NCBI GenBank assembly: GCA_947442475.1
Contig: CANEVP010000003.1
Coordinates: 17,204-81,203, forward strand
Length of the DNA: 64,000 nt
Direction of reading: 5' to 3'
DNA from: Rickettsiales bacterium
Lineage (GTDB): Bacteria; Pseudomonadota; Alphaproteobacteria; Rickettsiales; UBA1997
Shown here: piece after piece, positions 1-64,000 of the stretch
Layout: every line of letters begins with the position of its first letter
Position numbering within the stretch: the stretch's first letter is position 1
Program-made: the position numbers and the translations under genes
Notes under the pieces: model-generated
Databases searched by the model: none
Told to the model about the DNA's origin: nothing
What the model saw: the letters and a program-made list of their open reading frames with translations, nothing else

Positions 1-1629
1 TCGGCAACTGAAACCACGCGTGGCGGAAAATATATTTTGCCATGTTTAAGACTGCTTTCTTCTGATTTAGTGATTGATGAAATTGACGATTTTAACGAAA
101 AAGATTTGATCGCAATTGGTCGCCTAATTCATTTAGCTGCAATGCTGGGGCGCAAAGTTATGATTTCTTCTGCAACTATTCCGCCAAGCCTAGCTGAAGG
201 ATTTTTTAACACTTATCAAGAAGGCTGGAAAATTCACGCTAACTTCAAGCAAGCCAATCAAAACATTGCTTGCGCTTGGATTGATGAGTTTAATTCAGAA
301 GTTGAGTTGATTGATAAAAACGAATCTTTGGCTGCTTGCGATTCATACAAAAATTTCCATCAAAAATTTATCGCCAAACGCATTGCAAATCTTGAGAAAC
401 AGCCAGCAAGGCGCAAAGGATTTATTGTTAAAGTTGATGAATTGTTATCTGACAAAACCGATCAGCAAAAAAAATATTTCGAAAAAATAAGACAAACCGC
501 CGTCAAACTTCACCAGCAGCACAATATTGTTGATGCGACAACTGGAAAGCTGGTTTCGTTTGGAGTAATTCGCACCGCGAATATTCCGCCATGTGTTGAG
601 CTAGCTCGTTATTTATTGGAAGCGCCTTGGGAAGAAAATTTTGCGCCAAAAATTATGGCTTACCACAGTCGGCAAGTTTTGTTGCTACGCCACGAGCAAG
701 AAAAACATTTAGATAAAGTTTTGAAGCGCAAAGAAAAACCAGAAGAAATTCCTCAAGCTCTTAAAAATAAAATTATTCGAGCGCACATTGATTCAACAAC
801 TGCAAAAAATGTGATGTTTATTTTGGTGGCAACGCCAGTTGAAGAAGTTGGTCGCGATCATGATTTTGATTGGGCAATTGTTGAACCATCTTCTTATCGC
901 TCAATCATTCAACTTTCTGGGCGCGTGCGCCGTCATCGCAAAGTTGAAATAGATGAGCCAAATGTGGCGGTGATGCAATATAATTTGCGAGCTTTGAGAC
1001 AAAATGGAAAAGCTGAAACACCAGCATTTTGCCGCCCGGGATATGAAACAAGCAACTCGCTAAAGCTAAATCACCACAATCTTTGCAAATTGATTGACGA
1101 AACAATTTTAGAAAAAAGCATCAACGCCATTCCAAGAATCACCCAGCCAAAAAATCTTAATCCGAAAGAAAATTTGTCTGATCTTGAGCATCAAGCCATG
1201 CAAAATGTTTTAACTAGTTACAACAAAACTGGGCCAAAAAATTTACAAGCTTGGCTAACTGAAAGCTGGTGGCTAACCGCTTTGCCCCAACAGCTAAATC
1301 GCTTCAGAGAAAGCGCGCCCGAAACAAAATTATTTTTGGTTTGGAAGGAAGGAAAATTAGAATTTTGTGAAAAGACCGAAAGCGGCGAATTTATTAATCG
1401 CGAGCTAATTCACGACATCAAAAAACTGCCTAAAATTTCAGAAGAGCTTTCTAAAAAATTATGGCTAGAAAGAAATTACTCAGAGCTTTTAGAAAAATAT
1501 GTTGATGAAGATGGTGGCAATTTAAACAAAGAAGATTTGATGAATAAAAAATCAAAAAAATACGGAGAGATAAATATTGGACCACAAGGCAAGTATTCTT
1601 ACAGCGACCAGTTAGGAATGTGGAAATAA
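1..1629 (+). CDS. cas3: Cas3 helicase, C-terminal part (type I-F Cas3f/Cas2-3 expected); the 5' end lies outside the window
   Basis: The frame is open from nt 1 (SATETTRGGKYILPCL...). It has a DExD-like box VIDEIDDF and a helicase motif VI-like IIQLSGRVRRHR. It lies directly upstream of csy1-4 and a type I-F array. Confidence 0.85.
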   Translation, partial: SATETTRGGKYILPCLRLLSSDLVIDEIDDFNEKDLIAIGRLIHLAAMLGRKVMISSATIPPSLAEGFFNTYQEGWKIHANFKQANQNIACAWIDEFNSEVELIDKNESLAACDSYKNFHQKFIAKRIANLEKQPARRKGFIVKVDELLSDKTDQQKKYFEKIRQTAVKLHQQHNIVDATTGKLVSFGVIRTANIPPCVELARYLLEAPWEENFAPKIMAYHSRQVLLLRHEQEKHLDKVLKRKEKPEEIPQALKNKIIRAHIDSTTAKNVMFILVATPVEEVGRDHDFDWAIVEPSSYRSIIQLSGRVRRHRKVEIDEPNVAVMQYNLRALRQNGKAETPAFCRPGYETSNSLKLNHHNLCKLIDETILEKSINAIPRITQPKNLNPKENLSDLEHQAMQNVLTSYNKTGPKNLQAWLTESWWLTALPQQLNRFRESAPETKLFLVWKEGKLEFCEKTESGEFINRELIHDIKKLPKISEELSKKLWLERNYSELLEKYVDEDGGNLNKEDLMNKKSKKYGEINIGPQGKYSYSDQLGMWK

Positions 1630-1678
1630 TATTTCTAAAATTTGCATTTTCTAATCAACAACAAACACCACAAAACCC

Positions 1679-2092
1679 ATGGAACAAAATCTTGATCAAT
1701 GGAACGATCTAAAGAAAAAGTTAAATATTCAGCCTAAATCACCAAGTTTTGAAGAGCGTGAAATTTGGTGGTGCAGTATAGGTTTAAATGTTGGGCATGA
1801 AGAAAATGGTAAAAGCGAACTTTTTAGTCGGCCAGTTTTAGTGGTCAGAAAGTTCAACCGACATATTTTTTTGGGAATTCCTTTAACCAGTAAAATTAAA
1901 GAATATCACAAGTTCTATCATAAAATTCATTTCAAAGATAAAGAGCAGAGCGTGATGTTGTCTCAGGCAAGAGTTTGGGAAAGTAAAAGACTGACTAGAA
2001 TAAAAGGGAAATTGTCGGCGGAACAGTTCAAAGAGATAAGAATCTTACTTAGTAAGATTGTGCTGGGAGATTATCCAGCCTCTCATTTCTGA
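1679..2092 (+). CDS. MazF/PemK-family endoribonuclease-like toxin, solitary (no adjacent antitoxin ORF)
   Basis: 137 aa. By eye it is collinear with the MazF core: EIWWCSIGLNVGHEENG..RPVLVV..FLGIPLTSK..LSQARVWESKRL..GKLSAEQFKEIRILLSKIV, compared with E. coli MazF GDLIWVDFDPTKGSEQAGHRPAVVLS..VKSIAWRARGA..VAPEELQLIKAKI. The flanking gaps of 49 bp and 73 bp contain no ORF. Confidence 0.7.
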   Translation: MEQNLDQWNDLKKKLNIQPKSPSFEEREIWWCSIGLNVGHEENGKSELFSRPVLVVRKFNRHIFLGIPLTSKIKEYHKFYHKIHFKDKEQSVMLSQARVWESKRLTRIKGKLSAEQFKEIRILLSKIVLGDYPASHF

Positions 2093-2104
2093 GAGGCTGT
2101 TTGT
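2076..2104 (+). terminator. Rho-independent terminator-like hairpin overlapping the stop codon of the MazF-like gene
   Basis: CAGCCTCTCA-TTTC-TGAGAGGCTG forms a perfect 10-bp stem and is followed by TTTGT. Confidence 0.6.
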
Positions 2105-2165
2105 CCCTGATGGGAATTTGTACGTTCATGAAAAACCATAACCAAAAAATGTCAACCAAAGACTT

Positions 2166-3461
2166 ATGAAAAAAATAATCGAAGAATTTTTACTCGAGCG
2201 AAAAAACGCTAAAATTAAAGAAAAGGTAAAACCTGATCTTGCTGAAGATGAAAAACAAAAAATCTTGGATGAGCTAGAAGAGCAGTTTTCTTTGTCGGTT
2301 TGGTTGCTTGATGCTACTAAAAAAATCTCTTGGCTTACAATGTCTAGTCATCCAAGCAAATTCAGTCACCCTGACGCTAAAACCTCTCCAGTAATTGCTA
2401 AAAACAATAAAACAAATGACGGTTACTTGCGCAGCGGAAATGTTGATTACGAACTAGACTTTTCTGGAACTGCAGAGGCTTTAAATATTTCTAAATTTCT
2501 TACTTTAAAAACTGATGACGGAAAAACAATTCTAGATCATTTGGAAAGTGATAGCTCTGAAGCAAAAAAAACATTTTCCTTCCCGAACCTAAATTACGAA
2601 GAGTTAAAACAATCTCTGTTATCGATTAAACAATCTAACAATTCCAAAAAAACTGATCGCTTGGTTAAGCAAATTTATTTTCCTGTAAAAGAAGCTGAAT
2701 ACAACTACCACTTACTTTCAATTCTTACCCCGTCTGGCTTACTTGTCAGAGTTAAAGATAAAATTGAAGAAATCCGTTCTTCTGGAAAAATTAACGAAGC
2801 AAAAGAATTTTACCGAAAAAATGAATTACACGAGACTGAATACGATGACATATTTGGTTTGACAGTTATAGGTTATGGTGGAGCAAAGCCGTTAAATATT
2901 AGTTTGTTAAACAGCAAAAAAAATGGTAAATTCTATTTACTCCCAAGCCTTCCCCCAGAAATCAAAAAACGAGAAGTTCGCCTACCAACTCGCGATTTTT
3001 TTGAAAATAGTTTATGGGCAAAATCTTTCCGCACCAATTTTGAATTTCTTGATCGCCTCATTCAAAACAAAAGAAACAACGCCGATATTCGCGATCAAAT
3101 CAGCAAAACTTTAACTTACATTGCCGATCAAGTTTTGGAGACGGTTTTTAAAATAAGAGATTTCGAAGCGGGTTGGTCAAATAAAGAAAATTATCAGTCT
3201 CTTCCTTTAGCACAGCGCATTTGGCTTGATGACATAAATCTCGAGCAAAGAGAACAAGACGAAAATTGGCTTGAAGAAATTCTGGCCGATTTCACCAGAT
3301 GGGTCATTCGCACTTACGAATATTTATTCAAGGACACCTGCGAAAAAATGGGACCAGCCGAATTTGAGCACATCAAAAAAATCATCAAAGAAGCCATCAA
3401 TCTTTATCCTTCAAAAGATTGTTTGATTGAGCATAAAAAAACTAAGGAGCAGCCAAAATGA
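2166..3461 (+). CDS. csy1: Type I-F Cascade large subunit Csy1 (Cas8f)
   Basis: 431 aa. It is collinear with P. aeruginosa Csy1, including blocks LVKQIYFP, GGAKPLNISLLNS and YLLPSLPP. It is the first gene of the csy1-4 block. Confidence 0.9.
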   Translation: MKKIIEEFLLERKNAKIKEKVKPDLAEDEKQKILDELEEQFSLSVWLLDATKKISWLTMSSHPSKFSHPDAKTSPVIAKNNKTNDGYLRSGNVDYELDFSGTAEALNISKFLTLKTDDGKTILDHLESDSSEAKKTFSFPNLNYEELKQSLLSIKQSNNSKKTDRLVKQIYFPVKEAEYNYHLLSILTPSGLLVRVKDKIEEIRSSGKINEAKEFYRKNELHETEYDDIFGLTVIGYGGAKPLNISLLNSKKNGKFYLLPSLPPEIKKREVRLPTRDFFENSLWAKSFRTNFEFLDRLIQNKRNNADIRDQISKTLTYIADQVLETVFKIRDFEAGWSNKENYQSLPLAQRIWLDDINLEQREQDENWLEEILADFTRWVIRTYEYLFKDTCEKMGPAEFEHIKKIIKEAINLYPSKDCLIEHKKTKEQPK

Positions 3462-4339
3462 GAAGATTTTTACTAATTCCGCACCTAAAAATTCACAATG
3501 CCAATGCCATGAGCAGCCCCTACACAATTGGCTTTCCGGCAATGACAGCTTGGCTTGGCGCGGTTCACGCTTTGCAAAGAAAGCTTGATGAAAATGGTTT
3601 TGCCGAAGTGAAATTGCTGGGAGTGGCAATTTCTTGCCATGATCTGAATTTACAAACTTACAAAGGTCGTGGCGATTATGTTTCTTCAATTATCGCAACC
3701 GCCAATCCGCTTAACAAAGACGGCAGCCGACCAGCTTTCATTGAAGAAGCGCGTTGCCATTTAGAAGTTTCCTTGCTTGTAGAATATCAAGGCCTTAATC
3801 CAGATAATTTGGAAAAATTCAAAAATTTTATTGAGCAGCAATTACAAAAAATGAAATTTGCTGGCGGTGATGTTTTATCGTTTAAGCCAGTTAAAACAGA
3901 AAATGCTGATGAAGATGACGAAGCTTCGATAAAAAAAATTTTAAGAAAGTTGATGCTTGGCTTCGTAATAATTGAGCGCCGCGATTTAATAAAAAAATCG
4001 ATGGAAGACGGCAAAGACGCTTTAGAAGCTTTGCTCGATCACCTAAAAATTATGCACCGCTCCACCAAAAACGACCAAGATGAAGTAAGCTGGAATTCTT
4101 CAAAAAAAGAAGCTGGCTGGCTAGTTCCAATTGCCACAGGCTTTCAAGCAATTTCAGAAATTGGCTTTGCTAAAAACCAACGCGATTCAAAAACCCCACA
4201 CCGCTTCGCCGAAAGTGTTGTGACATTGGGTGAATTTGTAATGGCTCACCGAATTAAAAATTTAGACGACATGCTCTGGCAATATCATGTTGAACAAGAT
4301 TTATACCTTTGCCAAACCAACTTAAACTTAACTAAATAG
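3458..4339 (+). CDS. csy2: Type I-F Csy2 (Cas5f)
   Basis: 293 aa. The N-terminus LLIPHLKIHNANAMSSPYTIGFP..AVHALQRKL parallels Csy2 LLLPRLSIQNANAISSPLTWGFP..FVHALQRR. It overlaps csy1 by 4 nt. Confidence 0.9.
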   Translation: MRRFLLIPHLKIHNANAMSSPYTIGFPAMTAWLGAVHALQRKLDENGFAEVKLLGVAISCHDLNLQTYKGRGDYVSSIIATANPLNKDGSRPAFIEEARCHLEVSLLVEYQGLNPDNLEKFKNFIEQQLQKMKFAGGDVLSFKPVKTENADEDDEASIKKILRKLMLGFVIIERRDLIKKSMEDGKDALEALLDHLKIMHRSTKNDQDEVSWNSSKKEAGWLVPIATGFQAISEIGFAKNQRDSKTPHRFAESVVTLGEFVMAHRIKNLDDMLWQYHVEQDLYLCQTNLNLTK

Positions 4340-4347
4340 GAAAAATT

Positions 4348-5367
4348 ATGACTAAAAAAAATGACGCAACCGTTCTGGCTTTTGAAAAAAAATTAGTGCC
4401 ATCGGATGGCTATTTATACGGAACTAACTGGGAAGAGAAAAACTCTAAAAAAGGAGATGCATTAAAATTAAATGTAAAATCAGTGCGCGGAACTGTATCT
4501 CACAGATTAAAGAAAGTTACGGATAAGGATTTATTAAAATTGAATATGGATATAGCGGATCCAAATCCACAAACTGTTGACTCCTGCGCTCTTGGCGAAA
4601 ATCAAGACACTCTTTGCGTTAAATTCACTCTTAAAGTTTTAGGCGGAATTGAAAAACCATCAGCAAGCAACGGCAAAATTTTCAACGAATCTTACCCAAA
4701 AGTTGCCCAAGAATATGTTGAAAGAACTGGTTTCAAAGAATTGGCTCAACGCTACGCCACCAACATCGCCAATGCTCGTTTCTTGTGGCGCAATCGTGTT
4801 GGTGCTGAAAAAATTGAAGTTGTAGTAAAAATTGGCAATGACGAAACTTTAGTTTTTGATGCTAAAAAATTCTCAATAAATCAATTCGATTCCTCTGATT
4901 CAAAACTACAAATTTTAGCAGAAAAAATTGCGAATGCATTAAGCGGAAAAACAGAATATCTTTTACTTGATATTAATGCTTACGCTTTAGTTGGCAAAGC
5001 CCAAGAAGTTTATCCAAGCGAAGAGTTAGTTTTAGACAAAGGCAAAGGAGACAAGAGTAAAATTTTATATCATGTAAATAATGTTGCCGCAATGCACTCG
5101 CAAAAAATCGGCAATGCTTTGCGCACAATCGACACTTGGTATCAAGAATTTAGCGAAAATGGAAATTCTCCAATAGCAGCTGAGCCCTACGGAGCCGTAA
5201 CAAATTTAGGTAAAGCCTTCCGCAACCCAAGAGATAAATCTGACTTTTTCACTTTATTCGACCGCTTCGCTCTTGGTGAAAAATTAGCCAACGAAAACGA
5301 AGAGCATTACGTAATGGCTGTTTTGGTCCGTGGCGGCGTATTTGGCAAAAGTGGAAAAGAGGAGTAA
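4348..5367 (+). CDS. csy3: Type I-F Csy3 (Cas7f) backbone subunit
   Basis: 339 aa. It has the size and position of Csy3 between csy2 and csy4. Confidence 0.85.
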   Translation: MTKKNDATVLAFEKKLVPSDGYLYGTNWEEKNSKKGDALKLNVKSVRGTVSHRLKKVTDKDLLKLNMDIADPNPQTVDSCALGENQDTLCVKFTLKVLGGIEKPSASNGKIFNESYPKVAQEYVERTGFKELAQRYATNIANARFLWRNRVGAEKIEVVVKIGNDETLVFDAKKFSINQFDSSDSKLQILAEKIANALSGKTEYLLLDINAYALVGKAQEVYPSEELVLDKGKGDKSKILYHVNNVAAMHSQKIGNALRTIDTWYQEFSENGNSPIAAEPYGAVTNLGKAFRNPRDKSDFFTLFDRFALGEKLANENEEHYVMAVLVRGGVFGKSGKEE

Positions 5368-5370
5368 ACC

Positions 5371-6018
5371 ATGAAATTTTACCACGAAATCACAGTCATA
5401 CCAAATCCTGAAATTGGTGAACATTTCATCTGGTCTAAACTCTTCACCCAAATCCACTTAGCCTTGGTCTCCATCCAAGACGAGCAAAAAAAATCGCCAG
5501 TTGGAATTTCTTTTCCCGAATATTTCATGGGCGAAAAATTTGGCGTGATTGGCTCAAAACTGCGACTCTTTGCCCAAAGCGAGCCCGAGTTGCAAAAACT
5601 CGATATTCAAAAATGGCTTTCGCGTTTGACTGACTACATCCACATTTCAGCCATTCGCGAAGTTCCACAAAAAATCAGCGGATATGTCACCTACAATCGC
5701 CATCAGCCAAAAGTTAACAAAGAGCGGCTGATGCGCAGGCACCAAAAAAGGGAGGAAGGCTGGAAAAGCATTATTAACGATCCGCAATCAGAACCAGAAA
5801 AAATTGCCGCAGCGCAAAAAAAGTTGAGTGCAAGGCAACAGCGAATCAATAATTACAACAAAGAAAAAGCCGTCAAAGAGCCATTCATAAAGCTAAAAAG
5901 CCTTAGCAGCGAAAATGATTTTTGTCTGTGGATTAAAAAAACCGCAGCCACTGAGCCAAGTTACCAAAAATTTAGCACCTACGGCTTAAGCGGATTTTCT
6001 TCACTACCCGAATTTTAA
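5371..6018 (+). CDS. csy4: Type I-F Csy4 (Cas6f) pre-crRNA endoribonuclease
   Basis: 215 aa. MKFYHEITVIPNPEI..KLFTQIHLALV..VGISFPEY parallels Csy4 MDHYLDIRLRPDPEF..KLHQALV..IGVSFPD. It is the last gene before the array. Confidence 0.9.
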   Translation: MKFYHEITVIPNPEIGEHFIWSKLFTQIHLALVSIQDEQKKSPVGISFPEYFMGEKFGVIGSKLRLFAQSEPELQKLDIQKWLSRLTDYIHISAIREVPQKISGYVTYNRHQPKVNKERLMRRHQKREEGWKSIINDPQSEPEKIAAAQKKLSARQQRINNYNKEKAVKEPFIKLKSLSSENDFCLWIKKTAATEPSYQKFSTYGLSGFSSLPEF

Positions 6019-6150
6019 CCCAAATTTTTCACCAATTCCACGAAGCCAATAAAATCAAGCATCTGCAACTATCCAAAAAAACAATGGTCATTTAAATAAA
6101 AAACCCCCTCAAATCTTCACCCAACTAGCTTAGCAAGTTTTTCAGGTCAG
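6019..6150 (+). promoter_or_regulatory. CRISPR leader (AT-rich, between csy4 and the first repeat)
   Basis: This 132-bp non-coding A/T-rich stretch sits immediately 5' of repeat 1. The repeat orientation (3' handle CTTAGAAA) places the transcription start on this side. Confidence 0.7.
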
Positions 6151-9100
6151 GCGCGCTGCCGCACAGGCAGCTTAGAAAGCAAAATTAGCAACTTGCCACC
6201 CTGATTTACAGCGCGCTGCCGCACAGGCAGCTTAGAAAAATACTGATCTTCAAAAATCATGGCGCCGACAGCGCGCTGCCGCACAGGCAGCTTAGAAATT
6301 GATGACGGCTGACGAAATAGCAACAAGAGCGCGCGCTGCCGCACAGGCAGCTTAGAAAAGTTCTCGGATCAATCAATTCAAAGGTTTCTGGCGCGCTGCC
6401 GCACAGGCAGCTTAGAAAATCTGCAAATTCCACATCGCTTTTTTAACGCAGCGCGCTGCCGCACAGGCAGCTTAGAAAGTTAATAACTAGGTCATCATTC
6501 TTTGATAAACGCGCGCTGCCGCACAGGCAGCTTAGAAATTTTCTTGACGATCTGGCGTGTTTCATTTTGAGCGCGCTGCCGCACAGGCAGCTTAGAAAAG
6601 AGTTTGGCACCCAGATTTGATTTGGCAGTTGCGCGCTGCCGCACAGGCAGCTTAGAAATGAAAATCAAGATTTGCGAGTGCCGCGCCTGAGCGCGCTGCC
6701 GCACAGGCAGCTTAGAAACAAAAACAGCAGACGCAACCAAGCCCAGCCCAGGCGCGCTGCCGCACAGGCAGCTTAGAAATTTCTCGCTGAGTTGATTAAA
6801 ACTTGGAAACCGCGCGCTGCCGCACAGGCAGCTTAGAAACGCTGTCTTCTCTTGCATCAAGAATTGTTGAAGCGCGCTGCCGCACAGGCAGCTTAGAAAT
6901 TTGAAAAAGCAGGACTTGGCAAAGAAGAAATGCGCGCTGCCGCACAGGCAGCTTAGAAAGATTATATTCGGACAGCCAACGAAAATATTAAGCGCGCTGC
7001 CGCACAGGCAGCTTAGAAATCTGCTGTAAATCTCTTTTTTTCGCTGATCAAGCGCGCTGCCGCACAGGCAGCTTAGAAAGCAAGTATTGACTGCAAATCT
7101 TCTTTCGCGGCGCGCGCTGCCGCACAGGCAGCTTAGAAAGCAAGTATTGACTGCAAATCTTCTTTCGCGGCGCGCGCTGCCGCACAGGCAGCTTAGAAAG
7201 GCTCAAAATTCAATCCTAGGCGGTAAAGCGAGCGCGCTGCCGCACAGGCAGCTTAGAAATGACGCGGTTATTTTCTTTTGCGATCTTTTCGGCGCGCTGC
7301 CGCACAGGCAGCTTAGAAAAAATAGTGCAAAGAATCTATCTTCGAATGAAGGCGCGCTGCCGCACAGGCAGCTTAGAAAAAACTCTGGGGAGATAGTTAA
7401 GTTTTGTAAGTGCGCGCTGCCGCACAGGCAGCTTAGAAAGTTAACTACAACAATTCCAGCGGCGCAAGTTGGCGCGCTGCCGCACAGGCAGCTTAGAAAA
7501 TTGATGGTTTTTTCGTTTTTGAGACTGATGAGCGCGCTGCCGCACAGGCAGCTTAGAAATTAATCCAAGCCTTTCCCTCATTGCTTGAACGGCGCGCTGC
7601 CGCACAGGCAGCTTAGAAATCTATTTGAGCCAATGGAAACCGAGTATAACAGCGCGCTGCCGCACAGGCAGCTTAGAAACGCTTTTATCAATTCGTCAAA
7701 TATTTTGACAAGCGCGCTGCCGCACAGGCAGCTTAGAAATGTTTTCACGTCCAGTTGCAGCTTTACTCGGTGCGCGCTGCCGCACAGGCAGCTTAGAAAG
7801 ATTCTTTTGAATTTATTTGAGAAAGAGAAAAGCGCGCTGCCGCACAGGCAGCTTAGAAAAATGTTTGTGTAAACTAAAGCGATCGAATTTCGCGCGCTGC
7901 CGCACAGGCAGCTTAGAAATTCCTCGCTGAGTTGATTAAAACTTGGAAACCGCGCGCTGCCGCACAGGCAGCTTAGAAAAAGAAATTTTGATTAAATTCG
8001 GCACTTCTGAAGCGCGCTGCCGCACAGGCAGCTTAGAAAAAAATGTTTTGATACTTCTGTTTTTGCTAAAAGCGCGCTGCCGCACAGGCAGCTTAGAAAA
8101 ATCAAAGTTTTCACGTCTGGCGTAGTTTTCGGCGCGCTGCCGCACAGGCAGCTTAGAAAAGAAAAATATTTAGAAATCGCTCGTGATTTGCGCGCGCTGC
8201 CGCACAGGCAGCTTAGAAATTGCTGAATTACTGATCTAACTCTCCAGAGCGGCGCGCTGCCGCACAGGCAGCTTAGAAAGGTTACAATTTAGATAGTCAC
8301 AATCAGTTGGTGCGCGCTGCCGCACAGGCAGCTTAGAAATCAAATTTTAATCTTGTCACGATATTTCCGAAGCGCGCTGCCGCACAGGCAGCTTAGAAAT
8401 TCTGATCCAAAATTTTGGGAAAAATTATTGAGCGCGCTGCCGCACAGGCAGCTTAGAAATTCTCTTGCAAGAGTTCACGTAAAATTTCTTGGCGCGCTGC
8501 CGCACAGGCAGCTTAGAAATGCTTGAAAATACAAAACCCCTTCCAAATTCCGCGCGCTGCCGCACAGGCAGCTTAGAAACGCGAAGTCGAAGAAATGCGG
8601 GACGGGCGGCTGCGCGCTGCCGCACAGGCAGCTTAGAAATCTGACAATGAAAGAAAGAAAGCTTGTCAGCGGCGCGCTGCCGCACAGGCAGCTTAGAAAA
8701 AAGTCGCAACCCTCACCAAATCTGCAATACTGCGCGCTGCCGCACAGGCAGCTTAGAAATTACTTTTTTCTAAAATCGGATTAGTAATTGAGCGCGCTGC
8801 CGCACAGGCAGCTTAGAAACATTTGAATTAGAGTTTTCATTTTTTCCCCTTGCGCGCTGCCGCACAGGCAGCTTAGAAAGCGGGTTGGTTATTAGTTTAA
8901 ATTTTCATTAAGCGCGCTGCCGCACAGGCAGCTTAGAAAGTTAACGACCAACTGATTGTGACTATCTAAATGCGCGCTGCCGCACAGGCAGCTTAGAAAG
9001 CGCATGACTCGCGCGGATAAGTGGAAGAAACGCGCGCTGCCGCACAGGCAGCTTAGAAAATATCTTCGAATACTGAAACATTTTCACCTTGGCGCGCTGC

Positions 9101-11462
9101 CGCACAGGCAGCTTAGAAATAGATCAGAAATTCGACAATCATTTTGCGGACGCGCGCTGCCGCACAGGCAGCTTAGAAAAACGCGATCAATAGCTTTGTA
9201 ATTTAAAATTTGCGCGCTGCCGCACAGGCAGCTTAGAAAAGCAGAGGGAATCTATTTCAACATGCCCGCCGGCGCGCTGCCGCACAGGCAGCTTAGAAAA
9301 GTCGCAGAAACTTTGAGTCCGGCGTAATTTTGCGCGCTGCCGCACAGGCAGCTTAGAAATGTGACTTCCACCTTTTCAACGAATAGCGATAGCGCGCTGC
9401 CGCACAGGCAGCTTAGAAAAATTCTTTTAAATCTATTTGAGAAAGAGAAAAGCGCGCTGCCGCACAGGCAGCTTAGAAAAAACAAGAACTTGATAGCAAT
9501 AAGCCCACTGGGCGCGCTGCCGCACAGGCAGCTTAGAAAACAAAGACGAAGAAAGCGAAACTTTAAATCACGCGCGCTGCCGCACAGGCAGCTTAGAAAT
9601 TGCGAAGTTGTGCAATCAATTAAAACTGAATGCGCGCTGCCGCACAGGCAGCTTAGAAACGTATCTTTTAAAGACAAAGAAGACGAAACAAGCGCGCTGC
9701 CGCACAGGCAGCTTAGAAAACAAATAGCTGATGCAACGTTTAAAAAAGTTAGCGCGCTGCCGCACAGGCAGCTTAGAAAAACTCCACCAACTTTATGATG
9801 AAATTCGCAAAGCGCGCTGCCGCACAGGCAGCTTAGAAAATAACTAAACCATTTAACAACATGTCACTAGCGCGCGCTGCCGCACAGGCAGCTTAGAAAT
9901 CTAACTTAGCAGAAATGAACGTTCTTGATTTGCGCGCTGCCGCACAGGCAGCTTAGAAACAGTTCTGCTAAGTCCCAAAATTCTGCTGATCGCGCGCTGC
10001 CGCACAGGCAGCTTAGAAATTTGCTATCTAAAACATCGAGCGGATTAATTCGCGCGCTGCCGCACAGGCAGCTTAGAAATACATTTTCGAATGGTTCAAC
10101 ATCTCAGTTCAGCGCGCTGCCGCACAGGCAGCTTAGAAAGTTTATAGATTCGTTTGATTCTCTGTTTAGCAGCGCGCTGCCGCACAGGCAGCTTAGAAAA
10201 AGCTCGTTTCTTGGTAAGTTGTCAAATTCTTGCGCGCTGCCGCACAGGCAGCTTAGAAAAATAAAAAAAGTGGCGGAAACGCTAAAAAATGGCGCGCTGC
10301 CGCACAGGCAGCTTAGAAACGAAAAAATCGCTGAAATAAAACGCTTTCAAAGCGCGCTGCCGCACAGGCAGCTTAGAAAGTTTTGGCGCTGTCCAACTTG
10401 CAAAAACTTTGGCGCGCTGCCGCACAGGCAGCTTAGAAAAATTCCATTTTCCACGGGTATAAGCATGTCGCGCGCGCTGCCGCACAGGCAGCTTAGAAAT
10501 GATTTTGGGATTGATTACGATCTATTTTTCGGCGCGCTGCCGCACAGGCAGCTTAGAAAAGCACCTCGAAACAGCGCGGGAATTATTACAAGCGCGCTGC
10601 CGCACAGGCAGCTTAGAAAGGACTTACTTTTGATCTGCGCGATTTTTTCAGCGCGCGCTGCCGCACAGGCAGCTTAGAAAAAATATCAGATGCATTAATC
10701 GTAAATTCCGCTGCGCGCTGCCGCACAGGCAGCTTAGAAATCTGCAGCAATTGAAGGAGAGCCAGCAAGCGAGCGCGCTGCCGCACAGGCAGCTTAGAAA
10801 TTTTCGATATTCTCTGGTAAGCCATGTCTTTTGCGCGCTGCCGCACAGGCAGCTTAGAAATTATCTTGAAGCGTTTGGTTTAAAAAAATCTGGCGCGCTG
10901 CCGCACAGGCAGCTTAGAAAGGCGTAGTTTTTAAAAGAGCCTTTTTTTCGCAGCGCGCTGCCGCACAGGCAGCTTAGAAAAACAATAAGCCAAGATTTCA
11001 CTTGCGCCATTTGCGCGCTGCCGCACAGGCAGCTTAGAAAAGATTACGACTTCGCGCGGGTCGAGATAGCTTCGCGCGCTGCCGCACAGGCAGCTTAGAA
11101 AAGAAGATTGCGCGCCTGCATTCTCGGCATTGTGCGCGCTGCCGCACAGGCAGCTTAGAAATGATCGTTTCAATTCCAATGTTTGCGAGATCAAGCGCGC
11201 TGCCGCACAGGCAGCTTAGAAAAGATTGAATGTTGCCCCAAGATTTAGCCATAGGCGCGCTGCCGCACAGGCAGCTTAGAAATTTGCATATTGATGAATG
11301 CCCACGCTCGCTTTGCGCGCTGCCGCACAGGCAGCTTAGAAAAGCTTTTTCTGACTTGAGAAATATTCGAGAATGCGCGCTGCCGCACAGGCAGCTTAGA
11401 AAGTCTCTCATCTCTTCTACTTCCCGCGCGTTCAGCGCGCTGCCGCACAGGCAGCTTAGAAA
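6151..11462 (+). CRISPR. Type I-F CRISPR array, 89 repeats and 88 spacers
   Basis: The 28-nt repeat is GCGCGCTGCCGCACAGGCAGCTTAGAAA, with a CTGCC-N5-GGCAG hairpin and CTTAGAAA handle as in the canonical I-F repeat GTTCACTGCCGTATAGGCAGCTAAGAAA. The unit period is 60 nt. 84 spacers are 32 nt and 4 are 33 nt (starting at 6719, 10620, 11041 and 11162). I saw no variant repeat on reading. Confidence 0.98.
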
Positions 11463-11597
11463 TATGAGCTGTTGAAGAAAAGCGAACTGCGCCCTTTTTT
11501 AAACAACTAATCCATGTCAAATTGATTGCTCTTATGGGAATTTGCAGTCAAGCTGGTAACACGTGTCTCTTGTTAAAAAGAGGCGCATAAAATTTGA

Positions 11598-11624
11598 GGT
11601 GGGCTTACGAGCCCGCCTTTTTTA
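11598..11624 (+). terminator. Terminator hairpin at the distal end of the array, abutting the stop of the convergent ligase gene
   Basis: GGTGGGC-TTACGA-GCCCGCC forms a stem with one G-U pair on the + strand RNA, followed by TTTTTTA. It overlaps the ligase stop codon at 11622-11624. Confidence 0.6.
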
Positions 11625-12452
11625 TTGCTCGTTTCTCTCGCGCCAAAAGCTGGCGAATCTTGGAGTGCCATTTTTGGTTTTGCCGAAAAATTTGTAGGTA
11701 ATTGTAGCGCCGATTTTAGGTGGGTTTTTTCTTTGTTCTTCACTGAAGCCACTGCCGATTTTGAAGCGGATTTTTTCTTGATTTTCAACCAGCAGCGCGC
11801 CGAGTTTTTTGGCGTTTTTTCCTTTGCCTTCAATGTGCGCAATTACTTGCGCTTCAGCATCTTCGAAGGTTTTTAGCTTTAATAAATCATCAGTTCTTTT
11901 GGCAGCGTAGTGCGAATTTTTGCGATGCAGCATTAAGCCTTCGCCGCCATTTTTTACCGTAAGATTTAGCAGTTTTTTAAGTGCCTCAGCATCTTCAACT
12001 TCGAACTGATCGATTACTTGTAAATATTTTGAGTCAGCCTGCGCCGCCAATATTTTCATGGCTTCATAACGCTTAGAAAAAACTTCTGAACTTTTTGGTA
12101 AATCAAAAATCATAAAACGCACTTCGCGCCAAGCGGCGTCATCGCAGCTTTGGCAGCGAATGATTTGCGAAACTTTTTCAAAACTGCCGCGATTAATCCA
12201 TAATTCACCGTCAAGGCCTTGGCTTGGAAAATTTTTTACAAACCACTGCGGCGCATTAATTAAATTGCCTTGGCGCGAAATTAATTTTTCACCATCCCAA
12301 TAGCCGCGCACTCCGTCGAGTTTTTCGCTGACTAAAAATTCTTCGAGATTAATGCCTTCAGAGTAAAGATTTGCTAACTGAATTTGCGGCGCTTGAGCAA
12401 AAACAACATCAAAAAAACACAGGAAGAAAATTAAAAAAAAGCGGTAAAGCAT
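11622..12452 (-). CDS. ATP-dependent DNA ligase, minimal LigE-type, with N-terminal signal peptide
   Basis: 276 aa. It has a signal peptide MLYRFFLIFFLCFFDVVFAQA and adenylation motif I SEKLDGVRGYWDG. The two-domain size is typical of periplasmic Lig E ligases. Confidence 0.8.
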   Translation of the reverse strand: MLYRFFLIFFLCFFDVVFAQAPQIQLANLYSEGINLEEFLVSEKLDGVRGYWDGEKLISRQGNLINAPQWFVKNFPSQGLDGELWINRGSFEKVSQIIRCQSCDDAAWREVRFMIFDLPKSSEVFSKRYEAMKILAAQADSKYLQVIDQFEVEDAEALKKLLNLTVKNGGEGLMLHRKNSHYAAKRTDDLLKLKTFEDAEAQVIAHIEGKGKNAKKLGALLVENQEKIRFKIGSGFSEEQRKNPPKIGATITYKFFGKTKNGTPRFASFWRERNEQ

Positions 12453-12484
12453 TGCGGGTGATGGGTTGGCGGTTGGTGATTTTT

Positions 12485-13765
12485 TTAAAAATAACCCAAA
12501 ATTCGCCGCGATCTTTTGTCGATTAGATTGCGAATTTTAGTGAAAATTTCTGACTCGATTCCTTGTTTTTTTAGGCTTTCTTGCAAAGCCAGAGCTGCTT
12601 TTGGCACTTTTGTGGCAAAAGATTTTAGCTCTTTATTTAGCTGAGTCTTGGCGGTGCCTGTGTCGCCAACAATGCTGTGCCAATGAAATAAATATAGGCG
12701 ATCTGGATCGTAAATTTTATCAATTTTCATCGCCATATTGTGCTCCATTTTAGAAGTTCCGAGATATTCGTAAGCTTCTGCCGACAACAGGTCGTAAAGT
12801 GGAGCAAGGCGCGTTTTTCCGCCCTCGTGCAAAAAAGAAAAGTTTTTGCCGTGAGCATCAGAATTGCCGATTAAATAATTGAAAATTACCGCCTGCAAAA
12901 AGCGGGTTTTGTCTCGGGCAATAAATGAGCTGTTTTTCTCAATTAAATTTAGGCAATCCAAAATTCCCGGCCCGCCGTCTTTTCCTTGATATTTTGACTC
13001 TGGCGGCAACCCCAAAGCTTGGCAAAAATCTTCTTGGTGAATGCGAATAGTTTTGCCTTTAAGTTTGGTGCGATCATAGCGGCGAACCAACAAATATGGG
13101 CGATCTTGAATTTTTTTTAAAAACACCTCAGCAACTTCTAAGCCAACTTTGCCAGCCATTTTCATGCAAAAAAATTCATTTTCAGAGCTGTCTACAAGCC
13201 CAAGAATTGGTGGCTTTAGAATGTGCGTGCTCGGTTTTTCTTTTACCAATTGTGGCAACGACTTCTTTTTTTCATCAAAAAAAACTGCCTGCTTACTTTG
13301 AGCGCCGGCCAAAGAAATTCTAACACTTCCACCCGCAGCAATCATGGGGTTTGTGTAGATTTTGCCCAAAATTTCATAAAGCCCGTCAGCACTTAAAGGC
13401 TCAACAGAACCTTCGTCGTAGCTTGGTGGTTTTTTGCCTCTGTGCAAAATTTCAATTGAACCTGCGCAATCGCGACCAACTTCAGCAAGCAGCGCAAATA
13501 CATTTTGCGGCGACAGTTTTAATTTTTTGGCAAGAATGTCGCGCTGCATTTCGTCTGGCAAAAGACCTGAAAAAAAACTTTTTGTGGGCTTGTTGCCAAA
13601 AGGCTCGCTCCTAAGTGGAAGAGATGCCGAGATTGGCGCGGCGTTTGCAGATTTTAAATATTTTTCGTCGTAGGTAAAAGACAGAGCTCCGCCGCCGCTA
13701 GAGTTTTGCTCAAAAACTCCGGCAAAAATTTTGTTTAAATAAACGTCGAGTTTTTTGGTGGCCAT
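12485..13765 (-). CDS. hipA: HipA-family serine/threonine kinase toxin
   Basis: 426 aa. The N-terminus is HipA-like (LDVYLNKIFAGVFEQ..LSFTYDEKY) and the catalytic loop is GNSDAHGKNFSF. The gene lies 5 bp downstream of hipB. Confidence 0.9.
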   Translation of the reverse strand: MATKKLDVYLNKIFAGVFEQNSSGGGALSFTYDEKYLKSANAAPISASLPLRSEPFGNKPTKSFFSGLLPDEMQRDILAKKLKLSPQNVFALLAEVGRDCAGSIEILHRGKKPPSYDEGSVEPLSADGLYEILGKIYTNPMIAAGGSVRISLAGAQSKQAVFFDEKKKSLPQLVKEKPSTHILKPPILGLVDSSENEFFCMKMAGKVGLEVAEVFLKKIQDRPYLLVRRYDRTKLKGKTIRIHQEDFCQALGLPPESKYQGKDGGPGILDCLNLIEKNSSFIARDKTRFLQAVIFNYLIGNSDAHGKNFSFLHEGGKTRLAPLYDLLSAEAYEYLGTSKMEHNMAMKIDKIYDPDRLYLFHWHSIVGDTGTAKTQLNKELKSFATKVPKAALALQESLKKQGIESEIFTKIRNLIDKRSRRILGYF

Positions 13766-13770
13766 TGTGT

Positions 13771-13977
13771 TTATTGGGTAGTTAGCTTGATGTTGAGCAT
13801 TTGCGCTACTTTTAGCGCTTTGTCGAATGAGCAGGTTGGCTTGCCTTTTTCTAAGTCAACAATGAAACGCACCCCCACGCCGCAAGTTGCTGCCAATTGT
13901 GGCTGGGTGATATTTTGCGATTTTCTAGCTTGCTGCACAAGGCTTCCGAGATCTTTTGCTGAATTTATTTTTATCAT
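13771..13977 (-). CDS. hipB: HipB-like XRE-family HTH antitoxin
   Basis: 68 aa. It has the Cro/C1-type HTH LVQQARKSQNITQPQLAATCGVGVRFIVDLEKGKP and lies immediately upstream of hipA. Confidence 0.85.
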   Translation of the reverse strand: MIKINSAKDLGSLVQQARKSQNITQPQLAATCGVGVRFIVDLEKGKPTCSFDKALKVAQMLNIKLTTQ

Positions 13978-13992
13978 TTTTTAAGAAAAAAA

Positions 13993-14068
13993 TTTACCGA
14001 TCGGGAAATAAACTAATCTTTTGGTAATTTTTTCAAGTAAAAAATAAGAAAATTTCCCGATCGGGAAA
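13993..14068. promoter_or_regulatory. Two palindromic operator-like sites upstream of hipBA
   Basis: TTTACCGATCGGGAAA lies at 13993-14008 and the perfect palindrome TTTCCCGATCGGGAAA at 14053-14068. Their centres are 60 bp apart, in the hipB promoter region. Confidence 0.65.
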
Positions 14069-14183
14069 GAAAAAGGTATTTATAAGGTATGTATATTTAC
14101 ATTTGGCGAGAACATGTCTTCAAAACAATATTCATAAGGATTGGAGCACGATCATTACACCATTTAAAAAACGAAAATACGCT

Positions 14184-15677
<1,494 letters not shown>

Positions 15678-15761
15678 TCAAAGATTTTGGGGGTGCCAAG
15701 AAAGAACTAGCAAATTAGTTTTGGCTCCAAAAAATAAAAAACAATTAATAACCTCCAAGCC

Positions 15762-16190
15762 TTGAAAATCATGACTTCTCAGATCGAAAAACTTTGCACT
15801 GAGCAAAAGATAAAGCTTACCGAAAATCGTCGTATTATTGCTCGCGTAATTTCTGAAAGTGAAGATCATCCAGATGTTGAAGAAGTATTTCGCCGCGCCT
15901 CAAAAATTAACCAAAAAATCGGCATCGCCACCGTTTATCGCGCTGTCAAAATGTTCGAAGAATATGGCGTAATCGCTAAGCACGACTTTGGTGGCAAAGG
16001 CCGCGCCCGCTACGAAAAACTAGAGGGCGACGATCATCATCACGATCACTTAATCGACATTACCACTGACGAAGTTCACGAATTTTTTAACGAAGAATTA
16101 GAAAAATTAAAAACCCGCGTTGCCCTTGAACATGGCTTCGAGCTAGTAGGCCACCGTCTCGAGCTTTATTGCCGACCGCTCAAAAAATAA
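15762..16190 (+). CDS. Fur-family metalloregulator (His-rich HHHDH patch, possibly Irr/Zur-like)
   Basis: 142 aa. It has a winged-helix N-domain (TENRRIIARVI..HPDVEEVF..ATVYRAVKMFEEYGV) and a dimerisation domain with HHHDHLID. Confidence 0.8.
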   Translation: MKIMTSQIEKLCTEQKIKLTENRRIIARVISESEDHPDVEEVFRRASKINQKIGIATVYRAVKMFEEYGVIAKHDFGGKGRARYEKLEGDDHHHDHLIDITTDEVHEFFNEELEKLKTRVALEHGFELVGHRLELYCRPLKK

Positions 16191-16212
16191 TAACCAATTT
16201 ACAAATCCACCA

Positions 16213-17724
16213 ATGCCAATTCTAAACTGGTTAAACCGCGAACAAAGCATCAAGAAAGCCGCGCAAGCATCTTATCGCTTGCTTGAGTTAGATGAAAATT
16301 TTTCTTACGGCGATAAAGATTCTAACAACATGTTGATTCAAGGCGACAACCTTGAAGCACTCAAAGCTTTGCTGCCTTATTTTGCGGGAAAAGTGAAATG
16401 TATTTACATTGATCCGCCTTACAATACTGGCAGCGCTTTTGAGCATTATGATGATAATTTGGAGCATACGAAGTGGCTAGAAATGATGTATCCGCGGCTG
16501 GAATTGTTGCGTGAGTTATTAGTGGAAGATGGCAGCGTCTGGATTTCCATTGACGCCGACGAAGCTCATTATTTGAAAGTGATTTGTGACGAAATTTTTG
16601 GACGCAAAAATTTTATTGATGAGGTGGTTTGGCAAAGATCTTACGCGCCAATAAATTTGAAAAAAACATTGTCACGCAGCCATGACACGATTTTGGTTTA
16701 CGCAAAAAATTCTAATGGCTTTGAGTTGAATAAATTGCCGAGAAGCGACGAAGCCAATAATCGCTATAAAAACCCCGACAATGATTCGCGCGGGGTTTGG
16801 AAATCTAGCGATCTTTCGGTTGGGCCAGCGGTTGAGAAAAATATTTACGAGATTGAAACACCTAGCGGCAGAAAGGTTTTTCCTCCAAAAGGAAGAAGTT
16901 GGGTAATTGGAGAAGAAAAGTTTCAAGAATTCTTAAAAGATAACCGAATCTGGTTTGGCGCTAGTGGAACCAGCGTTCCATCAATCAAAAGATTTTTATC
17001 CGAAGTAAAAGACGGCATCACTGCAATGACAATGTGGAGCTACCAAGAAGTTGGCCACAACCAAGATGCTAAAAGAGAAGTCAAAGAGCTAAATCTGGGC
17101 GAAGTTTTTGGCACACCAAAATCTGAAAAATTACTCCACCGAATTTTAACCTTAGCCACCAACGAAAGCGACCTAGTACTCGATTCCTTCCTTGGCTCTG
17201 GTACTACCGCTGCCGTTGCACACAAAATGAATCGTCGCTACATTGGAATTGAAATGGGAGAACATGCCAAAACTCACTGCGCGCTGCGTTTGCAAAAAGT
17301 GATTGATGGCGAACAAGGCGGAATTTCCAAAGATGTTGCTTGGGTTTCTGGCGGCGGATTTCGTTTTTATAATTTGGGTGAGGCAATTTTTAAAGAAGAT
17401 GGCCGCATTAATAAAAACATAAAATTTGAACATTTAGCGGCGCATATTTGGTTTTGCGAAACCAAAACTTCGTTGAGCCAAAAAGAAAAATCTGCACTGC
17501 TTGGAGTTTTTGATGGAGTTGCTTATTACCTGCTTTTTAACGGAATTTTGGGAGACAAAAACGTGAGCGGTGGCAATGTTTTAACTAAAAAAACTTTAGC
17601 AATTTTGCCCAAATTTGACGGCCCCAAAATAATCTACGGCGAAACCAACCGCCTCGCATTTTCACTTTTGCAAGAAAATCAAATCACCTTCAAACAAACC
17701 CCTTACGACATAAAAGCGAGGTAA
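16213..17724 (+). CDS. mod: Type III restriction-modification DNA methyltransferase (Mod), beta-class N6/N4
   Basis: 503 aa. Motif IV IYIDPPYNTG precedes motif I VLDSFLGSGTTAAVA. The gene lies directly upstream of a Res helicase-nuclease. Confidence 0.88.
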   Translation: MPILNWLNREQSIKKAAQASYRLLELDENFSYGDKDSNNMLIQGDNLEALKALLPYFAGKVKCIYIDPPYNTGSAFEHYDDNLEHTKWLEMMYPRLELLRELLVEDGSVWISIDADEAHYLKVICDEIFGRKNFIDEVVWQRSYAPINLKKTLSRSHDTILVYAKNSNGFELNKLPRSDEANNRYKNPDNDSRGVWKSSDLSVGPAVEKNIYEIETPSGRKVFPPKGRSWVIGEEKFQEFLKDNRIWFGASGTSVPSIKRFLSEVKDGITAMTMWSYQEVGHNQDAKREVKELNLGEVFGTPKSEKLLHRILTLATNESDLVLDSFLGSGTTAAVAHKMNRRYIGIEMGEHAKTHCALRLQKVIDGEQGGISKDVAWVSGGGFRFYNLGEAIFKEDGRINKNIKFEHLAAHIWFCETKTSLSQKEKSALLGVFDGVAYYLLFNGILGDKNVSGGNVLTKKTLAILPKFDGPKIIYGETNRLAFSLLQENQITFKQTPYDIKAR

Positions 17725-17763
17725 ATTCGTAATTTTTAATCATCCAGAAACCAAGAAATTAAA

Positions 17764-20391
17764 ATGGCGATTACTCTGAAAAAATATCAAGAAACCTCAC
17801 TCGAAATTTTGCGAAATTTTCTTGAGTTGAGTCGTTTTGAAGGCGCGAAACAGGCTTACGAAAAAGTGCAAACTCAACGTTATCGCGGCGAATATTTTAA
17901 GCCGTTTCAACCTTTAAAAGATCTGGAAGAAACGCCCTACATTTGCCTAAGACTACCCACTGGCGGCGGCAAAACTTTACTTTCAGCGCACACAATTGCA
18001 CTTGCCGGCAAACATTATCTTGAAAATGACTATCCTCTAACGCTTTGGTTGGTGCCAACCAACACGATTAAAGAGCAAACTTTAGAAACGTTTAAAAACT
18101 CAAATCATGCAAATTACCAAGTTTTAGAAAAATTTTTTGGCGGCAAGTTTCGCGTTTTTGACATTGGCGATTTTCGCACGATTAGACCACAAGATATTTC
18201 GGGCGGCGCCTGCGTAATTATTTCAACTTTTGCATCGCTACGCGTTGACAAAACTGACGGCCGCAAAGCTTACGATCACGATGAAAATTTGGAGACGCAT
18301 TTTAGCAAAATTCCAAGCAGCGCTTCTGGAATGGAGTTTGACGAAAATGGCCAAATTAAATTTTCATTTGCCAATTTGCTGAATTGGCACCGACCTTTGG
18401 TAATTGTGGATGAAGCACATAATGCAAAAACAGATTTAAGTGTTGAGGTTTTGCGCCGCGTCAATGCTTCTTGCGTGATTGAATACACCGCAACTCCAGC
18501 GCCAAACAGCAACATTATTTGCTCGGTTTCCGCGGCTGAATTAAAGGCGGAGCAAATGATTAAGCTGCCAATAATTTTGACCGAAAATAAATCTTGGCAA
18601 GAAGCTGTGAGCGCCTCAATTCAAACAAGACGCAAGCTAGAAGACTTGGCGCTGAAGGACAAAGACTACATTCGCCCAATCGTACTTTTTCAGGCCGAAA
18701 GTAAAGATCAGGAAGTGACTACGGAAGTTTTGGAAAAATATCTCGTTGAAAATGAGGGAATTAGTCGTAACCAAATTGCCATTGCAACCGGCGACCAGAA
18801 AGAACTCGACGGCATTAATTTGCTTAATCCAAATTGCGAAATTCGTTTTATAATCACGGTTCAGGCTTTGAAAGAAGGTTGGGATTGCTCCTTTGCCTAT
18901 GTGCTTTGCTCGGTTGCCAATACCCAATCTTCAACTGCAATTGAGCAATTATTGGGACGAGTTCTGCGCATGCCTTACGCCAAAGAACGCTCTCATCCAG
19001 ATCTCAACAAAGCTTACGCCAACGTCACAGCAAAAGGATGGAAAGATCCCGCTAATCAAATGTGCGAACGCTTGGTAAATATGGGTTTTGAAAAATTAGA
19101 AGCGCAGAATTTTGTTGATTACCAACCAAGCCTTCCTGCTTTTGATGCAATTGCAACGCAGCCATTTGAAGTGATTTTAGAAAAAGAGCCCGACCTTTCT
19201 GGACTTGATATTGTGGAACTGGCGGCCGTTTCTGTAGAAAAAAAATCTGATAATTCGATTATCTTAAAACTTGCCACTGGGTTCACAAAAATTTCAGAGG
19301 AAAAATTGCAACACCTCGCCGCCACCTCAAGGGATCAAGAGGCTCTGAGTGCTCAAATTAACACCTACAAAGCTCGGCAAGAAAATTTTAAAAACAAAAT
19401 TGGGCAAAAAGAATTATCTCCTTCGCAGCGCGGCGAAGTTTTCTGCCTGCCGCAATTGTGCCTTAATTTTGATGGAGAAATTGAATTAGCTGAGGTTGAA
19501 ACTTGCCTTGATGTCATGGGAGGCTGGGGCTTGCTTGATTATCCAACCACTTTCACAAAAAGTGATTTTGCTTTTAACGATGAATCCAAGCAATACGCGC
19601 TAGACATAGCTGGACAAAAACTTGCGATCAAACCACTTCAGCAAAGCCAACAGCTAAGTCTCGAAGGAATTAGAACTGAAATGAATGAGCTCGATCTTTG
19701 TCGCTGGCTTGATCGAAAGCTTCAAGCAAGCCAAATAGAAAAAGATATTGGCCAAGAGTTTTTACTAGAATTTGTGCGCAGATCTATTCACAACCTTCTT
19801 GCTCGCGATGATTTGGACATGGCGAAGTTGTCTCGTGACAAATTTATTCTTGAGAAATTCTTGAGAGAAAAAATTAATTCTTACCGAAAAGAAGCTGCTA
19901 CCAAGAGCTACCAATCTTGTCTTTTTGGCAAAAAGTCTTTTGCCGCAGTTAGTCCGAAAGATTTTAACTTTTCATTTAGCACCAACTATCCAGCAAATCT
20001 TTACTACCAAGGGCGGTTTGTTTTTGAGAAACATTACTACCCAATGCCTGGAGACATGAACGGAGAGGAGGCCGAATGCGCCTCAAAAATTGATCAGAAT
20101 AAAAATGTAAAATGCTGGGTGCGAAATGTTGAATGCCAACCCAAATATTCTTTTTGGCTTCCGGTTTCTGGCGGCAAATTCTACCCAGATTTTGTTGCTC
20201 AGCTAAATTGCGGAAGATTCTTGATCATAGAATACAAGGGCTCCCACCTTGATAATTCAGAAACCGCCGAAAAAGAATTGATCGGTAAAAAATGGGCAGA
20301 GGAATCAGGAAATTTATTTTTGATGTCGTGGAAAAAAGATGATTTCGGCAACAATGTTGAACAACAGATTAACAAAATAATTAACTCTTAA
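17764..20391 (+). CDS. res: Type III restriction endonuclease Res subunit (SF2 helicase plus nuclease)
   Basis: 875 aa. It has Walker A LPTGGGKT, a DEAH box VIVDEAHN, and motif VI LLGRVLRMP. It has the size and position of Res after mod. Confidence 0.88.
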   Translation: MAITLKKYQETSLEILRNFLELSRFEGAKQAYEKVQTQRYRGEYFKPFQPLKDLEETPYICLRLPTGGGKTLLSAHTIALAGKHYLENDYPLTLWLVPTNTIKEQTLETFKNSNHANYQVLEKFFGGKFRVFDIGDFRTIRPQDISGGACVIISTFASLRVDKTDGRKAYDHDENLETHFSKIPSSASGMEFDENGQIKFSFANLLNWHRPLVIVDEAHNAKTDLSVEVLRRVNASCVIEYTATPAPNSNIICSVSAAELKAEQMIKLPIILTENKSWQEAVSASIQTRRKLEDLALKDKDYIRPIVLFQAESKDQEVTTEVLEKYLVENEGISRNQIAIATGDQKELDGINLLNPNCEIRFIITVQALKEGWDCSFAYVLCSVANTQSSTAIEQLLGRVLRMPYAKERSHPDLNKAYANVTAKGWKDPANQMCERLVNMGFEKLEAQNFVDYQPSLPAFDAIATQPFEVILEKEPDLSGLDIVELAAVSVEKKSDNSIILKLATGFTKISEEKLQHLAATSRDQEALSAQINTYKARQENFKNKIGQKELSPSQRGEVFCLPQLCLNFDGEIELAEVETCLDVMGGWGLLDYPTTFTKSDFAFNDESKQYALDIAGQKLAIKPLQQSQQLSLEGIRTEMNELDLCRWLDRKLQASQIEKDIGQEFLLEFVRRSIHNLLARDDLDMAKLSRDKFILEKFLREKINSYRKEAATKSYQSCLFGKKSFAAVSPKDFNFSFSTNYPANLYYQGRFVFEKHYYPMPGDMNGEEAECASKIDQNKNVKCWVRNVECQPKYSFWLPVSGGKFYPDFVAQLNCGRFLIIEYKGSHLDNSETAEKELIGKKWAEESGNLFLMSWKKDDFGNNVEQQINKIINS

Positions 20392-28890: not shown

Positions 28891-29359
28891 GCGCAACACC
28901 TCCCTCAATTCCATCCCCCAACAACTCAACTTGGTCGCGAAGCACATACTTGCCATGCCATCCGCCAACATGAAGCTCTCTGTTGGTGATGATATCTAAA
29001 TTATGCCCGCCAGCTAAACCATCTCGCCGCAAAGCTCGGATGTATTCACTGAGCCTCAGCGCAAAAGTTTTGGCTATTTCTAAGGCATTGCAACCAGCCT
29101 CTTTATGCTCAACTAAGCATTTGAGAGTCTTTGCTTTTTGTCCACGTAATCGAAAAACAATTTCTTGGTTGTTTTTGATTAGCTTGAAATCGGCGATTTG
29201 GGTTTCTGGTTTTTGGTTGCCAATAAATTGGCTAGATTTTATGTTCATGGCTACTCCATTGAATTTATTGAGATGCGAGTTTTTAGAGCCTGTAATCACA
29301 CAAGTTTTGCCGACCGAGTGATTGCAGGTTTTTTCATTTTGACGACTGCTATTAGGCAT
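28883..29359 (-). CDS. Winged-helix DNA-binding protein of island/satellite type
   Basis: The C-terminal half LKCLVEHKEAGCNALEIAKTFALRLSEYIRALRRDGLAGGHNLDIITNRE..HGKYVL is winged-helix-like. GGAGGG lies 8 nt upstream of the ATG at 29359. An alternative start is at 29248. Confidence 0.45.
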   Translation of the reverse strand: MPNSSRQNEKTCNHSVGKTCVITGSKNSHLNKFNGVAMNIKSSQFIGNQKPETQIADFKLIKNNQEIVFRLRGQKAKTLKCLVEHKEAGCNALEIAKTFALRLSEYIRALRRDGLAGGHNLDIITNRELHVGGWHGKYVLRDQVELLGDGIEGGVAHD

Positions 29360-29561
29360 GATTATTGCCCTCCATCCACTCGAAGAACCTTTCTTCCAAG
29401 ATGTAGATTTTTCTTCCCACCTTGCGGATGCATTTTGCAAATCCGTTTTGGCTTCCAAAAAATATCCAAGAACGCACCGCGCCCTCGCTAAGATTTTGCC
29501 TCTCACAAAACACTTTTACTGAAAAGTATTTTGGACAGGACTCGATGTTTTGAGTTGTCAT
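29352..29561 (-). CDS. AlpA/excisionase-like small HTH protein
   Basis: 69 aa. It has FSVKVFCERQNLSEGAVRSWIF..KVGRKIYILEERFFEWM and is the first gene of the alpA-wHTH-ATPase operon. Confidence 0.5.
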   Translation of the reverse strand: MTTQNIESCPKYFSVKVFCERQNLSEGAVRSWIFFGSQNGFAKCIRKVGRKIYILEERFFEWMEGNNHA

Positions 29562-29757
29562 GATTTAAGTTTTTTGTTTGATAGACGAAGACAAATTGCA
29601 AAAGCGCAAAATGCATGAGCATCGTAGACAGCAGAGGGCGATAAGGGCAATTCAATCAATCATAACAGCACAAAATAGCGTTATGATTTTGTGTTATGAT
29701 TTTTGAGTGTTGATTTTATTGGCTTGAGAAAAATCAAAACGGAGGCGTTGCAAAATG

Positions 29758-31248
29758 TTATGATTTTTTGACGTTATTTCTTGGTCTTCCTCCCTTTTTC
29801 CACGGGTGATTTTCTGGTAATTTTCCAACAACTTCCTTCCAGCATTTTTCTATGTCTCTGTCAGATAATTTGTATTCACTTATTCCAATTTTTTGATAAG
29901 AATTACCGCTATTGTAGCTTATTTTTGGTAGCAATTTTTTATCCGGATTTCTCTGGATGTCAGCGCTTAATCTAGCTTTAAACTCAGCCAATTTTTTTGA
30001 TTTTTGATTAACCAAATTCTTTGGCGTTAATTTGGAAAAATATTTTGTCTCCATCGCTTGAACATAGGAGCCTACAAACACCGCCTCTTTGATAAATTGC
30101 TCCCTCTCTTTCAATCTTACATCTTCACCCACAAACCAAGTGTGCATTTCTTTGTGAATAGGGGCGGCAATGTGGACTTCCATTTCTTGAAAAAAAACCT
30201 TTTCGGGAAGCAAGCTGCGCGCACGAAGATATGTTAAATGACCAGAAACGAGTTTGATGATTTTATCCTCACTAACCCCAAATTTCTTTATCCACAAAGC
30301 AGCCAACTCTTGGTAATCTAAAAATCTTTCAGGAACCAATTTTTCTGCCTGCTGCTTGAAATAAAAAGTTCGTGTGTAGTCGGAGTCGCTATTTGCATTG
30401 CATCCTTTTGAACAATAAGCATAGCCATCACCATCAATATCACTGCTCTTCAGGGGGGCCAATTCTTTTGGACAAGATAAAAAAATCCATAAATCAATTT
30501 CCCAATCTTTTGCATCAAATTTTTCTTGGTAAAAATCTGTTAACTCAAAATGACTGAGAAGATTATCTCTACTTTCAACCTTCATCATTTCGCCATGAAT
30601 AACCAATCCACGAAAGCCAGTTTGTTTTTGAGAAATAATTAGATCGCCATATTCCTTGTTCGGCGCTTGATCCATCCATCTTTTACCAGTTTTTAAAACA
30701 TACTCAAACTGCTCTTTTGGAATAAGAAAATTTTTTGGAAAAAATACCGAATAATCCACTTCCAAAACCTCATCAGGAAGAACGGTTGCAGATTCTTTAT
30801 CTTCCGCCGCAATGCTTCTTTTGGGGCTTTTTATTCGCTTAGTTTTTTCTTCTTCATATTTTTCACCAAAAGCCTTACGCATTGAGTCTGTTATTTTAAG
30901 ACTCGGCACACCGCCAGACTGCCGTACCACCACAAGATTTTTATCTCTGTTGTGAATTCTCGTTAAAAACTCACTGTAAGTTATTTCAGCAAGCAAGTCG
31001 GCTTTTTTGAGGCCTACTAATCTGCGAACAAAATCATCGCCATCATAAACGTCAAAGAAATCGTTTTTCATCATGTCGTTTAGATTTTCGACAATCGAGT
31101 AAGATAAGTGCGAACCTCTCATCTGATGCCAATTTTCACCTTCTAGTTTTTCACCAATAAGGTCGAAGGCTTCGCTGAGATTGAGATAGTTTTCAGCCTC
31201 TTTTTTGCTAATTTTTTTCTTTGGTTTTGTTGATGGAAGGATAATCAT
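29758..31248 (-). CDS. Hypothetical 496-aa protein, translationally coupled to the integrase
   Basis: It is a long uninterrupted ORF whose start overlaps the integrase stop by 4 nt. I recognise no motif. Confidence 0.6.
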   Translation of the reverse strand: MIILPSTKPKKKISKKEAENYLNLSEAFDLIGEKLEGENWHQMRGSHLSYSIVENLNDMMKNDFFDVYDGDDFVRRLVGLKKADLLAEITYSEFLTRIHNRDKNLVVVRQSGGVPSLKITDSMRKAFGEKYEEEKTKRIKSPKRSIAAEDKESATVLPDEVLEVDYSVFFPKNFLIPKEQFEYVLKTGKRWMDQAPNKEYGDLIISQKQTGFRGLVIHGEMMKVESRDNLLSHFELTDFYQEKFDAKDWEIDLWIFLSCPKELAPLKSSDIDGDGYAYCSKGCNANSDSDYTRTFYFKQQAEKLVPERFLDYQELAALWIKKFGVSEDKIIKLVSGHLTYLRARSLLPEKVFFQEMEVHIAAPIHKEMHTWFVGEDVRLKEREQFIKEAVFVGSYVQAMETKYFSKLTPKNLVNQKSKKLAEFKARLSADIQRNPDKKLLPKISYNSGNSYQKIGISEYKLSDRDIEKCWKEVVGKLPENHPWKKGGRPRNNVKKS

Positions 31249-32312
31249 TGTTTTGCTCCAAAAATCTTACTATTCATCCTCTCCACCACCCCAGCAGTAT
31301 GTGCATCAGAAATATGAGAATAGCGCTTCACCATACTCAAAGTTTTATGCCCAAGCACGCCCGCAATTTCTGCCAGCGTTGCGCCGTTCATGGCTAAATA
31401 ACTTGCGCAAGAGTGTCTGAGGTCATGCCATTTAAAATCTTCAATCTCAGCCTTCTGTAATGCGCTTTCAAAAGGGGTGCGGATGTCGATTGGGGTTTGC
31501 AGATTCTTTGCGGGAAAAACCAACTCGGTGTTTTTGTTGCGGTTTTTGTAGTGCGCTTTCATCAAATCTTTGGCAATGCCAACCAGCGGTAAAGAGCGGC
31601 GCTCGCCGTTTTTGGTGTCGTGCAAAATTATCATGCCGCGGTTCAAATCGACATCTTTCCATTCAAGACTTCTTATTTCCATTTTTCTTGCGCCAGTGCT
31701 AATGCCAAGCACCACCAAAATGTAGAGGAAGGGGCTTGAGCTTTCTTGACAGGCTTCAAGTAATCTTTCGCGCTCTTCATCATTTAAAAATCTAACTCTG
31801 CCACGCGGCTCTTTGAGTTTTTTTATTTTCATCATCGGGTTTTCTTGCATCCAACCCCATTCTTTAACGGCGATGGTGAAGGCGTGACTAAGAACCGAGC
31901 AATAACGATTGACGGTGGCATTGCTTCTTTTAGCGCCCTTGCGTTCGCTTTTTTCTAGCGCCAGCTTGCTTCTATATTCGGTGATTAATGCAGGCGTGAC
32001 ATCTGCTAACGAGAAACTGCCCATGCTGCTTTTCCAACAGCCAAGTTGGGTTTTTTGGTCGATGGTGCTTTTTGGTTTTTGCGGTAAAATTTCTTTGATG
32101 TAGCGCTCAACCAAATCTTTGACGGTATGTTTTTTTGACTCAGAGGTTTTGAAGTGCCTTCCTTCTCGAATTGCTGATTCAGTGTCTTGAACCCATTTCT
32201 TTGCGTCAGTTAATCTGGCAAAAGTTGCGCTTTGGGTTGGATAGCCTTTGAGGCGCACCTTAGCGCGATAAGATGTTGCGCTGTTGGTGGTTCTTTTTTC
32301 GATTGTTGCCAT
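31245..32312 (-). CDS. int: Tyrosine site-specific integrase
   Basis: 355 aa. It has the catalytic signature ..TGARKMEI.. HDLRHSCASYLAMNG .. LGHKTLSMVKRYSH and lies adjacent to tRNA-Thr. Confidence 0.93.
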   Translation of the reverse strand: MATIEKRTTNSATSYRAKVRLKGYPTQSATFARLTDAKKWVQDTESAIREGRHFKTSESKKHTVKDLVERYIKEILPQKPKSTIDQKTQLGCWKSSMGSFSLADVTPALITEYRSKLALEKSERKGAKRSNATVNRYCSVLSHAFTIAVKEWGWMQENPMMKIKKLKEPRGRVRFLNDEERERLLEACQESSSPFLYILVVLGISTGARKMEIRSLEWKDVDLNRGMIILHDTKNGERRSLPLVGIAKDLMKAHYKNRNKNTELVFPAKNLQTPIDIRTPFESALQKAEIEDFKWHDLRHSCASYLAMNGATLAEIAGVLGHKTLSMVKRYSHISDAHTAGVVERMNSKIFGAKQ

Positions 32313-32457
32313 TTGCGTGATTTTTTATTTCTAAAATTCGATTTCGCAAAAAACTAGAAATCACCACAATAAAATGCAACAACTGATGACTAATCAGAAG
32401 TAAAATCTTTCTAAAGCATTGATAACAAAGGAAATAAAAAACCAGACTTTGTCTTTT

Positions 32458-32474
32458 GGGACACTTAAGGGACA
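32458..32474 (-). repeat. Inverted copy of the GTGTCCC half-site pair (TGTCCCTTAAGTGTCCC on the minus strand)
   Basis: The + strand reads GGGACACTTAAGGGACA. It lies about 150 bp upstream of the int start. Confidence 0.55.
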
Positions 32475-32600
32475 TTTTTAAGACAAAATCATGCCAAAAG
32501 ATTAAAAAAACTCTTTTGTTTAGGCGGTAAGAATAAGGCTAAGAAAAAATGAAGAAGAAAAACTTATCTGCTTAAGGATTGTTGCAGTTTTTGATGTTTT

Positions 32601-32620
32601 AGTGTCCCGCCAGTGTCCCA
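32601..32620 (+). repeat. Island-end 20-mer AGTGTCCCGCCAGTGTCCCA, copy 2
   Basis: It is an exact copy of 24516-24535 and lies 45 bp inside the tRNA-proximal att repeat. Confidence 0.85.
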
Positions 32621-32668
32621 TTTGGAATTTTTTGAGAACTGATAATTTGGCTGGAGACTAGAGAGAGA

Positions 32669-32743
32669 TGGTGCCGAATGTCGGATTTGAACTGACGACC
32701 TACTGTTTACAAGACAGTTGCTCTACCACTGAGCTAATTCGGC
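32669..32743 (-). tRNA. tRNA-Thr (UGU)
   Basis: The reverse complement reads GCCGAAT-TA-GCTC-AGTGGTA-GAGC-A-ACTGT-CTTGTAA-ACAGT-AGGTC-GTCAG-TTCAAAT-CCGAC-ATTCGGC-ACCA. The anticodon is TGT, and the T stem has one A-C mismatch. Confidence 0.92.
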
Positions 32744-32813
32744 TTTTTTGACAAGGGGGGCAAACTATTTTTGAGATGCAAAACTGCAAGAAATTTCTCT
32801 TAGAAATAAAAAA

Positions 32814-32845
32814 CCGGATCAACCTTTTGGCTGACCCGGTTTTTT
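32814..32845 (-). terminator. Terminator downstream of the Ala-rich protein gene
   Basis: CCGGATCAACC-TTTT-GGCTGACCCGG is flanked by A- and T-runs. The two non-Watson-Crick positions become G-U pairs on the minus-strand RNA. Confidence 0.6.
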
Positions 32846-32866
32846 AAAAACTTTGTAAAAAGTTAA

Positions 32867-33187
32867 TTACTTTTTAGCAGGAGCTTCAACTGCAGCAGCT
32901 GCAGGAGCAGCAACTTCAGCTTTAACTTCAGCTTTTTTAGCTTTAGCTTTTTTAGCTTTTTTAACAGCAGCTTCAGCAGCTGGAGCAGCAACTTCAGCTT
33001 TAGCGGCAGGAGCAGCAGCTACTGGAGCAGCGGCTTTAACTTCAGCTTTAACAGCAACTGGAGCAGCTGGAGCAGCGGCTTTAGCAGCTACAGGAGCAGC
33101 AGCTTTAACTTCAGCTTTAACAGCTTGAGCTTGAGCAGCAGTAGCAAATAGAGAAACTGCAGCGATGATAAGAGATAATTTTTTCAT
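32867..33187 (-). CDS. Secreted Ala/Lys/Pro/Val-rich low-complexity repeat protein
   Basis: It has a signal peptide MKKLSLIIAAVSLFATAAQAQA followed by repeats of (KAEVKAAAPVAA)n and KKAKKAKAKKAE. The likely start is the MKK at 33187, not the track start at 33226. Confidence 0.6.
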   Translation of the reverse strand: MKKLSLIIAAVSLFATAAQAQAVKAEVKAAAPVAAKAAAPAAPVAVKAEVKAAAPVAAAPAAKAEVAAPAAEAAVKKAKKAKAKKAEVKAEVAAPAAAAVEAPAKK

Positions 33188-33342
33188 TGTTTTTGAACCA
33201 AATTGGTTTTGATAGATGCCAGTCATTGCTGACTAGTTTCTTTCGAGGGCTACTTCGTTTTCTTGTGGTTTTTTTGACAAACTAAAGTAGCGAAGCAGCT
33301 GAAAGGCGGCGGCAAAATATGAACGCGATTTTGCTTGTCAAA

Positions 33343-34767
33343 CTAAAAGTGAATTACTTTGCCGTAGGCATCCAAAACGGCTTCATGCATCATTTCCGAC
33401 ATTGTTGGATGTGCGAAAATTGTGTGCATTAAATCCTCTTCTGTGAGCTCAGCTTGTTTAGCAATTACGTAACCTTGGATCATCTCAGTAACCTCAGCGC
33501 CAATCAAATGGGCGCCTAAAAGTTCGCCGGTTTTTTCATCAAAAATTACTTTGATTAATCCATCAGTTTCGCCCATCGCAATAGCTTTACCGTTGGCAGC
33601 GTAAGGGAAGCGGCCGACTTTAATTTTTTTGCCCGCAGCAATTGCTTTTTTCTCGGTCAAGCCAACTGAAGCGATTTGCGGCATTGAGTAAGTGCATCCT
33701 GGAATATTCTCAACTTTGATTGGGTGAACTTTCTTAGCGTCGTATTTGCCAAGCTTGCTCGCAATTTTTTCTGCGGCAATTGAACCTTCGTGAGAAGCTT
33801 TGTGAGCCAACCAAGGTGCGCCAACCACGTCGCCAATCGCAAAAATGTTTGGCTCAGCTGTTTCTAAATATCCGTTAGCGATGATGCTGCCTTTATCGAT
33901 TTTTACTTTGGTTTTTTCGAGTCCCAAATTTTCCACATTAGCCACGATACCTACAGCCATGATGACTTTCTCGGCTTTAATTTCGACAATCTTTCCAGCA
34001 ATTTCAACTAAAGCGGTAACTTCACCTTTACCTTTTTTCAAAGATTTCAACGCCGCGCCCGTGTGAATTTTAATGCCTTGTTTTTCGAAAGATTTGCGCG
34101 CCAATTTTGAAATTTCCTCATCTTCAACCGGCAAAATATTTTCGGCCATTTCAATTAGCGTAACTTCTGAGCCCATGTTTTTGTAAAATGATGCGAATTC
34201 CGAACCAATCGCGCCCGACCCCACAACCAACAAAGATTTTGGCAAAGCCTTTGGCGTCATGGCTTCGCGGTAAGTCCAAATATTTTCAACATCGGGCTCC
34301 ATGCCAGGAATCACACGTGCTCTAGCGCCAGTGGCCACAATAAAATAAGCGGCTTCAACTTGCGTCACTAATTTGCCGTCTTTTTCAACTGAGATTTTTT
34401 TGGCATCCAAAAATTTTGCAAAACCTTCAATCACTTCGATTTTATTTTTTTTCATCAAGCCCGCAATTCCGCCGCTGAGCTTTTTGGAAACGCCGCGCGA
34501 GCGTTCGATAATTTTTGCAAAATCAAATTTCACATCCTTAACGCTAAATCCAAACTGGTCTAAATTGTGCAAAAGATGATGAACTTCGGCTGATTTCAAA
34601 AGCGCCTTAGTTGGAATACAGCCCCAGTTTAAGCAGATGCCGCCCAAATGATTAGCCTCGACAATTGCCACCTTTAAACCTAATTGCGCCGCGCGAATTG
34701 CCGCAACGTAACCGCCGGGACCGGCACCAATAACGCAAAGGTCGAATTTTTTTGCTGAATCTGTCAT
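33343..34767 (-). CDS. lpdA: Dihydrolipoyl dehydrogenase (E3)
   Basis: 474 aa. It has the FAD motif GAGPGGYVAAIRAAQLG, the redox disulfide GGICLNWGCIPTK, and a C-terminal HAHPTMSE. Confidence 0.96.
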   Translation of the reverse strand: MTDSAKKFDLCVIGAGPGGYVAAIRAAQLGLKVAIVEANHLGGICLNWGCIPTKALLKSAEVHHLLHNLDQFGFSVKDVKFDFAKIIERSRGVSKKLSGGIAGLMKKNKIEVIEGFAKFLDAKKISVEKDGKLVTQVEAAYFIVATGARARVIPGMEPDVENIWTYREAMTPKALPKSLLVVGSGAIGSEFASFYKNMGSEVTLIEMAENILPVEDEEISKLARKSFEKQGIKIHTGAALKSLKKGKGEVTALVEIAGKIVEIKAEKVIMAVGIVANVENLGLEKTKVKIDKGSIIANGYLETAEPNIFAIGDVVGAPWLAHKASHEGSIAAEKIASKLGKYDAKKVHPIKVENIPGCTYSMPQIASVGLTEKKAIAAGKKIKVGRFPYAANGKAIAMGETDGLIKVIFDEKTGELLGAHLIGAEVTEMIQGYVIAKQAELTEEDLMHTIFAHPTMSEMMHEAVLDAYGKVIHF

Positions 34768-34782
34768 GTTTTAAATACCTGA

Positions 34783-34986
34783 TTATTTTGAAGAATTATT
34801 TACTTTGGTCGAGCTTTGGTTTTGCCCTGGTTTTGAATTTTGCACAGGAACTTGATGTGGCACAAGCCTAAAACTCGGAATACCTACGGGAGGAGGCAGC
34901 GTATTTTCATTTGGCTTATGCGGGTTGGTATATCCCTTAAAAGTAAGATCATTCCAAGAAGAATATTCTTTATTGTCTTTTGCCAT
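34783..34986 (-). CDS. Hypothetical small protein (67 aa from the ATG at 34986)
   Basis: MAKDNKEYSSWNDLTFKGY..; I recognise no family. The track ORF begins at an upstream TTG. Confidence 0.3.
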   Translation of the reverse strand: MAKDNKEYSSWNDLTFKGYTNPHKPNENTLPPPVGIPSFRLVPHQVPVQNSKPGQNQSSTKVNNSSK

Positions 34987-35347
34987 TTTTAGACTCTTTT
35001 TTGATTGATAGAAATTCGATAAAAAATTCTCTGTGGTCAAAAACTAAATAAATTTTTGCCATCTCTGCGAGAAGCTCGCCCGTTGGATTTTGGTAGATTT
35101 TAGCATTCAATAAAACAATTTCTTTCTCTAATTTTTCTTCTGAAATTTTGTACACCACGCCCGAATAAATAAGATCTCTTTTTTGATCATAAATTCTAAT
35201 AAAGGCGTCAGACTCATTCTCTTTCATGTGTCCGTGAAGTGATGAACACCACAAATCATCCTCTCCATCTCGCAAGGTGATTTTACCCCACTGCATCGCA
35301 CGCACTATCCATTTTTTGTGAGATCCCAAAACTGAAATCGCACCCAA
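34970..35347 (-). CDS. Hypothetical protein (125 aa)
   Basis: It is an ORF with no recognisable motif. It overlaps the next small ORF by 17 nt. Confidence 0.4.
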   Translation of the reverse strand: MGAISVLGSHKKWIVRAMQWGKITLRDGEDDLWCSSLHGHMKENESDAFIRIYDQKRDLIYSGVVYKISEEKLEKEIVLLNAKIYQNPTGELLAEMAKIYLVFDHREFFIEFLSIKKESKNGKRQ

Positions 35348-35461
35348 TAAAACATTAGCATTTTTTGGTGAGAAAAATTAAATTTGTGTAGAAAAAATAA
35401 GACCGAGAGAAGAGTGTGAGCACCCTAAATTTGCCTCCCCAAAACATCAATATTTTATCTC

Positions 35462-36557
35462 ATGAGCGCCGAAATTGAAAATTTGATCAGCCAGATCTCG
35501 ACCTCTCTGGCATTGATTAAGAGGTGTCTTTGAACCAGAAGTTTTGCAAGAAAAACTCGAATCGCTAAACGCAAAATCGCAAGATCCTAATTTGTGGAAT
35601 AATCAGCTCGAAGCCCAATTAATTCTCAAAGAAAAATCACTTTTAGAAACGCAGCTCAATGCCTTTTTAGCAATTCAAAATGGCTTAAAAGACAATCGCG
35701 AATATTTTGATTTAGCCAAGCTGGAAGGCGATGCGCAACTTATTGGTGACATTGAAAAAAACCTCACAGCTTTAAGAAAAACCTCCGACACTTTCGAAGT
35801 TGAATGTCTATTTTCCGGTGAAGTTGACGGCAATAACTGCTTCCTCGACATCAATGCGGGGGCGGGTGGAACCGACTCTTGCGATTTCGGCTCAATGCTG
35901 CTTCGCATGTATGAAAGATTCGCCGCCTCAAAAAAATTCAAAGTCGAAATCGTCAATATGCTTGAAGGCGAAGAAGCGGGAATTCGCTCAGCCACCATCA
36001 AAATTTCGGGGCATTTTGCTTACGGTTGGATGAAGATGGAATCAGGCGTGCACCGGCTGGTCCGCATTTCGCCTTTTAACGCCAACGACAAAAGACAGAC
36101 CAGTTTCACCTCAGTTTGGGTCTATCCAGAAATTGACGACACCATTGAAATTGATCTGCAGGAAAAAGATTTACGCATTGATGTTTTTAGATCATCGGGG
36201 CCTGGCGGACAATCGGTAAATACAACCGATTCAGCAGTGCGAATGACTCACTTACCAAGCGGAATTGTCGTGCAATGCCAAAACGACCGCTCACAAATTA
36301 GAAATCGCGCTGAATGCATGAAGATGCTAAAATCGAGGCTCTACGACCTTGAGATAAAAAAACAAAAAGACGTTCTAGCCAAAAGCGAAAGTGAAAAAAC
36401 CGACAATAGTTGGGGCCACCAAATTCGTTCTTACGTGCTGCATCCCTACCAAATGGTCAAAGATTTGCGCACCGATTACGAAACTGGAAATATCCAAGCA
36501 GTTTTAGATGGCGGCCTTGAAGGCTTCATCAAAGCGGCTTTAACTGAAAAAATGTAA
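35462..36557 (+). CDS. prfB: Peptide chain release factor 2, with programmed +1 frameshift
   Basis: Frame 0 (35462-35530) encodes MSAEIENLISQISTSLALIKRCL and runs into CTT TGA. The +1 frame continues from 35532 as EPEVLQEKLESLN... to 36557. It has the GGQ motif SSGPGGQSVN and the SPF motif. Confidence 0.95.
35519..35534 (+). promoter_or_regulatory. RF2 autoregulatory +1 frameshift site
   Basis: AAGAGG (SD-like) is followed by TGT, then CTT TGA A. The slippery CTT-T and in-frame UGA match the classic prfB site. Confidence 0.9.
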
Positions 36558-36561
36558 ATTT

Positions 36562-37011
36562 ATGCGCTGCCCATTTTGCGGAAATATTGAAACTCAAGTT
36601 AAAGATAGTCGCATTTCAGATGATGGCGAATCGGTGAAAAGAAGGCGTTATTGCGCCGCTTGCGATTCACGATTTACAACTTTTGAACGCGTGCAATTGC
36701 GCGAAATTTTAGTGATTAAGAAAAATGGCGAGAAGAAAATTTTTGACCCAGAAAAGTTAAAAAAATCAATCGAGATGGCGGTACGAAAAAGACCCGTTGC
36801 CGAGCTGCAGGTAGAAAAACTCGTGAACAACATTGTGCGGCAGTTGGAGATGGAAAATGAAACAGAAATTTCTTCGTCAAAAATTGGTGAATTGGTGATG
36901 ACGGCGCTGGAAAAGTTGGATAAAGTTGCGTTTGTCAGGTTTGCCTCAGTTTACAAAAACTTTGAGAAGGCGGATGATTTTCAGAAGTTTATTAAGCAGG
37001 TGGTGAAGTAG
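36562..37011 (+). CDS. nrdR: Transcriptional repressor NrdR
   Basis: 149 aa. It has the zinc ribbon MRCPFCG..CAACDSRFTTFE plus an ATP-cone. Confidence 0.95.
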   Translation: MRCPFCGNIETQVKDSRISDDGESVKRRRYCAACDSRFTTFERVQLREILVIKKNGEKKIFDPEKLKKSIEMAVRKRPVAELQVEKLVNNIVRQLEMENETEISSSKIGELVMTALEKLDKVAFVRFASVYKNFEKADDFQKFIKQVVK

Positions 37012-37044
37012 TAAGCATTTTTTAGCAGATTCAAACTAAGTATC

Positions 37045-37158
37045 GCGCTGACTGGACCCCGTCGTGAAGACGGGGTGACAATCGAGAATGCGGAAAATCC
37101 TCGAGCCATATACACATTCAGCGTTACCCCGTCTTCACGACGGGTCCCAGTCAGCGGC
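37045..37158. repeat. Nested GC-rich inverted-repeat (MITE/REP-like) element
   Basis: The arms are GCGCTGACTGGACCCCGTCGTGAAGACGGGGTGAC and GTTACCCCGTCTTCACGACGGGTCCCAGTCAGCGGC, about 33 bp each with about 3 mismatches. Each arm contains its own CCCCGTC-N5-GACGGGG hairpin. The spacer between arms is about 43 bp. Confidence 0.8.
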
Positions 37159-37165
37159 ACTTGAC

Positions 37166-37606
37166 TTATGAATGGCTTAGATCTCTTACCAAAACTTCTC
37201 GCACCTCTTCGCCCATTTCCGCAACAGCTTTAATTTCAATTTCTAAATAATTTTTACGCAAAAACTCCGCCGCAATTTCTGGCCATTCGATCAAACAAAT
37301 TCCATTTTTTAGCGCATCGAAGAAGCCAATATTTTCAAGCTCTTTAGCGCTTTTTAAGCGATACAAATCAAAGTGAAAAATCTCGCCTTTTTTGCTTTCG
37401 TAAGAATAAACTAAATTGAAAGTTGGGCTTAAAACTTCGACTGGTTTTTCACTTAAAAAATTGACAAAATTTTTGGCAAAAAAACTTTTGCCCGCGCCCA
37501 AAGTTCCTTTTAAACCAATCACATCTCCCGCGCGCGCCTGAGCAGCAACTTCCTTGGCAAAATCTGCCATTTCTAGCGGGCTATTAATGAGTATTTTTTT
37601 GGTCAT
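37166..37606 (-). CDS. tsaE: tRNA t6A biosynthesis ATPase TsaE
   Basis: 146 aa. It has the P-loop GTLGAGKS, SPTFNLV and FHFDLYRL. Confidence 0.9.
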   Translation of the reverse strand: MTKKILINSPLEMADFAKEVAAQARAGDVIGLKGTLGAGKSFFAKNFVNFLSEKPVEVLSPTFNLVYSYESKKGEIFHFDLYRLKSAKELENIGFFDALKNGICLIEWPEIAAEFLRKNYLEIEIKAVAEMGEEVREVLVRDLSHS

Positions 37607-37627
37607 TATTTTGCACTTTTTTTAAAA

Positions 37628-37993
37628 TTACGAATGAGTCGAATCATTGGTGCGAGCGCGTTTTGTCGCTGGTCCGTCTGTAGAAGCGCCACTTACTGAT
37701 GAGTCAGGAGAGTCTTCATAATAAAGGTCTTCTTGCTCATCTTCCAAGCTTTCCAATGTCAATTCTTCTTCCTGATTCTCTGCAATCAATGCATCTCTAA
37801 ACTGCTCCCAAGCTTCAGAGACGCCATCAGCGCCCCAAAATTCCTCCATTCCATTTAAAGTTTCTTCAATTTCTTGCACGAAGTTCTGTTGCAAAGCTGG
37901 GGTACTTAAAAAATTAACAACGCTCTCAACCAACTCCTCACTGGCGTGAGAAATAATAACTTTGAATCTCTCGCGCTCAGAAAGAATCCCCAA
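37628..37993 (-). CDS. Hypothetical acidic protein
   Basis: 121 aa with a Glu/Asp-rich C-terminal half. I recognise no family. Confidence 0.4.
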   Translation of the reverse strand: MGILSERERFKVIISHASEELVESVVNFLSTPALQQNFVQEIEETLNGMEEFWGADGVSEAWEQFRDALIAENQEEELTLESLEDEQEDLYYEDSPDSSVSGASTDGPATKRARTNDSTHS

Positions 37994-38158
37994 CTCATCC
38001 AGTCTATCGCAGCTAAAGCCAATGTGTCAAAATCCAATGACCCAATTTTTCGCCTGACTTACGCAAATTTTCGGTGAGCAATCATCACCCTTAAAAGGTC
38101 AGCAAATTCGGTCATTTTTTTATTTATTAAGGCTGGGGGCGGGTTCTAAGAGCCCGTC

Positions 38159-38956
38159 CTAAGAAAAATCAAATTTCGTTTCAATCGGAACGTGATCTGA
38201 AGGCTGGGTCAGACTGCGAAAATCTTTGTAAATTTTCATCGACTTAATCTGCTTTTTTAAATTTGGTGTCGCCCAAATGTGATCGAGTCTGCGACCTTTA
38301 TCAGCACCCAGCGGGTCTTTCGCGCGGTAGCTCCACCAACTGTAGAGCTTTTCTTTTTCATCAACAAAAAGTCGATGCGTGTCGATCCAATCCAAGCTTT
38401 TTTGCAAGCGCGCCATTTTTTCCACTTCAATTGGCGTGTGCGAAACAATTTTTAGCAATCGCTTGTGCGACCAAACATCATGCTCGAGTGGAGCAATATT
38501 CATGTCGCCTAAAATGATGATTTTTTTGTCTTTTTGCGGCGCGAAATAATCAGTCATCCAATCAACAAATTTCAGCTTGTGGTCAAACTTGTCATTAAGC
38601 AAAACGTCAGGAATATCGCCACCCGCCGGCACATAAAAATTATGCAAAGCAACTTCGCCAACCTTGGTTTGCAACGTGGCGCAAATGTGACGCTTGTGAC
38701 CGTAATTTTCGATGTCGATTTTCTCAATTTTTGTCAGCGGAAATTTCGAAATAATCGCCACGCCATTGTAAGATTTTTCACCAGAGAATTCGACAAAATC
38801 AAAACCCAAAGCTTTAACTTCCAGCAACGGAAAATCGACCTCTTGCACTTTTATTTCTTGCAGACAAATCACGTCTGGCGTGTTTTCGGCAACAAATTTT
38901 TTTAACAGCGGCAGGCGCAAGCGCAGCGAATTAATGTTCCAAGAAACGATTTTCAT
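38159..38956 (-). CDS. xth: Exodeoxyribonuclease III
   Basis: 265 aa. It has MKIVSWNINSLR, CLQE, LGDMNIAP, and SDHVP at the C-terminus. Confidence 0.95.
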   Translation of the reverse strand: MKIVSWNINSLRLRLPLLKKFVAENTPDVICLQEIKVQEVDFPLLEVKALGFDFVEFSGEKSYNGVAIISKFPLTKIEKIDIENYGHKRHICATLQTKVGEVALHNFYVPAGGDIPDVLLNDKFDHKLKFVDWMTDYFAPQKDKKIIILGDMNIAPLEHDVWSHKRLLKIVSHTPIEVEKMARLQKSLDWIDTHRLFVDEKEKLYSWWSYRAKDPLGADKGRRLDHIWATPNLKKQIKSMKIYKDFRSLTQPSDHVPIETKFDFS

Positions 38957-38965
38957 GAGTTTTAT

Positions 38966-39769
38966 TTAGAGATTTTTTTCAGTCATTTTCACCGCATCAA
39001 CAGTTCCAATGTGAAAATATTTTCCCGGCAATTCAACGCCGCGAATCCTTTGCATCAGACCATTTGCACCAACTGCCGCTTTGTAAAAATGCGACATTGA
39101 AAAACATTTTTCCGGCGCTTTTTGCAAAATTTTCGGATTGATAATTTGCAAACCAACAAAGGCATGAGTCATTTTTTTATCAGGAAATCTCAGCAAATTT
39201 TCGCCAGCAATATTGAAGTCGCCGCCACCGTGAACATTGCCTTCGTAGCCCAAATATTCTTCGGTTTTTTTCAGTCCCAACAAAATGTCGCAATCGCCGT
39301 TATTTTCTCCCATCGCGGCTCTAACGCGTCCGCTCGATCCCTCAAGGGATCCTGCTTCCCAAGCGTCACAAATGGTTTTAATGTCAGAAATTCCGCCAAC
39401 ATCTTGCCACAAAACATCGCCGTTAATTGCCAAAAGCGGTTCATCTAAATTGATTTTATCGCTGGCAAAAACAAGGCCGCCGCCGGTTTCAACTTTTTCA
39501 ACTTCGCGCGAAAAAATAATTTTCGAATTATTCAAATTTTTAATGTGCGCTTCAAGCTGGTCGGCAAGATAAAATCCGTTAATGATGATTTTTTTAATCT
39601 CAGAAATTTTGTCTAATTTCTCGATTGCGTAATCAATGATCGCCTTGTTTTTAATTGGCACCAATGGCTTGCATATCGCGTCAGTAAGAGGTCTCATGCG
39701 CTCGCCACGACCGGCAGCAAAAATGAAAGCTTGGGTAATTTTAGTCATTATTTTCTGCAATATTTTCAA
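38966..39769 (-). CDS. Sugar-phosphate nucleotidyltransferase (MurU-like)
   Basis: 267 aa. It has the N-terminal [12 protein letters not shown] motif. It lies near tsaE, as is often seen in alphaproteobacteria. Confidence 0.7.
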
Positions 39770-41507
39770 TTAAAAAGCCGCCCACTTGCGCGTCCCACAG
39801 TTTTTTGTAAGTACCGTTTAAAGCAAGCAAATCTTGATGCGAGCCATCTTCAACAATTTTGCCTTCTGCAAAAACTAAAATACGATTCATGTCGGCAAGC
39901 GTTGAAAGCCGGTGCGCGATGACGATTGTGGTTTTATTTTTCATCAAATTTTGCAGCGATTCTTGAATCAAATTTTCGGTGATTGAATCAAGTTGGCTGG
40001 TTGCTTCGTCCAAAATTAAAATCGGGGCGTTTTTTAAGAAAGCCCGCGCAATAGCGATTCTCTGGCGCTGACCGCCCGATAATTTTACGCCGCGCTCGCC
40101 AACCAGAGAGTCGTATTATTCGGGTAGCGCTTCGATAAACTGATGCGCGTGAGCTTTTTTTGCGGCCTCGATGTAGTCGCCCTCAGAGCCGTAACAAATA
40201 TTTTCTTTTAAGCTGCGGTGAAAAAGCGAAGGATCTTGCGGAATCATGCCAATTGCGGCGCGAAGTGAGACTTGCGTCACTTTGGAAATGTCTTGATCGT
40301 CAATTAAAATGCGTCCGGAATTGACGTCAAAAAAACGCAAAATCAAATTTACGAAAGTGGTTTTGCCGCCACCTGAATGTCCAACTAAACCAACTTTTTC
40401 TCCCGATTTTATTAGCAAAGATTTGTTGCAAAAAAGCGGCTCAGAATTTTTAGCGTAAGCAAATCCGACATTTTCAAAAATGATTTCGCCGCGAGTTGCT
40501 CTAAGAATTTCGTCAGGCTCCACATCCTTGATTTGCAAAGGCTCATTGATGATCGACAAAGCTTGATTAATGGTGCCGACATCTTCCAAAAATCCGTTCA
40601 TTTCATTAGCCGACATCCACATTAAATGAATAATCCAATTGTTGATTGTGAACAGCAAAAGGAAGTCTCCCAGCGTCACTAAATTTTGCGCGTAAAGCCC
40701 AATCAAAGCGACAATGCAAAATATAAAATAGATCGAAAAAGTAATGGCGTGGAGAATGTAGAATTTGATTAAAAAAATATTTCTGCGTTTGGAAATTTTC
40801 GTGTAATCATCTTGCAAAGCCTTGATTCTGTTGCTTTCAAAGCGCGCGCCGTTGAAGAATCTAACGTTGGAAATATTGCTTAAAACATCGACCAAATTGC
40901 CCATGTTTTTGGTTTGCTGATCTGCCGTTGCAACTGAAAGTGGATCAACAATTTTCGCCGCTTTTAGCGCCATCAAAATGAAAATTGCTGCCCAAATAAT
41001 CAGGCCGAAAGCAAAAACTTTATGCACCGAAAATAGCACAACAAAAGCGATCGCCAAACTTAAAATTACGTTTAAGAAACTGTAAAGAATGCGCCCAAGC
41101 ATTGGTGGCGTGCAGCCCGCGAGGTCGCGAATTTTATTGGCGAGTGATCCTGAAAAATTATTTTGAAAAAAATTGTGCGAATGTTGCATCGCGTAATCCA
41201 TCGATTCGACGGTGATTTTTTTCTTCATCGCGGGCGTCAAATTCATCCAAGAAAAATCAGAAAGACGCCAAACTATTCCCGGCACGATAGTGAAAATAAT
41301 CAGCAATAGCGCGATTGGCCAGACTTCTGCGACAATATTTTCGCTAGGTGTCGTCGCCAGCTTGTAGATTAAAAGTTTTGAAATGTAAGGCCAAAGCGAA
41401 AGGTCGATCGCGTTGTAAAGCACCACAAAAAGATGCAGACCAACGTAAAATTTGAAGGGCTTAATTGAAGAAAGCAGAAAAGAAAAAGCGGTTTTTGGTT
41501 TTGTCAT
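39741..41507 (-). pseudogene. ABC exporter (fused TMD-NBD, MsbA-like) interrupted by one in-frame TAA
   Basis: The upstream ORF ends ..HQFIEALPE-TAA (stop at 40116-40118). The same frame continues directly as [44 protein letters not shown]... Walker A GHSGGGKT lies upstream, and the signature and Walker B lie downstream. Confidence 0.85.
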
Positions 41508-41659
41508 TTTCTTCTGGTTTTTTCGTTTTTTGGCAAAAATTTCTAACCAACTTTAAGCATTGGGAGAGAAGGAATTGCAGATTATTTCTTGAATTTTCGC
41601 CTTAAGGCTAAAATTCACTAAAAAATGACAGCGCAACTTGCTGTAAAGAGAGTTTTTTC

Positions 41660-42520
41660 TTAAATGATATCCAGCCCGATATCTACCGCTCTTGCTGAAT
41701 GGGTAAGCGAACCAATTGAAATAAAATCAATTTTTAGCGCCGAATATTTTTTGATATTTTTCAAATTGACGCCGCCAGAAATTTCGATCTGAGCTTTTTT
41801 ATTAATTATTTTAATCGATTTATTGATCTCTGATATTGTCATGTTGTCGAGCATGATGATGTCGGGGCTTGATTTTACTGCCTCGGCAACTTGCACTGAA
41901 GTGTCGCACTCAACTTCAATTTTTAGTTTTTGTTTATTTTTTTTCGCCGCCTCAATTGCTTTTGTCACACTTCCAGCTGCCGCAATGTGATTGTCTTTTA
42001 TCAAAATCATGTCACTTAAATTGAAGCGATGATTTTTTCCACCACCAGCCACAACTGCATATTTTTCTAAGGCACGCAGGCTTGGCAGAGTTTTTCTGGT
42101 GTCTAAAATTTTAATTTTTTTATTAGCCAAAACTTGCACAAATTTTTGCGTCAAAGTTGCAACACCACTTAAATGTTGGATCAAATTTAGGATAACTCTT
42201 TCGGCAGCAAAAATTAATTTGGCATCGCCTTGGCCGCGCGCAATTGCTTTCTTGGGGCTTGCGGCGACTCCATCTTGGATCAAAATTTTTAGATCAAGTT
42301 TGGCATTTTTGAATTTTGGTGATTTTTTTAGGGCCGCAAAAACTTCTGAGATTATTTCTTCGCCGCAAAAAATAATTTCTTCGCGAGATCTGATTTCAAA
42401 AGCGATTTGGCTGTTTGCAGGAATAGTTAAATCAGAGGTAACGTCATCAAAAGCGCAATCTTCGCGCAAAGCATTTTCAACAATTTTGGTGATCTCTTTT
42501 TTTAAAGCTTCTTGCTGCAT
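41660..42520 (-). CDS. nadC: Nicotinate-nucleotide pyrophosphorylase (quinolinate phosphoribosyltransferase)
   Basis: 286 aa. It has typical NadC blocks ..ILDTRKT.P..R..EKYAV..GGG.NHR..L.D..LIKDNH.. and IEVE. Confidence 0.9.
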   Translation of the reverse strand: MQQEALKKEITKIVENALREDCAFDDVTSDLTIPANSQIAFEIRSREEIIFCGEEIISEVFAALKKSPKFKNAKLDLKILIQDGVAASPKKAIARGQGDAKLIFAAERVILNLIQHLSGVATLTQKFVQVLANKKIKILDTRKTLPSLRALEKYAVVAGGGKNHRFNLSDMILIKDNHIAAAGSVTKAIEAAKKNKQKLKIEVECDTSVQVAEAVKSSPDIIMLDNMTISEINKSIKIINKKAQIEISGGVNLKNIKKYSALKIDFISIGSLTHSARAVDIGLDII

Positions 42521-43260
42521 TTGCGTGGATCAAATTTTTGTTTTTGCAATTTTGCGAGGCGCGCATCGATGAAATGACGCATGAAATTTAACTCTTCCGG
42601 CTTGATTTGGCGCGCGCCGCTTTCGCTTTCTTTGATTAGAGCTTCAATAACCGCGAAGGCCATGCAGCCGTCACCCATTTCTTCGTGAATGAAAGCGGGC
42701 ATTTCTTTGGTCCAAAATGGCGCGCTTGGAGAATTATTTTTACTCAGCTTGTAAGCGATGTCTAGTGCGCGATTAATGTCATGCATGTTGTTTTTTGCGA
42801 TGTAGGTGGCTTGAAATAACCACCACCATTTTGTATCTAAATCTTTGGCGGCATGCTCATCAAGATAATCAACAACGTAGTGCACATCTTCTGTTCTTTG
42901 GGTTTGCGAATAATAATACGCCGCAATTGCTGGCACAAAATTTGATTTGGCGTTTAAGGTATCAAGCATTGTCATCCATTGATAGACGCGAGAATAATCG
43001 TAATTTTTTAGGGCGACAAATCCGGCAAAAACATCCCCCGAATTTTGCAGACGCGTTGCCAAAACGCGGAATAAAAATTCTTTGTCGCCGAGCGAAAGTG
43101 CTGAAACTAAATATTGATTTGGCACGGGCGGCACAATGTCGAAATGCGGTTTAAGATTTTCGGTTTCTCTCCAAAAAAAAAGCTGACAGATGAAGGTAGC
43201 GACAAAAAGCCAAAAGAAAATTTTGTGCGAATAAAGATGATAAAAGAGGCGCGGGCTCAT
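42502..43260 (-). CDS. Hypothetical protein with N-terminal TM anchor
   Basis: 252 aa. I recognise no family. It is the third gene of the secretin operon. Confidence 0.5.
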   Translation of the reverse strand: MSPRLFYHLYSHKIFFWLFVATFICQLFFWRETENLKPHFDIVPPVPNQYLVSALSLGDKEFLFRVLATRLQNSGDVFAGFVALKNYDYSRVYQWMTMLDTLNAKSNFVPAIAAYYYSQTQRTEDVHYVVDYLDEHAAKDLDTKWWWLFQATYIAKNNMHDINRALDIAYKLSKNNSPSAPFWTKEMPAFIHEEMGDGCMAFAVIEALIKESESGARQIKPEELNFMRHFIDARLAKLQKQKFDPRKCSKKL

Positions 43261-44022
43261 TTAGAATTGCTTCTTTTTGAAGTCGTGAAAAGCCATGAAA
43301 ATCATGAGCGGAATGTAGATCAGAGATTGGATTAAAATGATTTTCAAATTGCTGAATTCAGAAACGCCGTAAGACAGCCACTCGCTTTGAGTGAAGAGAT
43401 CGAGACGCGGAAAAAGTGCCGAAAGAAATTTCAAACTAGCGCCGAGTAAATGGCTTTTTGCTTGGGCAATATCTTGGGGCAAATTGATCGCCAAAACGAA
43501 CATTCCCATTAAGCGCGAAATAATGTAAAAGCCAAATGACGCCATGATCGCCGAGAAAGAATTTTTCAAAATTAGCGAGGCAAGAAGCGAGAAAGAAATG
43601 ACGATCATTAGCTCAGAAAGTAGACTCGCTGACCAGATTAAAAGCCCTAATTTATTGGCCTTAGTTACGATTAAAATTGCCGCAAACAGTGGAATAAAAA
43701 TTAGAAAAGCGGCAACGAAAAATCCGATGATGTAGCTTAAAATAAACTTCTCACGCGAGATTGATTTAGAGATAATGAATTCAACTTCTTTATTTTCGAA
43801 AGCGCGCGCCACACTGAGGCAGACAAATAAAATCATGCCGATGGCAAGAATAGCCCTAGATGATCCGGCGATGTAGGCTGCGGTTGTTTGCTGCGCTTCA
43901 ACGAAAGAGGTTGATCCCAAAAAAATCGAAAGAGAAAAAGACGCAGCAAGCGTAATGAAAAGGCCGATATAGAGACGATCTCTAATACCGGCGAGAAGGA
44001 TATATTTTAGAATTGATTTCAT
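43261..44022 (-). CDS. Polytopic membrane protein (ABC-2-type permease-like)
   Basis: 253 aa with about 6 hydrophobic segments. It abuts the neighbouring genes with spacers of 0-2 nt. Confidence 0.55.
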   Translation of the reverse strand: MKSILKYILLAGIRDRLYIGLFITLAASFSLSIFLGSTSFVEAQQTTAAYIAGSSRAILAIGMILFVCLSVARAFENKEVEFIISKSISREKFILSYIIGFFVAAFLIFIPLFAAILIVTKANKLGLLIWSASLLSELMIVISFSLLASLILKNSFSAIMASFGFYIISRLMGMFVLAINLPQDIAQAKSHLLGASLKFLSALFPRLDLFTQSEWLSYGVSEFSNLKIILIQSLIYIPLMIFMAFHDFKKKQF

Positions 44023-44024
44023 GG

Positions 44025-45569
44025 CTAGTTATTGGTGCCGAAGAAACGACGTCTATTAGTATCAAATTTTTGCTGGAAGTCGCGATCAATTTTGCTAACC
44101 AAAGCGGGACCTTGTTTTACGATGGTTGCCTTGATGAAGATTACAGTTTCGATAATTTCAGTTTCTTTTGAAACCGATTTAAAGAACCAGCCCAAAATCG
44201 GAATTTCGCTTAAAAACGGAACCCCCGAATCATCATTCTTCGTGGTATCTTTCATTAGACCGCCAATAACAATAATGTTGCCACTTCTAACTTTGGCGAT
44301 GGTGTCGATTGTTCTTTTATTAACAACTGGAACCAGGTTTACTGCGCTTACCGCAGGATCTTGCACTGACTTGCTTAGCACAGAAAGTTGCGGCTTAACA
44401 CTCATTACAATTTGGCCAGTTCTTGTATTGATTGACGGCGTAATATCGAGCTGAACACCGACTTCTTCTTCTTGTTTTGTAGTAGTGATGTTTGACGTTG
44501 TGGTTGAGGCGGTTGCGGTGATTGTGCTTTGGTTTGAATCAATTTTAAAATAAACTAATTTATCGCCAAAATTGAGAGAGGCTTTTTGGTTATTCATGGC
44601 ATGAATTCTTGGACTAGAGATTGTGCGAGCACTGCCGAATGCTTCAAGCGCACTAACCGAGGCAATAAGATCTGAGTTAAAAAGCTCACTCGCTACGTAA
44701 GTGATTCCGCCGCCGGCTGTAAATCCGTTGGATGCTGTTAAAGAGTTTTTACTGCCAATCGTAGACCAGTTTATGCCGGTTTTGTAGCTTTCGCTGAGAG
44801 AAACCTCAACAACTTTAGCCTCAATTAAAACCTGAGCAGAAGCTGATTGTTCAACATCCGCCAAGTAGCTTTCAATCATTGCGTGCTCTTTATCGGTAGC
44901 AAAAACCGAAAGGAGGCCGGCAGATTTATTTGAAGAGATTGACGAGCTGCCCACTGGCGCCGACGAGCCATCTTCACTAGCTACAACAGCCGGAGTTGAA
45001 TTAGATAAAATGGCGCCGACGTTAGTTTCAACATCTGACCAAAGTTGACCATCAATCAAATAATCTACGAAATAATTTTTCATGTAAGGCGTGTCGCGCT
45101 CGAAATGCAAAACGCCATTTTCATAGGCGTAGCGCAAGTTTCCAAGAGTCGCGATGCGATCGATTACTTCTTTAAAAGGACGATTTTTAGCATTGATAAT
45201 TACGCCGCCAGAAATGCCTGGATCAAGATCAACGTCGATTTGCGCAACGCGTCCAAGCTCAATTAAAACGTCCTTCAAAGGCACTTGTTCAGTTACCGAA
45301 AATGACAGAGTTTTGCTGCCGCCAATTGTTGGTGGCGGTGGGGTCATGATTAATTTTGAAATGCTTGGGATTGGCGCTTCATCTTTTGCCGAGTCTTTTT
45401 TTTTGGCATTCTGTTTTTCTGGACTCTTCATCAAACTTTCTTTGATTTCTTTTCTGCTAAGTCCATTTTGAGTATCAAATGGATCTATCTTGCCCCGGTA
45501 GCATGAGAACTGCATAGATAGCAACGATAAGACCAGGATTTTTTTCAGGAGATTCTTGAATTTAAACAC
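44025..45569 (-). CDS. Secretin-family outer-membrane lipoprotein (GspD/PilQ/MshL-like)
   Basis: 514 aa. It has the lipobox LLSMQFSC and the C-terminal secretin block VIGGLMKDTTKNDDSGVPFLSEIPILGWFFKS..ETEIIETVIFIKATIV. Confidence 0.8.
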   Translation of the reverse strand: MFKFKNLLKKILVLSLLSMQFSCYRGKIDPFDTQNGLSRKEIKESLMKSPEKQNAKKKDSAKDEAPIPSISKLIMTPPPPTIGGSKTLSFSVTEQVPLKDVLIELGRVAQIDVDLDPGISGGVIINAKNRPFKEVIDRIATLGNLRYAYENGVLHFERDTPYMKNYFVDYLIDGQLWSDVETNVGAILSNSTPAVVASEDGSSAPVGSSSISSNKSAGLLSVFATDKEHAMIESYLADVEQSASAQVLIEAKVVEVSLSESYKTGINWSTIGSKNSLTASNGFTAGGGITYVASELFNSDLIASVSALEAFGSARTISSPRIHAMNNQKASLNFGDKLVYFKIDSNQSTITATASTTTSNITTTKQEEEVGVQLDITPSINTRTGQIVMSVKPQLSVLSKSVQDPAVSAVNLVPVVNKRTIDTIAKVRSGNIIVIGGLMKDTTKNDDSGVPFLSEIPILGWFFKSVSKETEIIETVIFIKATIVKQGPALVSKIDRDFQQKFDTNRRRFFGTNN

Positions 45570-45803
45570 GGAATTTTTCGTTAAATTAGATGTGAGATAT
45601 TTTACTAAGCAGATAGATCAAAAAGATTTTTTATTTGCGCAAGTTTTTTAATCAATCTTTACTCTGCAAAACTTTTCTGCTCAAAAAAATCTGTCTAGAA
45701 AAATTAACAAGATTGCTGCTTTCTTGATTTTACTAAAAGCAAATTTACGATCTCACGCACTTCTTTTTTTCGCACAAATTCTCCCAAAAAATTTCTAAAA
45801 AAA

Positions 45804-47081
45804 ATGCTCAAAGAATCGGATAAAATCTTTACCAATCTTTACGGTTTTCAGTCTGCAAATTTAGAGGCTGCAAAAAAAAGAGGGGACTGGTTGCAAACTA
45901 AAAATTTCCTCGATCAAGGCTCTGATTGGCTGATCCAACAAGTTAAAGATTCTGCGCTGCGCGGCCGCGGCGGCGCTGGTTTTCCAACCGGCATGAAATG
46001 GTCATTCGTGCCAAAAAAAGCAGATCCAAAAGAAGGCAAGCCTCATTATTTAGTAATTAATGCTGACGAATCTGAGCCGGGCACTTGCAAAGATCGCGAC
46101 ATCTTGCGCAACGACCCTCACAAACTTTTAGAAGGATGTTTACTCGCTTCTCGTGCCATCAATGCCAACACTTGCTACATTTACATTCGCGGAGAATATT
46201 ATAACGAAGCTGTAGCGCTGCAGCGGGCAATCGACGAAGCCTATGATGCAAAACTGATTGGCAAAAACGCCTGCCAAAGCGGATGGGATTTAGACATTTT
46301 TGTTCACCGCGGAGCTGGCGCTTACATTTGCGGCGAAGAAACTGCTTTGCTTGAAAGTCTCGAAGGAAACAAAGGTCAGCCTCGTCTGAAGCCTCCATTT
46401 CCTGCTTTAATTGGGCTTTACGGATGTCCGACAGTAATTAACAACGTTGAATCAATCGCCGTTGTTCCAGAAATTTTACGTCGCGGACCATCTTGGTTTG
46501 CAGGTTTGGGTCGCGAAAAAAATACCGGCACTAAAGTTTTTTGCATTTCTGGTCACGTTAACAAACCCTGCAACGTTGAAGAAGAAATGGGAATTTCTCT
46601 GCGCGAATTAATTGAAAAACATGCTGGAGGTGTCCGCGGCGGTTGGGATAATTTGCTTGCCATAATTCCCGGCGGCTCTTCTGTGCCAATGCTTAACAAA
46701 GAAGTTTGCGACACTGTGTTGATGGATTTCGATTCACTAAAAGCTGCAGGATCTGGTCTTGGAACTGCAGGCGTCATCGTCATGGATAAATCAACTGACG
46801 TAATTGCGGCAATTGCGCGCCTTTCGCATTTTTACAAACATGAATCTTGCGGCCAATGCACGCCTTGTCGTGAGGGCACAGGTTGGCTAATGCGCATCAT
46901 GGATCGCATGATTAAAGGCAAAGCAGAAGTGAAAGAAATCGACCAACTTTACAATCTCACCAAACAAATTGAAGGTCACACAATTTGCGCTTTGGGAGAC
47001 GCCGCCGCTTGGCCAGTTCAGGGTTTGATCAAAAATTTCCGCGGCGTGATGGAAGAGAGAATCGCAAAAAATAAATCATAA
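45804..47081 (+). CDS. nuoF: NADH-quinone oxidoreductase subunit F
   Basis: 425 aa. It has the FMN/NADH site [13 protein letters not shown] and the 4Fe-4S ligands [12 protein letters not shown]. No other nuo genes lie in the window. Confidence 0.96.
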
Positions 47082-47395
47082 AATACATGCGAGCCTGACG
47101 AGATAATTCTGAAGCTAAAAATATAATTCTAAGTCCGAGAACAGCGCAAAAATAGTGCGAATTCGCCGAGACAATCTTTGGAAATTCAACAAGGATATGG
47201 AAAAAGGATCGACAGAAAAAAATCCACATTATTGGAAAAACTTATTGCGAAAGTATCGGAATTGCCTGTGTTCGCACTACCTCAAGATTAGTGGGTGCAT
47301 GCAAGCAGGGCGTTACATCTTTCTTAAAGATGATGGGTAATAATGGAGCGGTAAGTCTTGAGAGAGGGGAGGAGCCGGTAAATATTGAATAACTG

Positions 47396-48124
47396 ATGAA
47401 TGAAGCTCAGACACAATCTCCAGGCAAGTATGACTCAGCGATCATCGCTAGCATGGACACTCCGATGTTTTTATATGGTATGACTTGTGAGGATTTTATT
47501 AAATCTCTTCCGGACAAAGTTACGACCAAAGAAATTATCAACCTTGCCAACAGCTATTATGAAAGTGACTCGAACGCATTAGCCACAATTAATAAAGTCA
47601 CAATGAGTGACGAGGAAAGAAAAATTTTTATGCAAAATAGAAAAATATATCGCCTAGATTTCATTACCCTGGATCTCAAGGATTTAGGTAAGATTGATTA
47701 CCCTAAAATGTCGCAAGCTATTTTTTACAGTTCAATTATCGGTAGTATAAAACATCCGGATAAAGTGGAGAAAGAAGTTTCCGATAAAATTCAAAAGCTA
47801 CTAGATCCAGAAAAGAAAAGTCCGGTAAGTGTAAAAAGACTTGAGGAAGCTCTTGATAAGCATTTATCCAACATCCACTCGCAGCTGAAAAGTGAAGATA
47901 AGTTAGATAGCATGAGAGCCGTTTTATACAGCTATCAATTTATGTATGGCGGAGAAGTAAAGCCTATTGGCCTAGCAAACTTTACTGTACCAGCGCAACA
48001 CGAAGGAGAAGCTGTTAATGATTCTCCAGCTCCTGAGCAAACCACAGCTGTAAGCTCAGCTTCTGCGGTTAATTTAGAAACCGGCAGATTGAGTGCAGAA
48101 CAAAATAATTCACAATCCATGTAA
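47396..48124 (+). CDS. Hypothetical protein
   Basis: 242 aa. I recognise no family. Its stop overlaps the ispDF start. Confidence 0.45.
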   Translation: MNEAQTQSPGKYDSAIIASMDTPMFLYGMTCEDFIKSLPDKVTTKEIINLANSYYESDSNALATINKVTMSDEERKIFMQNRKIYRLDFITLDLKDLGKIDYPKMSQAIFYSSIIGSIKHPDKVEKEVSDKIQKLLDPEKKSPVSVKRLEEALDKHLSNIHSQLKSEDKLDSMRAVLYSYQFMYGGEVKPIGLANFTVPAQHEGEAVNDSPAPEQTTAVSSASAVNLETGRLSAEQNNSQSM

Positions 48125-49317
48125 TGAAAATTGTAGCACTAATCACCGCCTGCGGGCGCGGCAATCGCTTCAATAGCGACGATGGAATTCCTAAACAATA
48201 TTTGTCGCTCGCCGGAGTTCCGCTTTTGCGTCACACGATTTTAGCTTTTTTAAATCATCCAAAAATTGATGACGTAATTTGCGTTATTCATCCAGACGAT
48301 GTTGAGCTTTACGAAGAAGCAGCTTCCGGTCTTGATTTACTTAATCCGGTTTTTGGCAGTGATACTCGCCAAGCCTCAATTCGCTTTGGTTTGAAGGCTT
48401 TGCAAGAATATAACCCTACCAAAGTTTTAATTCATGATGGTGTGCGCCCTTTTGTTTCTAAGCGTGTTATTAATGGCATTTTAGAAAAATTAGAAACTCA
48501 TCCAGCCGTAATTCCGGCAGTTGCAGTTGAAGATACTCTTAAAAAATATTCTGACGGAAAAATTGAATGGACGCTGGAGCGCGAAAATTTATGGCGCGCA
48601 CAAACCCCGCAGGGCTTTATTTACAAAGATATTTTAGATTCTCACATCGCTTTCAAAGATTTACATTTCACCGATGATTCAGCGCTAAATGAATATGCCG
48701 GAATTCCGGTGGCAATTGTTCCAGGATCGCAAAATAATTTTAAAATCACTACCAAAGAAGACTTCGAACGCGCTCAGCGTATGGTTTTGATGTTGGTAAA
48801 AAATATAAAAGAAGAAAATCGTTGCGGCACTGGATTTGATGTTCACGCCTTTCGCAAACGTCTTGATGACGAAAGTAAATTCATCAGAATCTGCGGAATT
48901 GATATTGAATTTGATAAAAAAATCGACGCTCATTCTGATGGAGACGTTGGTATTCACGCCTCAATTGACGCGCTTTTAGGGGCAATTGGACAAGGTGACA
49001 TCGGAGAGCATTTTCCACCATCTGATGCGAAATGGAAAAATATCGATTCGCGCGAAATGCTAAAAATCATCAAGCATTTATTGGTAAAAAAAGGTGCGAC
49101 TATTTTGAATTTAGACATCACGATAATTTGTGAAAAACCAAAAATTTCTAAATTCAAAAAAGCGATGGAAGAAGAATTGGGAAAAGTTTTAGAAATCGAT
49201 AAAAGCCGCGTCAATGTTAAAGCTACAACTACTGAGAAACTTGGATTTTTAGGACGCGAAGAAGGAATTGCCGCACAAGCAATTGCTTCGGTTTGGATGA
49301 CGGTTTTAGAAAAATAA
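48124..49317 (+). CDS. ispDF: Bifunctional IspD/IspF (MEP cytidylyltransferase / MECDP synthase)
   Basis: 397 aa. It has the N-terminal IspD motif AACGRGNRF and a C-terminal IspF domain GTGFDVHAF..HSDGDVGIHA..GDIGEHFPP. Confidence 0.95.
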   Translation: MKIVALITACGRGNRFNSDDGIPKQYLSLAGVPLLRHTILAFLNHPKIDDVICVIHPDDVELYEEAASGLDLLNPVFGSDTRQASIRFGLKALQEYNPTKVLIHDGVRPFVSKRVINGILEKLETHPAVIPAVAVEDTLKKYSDGKIEWTLERENLWRAQTPQGFIYKDILDSHIAFKDLHFTDDSALNEYAGIPVAIVPGSQNNFKITTKEDFERAQRMVLMLVKNIKEENRCGTGFDVHAFRKRLDDESKFIRICGIDIEFDKKIDAHSDGDVGIHASIDALLGAIGQGDIGEHFPPSDAKWKNIDSREMLKIIKHLLVKKGATILNLDITIICEKPKISKFKKAMEEELGKVLEIDKSRVNVKATTTEKLGFLGREEGIAAQAIASVWMTVLEK

Positions 49318-49332
49318 AAAATAATTTAAGAA

Positions 49333-50364
49333 TTATTTTCTTATCAACTTCATAACCAACTCAACATTTTCAATTGGTGTTTGAGGAATAATTCCGTGAC
49401 CCAAATTGAAGATAAAAGGATGGTCGCCAAAACTTTCTAAAATTTGCAAAACCTCTTTTTCAATTTCACTTTTCGAACCACAAGCCAACAAAATATTATC
49501 CAGATTTCCTTGCACCACTTGTCCTAAATTTTCTTGCAGATTTTTTTTAGCCCAGTTTTTTTCCAAAGTTTGATCTAGCGCTAAACCTTGCGATCCAACC
49601 TCGCGGGCGAATTCTTCATACATCGCGCCAATGCCACGCGGAAAACAAATCACCGGAATTTGCGGATGTATCTTCTTTAATTTGGAAACGATTTTTTTGG
49701 TTGGCTCAATCACCCATTTTCTTAATTGCTGTGGCGGTAAAACTCCGGCCCAAGAATCAAATAATTTTACTACGTTAGCTCCCGACTCAATTTGATGAGA
49801 CAAATAAGTGATAATACTTTGAGTTAAAATCTCGATTAGTTCGGCGAAGAATTTTTCATCACCAACTGCAGTTTTACGAGTTGTTTCAAAATTTTTTGAA
49901 CCGCCACCCTCAACCATGTAACAAGCTAAAGTCCATGGAGAACCAGAAAATCCAATTAGAGCAGTACTGGCATCTAACTTTGATTTAGTAAGCGACAGAG
50001 TCTCGAAAACCGGCTGTAAATGGTTTTTAATATTGTCTCTTTTGAGATTTTTTAAATCTGCACTATTGGAAATTTTTTGTAATTTCGGTCCTTCATTTTT
50101 TACAAATTCTACTTTTACGCCAAGGGCGTCTGGAATTACCAAGATATCTGAAAAAATAATCGCTGCGTCAAAACCAAATCGGCGAATTGGTTGAAGCGTG
50201 ACTTCTGAGGCGAGTTTTGGTGTGTAGCAAAGTTCTAAAAAGTTTTTTACATTAGAGCGAATTTCACGATACTCTGGTAAATATCTTCCAGCTTGTCTCA
50301 TTATCCAAATTGGTGGATTGGAAAATTTCTCTTTTTTGACAAGAGTATTAATTAATTTATTCAT
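49333..50364 (-). CDS. hemE: Uroporphyrinogen decarboxylase
   Basis: 343 aa. It has the motif PIWIMRQAGRYLPEYR. Confidence 0.95.
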   Translation of the reverse strand: MNKLINTLVKKEKFSNPPIWIMRQAGRYLPEYREIRSNVKNFLELCYTPKLASEVTLQPIRRFGFDAAIIFSDILVIPDALGVKVEFVKNEGPKLQKISNSADLKNLKRDNIKNHLQPVFETLSLTKSKLDASTALIGFSGSPWTLACYMVEGGGSKNFETTRKTAVGDEKFFAELIEILTQSIITYLSHQIESGANVVKLFDSWAGVLPPQQLRKWVIEPTKKIVSKLKKIHPQIPVICFPRGIGAMYEEFAREVGSQGLALDQTLEKNWAKKNLQENLGQVVQGNLDNILLACGSKSEIEKEVLQILESFGDHPFIFNLGHGIIPQTPIENVELVMKLIRK

Positions 50365-50627
50365 TTAAGAGATTAGTTAATTTTATTAGGGCTGTGAATT
50401 ACTTGATTAAAACTTTTTAACATTTTTATTAACAGATAAAAACTTCAAAAAGCCTTGAAAATGAAGGATTTGTAAAAGTTATTAACAGGTAAAATTTTTA
50501 ACAGAAAATTTTTCAACAGAAGTTAAAACTGTGGAAAAAATGTTAAAGTTTTTGATAAGTTTTTAACAAAGAAACGATTGGTGGAGAAGCGCAGAGTTAT
50601 TAACAATTTATTAACAGATTTTTTAAC
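50365..50627. other. Candidate chromosomal replication origin (oriC) region
   Basis: It is a 263-bp AT-rich gap next to hemE. It has 9 same-orientation TTAACA-type motifs and one TTAA-N7-TTAAC (50600-50615). TGTGGAAAA at 50530-50538 is the reverse complement of TTTTCCACA, a DnaA-box match. A near-box TGTGAATTA lies at 50393-50401. Confidence 0.45.
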
Positions 50628-50879
50628 ATGAAGCAAAGGATCGAAGAGAAGTTGAAAAAAAATCTTCAGCCAAAATTTTTAGAAGTGAAAAATAATTCAC
50701 ATCTTCATTTTGGACATTTGGGCGATGACGGAAGTGGTGAAACCCATTTTGCGATTGTGATCGAGTCTGATGAATTGAAGGATTTAAGTGTGGTGAATGC
50801 GCATCGCAAAATTAACTCACTTTTAAAAGATGAGTTTGTATGGGGGATGCATGCTTTGGAGATTATGGTGAAGAAATGA
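50628..50879 (+). CDS. BolA-family protein
   Basis: 83 aa. It has NNSHLHFGH..ETHFAIVIES..F..L..V.AHR.I...L. Confidence 0.8.
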   Translation: MKQRIEEKLKKNLQPKFLEVKNNSHLHFGHLGDDGSGETHFAIVIESDELKDLSVVNAHRKINSLLKDEFVWGMHALEIMVKK

Positions 50880-50903
50880 AATAGGTAGAATTCTTGAATA
50901 CCG

Positions 50904-50938
50904 CCCCCAACTCCTACTTTTTAAGAAGGGGTTGGGGG
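50904..50938. terminator. Bidirectional terminator hairpin between bolA and clpX
   Basis: CCCCCAACTCC..loop..GGGGTTGGGGG forms a GC-rich stem with one mismatch between convergent genes. Confidence 0.55.
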
Positions 50939-50966
50939 TGATTATTCGCGGATAAAATATTAAGAC

Positions 50967-52274
50967 TTAAGCAACCTTCTCTTTCTGAGGAACAATCGTA
51001 ATTATCTTTTTGCCTTCTCTTTCTGCAATTTCCTTCTCACTTAAGTGAGTAATCTTCAAAGGTTTTCCATCGGTCAGAACTTCTTTTGTCACTGTCGCAG
51101 TTTTAATATTTTTTTCAGAAGGCGCTTCAAACATCACGTCCAATAAAATATTTTCTGCAATGGCGCGAAGACCACGGGCACCAGTTTTGCACTCGATAGC
51201 TTTTTTCGCGATTTCTTTCAAAGCTTCGTCTTCAAAGTTCAATTCGATTTTATCTAACTCGAAAAGTTTTTTATATTGCTTCACGATTGAGTTTTTTGGT
51301 TCAGATAAAACTCTGGTCAAATCTTCTTCAGTTAAACCTTCAAGAGGTGCCACAACCGGAAGTCTGCCGACGATTTCTGGAATCAAACCAAATTTAATCA
51401 AATCATCAGGCTCAACTTGGTTGAAAATATCTTTACGAGCATTTTCGTCTTTTGAGCGAACATCAGCACCAAAGCCAATGCTAGAGCCTTTGCCGCGAGC
51501 AATGATAACTTTTTCTAAACCAGAAAAAGCACCAGCGCAAATGAATAAGATATTGCGCGTGTCAACTTGCACATATTCTTGCTGAGTGGTTTTTCTACCA
51601 GGTTGAGTTGGAACTGAAGCAACAGTGCCTTCAATAATTTTCAACAAACCTTGTTGCACGCCTTCACCAGAAATATCGCGGCGAGTATTGTCTTCAGATT
51701 TGCGCGCGATTTTATCGATTTCATCAATGTAAATGATGCCGCGCTGAGTTTTTTCAATGTCGTAATTAGCAGATTGCAACAGTCGTGAAATAATATTTTC
51801 CACGTCATCACCAACGTAACCAGCTTCAGTTAAAGAAGTAGCGTCAGCCATGGTGAAAGGCACATCGAGAATTTTTGCTAAAGTTTGCGCAAGTAGAGTT
51901 TTACCACAACCAGTGGGCCCAATCATTAGAATGTTCGACTTGCTGAGTTCAACGCTTTCAGTAGTTGATCCAGAAATTGAATCAATGCGCTTGTAGTGAT
52001 TGTAAACCGCAACCGACAAAACTTTTTTAGCATGTTTTTGTCCAACCACATACTCATCCAAAATTTTGATGATGTCTTTTGGGGTTGGTTTGCTGCCGTC
52101 GGTTTTTTGAAGAGGCGATTTTTTTTGTTCTTCGCGCAAAATTTCCATGCCAACGCCGATACATTCATTGCAAATTAAAGCAGTTGGGCCGGCGACTAGT
52201 TTCTTTACTTCATTTTGGTTTTTGCCGCAAAAAGAGCAGGATAATTCTTTTTCATCGTCGTGTTTTTTAACCAT
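50967..52274 (-). CDS. clpX: ATP-dependent Clp protease ATP-binding subunit ClpX
   Basis: 435 aa. It has the zinc finger CSFCGK..CNEC, Walker A GPTGCGKT, and IYIDEIDKI. Confidence 0.97.
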
Positions 52275-52283
52275 AAAATAATT

Positions 52284-52913
52284 TTAATTTTGTTGTGTTT
52301 GCTCAGGTCTTTTGTCGATTACTTGATCGATCAAGCCAAATTCTTTTGCTTTTTCCGGTGACATAAAATTGTCGCGTTCCATTGATTTTTCAACAACAGC
52401 AAGCTTTTGTCCAGTGTGCTTAACGTAGATTTCATTTAATCTTCTTTTTAAGCTCAGGGTTTCTTGAGCGTGAATTTCGATGTCAGTTGCCTGCCCCTGA
52501 TACCCGCCAGAAGGCTGGTGAATCATGATGCGCGAGTTTGGTAAGCAAAATCTTTTTCCGGCAGCCCCCGCAGTTAAAAGCAATGAACCCATTGAAGCAG
52601 CTTGACCTATACAAAGAGTTGCAACGTCTGGACGTATATACTGCATGGTGTCATACATGGCAAGACCTGACGTCACAATGCCGCCGGGAGAATTAATGTA
52701 AAAATAAATGTCTTTTTTTGGATCTTCTGATTCCAAAAAAAGCAACTGAGCAACAATCAAAGATGAAACTTGGTCATTAACCGGGCCAGATAAAAAGATG
52801 ATGCGCTCTTTCAAAAGTCTTGAGTAAATATCAAAAGATCTTTCGCCTTTGGCGGTTTGTTCAACAACCATTGGCACCAAGTAATTAGCTTGGTCGAGAA
52901 TTCTATCTTGCAT
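52284..52913 (-). CDS. clpP: ATP-dependent Clp protease proteolytic subunit ClpP
   Basis: 209 aa. It has the catalytic Ser context GQAASMGS, plus MIHQPSGG. Confidence 0.97.
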
Positions 52914-53046
52914 GAGAGGGAGATGTTTATTTGGGGGAAATTTATGGGCGCAAATTAGAAAGCAGAAAATTTAAAGCAACCCTATTGAAACTTGTTTGGA
53001 GCTGCATATCTTGCGCGCCTTACTTTAAAAAATTTTTAGGAGAAAA

Positions 53047-53577
53047 ATGGAAGAAAATAGCCGTCCGCAAGAAGATCAATCAACAGAAAACCCAGTAACG
53101 CCTGAGGCAAAAATTGCTGAACTCGAACAAAAATTAAGCGAGTCTAACGAGAAAATTTTGCGCGCTTTGGCCGAAGTTGAAAATGTGCGTCGCAGATCGC
53201 GTGAAGAAATTGATAAGGCGGGAAAGTTCGCTATTTCTAGCTTTGCGGGTGATTTGGTTTTGGTGGTTGAGAATTTTTTTCTAGCTAGCGGCAATGCACC
53301 AAAAGAAGAAATTGAAAAAATTCCGGCGATCAAAAATTACGCCGACGCAGTTTCAATGACGGAAAAAGAACTGATGAAAGTTTTGGAAAAAAATCAGATC
53401 AAAAGAATTTTTCCACTTAACGAAAAATTTAATCACAATTTTCACGAAGCCTTGGTGCAAGTGGAAAGCGAAGCTGAAGAAGGAAATGTGGTGCAAGTTA
53501 TTCAAGCCGGATATTCGATTGCCGATCGCCTAATTCGCCCAGCACTTGTTGGCGTTGCAAAGCCGAAAGCGGAATAA
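53047..53577 (+). CDS. grpE: Nucleotide exchange factor GrpE
   Basis: 176 aa. It has LRALAEVENVRRR and C-terminal GY.....LIRPA.V. Confidence 0.93.
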   Translation: MEENSRPQEDQSTENPVTPEAKIAELEQKLSESNEKILRALAEVENVRRRSREEIDKAGKFAISSFAGDLVLVVENFFLASGNAPKEEIEKIPAIKNYADAVSMTEKELMKVLEKNQIKRIFPLNEKFNHNFHEALVQVESEAEEGNVVQVIQAGYSIADRLIRPALVGVAKPKAE

Positions 53578-55230
53578 AAAAATCAGCGGCTTGAAAGGAA
53601 AGAAGCTAAACTTCTTGCCGCTGAGCAAAGTTAAATTATCTCCCAAAGCCGTGATATTACATGTGCCGTGGGGCCATGGCCCAAGCTGATCTGGGAAGAT
53701 TTCCATCTCTTTGTTCTCAGCGTAAACTTCCGGCGTCAAAGAGCCGATTCGATTAAGCCAAACAGAGCCGTCGGAATTTTTCGAAGGCCTAAAACTGGTG
53801 CCGTGATAGGTAAAAATATTCCCCGCCGCGTGGCTTGATCCAACATCGAGAATAGTTGGGCTATTTGGATGAGTTTCCCATTTTCCGCTAAGCAAATTAT
53901 CGCTAGATACCAAATGCAGTTCATTATTTTTGCTTTCGCTTTTAGCAAAAAATAACCACCATTTTTCATTATGCTTGGTGATTGAGGGGTGGTTGATTTT
54001 TAGATTTTTGGGCAAATCCAAAATTCTCTCAAAACCAAGGCCATCATTGATTTTGCAAAGAGATATTTGTGAGGTTTTGTGATTTTTAACTAAGGTAAAA
54101 TTCTGATCAAAAATTTGTAAAAGATCGTGGTCGCGCAGAACTTCTTTCTCATAAATTATTTCTAATTTTTCATTGAGCTGCAAATTGCAGATTTTCATTT
54201 CGCCGGTGATTAGATTTTTTCTTTCGGCAAAAATATTTTTCTCGCCAGTGGCGCCAATAAATCCGGTTGGATTTCTGTAAGAAATTGCAAATTTTGAACG
54301 CTTGACCCAGTTAATTTTGCGATTGGGAAGATTCAAAAATTCACCAATTAAACAGTTTGAAATTCCGATATTATAAATTTCAAAATAGAAAAATTTACGG
54401 ATAAAATTCTGGACAAGTTTGACTAATTTTACTCGCGCCGAATTGCTTCGACTGCCCCGCAAATAAGAGTGAAATGAGCAGTAATGATATTTTAACCTTC
54501 CGCGATATTTCTTGATGTTGATATCGGAAGTATTTTTAAAACTAAGCTTTCGGACGCGGATTTTTTCTTTGTGGTAAATCAGCAAAAAATTGAAATAAAT
54601 TTGATATTCTGAAGCTGAGTGGATGGTGTCGGCGAGTTTAAGAAAAATTTTGTAAAATGGCTCATCGCCGCCGTGATGTTTTTCAACCTTGGCAAAAAGA
54701 TCGCGCAAAATCTCGCGATTAAAAATCATCATGTGACTAATGCCGGAAACATTCTGAAATTCAGTGGGCAAATTTTTTAGCGCTAATTCCGGCAAGATTT
54801 TTGCGGTGTGTGCCGCAACTCTTTGGTCAAAGTCGGAACGATTAGGATTATCGTCGCGGGTCACATTAAAAAGGGCTCTACCTTCTTTATCGAGCATTTT
54901 GACCTGGCGAAAAAAAACCGTGTCGCTATCGAGAACCAAAACATTTTCACTGATGTCTGGAATTACCAGAGGCGCATAAAATTTGAGCAGTTGCTGATAA
55001 TACCAGCCGTAAGTGCTGCCAATTATTTCTTGAATCGACTCAATCGAAAATGGAAAAAGTTTTTCATCAAACCATTCAGCATTTTCGCTGTAGCGCTCTC
55101 TTGAAATCACAATAACGCGAGCAGCGCCAACAACTTTTTCTTTGGCAGCGGCGATGCAATATTCAAGAATTTGTAGATCTTTTTTATGAGTGGGGATGAT
55201 GATGTCGATTGAGTCTAGTGGTTTTTTCAT
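53530..55230 (-). CDS. Hypothetical 566-aa protein; the N-terminal part resembles a GT-A nucleotide-sugar transferase (DxD)
   Basis: It has IDIIIPTHKKDL and VLVLDSDTVFF (DxD-like). I do not recognise the C-terminal 300 aa. Its 3' end overlaps the grpE 3' end by 48 bp. Confidence 0.45.
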   Translation of the reverse strand: MKKPLDSIDIIIPTHKKDLQILEYCIAAAKEKVVGAARVIVISRERYSENAEWFDEKLFPFSIESIQEIIGSTYGWYYQQLLKFYAPLVIPDISENVLVLDSDTVFFRQVKMLDKEGRALFNVTRDDNPNRSDFDQRVAAHTAKILPELALKNLPTEFQNVSGISHMMIFNREILRDLFAKVEKHHGGDEPFYKIFLKLADTIHSASEYQIYFNFLLIYHKEKIRVRKLSFKNTSDINIKKYRGRLKYHYCSFHSYLRGSRSNSARVKLVKLVQNFIRKFFYFEIYNIGISNCLIGEFLNLPNRKINWVKRSKFAISYRNPTGFIGATGEKNIFAERKNLITGEMKICNLQLNEKLEIIYEKEVLRDHDLLQIFDQNFTLVKNHKTSQISLCKINDGLGFERILDLPKNLKINHPSITKHNEKWWLFFAKSESKNNELHLVSSDNLLSGKWETHPNSPTILDVGSSHAAGNIFTYHGTSFRPSKNSDGSVWLNRIGSLTPEVYAENKEMEIFPDQLGPWPHGTCNITALGDNLTLLSGKKFSFFPFKPLIFLFRFRLCNANKCWAN

Positions 55231-55490
55231 GGGAATTCGTGCGAATTGAAAGGGCGAAAGCGCGCAGAATTGTTATCCGAAATAAAAATGGAATCTTATT
55301 TGTCGGGTAAATTTTTCTTGCAAAACCCCAAGCCCTTCATAAGTTTCCCGCCCCTTTTGTTAAAATCTTCCTTAAATAAGAAAATCCAAACAATTGTTAG
55401 AATATTCGGGATCATAGCTCAGCCCGTGTCTGCGCAAGCAGCACAGAAACATCACTACAAACTGAGCTGTGTCGCGAATTTAGTTTGCAC

Positions 55491-55567
55491 GGGATCATAG
55501 CTCAGTTGGTTAGAGCAGGATGCTCATAACGTCTTGGTCATAGGTTCGAGTCCTATTGATCCCACCA
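55491..55567 (+). tRNA. tRNA with CAT anticodon (elongator Met or Ile2-lysidine type)
   Basis: GGGATCA-TA-GCTC-AGTTGGTTA-GAGC-A-GGATG-CTCATAA-CGTCT-TGGTC-ATAGG-TTCGAGT-CCTAT-TGATCCC-ACCA. The G1-C72 pair argues against an initiator tRNA. Confidence 0.9.
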
Positions 55568-55783
55568 GCCTTCGCTCTTAAGAGCTTCGACTGGCAGGCC
55601 AGCTTTCTTTGTAAAATGAGGAGGCGCTTGCCCGCCATAGCTTTAGAGACGGCGGGGGCTTTTCGAGTTCAGCGTCTTGCTGAAACTCTCGGTTGCGACC
55701 CTTAAAAGTCTGTGGCCTCTGGTTCTTGGGTTAAGGCTTTCTACCCTTGGACTGAGCTTAATAATCTTAAATGAGAAAATGAT

Positions 55784-55987
55784 ATGCCAAAAATGAAAAC
55801 AAACAGTAGCGCCAAGAAGCGATTCAAGGTTAGCGGCACTGGGAAAATCCTTCACAAGCAGGCTGGAAAACGACACAACTTGGGCAAAAAAAGCCAAAGT
55901 CGTATCAGAAAATTGCGTAACCAAGCAGTTCTTTCGCCCGGCCATTCAGCTAGCGTTTTGAAATTCAAAATGCCTTACAGCCGATAA
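55784..55987 (+). CDS. rpmI: 50S ribosomal protein L35
   Basis: 67 aa. It starts [22 protein letters not shown]. Confidence 0.95.
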
Positions 55988-56012
55988 TTAAAATATTTAA
56001 AAGGAGTTCCTA

Positions 56013-56372
56013 ATGAGTCGTGTAAAAAGAGGCGTTACTAAAAGAGCCAGACACAAGAAAATTCTAAAGATGGCAAAAGGCTATCGTGGCCGCGCTAAAA
56101 ACTGTTACCGTATTGCAATCGAAAAAGTTGAAAAAGCTTTGCAATATGCTTATCGCGATCGTCGTGTTAAAAAAAGAGACTTCCGTGCTCTTTGGATCCA
56201 GCGCATCAACGCAGCTGTGCGTGAGCAAGGTTTGATCTATTCAAAATTCATTAGCGGTTTGAAAAACGCTAATATCGATTTGGATCGTAAAGTTCTTTCT
56301 GATCTTGCAATTCGCGAGCCAGAAACTTTCGCTAAAATCGTTGAAAAAGCTAAAGCCGCTTTAAAAGCTTAG
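56013..56372 (+). CDS. rplT: 50S ribosomal protein L20
   Basis: 119 aa. It has [46 protein letters not shown]. Confidence 0.97.
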
Positions 56373-56427
56373 TTCTTCTACAAGTAAGGGCGGGAGCTTT
56401 CTTCCGCCCAAACCTCCTCCCTCCCAA

Positions 56428-56883
56428 ATGAAACTCTACAGCGCCCTCATCAAAAAAAATAAAGAAGGAAAAATCGCAGACATCGTCTTGCTCAAAGAAG
56501 GTTTTTCGTTCTTTGCATTTTTATTCGGGCCCTTCTGGTTCTTGTATCACAAGATGTGGCAAGAATTTCTGCTGCTGCTTGCCGTCAACATCGCCTTTGC
56601 AATTTTTGCTGAAATCACATCAAGCGGCGATAAAATTTTCTTAGAAATTGCGCTAGCTTTCGCCGTTGCGCTAAACGCCACCCACTGGTTTTGTGAGCAT
56701 TTAAAGAAAAGAAATTACGAATTTATTGGGTTGATTTTTGGTTCAAATTTTGCCAATGCCAAATTGCGTTTTGTACAAAATTTATCGGCTGACATCAGTG
56801 CTTTTGATGACTCAATTTTAAACCCCAAACTTCACCGCAAAATGATGAAATTGCAAAATCCCAAAAAGCGGTTCTTTGCATGA
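56428..56883 (+). CDS. DUF2628-type membrane protein
   Basis: 151 aa. It has LLKEGFSFFAFLFGPFWFLYHKMW, typical of DUF2628. It overlaps the hisH start by 4 nt. Confidence 0.7.
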   Translation: MKLYSALIKKNKEGKIADIVLLKEGFSFFAFLFGPFWFLYHKMWQEFLLLLAVNIAFAIFAEITSSGDKIFLEIALAFAVALNATHWFCEHLKKRNYEFIGLIFGSNFANAKLRFVQNLSADISAFDDSILNPKLHRKMMKLQNPKKRFFA

Positions 56884-57506
56884 AAACAGTAATAATTGAT
56901 TACGGTGCCGGCAATGTTGAGTCGGTTGTAAACGCTCTGCGTTTGGTTTGCGGCAGTAATGAAATTTTCGTCTCAAATAAAATTTCCGACATTAGGTCGG
57001 CAAATCATTTAATCCTTCCAGGAGTTGGCGCTTTTGGCGATTGCATGGCTGGCTTAAAATCAATCGAAGGCTTAATTCCTGAAATCAGAAAACAAGTTTT
57101 GTTCGAGAAAAAACCATTCCTTGGAATTTGTGTTGGCATGCAAGTATTGGCCTCAGCTGGTCACGAAAATGGCGAGCATCAAGGTCTTGGCTTTATCACT
57201 GGCAAAGTTGAAAAAATCGCTGCTTACGAAGGTTTAAAAATTCCGCACATGGGCTGGAATGAAATCATTTTAAAAACCGAGCACCCAGTTTTAAAAAACA
57301 TCAAAGACGGCGAGCATTTTTATTTTGCTAATTCCTACCACTTCATTTGCCAAAATGAGCATAATGTTTTAGCGCAGGTGGAATATGGTTCGAAAATGAG
57401 CGTGGTGATTGCCAAAGATAATATTTTTGGCGCGCAGTTTCACCCTGAAAAAAGTGGCGAGGCTGGATTAAAATTGCTCAAAAATTTTCTTAACTGGCGT
57501 CCGTAA
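56880..57506 (+). CDS. hisH: Imidazole glycerol phosphate synthase glutaminase subunit HisH (class I GATase)
   Basis: 208 aa. It has IIDYGAGN, LPGVGAFG, the nucleophile context GICVGMQ, and FHPEKS. Confidence 0.9.
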   Translation: MKTVIIDYGAGNVESVVNALRLVCGSNEIFVSNKISDIRSANHLILPGVGAFGDCMAGLKSIEGLIPEIRKQVLFEKKPFLGICVGMQVLASAGHENGEHQGLGFITGKVEKIAAYEGLKIPHMGWNEIILKTEHPVLKNIKDGEHFYFANSYHFICQNEHNVLAQVEYGSKMSVVIAKDNIFGAQFHPEKSGEAGLKLLKNFLNWRP

Positions 57507-57510
57507 AGCT

Positions 57511-57547
57511 TCGATGTCATCCTTCGACAAGCTCAGGATGACATCGA
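57511..57547 (+). terminator. Hairpin downstream of hisH
   Basis: TCGATGTCATCCT-N11-AGGATGACATCGA forms a 13-bp perfect stem. The downstream T-tract is weak. Confidence 0.45.
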
Positions 57548-57566
57548 GTATAATTCTTTTTGTCCC

Positions 57567-64000: not shown

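Follow-up and report, generated by a model that had tools for sequence, protein, structure and literature searches.

A MazF-fold toxin gene with a predicted convergent small RNA partner between cas2-3 and csy1 in a type I-F CRISPR-Cas locus

Introduction

MazF and PemK are textbook toxins of the type II toxin-antitoxin class, in which neutralisation is by a protein. Other arrangements are known in which an RNA or a CRISPR-Cas complex takes part. In type I-F loci of Acinetobacter, the CrePA system (a CRISPR-repressed proteinic toxin plus CreA) occupies the intergenic position between cas3 and csy1 (Shu et al. 2024, bioRxiv 10.1101/2024.01.05.574328), and a mini-array system has also been described (PMC10120712, 2023; Liu et al. 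2023, bioRxiv). For Campylobacter jejuni 81-176, CjrA has been described as an antisense RNA that serves as the antitoxin in a type I system (PMC10470494) and as a type I antitoxin located on the pVir plasmid (PMC7826846). On pVir, dRNA-seq and Northern blotting revealed CJpv3, a 77-nt RNA that is read from the minus strand between 31119 and 31043 (Dugar 2013, PMC3656092, Table S12).

Here we consider a 137-aa MazF/PemK ORF at the junction of cas2-3 and csy1 in a type I-F locus of a Rickettsiales bacterium, where a perfect 10-bp hairpin spans the stop codon of the ORF. The locus lies in a stretch of 64,000 nucleotides from contig CANEVP010000003.1, the whole of which we refer to as the window. 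It shares with CrePA the presence of a protein toxin gene exactly at the cas3/csy1 junction of a type I-F system, but the toxin there has a KilAC domain whereas the one described here is a MazF-fold RNase, and the module in our case carries an antisense sRNA of its own. We predict from comparative sequence analysis that a conserved sRNA gene on the minus strand, with its own promoter, is paired with the toxin gene; the ORF and the 73-bp gap that follows it are best explained as a single compact module of two genes that occupies about 0.5 kb.

Results

The toxin gene and its setting

The features of the locus are collected in Table 1. The original prediction placed a MazF/PemK-like gene at the cas3-csy1 junction, between gaps of 49 and 73 bp that were too small for an antitoxin gene, and all of this is borne out: the coordinates check out and there is no ORF of at least 40 aa within 1630-1678 or 2093-2165. 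The 49-bp spacer has neither a Shine-Dalgarno sequence nor a promoter of its own, and a CRISPR-repeat-like hairpin or mini-array of the kind seen in two relatives, L087 and L103, is absent from it. We found no tandem repeats within 1300-2600, and the surroundings of the module contain no tandem, flanking direct or inverted repeats that might mark the ends of a mobile element. A search of the whole window against Rfam returned three tRNAs only.

Table 1. Coordinates of the features at the cas2-3/csy1 junction and in the adjoining type I-F locus, numbered from the first letter of the window
Feature	Position	Strand	Description or evidence
Type I-F cas2-3, C-terminal part	37..1629	+	TIGR02562 cas3_yersinia, 5.2e-120; PF22590; window begins within the gene
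cas3-to-toxin spacer, 49 bp	1630..1678	+	CA-rich leader AAACACCACAAAACCC
MazF/PemK-fold toxin gene	1679..2092	+	137 aa; PF02452 (47.9 bits), fold, family alignment, alignments with Kid and S. aureus MazF, dN/dS
Predicted convergent sRNA, about 52-55 nt	2069..2123	-	CM R1 match; MFE fold; covariation
Hairpin 1	2076..2099	.	10-bp perfect stem, loop TTTC; compensatory changes among relatives
Toxin-to-csy1 gap, 73 bp	2093..2165		
Hairpin 2 (TCCC-TGAT-GGGA)	2104..2115	.	4-bp stem, covariation
sRNA promoter (predicted)	2128..2155	-	-35 TTGACA (2155-2150), 16-nt spacer, -10 TTTCAT (2133-2128)
csy1	2166..3461	+	PF09611, 3e-106
csy1, csy2, csy3, csy4 (cas8f, cas5f, cas7f, cas6f)	2166..6018	+	PF09611, PF09614, PF09615, PF09618
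Type I-F CRISPR array	6151..11462	+	89 identical 28-nt repeats GCGCGCTGCCGCACAGGCAGCTTAGAAA, 88 spacers

The profile-HMM and structural comparisons proposed in the original prediction both point to the MazF family. The PF02452 PemK_toxin match has an E value of 1.7e-12, and its score is well above the gathering score of 23.1; it spans residues 27-127, leaving outside the domain an N-terminal extension of about 26 aa, in keeping with the 25 or so that had been predicted. PF02452 was present in all 120 listed homologues of the toxin. The NCBIfam MazF match to the protein is weak and lies far under its cut-off, no other NCBIfam model matched, and PADLOC-DB gave no matches. An AlphaFold2 model of the protein has a mean pLDDT of 73, rising to 80-91 across residues 51-130, and when it was compared with the PDB by Foldseek the top 50 matches were all MazF, EndoA or MoxT at a probability of 1.00, with TM-scores (normalised to the target) of about 0.6-0.75 among the best. 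On this model the protein has the SH3-like beta-barrel fold of MazF and Kid, with, in addition to the canonical MazF elements, a conserved N-terminal helix that bears W8 and K12.

In an alignment of 39 family sequences R51-P52 is invariant and T70 of the motif PLT(S/T)K is at least 90% conserved. R51-P52 stands opposite the RP motif of Kid and PLT stands opposite AIT48 of S. aureus MazF, so that on these alignments the protein keeps both the catalytic Arg of the RP motif and the catalytic Thr/Ser of xxT(S/T); we have carried over the assignment of catalytic roles to R51 and T70 from published work on MazF. The gene is under strong purifying selection (dN/dS 0.04-0.10). Its product is predicted to be toxic.

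A predicted and conserved sRNA gene on the minus strand

A covariance model of the RNA element, CM R1, has a single match in the 64 kb of the window, at 2069-2123 on the minus strand (53.1 bits, E 2.5e-7). The predicted sRNA, which overlaps the last 24 or so nucleotides of the toxin ORF, has the order 5'-(GU)ACAAAU, hairpin 2, ACAAAC, hairpin 1, GAUAAUC-3', and its MFE fold has a z score of -5.5. Hairpin 2 is paired in 100% of 64 sequences in a MAFFT alignment, and each of its four pairs shows changes on both sides; the covariation score of 0.528 compares with 0.214 in shuffles and was reached by none of 500 of them, and slid controls were much lower. The bias in U-G wobble pairs in the hairpins favours the minus strand. 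The 31 nt past the toxin stop codon are 84-90% identical among relatives whose synonymous sites are saturated.

Upstream of the sRNA, boxes of the form TTGACA-16/17-TAnAAT are found on the minus strand, with at least 9 of 12 positions matched at the same register, in 56 of 65 related loci, and the conserved ACAAAU begins 5-7 nt beyond this promoter. At the window locus the promoter stops 6 nt ahead of ACAAAU. The -10 box in the window, TTTCAT, has no A at position 2; no other member of the clade has a weaker one, and transcription of the sRNA may therefore be poor at this locus.

The association of the sRNA with the toxin gene extends across the family. Among 64 CM R1 matches in 1.29 Mb, 62 face a family gene convergently at its 3' end; 60 of the 88 genes are covered and those with a CM-detected sRNA at the 3' end come from several phyla. 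The element was present in all the close relatives that were newly fetched, and there are extra copies that have no toxin ORF immediately upstream (L107, L009, L045 and L025). Within 1500-2400 an Rfam search with E values up to 10 gave nothing credible, with no match to a pemK-associated motif or to an sRNA. We considered the possibility that the sRNA resembles the type I-F repeat, as a CreA-like RNA would, and rejected it: its stem, loop and flanks are unlike CTGCCGCACAGGCAG.

Hairpin 1 had been read in the original prediction as the terminator of the toxin gene, one that would uncouple csy1-4 transcription from cas3. The hairpin itself is as perfect as claimed, with 10 out of 10 positions complementary between its arms (2076-2085 and 2090-2099), and the toxin stop codon, TGA at 2090-2092, lies inside its 3' arm. 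Its reading as the toxin's own terminator does not stand: on the plus strand it is followed by TTTGTCCC, and a terminator scan called it on neither strand. Because the plus strand has no U-tract and the hairpin is part of the minus-strand sRNA gene, the proposed uncoupling of csy1-4 is unfounded. Hairpin 1 would instead terminate the sRNA, by analogy with C. jejuni, where the 3' end of CJpv3 lies just past the equivalent hairpin. In the alphaproteobacterial members the minus strand after hairpin 1 reads GAUAAUC, without a U-run, so we infer the position of the 3' end of the sRNA.

Distribution of the family and its partners

In the GTDB species representative genomes that were searched, the MazF clade has at least 528 loci, of which we fetched the best 80. 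It is found in the candidate phyla radiation, Rickettsiales-like Alphaproteobacteria, Bacteroidota, Deinococcota and Campylobacterota, and it is abundant in reduced genomes (candidate phyla radiation/Patescibacteria and Rickettsiales), with up to five copies per genome. Family members overlap trpB, precede trpA or directly follow rpoC or mnmA. Copies that are 78-84% identical occur in unrelated contexts, among them a prophage-like region, plasmids and Campylobacter prophages; the module is clearly mobile, with a patchy distribution. IMG/VR viral contigs yielded no relatives, and a metagenome scan with a single protein as the query returned only 16 loci, too few for statistics.

The original prediction held that its case would fail if the family were found mainly outside cas loci beside a conventional antitoxin. 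Most members are indeed outside cas loci, between trpB and trpA, after rpoC, on plasmids and in prophages, but there is no conserved protein partner: when three neighbours on each side were clustered for 84 loci, no conserved small ORF emerged and the recurrent neighbours were housekeeping or cas genes only (rpoB/rpoC, trpB/trpA, mnmA and cas2-3). In the L109 lineage a weak RHH-like ORF of 59 aa, below the Pfam threshold, lies over the toxin start codon, and a protein regulator thus exists in at least some family members. The description of the gene as solitary has to be given up, since a conserved sRNA gene on the opposite strand accompanies the toxin gene across the family.

A homologue is encoded on pVir of C. 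jejuni 81-176 at 30634-31038 on the plus strand (CJJ81176_pVir0047; 35% identity, tblastn 4e-14), and the sequence of the CJpv3 Northern probe matches this locus. The two proteins have the same N-terminal extension, the sRNA in each case is convergent, with its own promoter and a GC hairpin a few nt past the stop codon, and neither locus has a protein antitoxin. They differ in that the C. jejuni sRNA is 77 nt long with three hairpins, has no detectable sequence similarity to the window sRNA and is located on a plasmid, whereas the window module is in a cas locus. CM R1 detected neither the C. jejuni sRNA nor that of Nitratiruptor; homology between the C. jejuni and window RNAs is therefore argued from their position, orientation and architecture. 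Only by eye can the Nitratiruptor element be made out. We take pVir0047/CJpv3 to be, probably, the cjpT/cjrA type I system of Shen et al. 2016 (Mol Microbiol 101:909).

Relationship to the type I-F system

A survey of cas3-csy1 junctions in related loci, as the original prediction had suggested, recovered the same MazF insert in L087 and in L103-106; these share the order cas2-3, MazF gene, csy1 with the window although their Csy1 proteins are only 56-77% identical. Across the family there are three distinct arrangements in which the module adjoins cas2-3 of a type I-F system. In L103 a mini-array, consisting of psiR1, a 19-nt pseudo-spacer and psiR2, lies between cas3 and the toxin gene, and psiR-psiS-psiR is seen across L103-106. 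The L103 pseudo-spacer has a target with a CC PAM, 4 nt from the -35 element of a promoter that lies upstream of the toxin at 4132-4159 of that locus, with a 16-position seed (position 12 ignored) that was reached by none of 3000 shuffled spacers. The psiR-psiS-psiR organisation, the CC-PAM target at the toxin promoter and the mismatch at position 12, as in ADP1, are all shared with CrePA, in which, however, the pseudo-spacer has 30 nt. Like the mini-array system of PMC10120712 and Liu et al. 2023, the L103 mini-array lies between cas3 and csy1 and targets a promoter that presumably also drives csy1-4, but in L103 a toxin gene separates the mini-array from csy1.

L087 has a single repeat-like hairpin in place of the mini-array. 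In the window there is neither a mini-array nor a creA-like element, repeat-like hairpins are confined to the CRISPR array, and alignment shows that the segment concerned is absent. Among the 88 spacers of the window the best PAM-flanked seeds near the gene reach 9-10 positions, which is the level expected by chance; a 9-position seed at 2138, in the gap between the toxin gene and csy1, was judged to be of this kind. The proposed coupling of the toxin to CRISPR-Cas thus has support in relatives, where the layout is kept in diverged loci and one has a CreA-like mini-array, but not in the window, which has neither a CreA-like element nor a Cascade target. The related suggestion that a small RNA silences the toxin fares better in one respect: a conserved sRNA is present, and by analogy it would be an antitoxin, but it is not crRNA-like and is independent of CRISPR.

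Discussion

With the type II systems MazEF, PemIK and Kid-Kis the system shares the Pfam family, the fold and the positions of the catalytic Arg and Thr, but there is no adjacent protein antitoxin of the MazE, PemI or Kis type, the toxin has an extra conserved N-terminal helix and its partner is a conserved RNA. The separately transcribed antisense sRNA that is predicted to overlap the toxin transcript recalls type I systems such as cjrA/cjpT, although a classical type I toxin is a small hydrophobic membrane peptide and this one is a soluble 137-aa protein with an RNase fold. The combination of a structured small RNA with an RNase of the broader Kid/MazF-like fold class is reminiscent of the type III systems ToxIN, CptIN and TenpIN, and the conservation of the RNA sequence suggests recognition by protein, as in that type. 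In contrast to type III, the toxin gene is not preceded by tandem RNA repeats; the RNA is single-copy, downstream and convergent, with its own promoter, and the toxin belongs to PF02452, outside the ToxN/AbiQ family.

We consider it probable that the module is mobile cargo consisting of a toxin and an RNA that resembles an antitoxin, and that a coupling to CRISPR-Cas seen in relatives has been lost or reduced in the window. The alternative that lies closest to the original prediction is that the window itself harbours a CRISPR-coupled dormancy or abortive-infection RNase, silenced either by a Cas component or by a crRNA-like RNA according to CreTA/CrePA logic and freed when Cascade is lost or inhibited. 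The exact position used by Acinetobacter CrePA, the mini-array of L103 with its promoter target, the hairpin kept in L087 and the three arrangements beside cas2-3 speak for such a coupling; we nevertheless regard it as unlikely for the window, given that the repeat-like segment is absent there, that the PAM-flanked seeds of array spacers near the gene do not rise above chance, that the 49-bp gap lacks a promoter and that the RNA partner is family-wide while most members are outside cas loci.

The downstream element might also be a cis-acting 3'-UTR or bidirectional terminator of the plus-strand toxin mRNA, with the promoter-like boxes incidental: the palindromic character of the two hairpins would let them fold on either strand, the UUUGU after hairpin 1 on the plus strand could give partial termination and the -10 box in the window is poor. 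This seems very improbable to us in view of the fixed register of the -35 and -10 boxes to ACAAAU across phyla, the element copies without a toxin ORF directly upstream, the minus-strand U-G pairs that would become C-A mismatches if the plus strand were read, and the Northern-detected minus-strand RNA of the C. jejuni homologue, with its mapped transcription start. We think it quite improbable, too, that the protein has been domesticated as a non-toxic RNase or RNA-binding protein for which the sRNA is a substrate, cofactor or guide and the cas location incidental. Members within housekeeping operons (rpoBC, trp), the abundance of the family in reduced genomes and the strong purifying selection would suit such a role, but the patchy distribution, the 78-84% identical copies in unrelated contexts, the retention of the catalytic Arg and Thr and the presence of the pVir homologue on the same plasmid as a described RNA-antitoxin system argue against it.

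For the toxin with an RNA partner, the reading that we prefer, the following scheme can be proposed. The plus strand would encode a MazF-fold endoribonuclease toxin, its activity predicted, and the minus strand a convergent sRNA of about 55 nt that would run from a sigma-70-type promoter, starting at about 2123/2121 and ending at about 2070. Because its terminal hairpin straddles the toxin stop codon, the sRNA would be fully complementary to the toxin transcript at its 3' end and 3' UTR; in the window this transcript would be a cas2-3/MazF/csy read-through RNA. By analogy with CjrA, the sRNA would be an antitoxin, most likely a cis-antisense one as in type I. It may also bind the RNase directly in the style of a type III antitoxin, since the sequences of ACAAAU and hairpin 2 are kept from phylum to phylum, which antisense pairing alone does not demand. 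What the analysis shows directly is the fold and family of the protein, the synteny, the covarying RNA structure, the conserved promoter and, at a homologous locus, the existence of the sRNA; toxicity, the role of the sRNA as an antitoxin, the way in which it would neutralise the toxin and any tie to CRISPR in the window are our deductions.

The module appears to have been kept at the cas2-3/csy1 junction of the type I-F system in this Rickettsiales-like lineage. In the related lineage represented by L103, the mini-array target adjoins the -35 element of a promoter that would serve the mini-array, the toxin gene and probably csy, and Cascade would repress the toxin there as it does in CrePA and CreTA. 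In the window this Cascade layer would have been lost, with the toxin gene probably transcribed by read-through from cas2-3 and its own sRNA as the sole check on the toxin, making the module either an addiction cassette for the cas locus or a persisting selfish element. A broader proposal, which we offer only tentatively, is that of a MazF class spread across phyla with a structured sRNA antitoxin, recruited in type I-F loci to guard CRISPR by two layers of RNA (a Cascade mini-array acting on transcription and an antisense sRNA acting post-transcriptionally), of which the window would represent a stage at which the Cascade layer has decayed.

These observations have consequences for the annotation and the biology of the family. 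The hairpins at the 3' ends of such MazF genes should not be taken to be the genes' own terminators, and an RNA-partnered clade would account for many of the 'orphan' MazF annotations in reduced genomes. If the proposal is correct, an RNA-antitoxin architecture would be added to the MazF/PemK family, in a class that was previously unrecognised, and loss or inhibition of Cascade would release an RNase toxin in type I-F lineages. The repeated adjacency to cas2-3 and the CreA-like mini-array in a relative extend the CrePA/CreTA idea of a CRISPR-guarding toxin to an RNase toxin, and the full mini-array, the single hairpin and the locus with neither form a natural series in which to follow the origin and decay of a guard.

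Results

A MazF-like toxin gene lies inside the type I-F cas operon

The original prediction of a MazF-like gene between cas2-3 and csy1 is borne out: residues 27-127 of the ORF score 47.9 bits with the PF02452 (PemK_toxin) profile, whose gathering score is 23.1, and an AlphaFold2 model built from 39 homologues (mean pLDDT 73) has only MazF, EndoA and MoxT as its top Foldseek matches in the PDB. Equally sound was the argument that the flanking gaps of 49 and 73 bp are too small for an antitoxin gene, for neither contains an ORF of at least 40 aa. The coordinates of the locus, and of the related loci discussed below, are collected in the table.

Features of the type I-F locus and of related loci carrying the toxin family (Lnnn)
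Feature	Location	Strand	Remarks
Type I-F cas2-3	37-1629		TIGR02562, 5e-120; window begins within gene
MazF-like toxin ORF	1679-2092	+	137 aa; between cas2-3 and csy1
Predicted sRNA	2069-2123	-	covariance model, 53 bits, E 2.5e-7; sole match in window
sRNA ACAAAU	starts 2121	-
sRNA -10 TTTCAT	2133-2128	-	16-nt spacer from -35
sRNA -35 TTGACA	2155-2150	-
csy1	2166-3461		directly after toxin-csy1 gap
csy2, csy3, csy4	after csy1, ending 6018
CRISPR array	6151-11462		89 identical 28-nt repeats, 88 spacers
Promoter	L103-106 gap, first element	+	TTGACA-16-TACTAT
Degenerate repeat	L103-106 gap, second element		ATGCCGCACAGGCAG-CTTAGAAA; 8-nt handle kept
Pseudo-spacer	L103-106 gap, third element		TTATTAAACTTGAGTTGAT; 19 nt
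Second repeat hairpin	L103-106 gap, fourth element		CTGCCGCGGAGGCAG; identical to local array's
cas2-3-MazF-csy1 arrangement	window, L087, L103-106		L005 has cas2-3-MazF but csy genes replaced
cas1-MazF-cas2-3 arrangement	L003/L088 (type I-Fv locus), L007
mnmA-MazF-cas2-3 arrangement	L016-L019

Among 5.8 billion proteins we found 857 relatives of the toxin, nearly all single-domain and 127-137 aa long, and in the alignment they form a distinct clade with a conserved N-terminal helix (W8, K12), the motif EREIWWCSIGxNVGHEENGK, an invariant R51-P52 and a nearly invariant PLT(S/T)K. R51-P52 aligns opposite the RP motif of Kid and the PLT threonine opposite T48 of S. aureus MazF; the catalytic roles of the aligned Arg and Thr residues are taken from published MazF work. 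The dN/dS values of the window gene against its relatives are 0.04-0.10, showing purifying selection on this MazF-fold protein. A scan in which each GTDB species was represented by one genome gave 528 family loci, with up to five copies in some genomes, in Rickettsiales-like and other Alphaproteobacteria, in many candidate phyla radiation/Patescibacteria lineages, and in Saprospiraceae, Trueperaceae, Caldilineaceae and others. More distant relatives occur on Campylobacter, Helicobacter and Nitratiruptor plasmids and in Campylobacter CJIE4 prophages; none was found in IMG/VR.

The toxin gene is accompanied by a conserved convergent RNA gene

When three neighbours on each side were clustered at 84 loci, no small ORF recurred next to the toxin; the recurrent neighbours were rpoB/rpoC (upstream, in the candidate phyla radiation), trpB, whose end overlaps the toxin start, trpA, mnmA and cas2-3. 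At locus L109 a 59-aa ORF (5825-6004) overlaps the toxin start codon by 4 nt, with the RNA element described below also present; its ribbon-helix-helix matches are weak (PF07878, 7e-4; PF01402, 2e-3; both below threshold), and it may encode a protein regulator or antitoxin in that lineage.

The gene had been called solitary, and this description fails at its 3' end. In a comparison of the window gene region with four relatives whose proteins are 78-98% identical, four of the five loci have an identical non-coding sequence, GTTTGTCCCTGATGGGAATTTGT, following the stop codon, and L001 departs from it solely in the loop of the second of two hairpins; synonymous sites in these genes are saturated. 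Almost all family genes share the same order in this flank: a GC-rich variable hairpin, a GTG(G/C)C-N4-G(C/G)CA hairpin, ATTTGT and, after some 30-40 nt, TGTCAA. The opposite strand of this flank reads as a promoter, TTGACA-16/17-TAnAAT (56 of 65 loci score 9/12 or better), that ends 5-7 nt ahead of a predicted RNA composed of 5'-ACAAAU, hairpin 2, a 3-5-nt linker and hairpin 1. In candidate phyla radiation members a U-run comes after hairpin 1, making a classic intrinsic terminator; in alphaproteobacterial members the sequence after this hairpin is GA(C/U)UAAAU.

The predicted structure covaries. Across a 34-sequence MAFFT alignment 100% of the cells of hairpin 2 are paired, both sides vary at all four pairs, and one pair is CG in 18 sequences and GC in 16. 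The covariation score of the whole structure, 0.528 against 0.214 in shuffles, was matched by none of 500 shuffles and collapsed in slid-partner controls, and a model-fitted alignment of 64 sequences gave the same picture. U-G pairs are frequent when the element is read on the minus strand; their plus-strand equivalents are C-A mismatches. A covariance model built from the alignment and run over 1.29 Mb (E up to 1) made 64 matches. All but two of these (62) sit at the 3' end of a family gene in convergent orientation and together account for 60 of the 88 gene copies; the copies left over are mostly candidate phyla radiation variants whose hairpin, of the GGCC-GAA-GCC type, can be seen by eye. 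The element is present in all newly fetched close relatives. Together, the covarying structure and the conserved promoter define a conserved convergent RNA gene at the level of sequence. Locus L107 has three extra tandem sRNA-like elements on the minus strand upstream of its toxin gene (3132-3294), and second copies occur in L009, L045 and L025; possible explanations are orphan antitoxin genes and remnants left behind by lost modules.

In the window, the sRNA, which matches no family in Rfam, is predicted to fold into two hairpins (z = -5.5), and its 5' part and promoter nearly fill the 73-bp gap between toxin and csy1. The supposed 10-bp-stem terminator is indeed a perfect inverted repeat (arms 2076-2085 and 2090-2099, loop TTTC), with the toxin stop codon inside its 3' arm and the plus-strand tail UUUGUCCC, but the terminator scan called it on neither strand and it is hairpin 1 of the predicted sRNA gene. 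The -10 box is the weakest of its clade (compare TTTAAT in L087, TATAAT in L103 and TACAAT in L001), so the sRNA may be made at a low level here. Spacer 62 of the array has a 9-position PAM-flanked seed (CC followed by ATAACCAAA) at 2136-2157 in the toxin-csy1 gap, overlapping the sRNA promoter; we judged this to be chance, there being 15 seeds of at least 9 positions across 58 kb. Since a promoter scan of the window found no plus-strand promoter-like site between cas2-3 and csy1, the simplest reading is that the toxin gene and csy1-4 would be transcribed by read-through from cas2-3, across the antisense sRNA gene. Toxin genes of the window clade have CA-rich leaders (ACACCACAAAACC; 1655-1678 in the window, and relatives) with no Shine-Dalgarno sequence. 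The G/U-rich 3' UTR of the toxin mRNA (GUUUGU, AUUUGU) is partly complementary to this leader, and a hok-like 5'-3' fold-back of the mRNA is therefore conceivable.

A counterpart of the sRNA is expressed in Campylobacter jejuni

A family member lies at 30634-31038 (+) on plasmid pVir of C. jejuni 81-176; its annotation reads PemK/MazF family toxin, and no annotated gene falls within the roughly 860 bp that follow. The 77-nt sRNA CJpv3, seen on a Northern blot, maps to the minus strand of pVir from 31119 to 31043, between pVir0047 and pVir0048 in the orientation '><>' (Dugar et al. 2013, PMC3656092, Table S12). It is thus a convergent sRNA that ends 5 nt past the toxin stop codon, and its Northern probe, GCCAATTCTTCGCTAAACTTTCA, agrees with the sequence of the locus. 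Later papers citing Shen et al. 2016 describe CjrA as the antisense RNA antitoxin of a type I system in C. jejuni 81-176 (PMC10470494), as a type I antitoxin on pVir (PMC7826846) and, in a bioRxiv preprint, as the first functionally characterised antisense sRNA in Campylobacter; cjpT/cjrA is likely to be pVir0047/CJpv3. In a Nitratiruptor plasmid homologue (44% identical), TATAAT, AUAAAU and then two hairpins can be seen by eye.

Association with type I-F loci

The CRISPR tie that had been proposed holds in part: adjacency to type I-F cas2-3 recurs, in three distinct arrangements, but the majority of family members are found away from cas loci, and the window has no mini-array. By a rough estimate only about 0.2% of random insertions would adjoin one particular gene, so two or three captures made independently in a few dozen contexts greatly exceed chance expectation. 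Within the cas2-3-MazF-csy1 arrangement the toxins are 82-93% identical, Cas3 66-77% and Csy1 56-77%, so the toxin insertion is old compared with the divergence of the loci themselves.

In the four related loci L103-106 the gap between cas2-3 and the toxin is longer, 143 bp, and holds a mini-array of degenerate repeat, pseudo-spacer and repeat hairpin (L103:4112-4255). The L103 pseudo-spacer has a target at 4108-4126 on the opposite strand, preceded by the type I-F PAM CC and 4 nt from the -35 box of the upstream promoter; the first 16 positions of the pseudo-spacer all match this target apart from position 12, a position that goes unread by Csy complexes. Shuffling the spacer 3000 times never produced a seed of this length (maximum 13). 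Handle and hairpin are 19 nt apart, where a canonical crRNA has 37 nt; the 18-nt difference equals three Cas7f segments of 6 nt each. The same architecture is found in the type I-F1 autoregulatory mini-arrays (PMC10120712) and in CrePA, which lies between cas3 and csy1 in Acinetobacter type I-F and in which the first 19 nt of the pseudo-spacer, less the 12th, match a CC-flanked site at the promoter of the toxin gene creP (bioRxiv 10.1101/2024.01.05.574328). By this analogy L103-106 would have CrePA/CreR-type wiring with an RNase toxin; the literature searched makes no mention of a MazF/PemK toxin in such a role.

At L087 just the second hairpin is left (TTGCCGCACAGGCAGCC, 330-370), upstream of a 93%-identical toxin gene, and in the window and L005 no mini-array element remains; L087 resembles a halfway stage between the mini-array of L103 and the element-free window. 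No spacer of the window array has an above-chance seed near the toxin gene. One spacer, GCAAGTATTGACTGCAAATCTTCTTTCGCGGC, is present twice, in adjacent units (7080-7171). L005 (Rickettsiales bacterium UBA2645; toxin 98% identical) follows the window to the csy1 start codon and then diverges (2830-4350), a 460-aa HATPase_c_3 protein replacing the csy genes, so that cas2-3 and toxin are kept with no Cascade genes on the contig. In L018, of the mnmA-MazF-cas2-3 arrangement, a 281-aa Bro-N domain protein (13973-14818) immediately follows cas2-3, no csy genes are visible up to the contig end, and similar ORFs occur in L017 and L053. In Acinetobacter type I-F the CreP toxin derives from Bro-N/KilAC proteins.

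Relatives 78-84% identical to the window toxin occupy unrelated contexts, beside a TIR gene (L001), after carB (L108), between trpB and trpA (L113) and in a prophage-like region with SSB, SNase and integrase genes (L107). Given these placements and the preponderance of members outside cas loci, the module is mobile and not dedicated to CRISPR. Some copies are embedded in core operons, between trpB, whose stop lies over the toxin start, and trpA in Alphaproteobacteria or directly after rpoB-rpoC in Patescibacteria (L020, L022, L023, L026, L113; L051, L054, L063, L076), where the convergent promoter should interfere with operon transcription; no target-site duplications or terminal repeats were seen around these modules.

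Discussion

Our findings suggest a module in which the toxin would be a toxic endoribonuclease that the sRNA neutralises, by default through a type I mechanism in which it base-pairs with the toxin transcript at its 3' end. Cis-antisense pairing does not require ACAAAU and the UG(S)C/G(S)CA hairpin to be conserved across phyla; that they are suggests that the toxin protein may also recognise the sRNA, in a type III-like manner.

The MazF/PemK family, type I RNA antitoxins and CRISPR-repressed toxins are already known. Judged by the literature searched and by Rfam, a MazF clade that spans phyla and is defined by its structured RNA partner would be new, as would, from the literature searched, the capture of that clade by type I-F loci and a CreA-like mini-array driving a MazF-type toxin. 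The window carries the least elaborate version of this system: its module would be a self-contained addiction or selfish cassette in the cas operon, one from which the Cascade-dependent layer would have been lost.

Follow-up and report, generated by a model that had tools for sequence, protein, structure and literature searches.

A candidate chromosomal replication origin beside hemE, with mostly A/T-shifted DnaA-type boxes, in a Rickettsiales-like alphaproteobacterium

We consider it quite likely that the gap between the divergent genes hemE and bolA, in a 64-kb stretch of DNA (64,000 nucleotides, hereafter the window) from a Rickettsiales bacterium, is a replication origin. That it is the chromosomal oriC beside hemE and that DnaA reads its boxes of the type TTWTTAACA (A-type boxes) is, as a combined claim, one that we regard as reasonably probable. 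A sequence-only reading of the same DNA had already proposed an origin beside hemE. The core of that proposal is backed by the presence of the box array in 13 relatives, by a switch in GC skew at third codon positions (GC3) and by recurrence of the box type at classical origin sites, but its details have been revised. The element is probably of an ordinary kind with a modestly unusual site sequence, being mostly an A/T-shifted TTWTTAACA.

The hemE-bolA gap and its repeat unit

The placement beside hemE is confirmed by the TIGR01464 match, and on the other side lies a BolA-family gene (Table 1), which is the neighbour of hemE in 13 of 13 relatives. The gap is AT-rich, as had been noted, with a GC content of 23.6% against 40.9% for the whole window (76% versus 59% AT), and the divergent promoters of hemE and bolA must also sit within its 263 bp. 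The exact HemE protein was found on metagenome-assembled contigs only, and its nearest relatives are encoded by metagenome-assembled genomes (MAGs) of lake and groundwater origin that carry the label 'Rickettsiales bacterium'; the host is most likely an uncultured Rickettsiales-like alphaproteobacterium of a freshwater and groundwater lineage. An Rfam scan of the entire window returned three tRNAs only, with zero matches inside the gap, and tblastn searches for dnaA and ctrA, using approximate query sequences, gave no match in the window or in loci L001-L011.

Exact TTAACA occurs eight times on the plus strand of the gap (50417, 50429, 50482, 50498, 50563, 50600, 50611 and 50623), accompanied by TCAACA at 50513 on the same strand and by a further TTAACA at 50541 on the minus strand. 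All nine same-orientation positions had been given correctly in the sequence-only reading. Over the 64 kb this hexamer is seen 46 times against 44.5 expected, and 9 of the 46 copies fall inside the gap; shuffled versions of the gap (20,000, with dinucleotides preserved) averaged 0.54 copies and never exceeded 5, against the eight forward copies observed. The motifs are thus real, but TTAACA(G), as they had been described, is not the full unit, which is really a nonamer. TTWT precedes every forward repeat (9 of 9), so that the unit becomes TTWT(T/C)AACA and agrees with the DnaA-box consensus TTWTNCACA at eight of nine positions. For TTWTTAACA the sole difference is A for C at position 6. This nonamer is present eight times in the gap against a shuffle mean of 0.12, a count reached in none of the 20,000 shuffles, and the remaining 7 of its 15 copies in the window are scattered singles.

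The forward boxes comprise four copies of TTATTAACA, four of TTTTTAACA and one TTTTCAACA. On the opposite strand, TTTTCCACA (the reverse complement of 50530-50538), which had been singled out as a consensus-compatible DnaA box, does fit TTWTNCACA, and TAATTCACA (the reverse complement of 50393-50401) is indeed one mismatch away; a third, ACTTTAACA, is degenerate. In all, the gap holds one strict TTWTNCACA and ten one-mismatch nonamers (the eight TTWTTAACA, TTTTCAACA and TAATTCACA). Where at least three to four boxes are expected of an oriC, that number is reached if A is tolerated at position 6 as a single mismatch and is not reached under the strict consensus. Since the nonamer is best read as a DnaA-box variant, the single consensus-compatible box of the earlier account gives way to some 11-13 DnaA-type boxes. 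The cluster is the only one in the 64-kb window and in each of the relatives' loci of about 20 kb.

Table 1. Features of the hemE-bolA gap and its boundaries (window coordinates; box conservation refers to the genomes compared)
Feature	Coordinates	Strand	Remarks
hemE, uroporphyrinogen decarboxylase, left boundary	49333..50364	-	TIGR01464 E = 5e-120; PF01208 E = 3e-116
Least stable 30-mer of the locus, candidate unwinding element	50346..50375	.	-27.7 kcal/mol; spans hemE start codon
Candidate oriC core	50365..50627	.	hemE-bolA intergenic gap, 263 bp, 23.6% GC
Non-box block TTATTAGGGC, GC cluster beside R1	50383..50392	.	near-invariant alignment columns
R1, TAATTCACA, one mismatch to TTWTNCACA	50393..50401	-	7/10 genomes; adjoins conserved GGGC cluster
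F1, TTTTTAACA	50414..50422	+	10/10 genomes; canonical-type TTATTCACA in L008
F2, TTATTAACA	50426..50434	+	10/10 genomes; 12 bp past F1
Small palindrome CCTT-N7-AAGG	50450..50471	.	conserved; arms covary in relatives
F3, TTATTAACA, isolated, without partner at 11-12 bp	50479..50487	+	10/10 genomes
F4, TTTTTAACA, poorly conserved	50495..50503	+	3/10 genomes, with mismatches
F5, TTTTCAACA	50510..50518	+	9/10 genomes
R2, TTTTCCACA, sole strict TTWTNCACA in gap	50530..50538	-	9/10 genomes
R3, ACTTTAACA, degenerate in window	50541..50549	-	11 bp from R2
Non-box element GATAAGTTTTT	50554..50564	.	near-invariant, 10-genome alignment
F6, TTTTTAACA, window-specific	50560..50568	+	3/10 genomes, with mismatches
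R4 position, TTCTCCACC, decayed in window	50581..50589	-	two mismatches
F7, TTATTAACA	50597..50605	+	10/10 genomes
CtrA-consensus string match TTAA-N7-TTAAC	50600..50615	+	formed by F7 + F8
F8, TTATTAACA	50608..50616	+	9/10 genomes; 11 bp past F7; TTATTCACA in L203
F9, TTTTTAACA	50620..50628	+	9/10 genomes; 12 bp past F8
BolA-family gene, 83 aa, right boundary	50628..50879	+	PF01722 E = 2e-21

The final base of F9 is the A of the bolA ATG, and AGTTATTAACA, in the F3 region, is one of the gap's best conserved strings. Elements other than boxes are conserved as well. It is possible that the TTATTAGGGC block represents a junction of box, GC cluster and unwinding side, a functional reading that we infer, and GATAAGTTTTT could belong to a promoter or to an unwinding element. 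The arms of the palindrome change together in relatives (AACCTTT/AAAGGTT in L007, AATCCTT/AAGGATT in L005), and a dimeric regulator probably binds there; CTTGAAA at the palindrome resembles a sigma-32 -35 element.

Conservation, box exchange and recurrence at classical origin sites

The relatives (n = 13, HemE 61-91% identical) are L003-L008, L010, L011, L152 and L203-L206. All 13 keep the divergent hemE/bolA pair and the same box array, in gaps of 214-301 bp with 15-26% GC. When ten genomes were aligned, seven forward box positions proved to be occupied in at least nine of them, and column identity was 87% in boxes versus 68% in spacers (p = 2e-10).

At five orthologous positions (50393, 50414, 50530, 50541 and ~50581) A-type boxes alternate with canonical C-type boxes, whose forms include TTATCCACA, TTTTCCACA, TTATTCACA and TTGTTCACA. 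Thus, the R1 position is TTATCCACA in L007 and ATATCAACA in L010, while R2 is replaced by TTATCCACA in L004 and L005 and by TTWTTAACA in L010 and L152. R3 corresponds to TTATTAACA in L006, L008 and L010, to TTTTTCACA in L004 and to TTTTCCACA in L005, and the orthologues of R4 are TTGTTCACA (L006 and L007), TTTTTAACA (L008), TTATTAACA (L011) and TGTGAATAA (L205). Such swapping at orthologous positions is most simply explained by a single protein that recognises both forms. In four or five of the 14 genomes C-type boxes are entirely missing from the gap (L010, L011, L152 and L204 lack the C-type consensus box), and 8-10 A-type boxes are present there.

Two side observations concern these relatives. 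In L203, L204 and L206 the block directly adjoining hemE, from the NTP-transferase gene past the secretin gene to nuoF-ispDF, has the opposite orientation to that in the window (38900-49317) and L205, and one end of this rearrangement adjoins the putative origin. Furthermore, L005 is deposited as 'Rickettsia typhi' and L007 as 'uncultured Rhizobium sp.'; both are probably mislabelled bins, since these labels conflict with the shared synteny and with 74-80% HemE identity to other 'Rickettsiales bacterium' MAGs.

In the first 82 loci examined, A-type box pairs (TGTTAAWAA-N(2,3)-TGTTAAWAA) appeared only in hemE gaps of this lineage, with 0 occurrences in 73 unrelated loci. A scan of metagenomes for such pairs yielded at least 120 loci. 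Among the matches listed, most pairs are single chance hits or coding/tandem repeats, and at least nine loci have classical origin contexts. The boxes lie in dnaA-dnaN gaps in L136 and L174, upstream of dnaN amid many canonical boxes in L105, and between rnpA and dnaA-dnaN in L193, where only A-type boxes are found. They also lie between hemE and COG1806 (PF03618) in L097 and L180, mixed with TTATTCACA, and between rho and maf in L091; the match in L152 is the hemE gap of the same lineage. The array of L136 reads TTTTTAACA-aat-TTTTTAACA-gat-TTATCCACA, such that TTATCCACA is in register with the A-type boxes, and L158 has five boxes with an exact 11-bp period, one of which is TTATCCACA. Canonical TTWTNCACA occurs 21 times within 200 bp of the pairs versus 6.2 expected, a 3.4-fold excess (p = 2e-6).

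Domain IV of the DnaA proteins encoded beside A-type boxes in other organisms (L136, L174, L193 and L201) has a largely canonical R399 and D/N-H-T/S/A-T signature and hence provides no evidence for an altered DnaA specificity. Since dnaA-dnaN and rnpA-dnaA gaps are not an alphaproteobacterial arrangement (contig taxonomy being presumed) and CtrA is described as an alphaproteobacterial regulator (PMC9791040), DnaA is the parsimonious reader of the boxes. The scan also turned up long arrays of TGTTAAAAA with a 14-15 bp period on L116, L120, L134 and L187, with up to 13 copies (L120). Pairs of opposite-strand TTTTTAACA lie on either side of these arrays, the contigs are short and AT-rich and show no recognisable genes nearby, and the arrays may be the origin or iteron region of a further replicon or phage.

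Skew, duplex stability and competing readings

Raw and four-fold-site skews mostly reflect coding-strand bias, the CRISPR array and a mobile island; we therefore used a strand-corrected model, in which G and C are compared at third codon positions with gene strand as covariate, over ±10 to 50 kb of local sequence. For the window, the best of 54 breakpoints is 50496, in the gap (log-likelihood gain 11.7), and the switch there has origin polarity. The signal takes the form of a broad plateau over 39-51 kb, and the optimum moves to ~39.9 kb when all codon positions are used. Within ±10 kb, the window and 10 of 12 relatives have a positive GC3 coefficient; the value for L203 is close to zero and that for L011 is negative. 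In 7 of 11 relatives the gap ranks first among the breakpoints, and in L010 it ranks second; L011, L203 and L003 have no clear skew switch at the gap.

Gene orientation had also been cited as suggestive of an origin, genes at 33-45 kb being mostly on the minus strand and those at 55.7-62.6 kb all on the plus strand. Although literally true, this is weak. The immediate flanks run the opposite way, with nuoF-ispDF (45.8-49.3 kb) on the plus strand and clpX, clpP and a DUF6492 gene (51-55.2 kb) on the minus strand. That the genes bordering the gap do not run in the direction of the proposed forks speaks against an origin, as does a gap shorter than the Rickettsiales origins described. Duplex stability, by comparison with the rest of the window, is lowest here: the 263-bp stretch from 50321 is the least stable of its length in the 64 kb (-293 kcal/mol versus -310 kcal/mol for the next lowest), and the 30-mer at 50346-50375, a local minimum and the fourth lowest across the whole window, adjoins the conserved box and GGGC block.

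The sequence-only reading had also reported a CtrA-type box. As a string it is exact, one of two exact TTAA-N7-TTAAC matches in the window, but it arises because the two boxes F7 and F8 are spaced 11 bp apart, and it is missing in some relatives. One could nevertheless read the TTAACA repeats as CtrA half-sites and the gap as mainly CtrA-controlled, with CtrA repressing initiation and/or regulating bolA and hemE and with DnaA using just the few canonical boxes. TTAAC is a CtrA half-site, of which 50600-50615 provides one exact pairing, and the F7-F8 pair holds its 11-bp spacing in most relatives. Moreover, CtrA sites are found at the Caulobacter origin and at predicted Rickettsiales origins (PMC1914354), and the bolA promoter is bound by Ehrlichia CtrA (PMC9791040). 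However, CtrA has no need of the conserved TTWT prefix, which is a feature of DnaA boxes, and among same-strand successive boxes of the 14 genomes a spacing of 12 bp (22 cases) is commoner than one of 11 bp (16 cases). The best conserved box, F3, is solitary. Gaps of the relatives contain 0-2 full TTAA-N7-TTAAC matches, each made by a pair of nonamers, and those of L006 and L203 have zero matches even to TTAA-N7-TTAA; the TTAACCAT motif is absent from every gap examined (14 genomes). CtrA control would also have to accommodate the swapping of orthologous positions with canonical DnaA boxes, and the same pairs in dnaA-dnaN and rnpA-dnaA gaps, an arrangement that is not alphaproteobacterial if the presumed contig taxonomy holds. 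Finally, at -28 to -13 relative to the bolA ATG the match is probably too near for a -35-type activator site. We consider this explanation unlikely; CtrA may still bind at the gap, but nothing observed requires it.

The origin call itself can be challenged by supposing a true DnaA-box cluster that is a regulated divergent promoter or a titrating locus, with oriC elsewhere, for example near dnaA. DnaA-box clusters do exist outside origins, such as datA and the Bacillus DnaA-box clusters, and the present view covers 64 kb of the genome. The gap is short, it holds two promoters, and no DnaA-trio, IHF site or 13-mer pattern was confidently identified in it. Indeed, a DnaA-trio reading of the box-GCC-CTAATAAAA block was discarded, as just three of the first four triplets fit; the IHF consensus WATCAANNNNTTR has no match in the window gap and occurs only in L008, L010 and L011, overlapping a box; there is no GANTC site in the gap, and a GATC search there found nothing conserved. 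We nonetheless judge a non-origin cluster to be decidedly improbable, given the GC3 switch with origin polarity in the window and most relatives, the conserved position of alphaproteobacterial origins next to hemE (PMC1914354) and the coincidence of the gap with the duplex-stability minimum of the window. It is very improbable that the array instead serves some other factor, whether as sites for a lineage-specific transcription factor, as plasmid-type iterons or as stacked -35-like hexamers for hemE and bolA. TTAACA and TTGACA differ at a single base, a pair of weak promoter-like matches begin at boxes, and the conserved palindrome and GATAAGTTTTT suggest that further factors probably bind the gap, but promoter-like matches number 3 versus 3.1 expected in shuffles, and such sites would not account for the TTWT prefix, for the exchange with DnaA boxes or for the recurrence beside dnaA and dnaN. 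The 'stacked -35' idea was dropped after a sigma-70 promoter and terminator scan of the gap gave no excess over shuffles. Plasmid-type iterons were rejected because there is no rep gene nearby and the neighbours are housekeeping genes.

Proposed mechanism, parallels and the surrounding DNA

For a DnaA-dependent origin, the reading that we prefer, the working parts would be about 11-13 nine-base DnaA boxes, mostly TTWTTAACA, with two or three boxes of canonical type facing the other way (TTTTCCACA, TAATTCACA and a decayed one). DnaA-ATP would nucleate on the best boxes and then spread along the same-orientation arrays F1-F2, F7-F8-F9 and R2-R3, in which spacers of 2-3 bp place boxes 11-12 bp apart from start to start. 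Spreading would in turn open highly AT-rich DNA within or adjoining the array, where the weakest stretch spans the hemE start. Binding of DnaA to the A-type boxes is predicted from the sequence, unwinding is presumed to take place at or beside the array, and the gap is assumed to be the genome's only origin. Since the hemE and bolA promoters are inside the gap, DnaA occupancy would probably also affect their transcription. Position 6 is C in every tabulated high-affinity DnaA box of studied bacteria (PMC4285127), and the A-type boxes may therefore be of lower affinity; they may be weak DnaA sites, or sites of another protein.

Origins adjacent to hemE are established in Caulobacter and predicted in Rickettsia, Wolbachia, Ehrlichia and Anaplasma; those predicted for the Rickettsiales are AT-rich and 380-620 bp long, and the described Cori-type origins have one IHF site and 2-7 CtrA sites of the form TTAA-N7-TTAA (PMC1914354). 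Like the hemE-linked alphaproteobacterial origins, the present gap is AT-rich, directly upstream of hemE and endowed with a cluster of DnaA-type boxes, and it likewise includes the hemE promoter, a match to the CtrA consensus string and a GC skew switch (PMC1914354). In contrast to Caulobacter and Rickettsia (COG1806) or the Anaplasmataceae (COG1253), its second boundary gene is bolA; COG1806 does, as described above, flank A-type-box gaps of other lineages (L097 and L180). The gap further differs from described hemE-linked origins in its length (263 bp versus 380-620 bp), in having neither the IHF consensus nor GANTC, in that most boxes are TTWTTAACA and not TTATNCACA, and in that its CtrA sites are inseparable from box pairs.

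Parallels also extend beyond this group. E. coli oriC combines a few high-affinity boxes with same-orientation arrays of low-affinity ones (PMC4285127), and as there, the gap has opposite box groups with one orientation per array, a spacing of roughly a helical turn and more degenerate than consensus boxes. Unlike E. coli oriC, it has no GATC/SeqA sites or recognisable 13-mers, and its array overlaps a start codon. For A at position 6 in low-GC DNA there are two precedents: the Thermoanaerobacter tengcongensis DnaA-box consensus, TTATCNACA, leaves position 6 free (PMC1888806), and in T5-like phages the variant 'DnaA*' boxes TTATCAACA and TTATTAACA alternate with consensus boxes (bioRxiv 10.1101/866236), the alternation being at equivalent positions, as here. 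These are other organisms and contexts, however, and in the present lineage A-type boxes are the majority and, in some genomes, the sole type. As at the Ehrlichia chaffeensis bolA promoter, which CtrA regulates (PMC9791040), a bolA-family gene lies immediately downstream of TTAA-N7-TTAAC, but here two DnaA-type nonamers make up the match, at a distance of 13-28 bp from the start codon.

A more speculative idea, which we regard as rather doubtful, is that the primary DnaA box drifted from TTATCCACA to TTATTAACA in this lineage, L010, L011, L152 and L204 having lost their canonical boxes, and that the same A/T shift arose independently at dnaA-linked origins of other very AT-rich bacteria (L193, for example). 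If so, the recognition sequence of the initiator would follow the base composition of the genome, because DnaA had changed its specificity or because origins ran wholly on 'low-affinity' sites, and these genomes would offer a natural series for the co-evolution of DnaA and its box with base composition. In practical terms, an origin call helps in closing and orienting MAGs and in peak-to-trough estimates of growth rate from metagenomes. Origin finders using the strict consensus TTATCCACA would see one box here and none in some relatives, whereas permitting A at position 6 yields a clear array of 11-13 boxes. A word of caution is also due for AT-rich alphaproteobacteria, in which two adjacent DnaA-type boxes can by themselves produce a TTAA-N7-TTAAC 'CtrA site'.

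Elsewhere in the window we noted several features of defence and mobility. A type I-F CRISPR-Cas locus occupies 37-11100, with the C-terminal part of Cas3 (37-1629), a PemK/MazF-family toxin gene (1679-2092) between cas3 and csy1, csy1-csy4 (2166-6018) and an array of at least 83 repeats with a 60-bp period (~6140-11100), which explains a block of 49% GC. An ENA contig carrying the same hemE begins at about window position 10,395, within this array. A defence/toxin cluster includes genes for a small ATP-dependent DNA ligase (11622-12452), a kinase toxin of the HipA family (12485-13765) and a Fic/DOC protein (24546-25691), together with a type III restriction-modification pair, mod (16213-17724) and res (17764-20391). 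From ~25700 to 32743 there is a probable integrated mobile element that ends at tRNA-Thr (32669-32743) and contains a tyrosine integrase (31245-32312), an AAA_25 protein (27907-28971), a winged-helix protein and small XRE-like ORFs. Its strongly negative GC skew distorts raw skew plots, and the window's only perfect TTATCCACA, at 30288, lies inside it.
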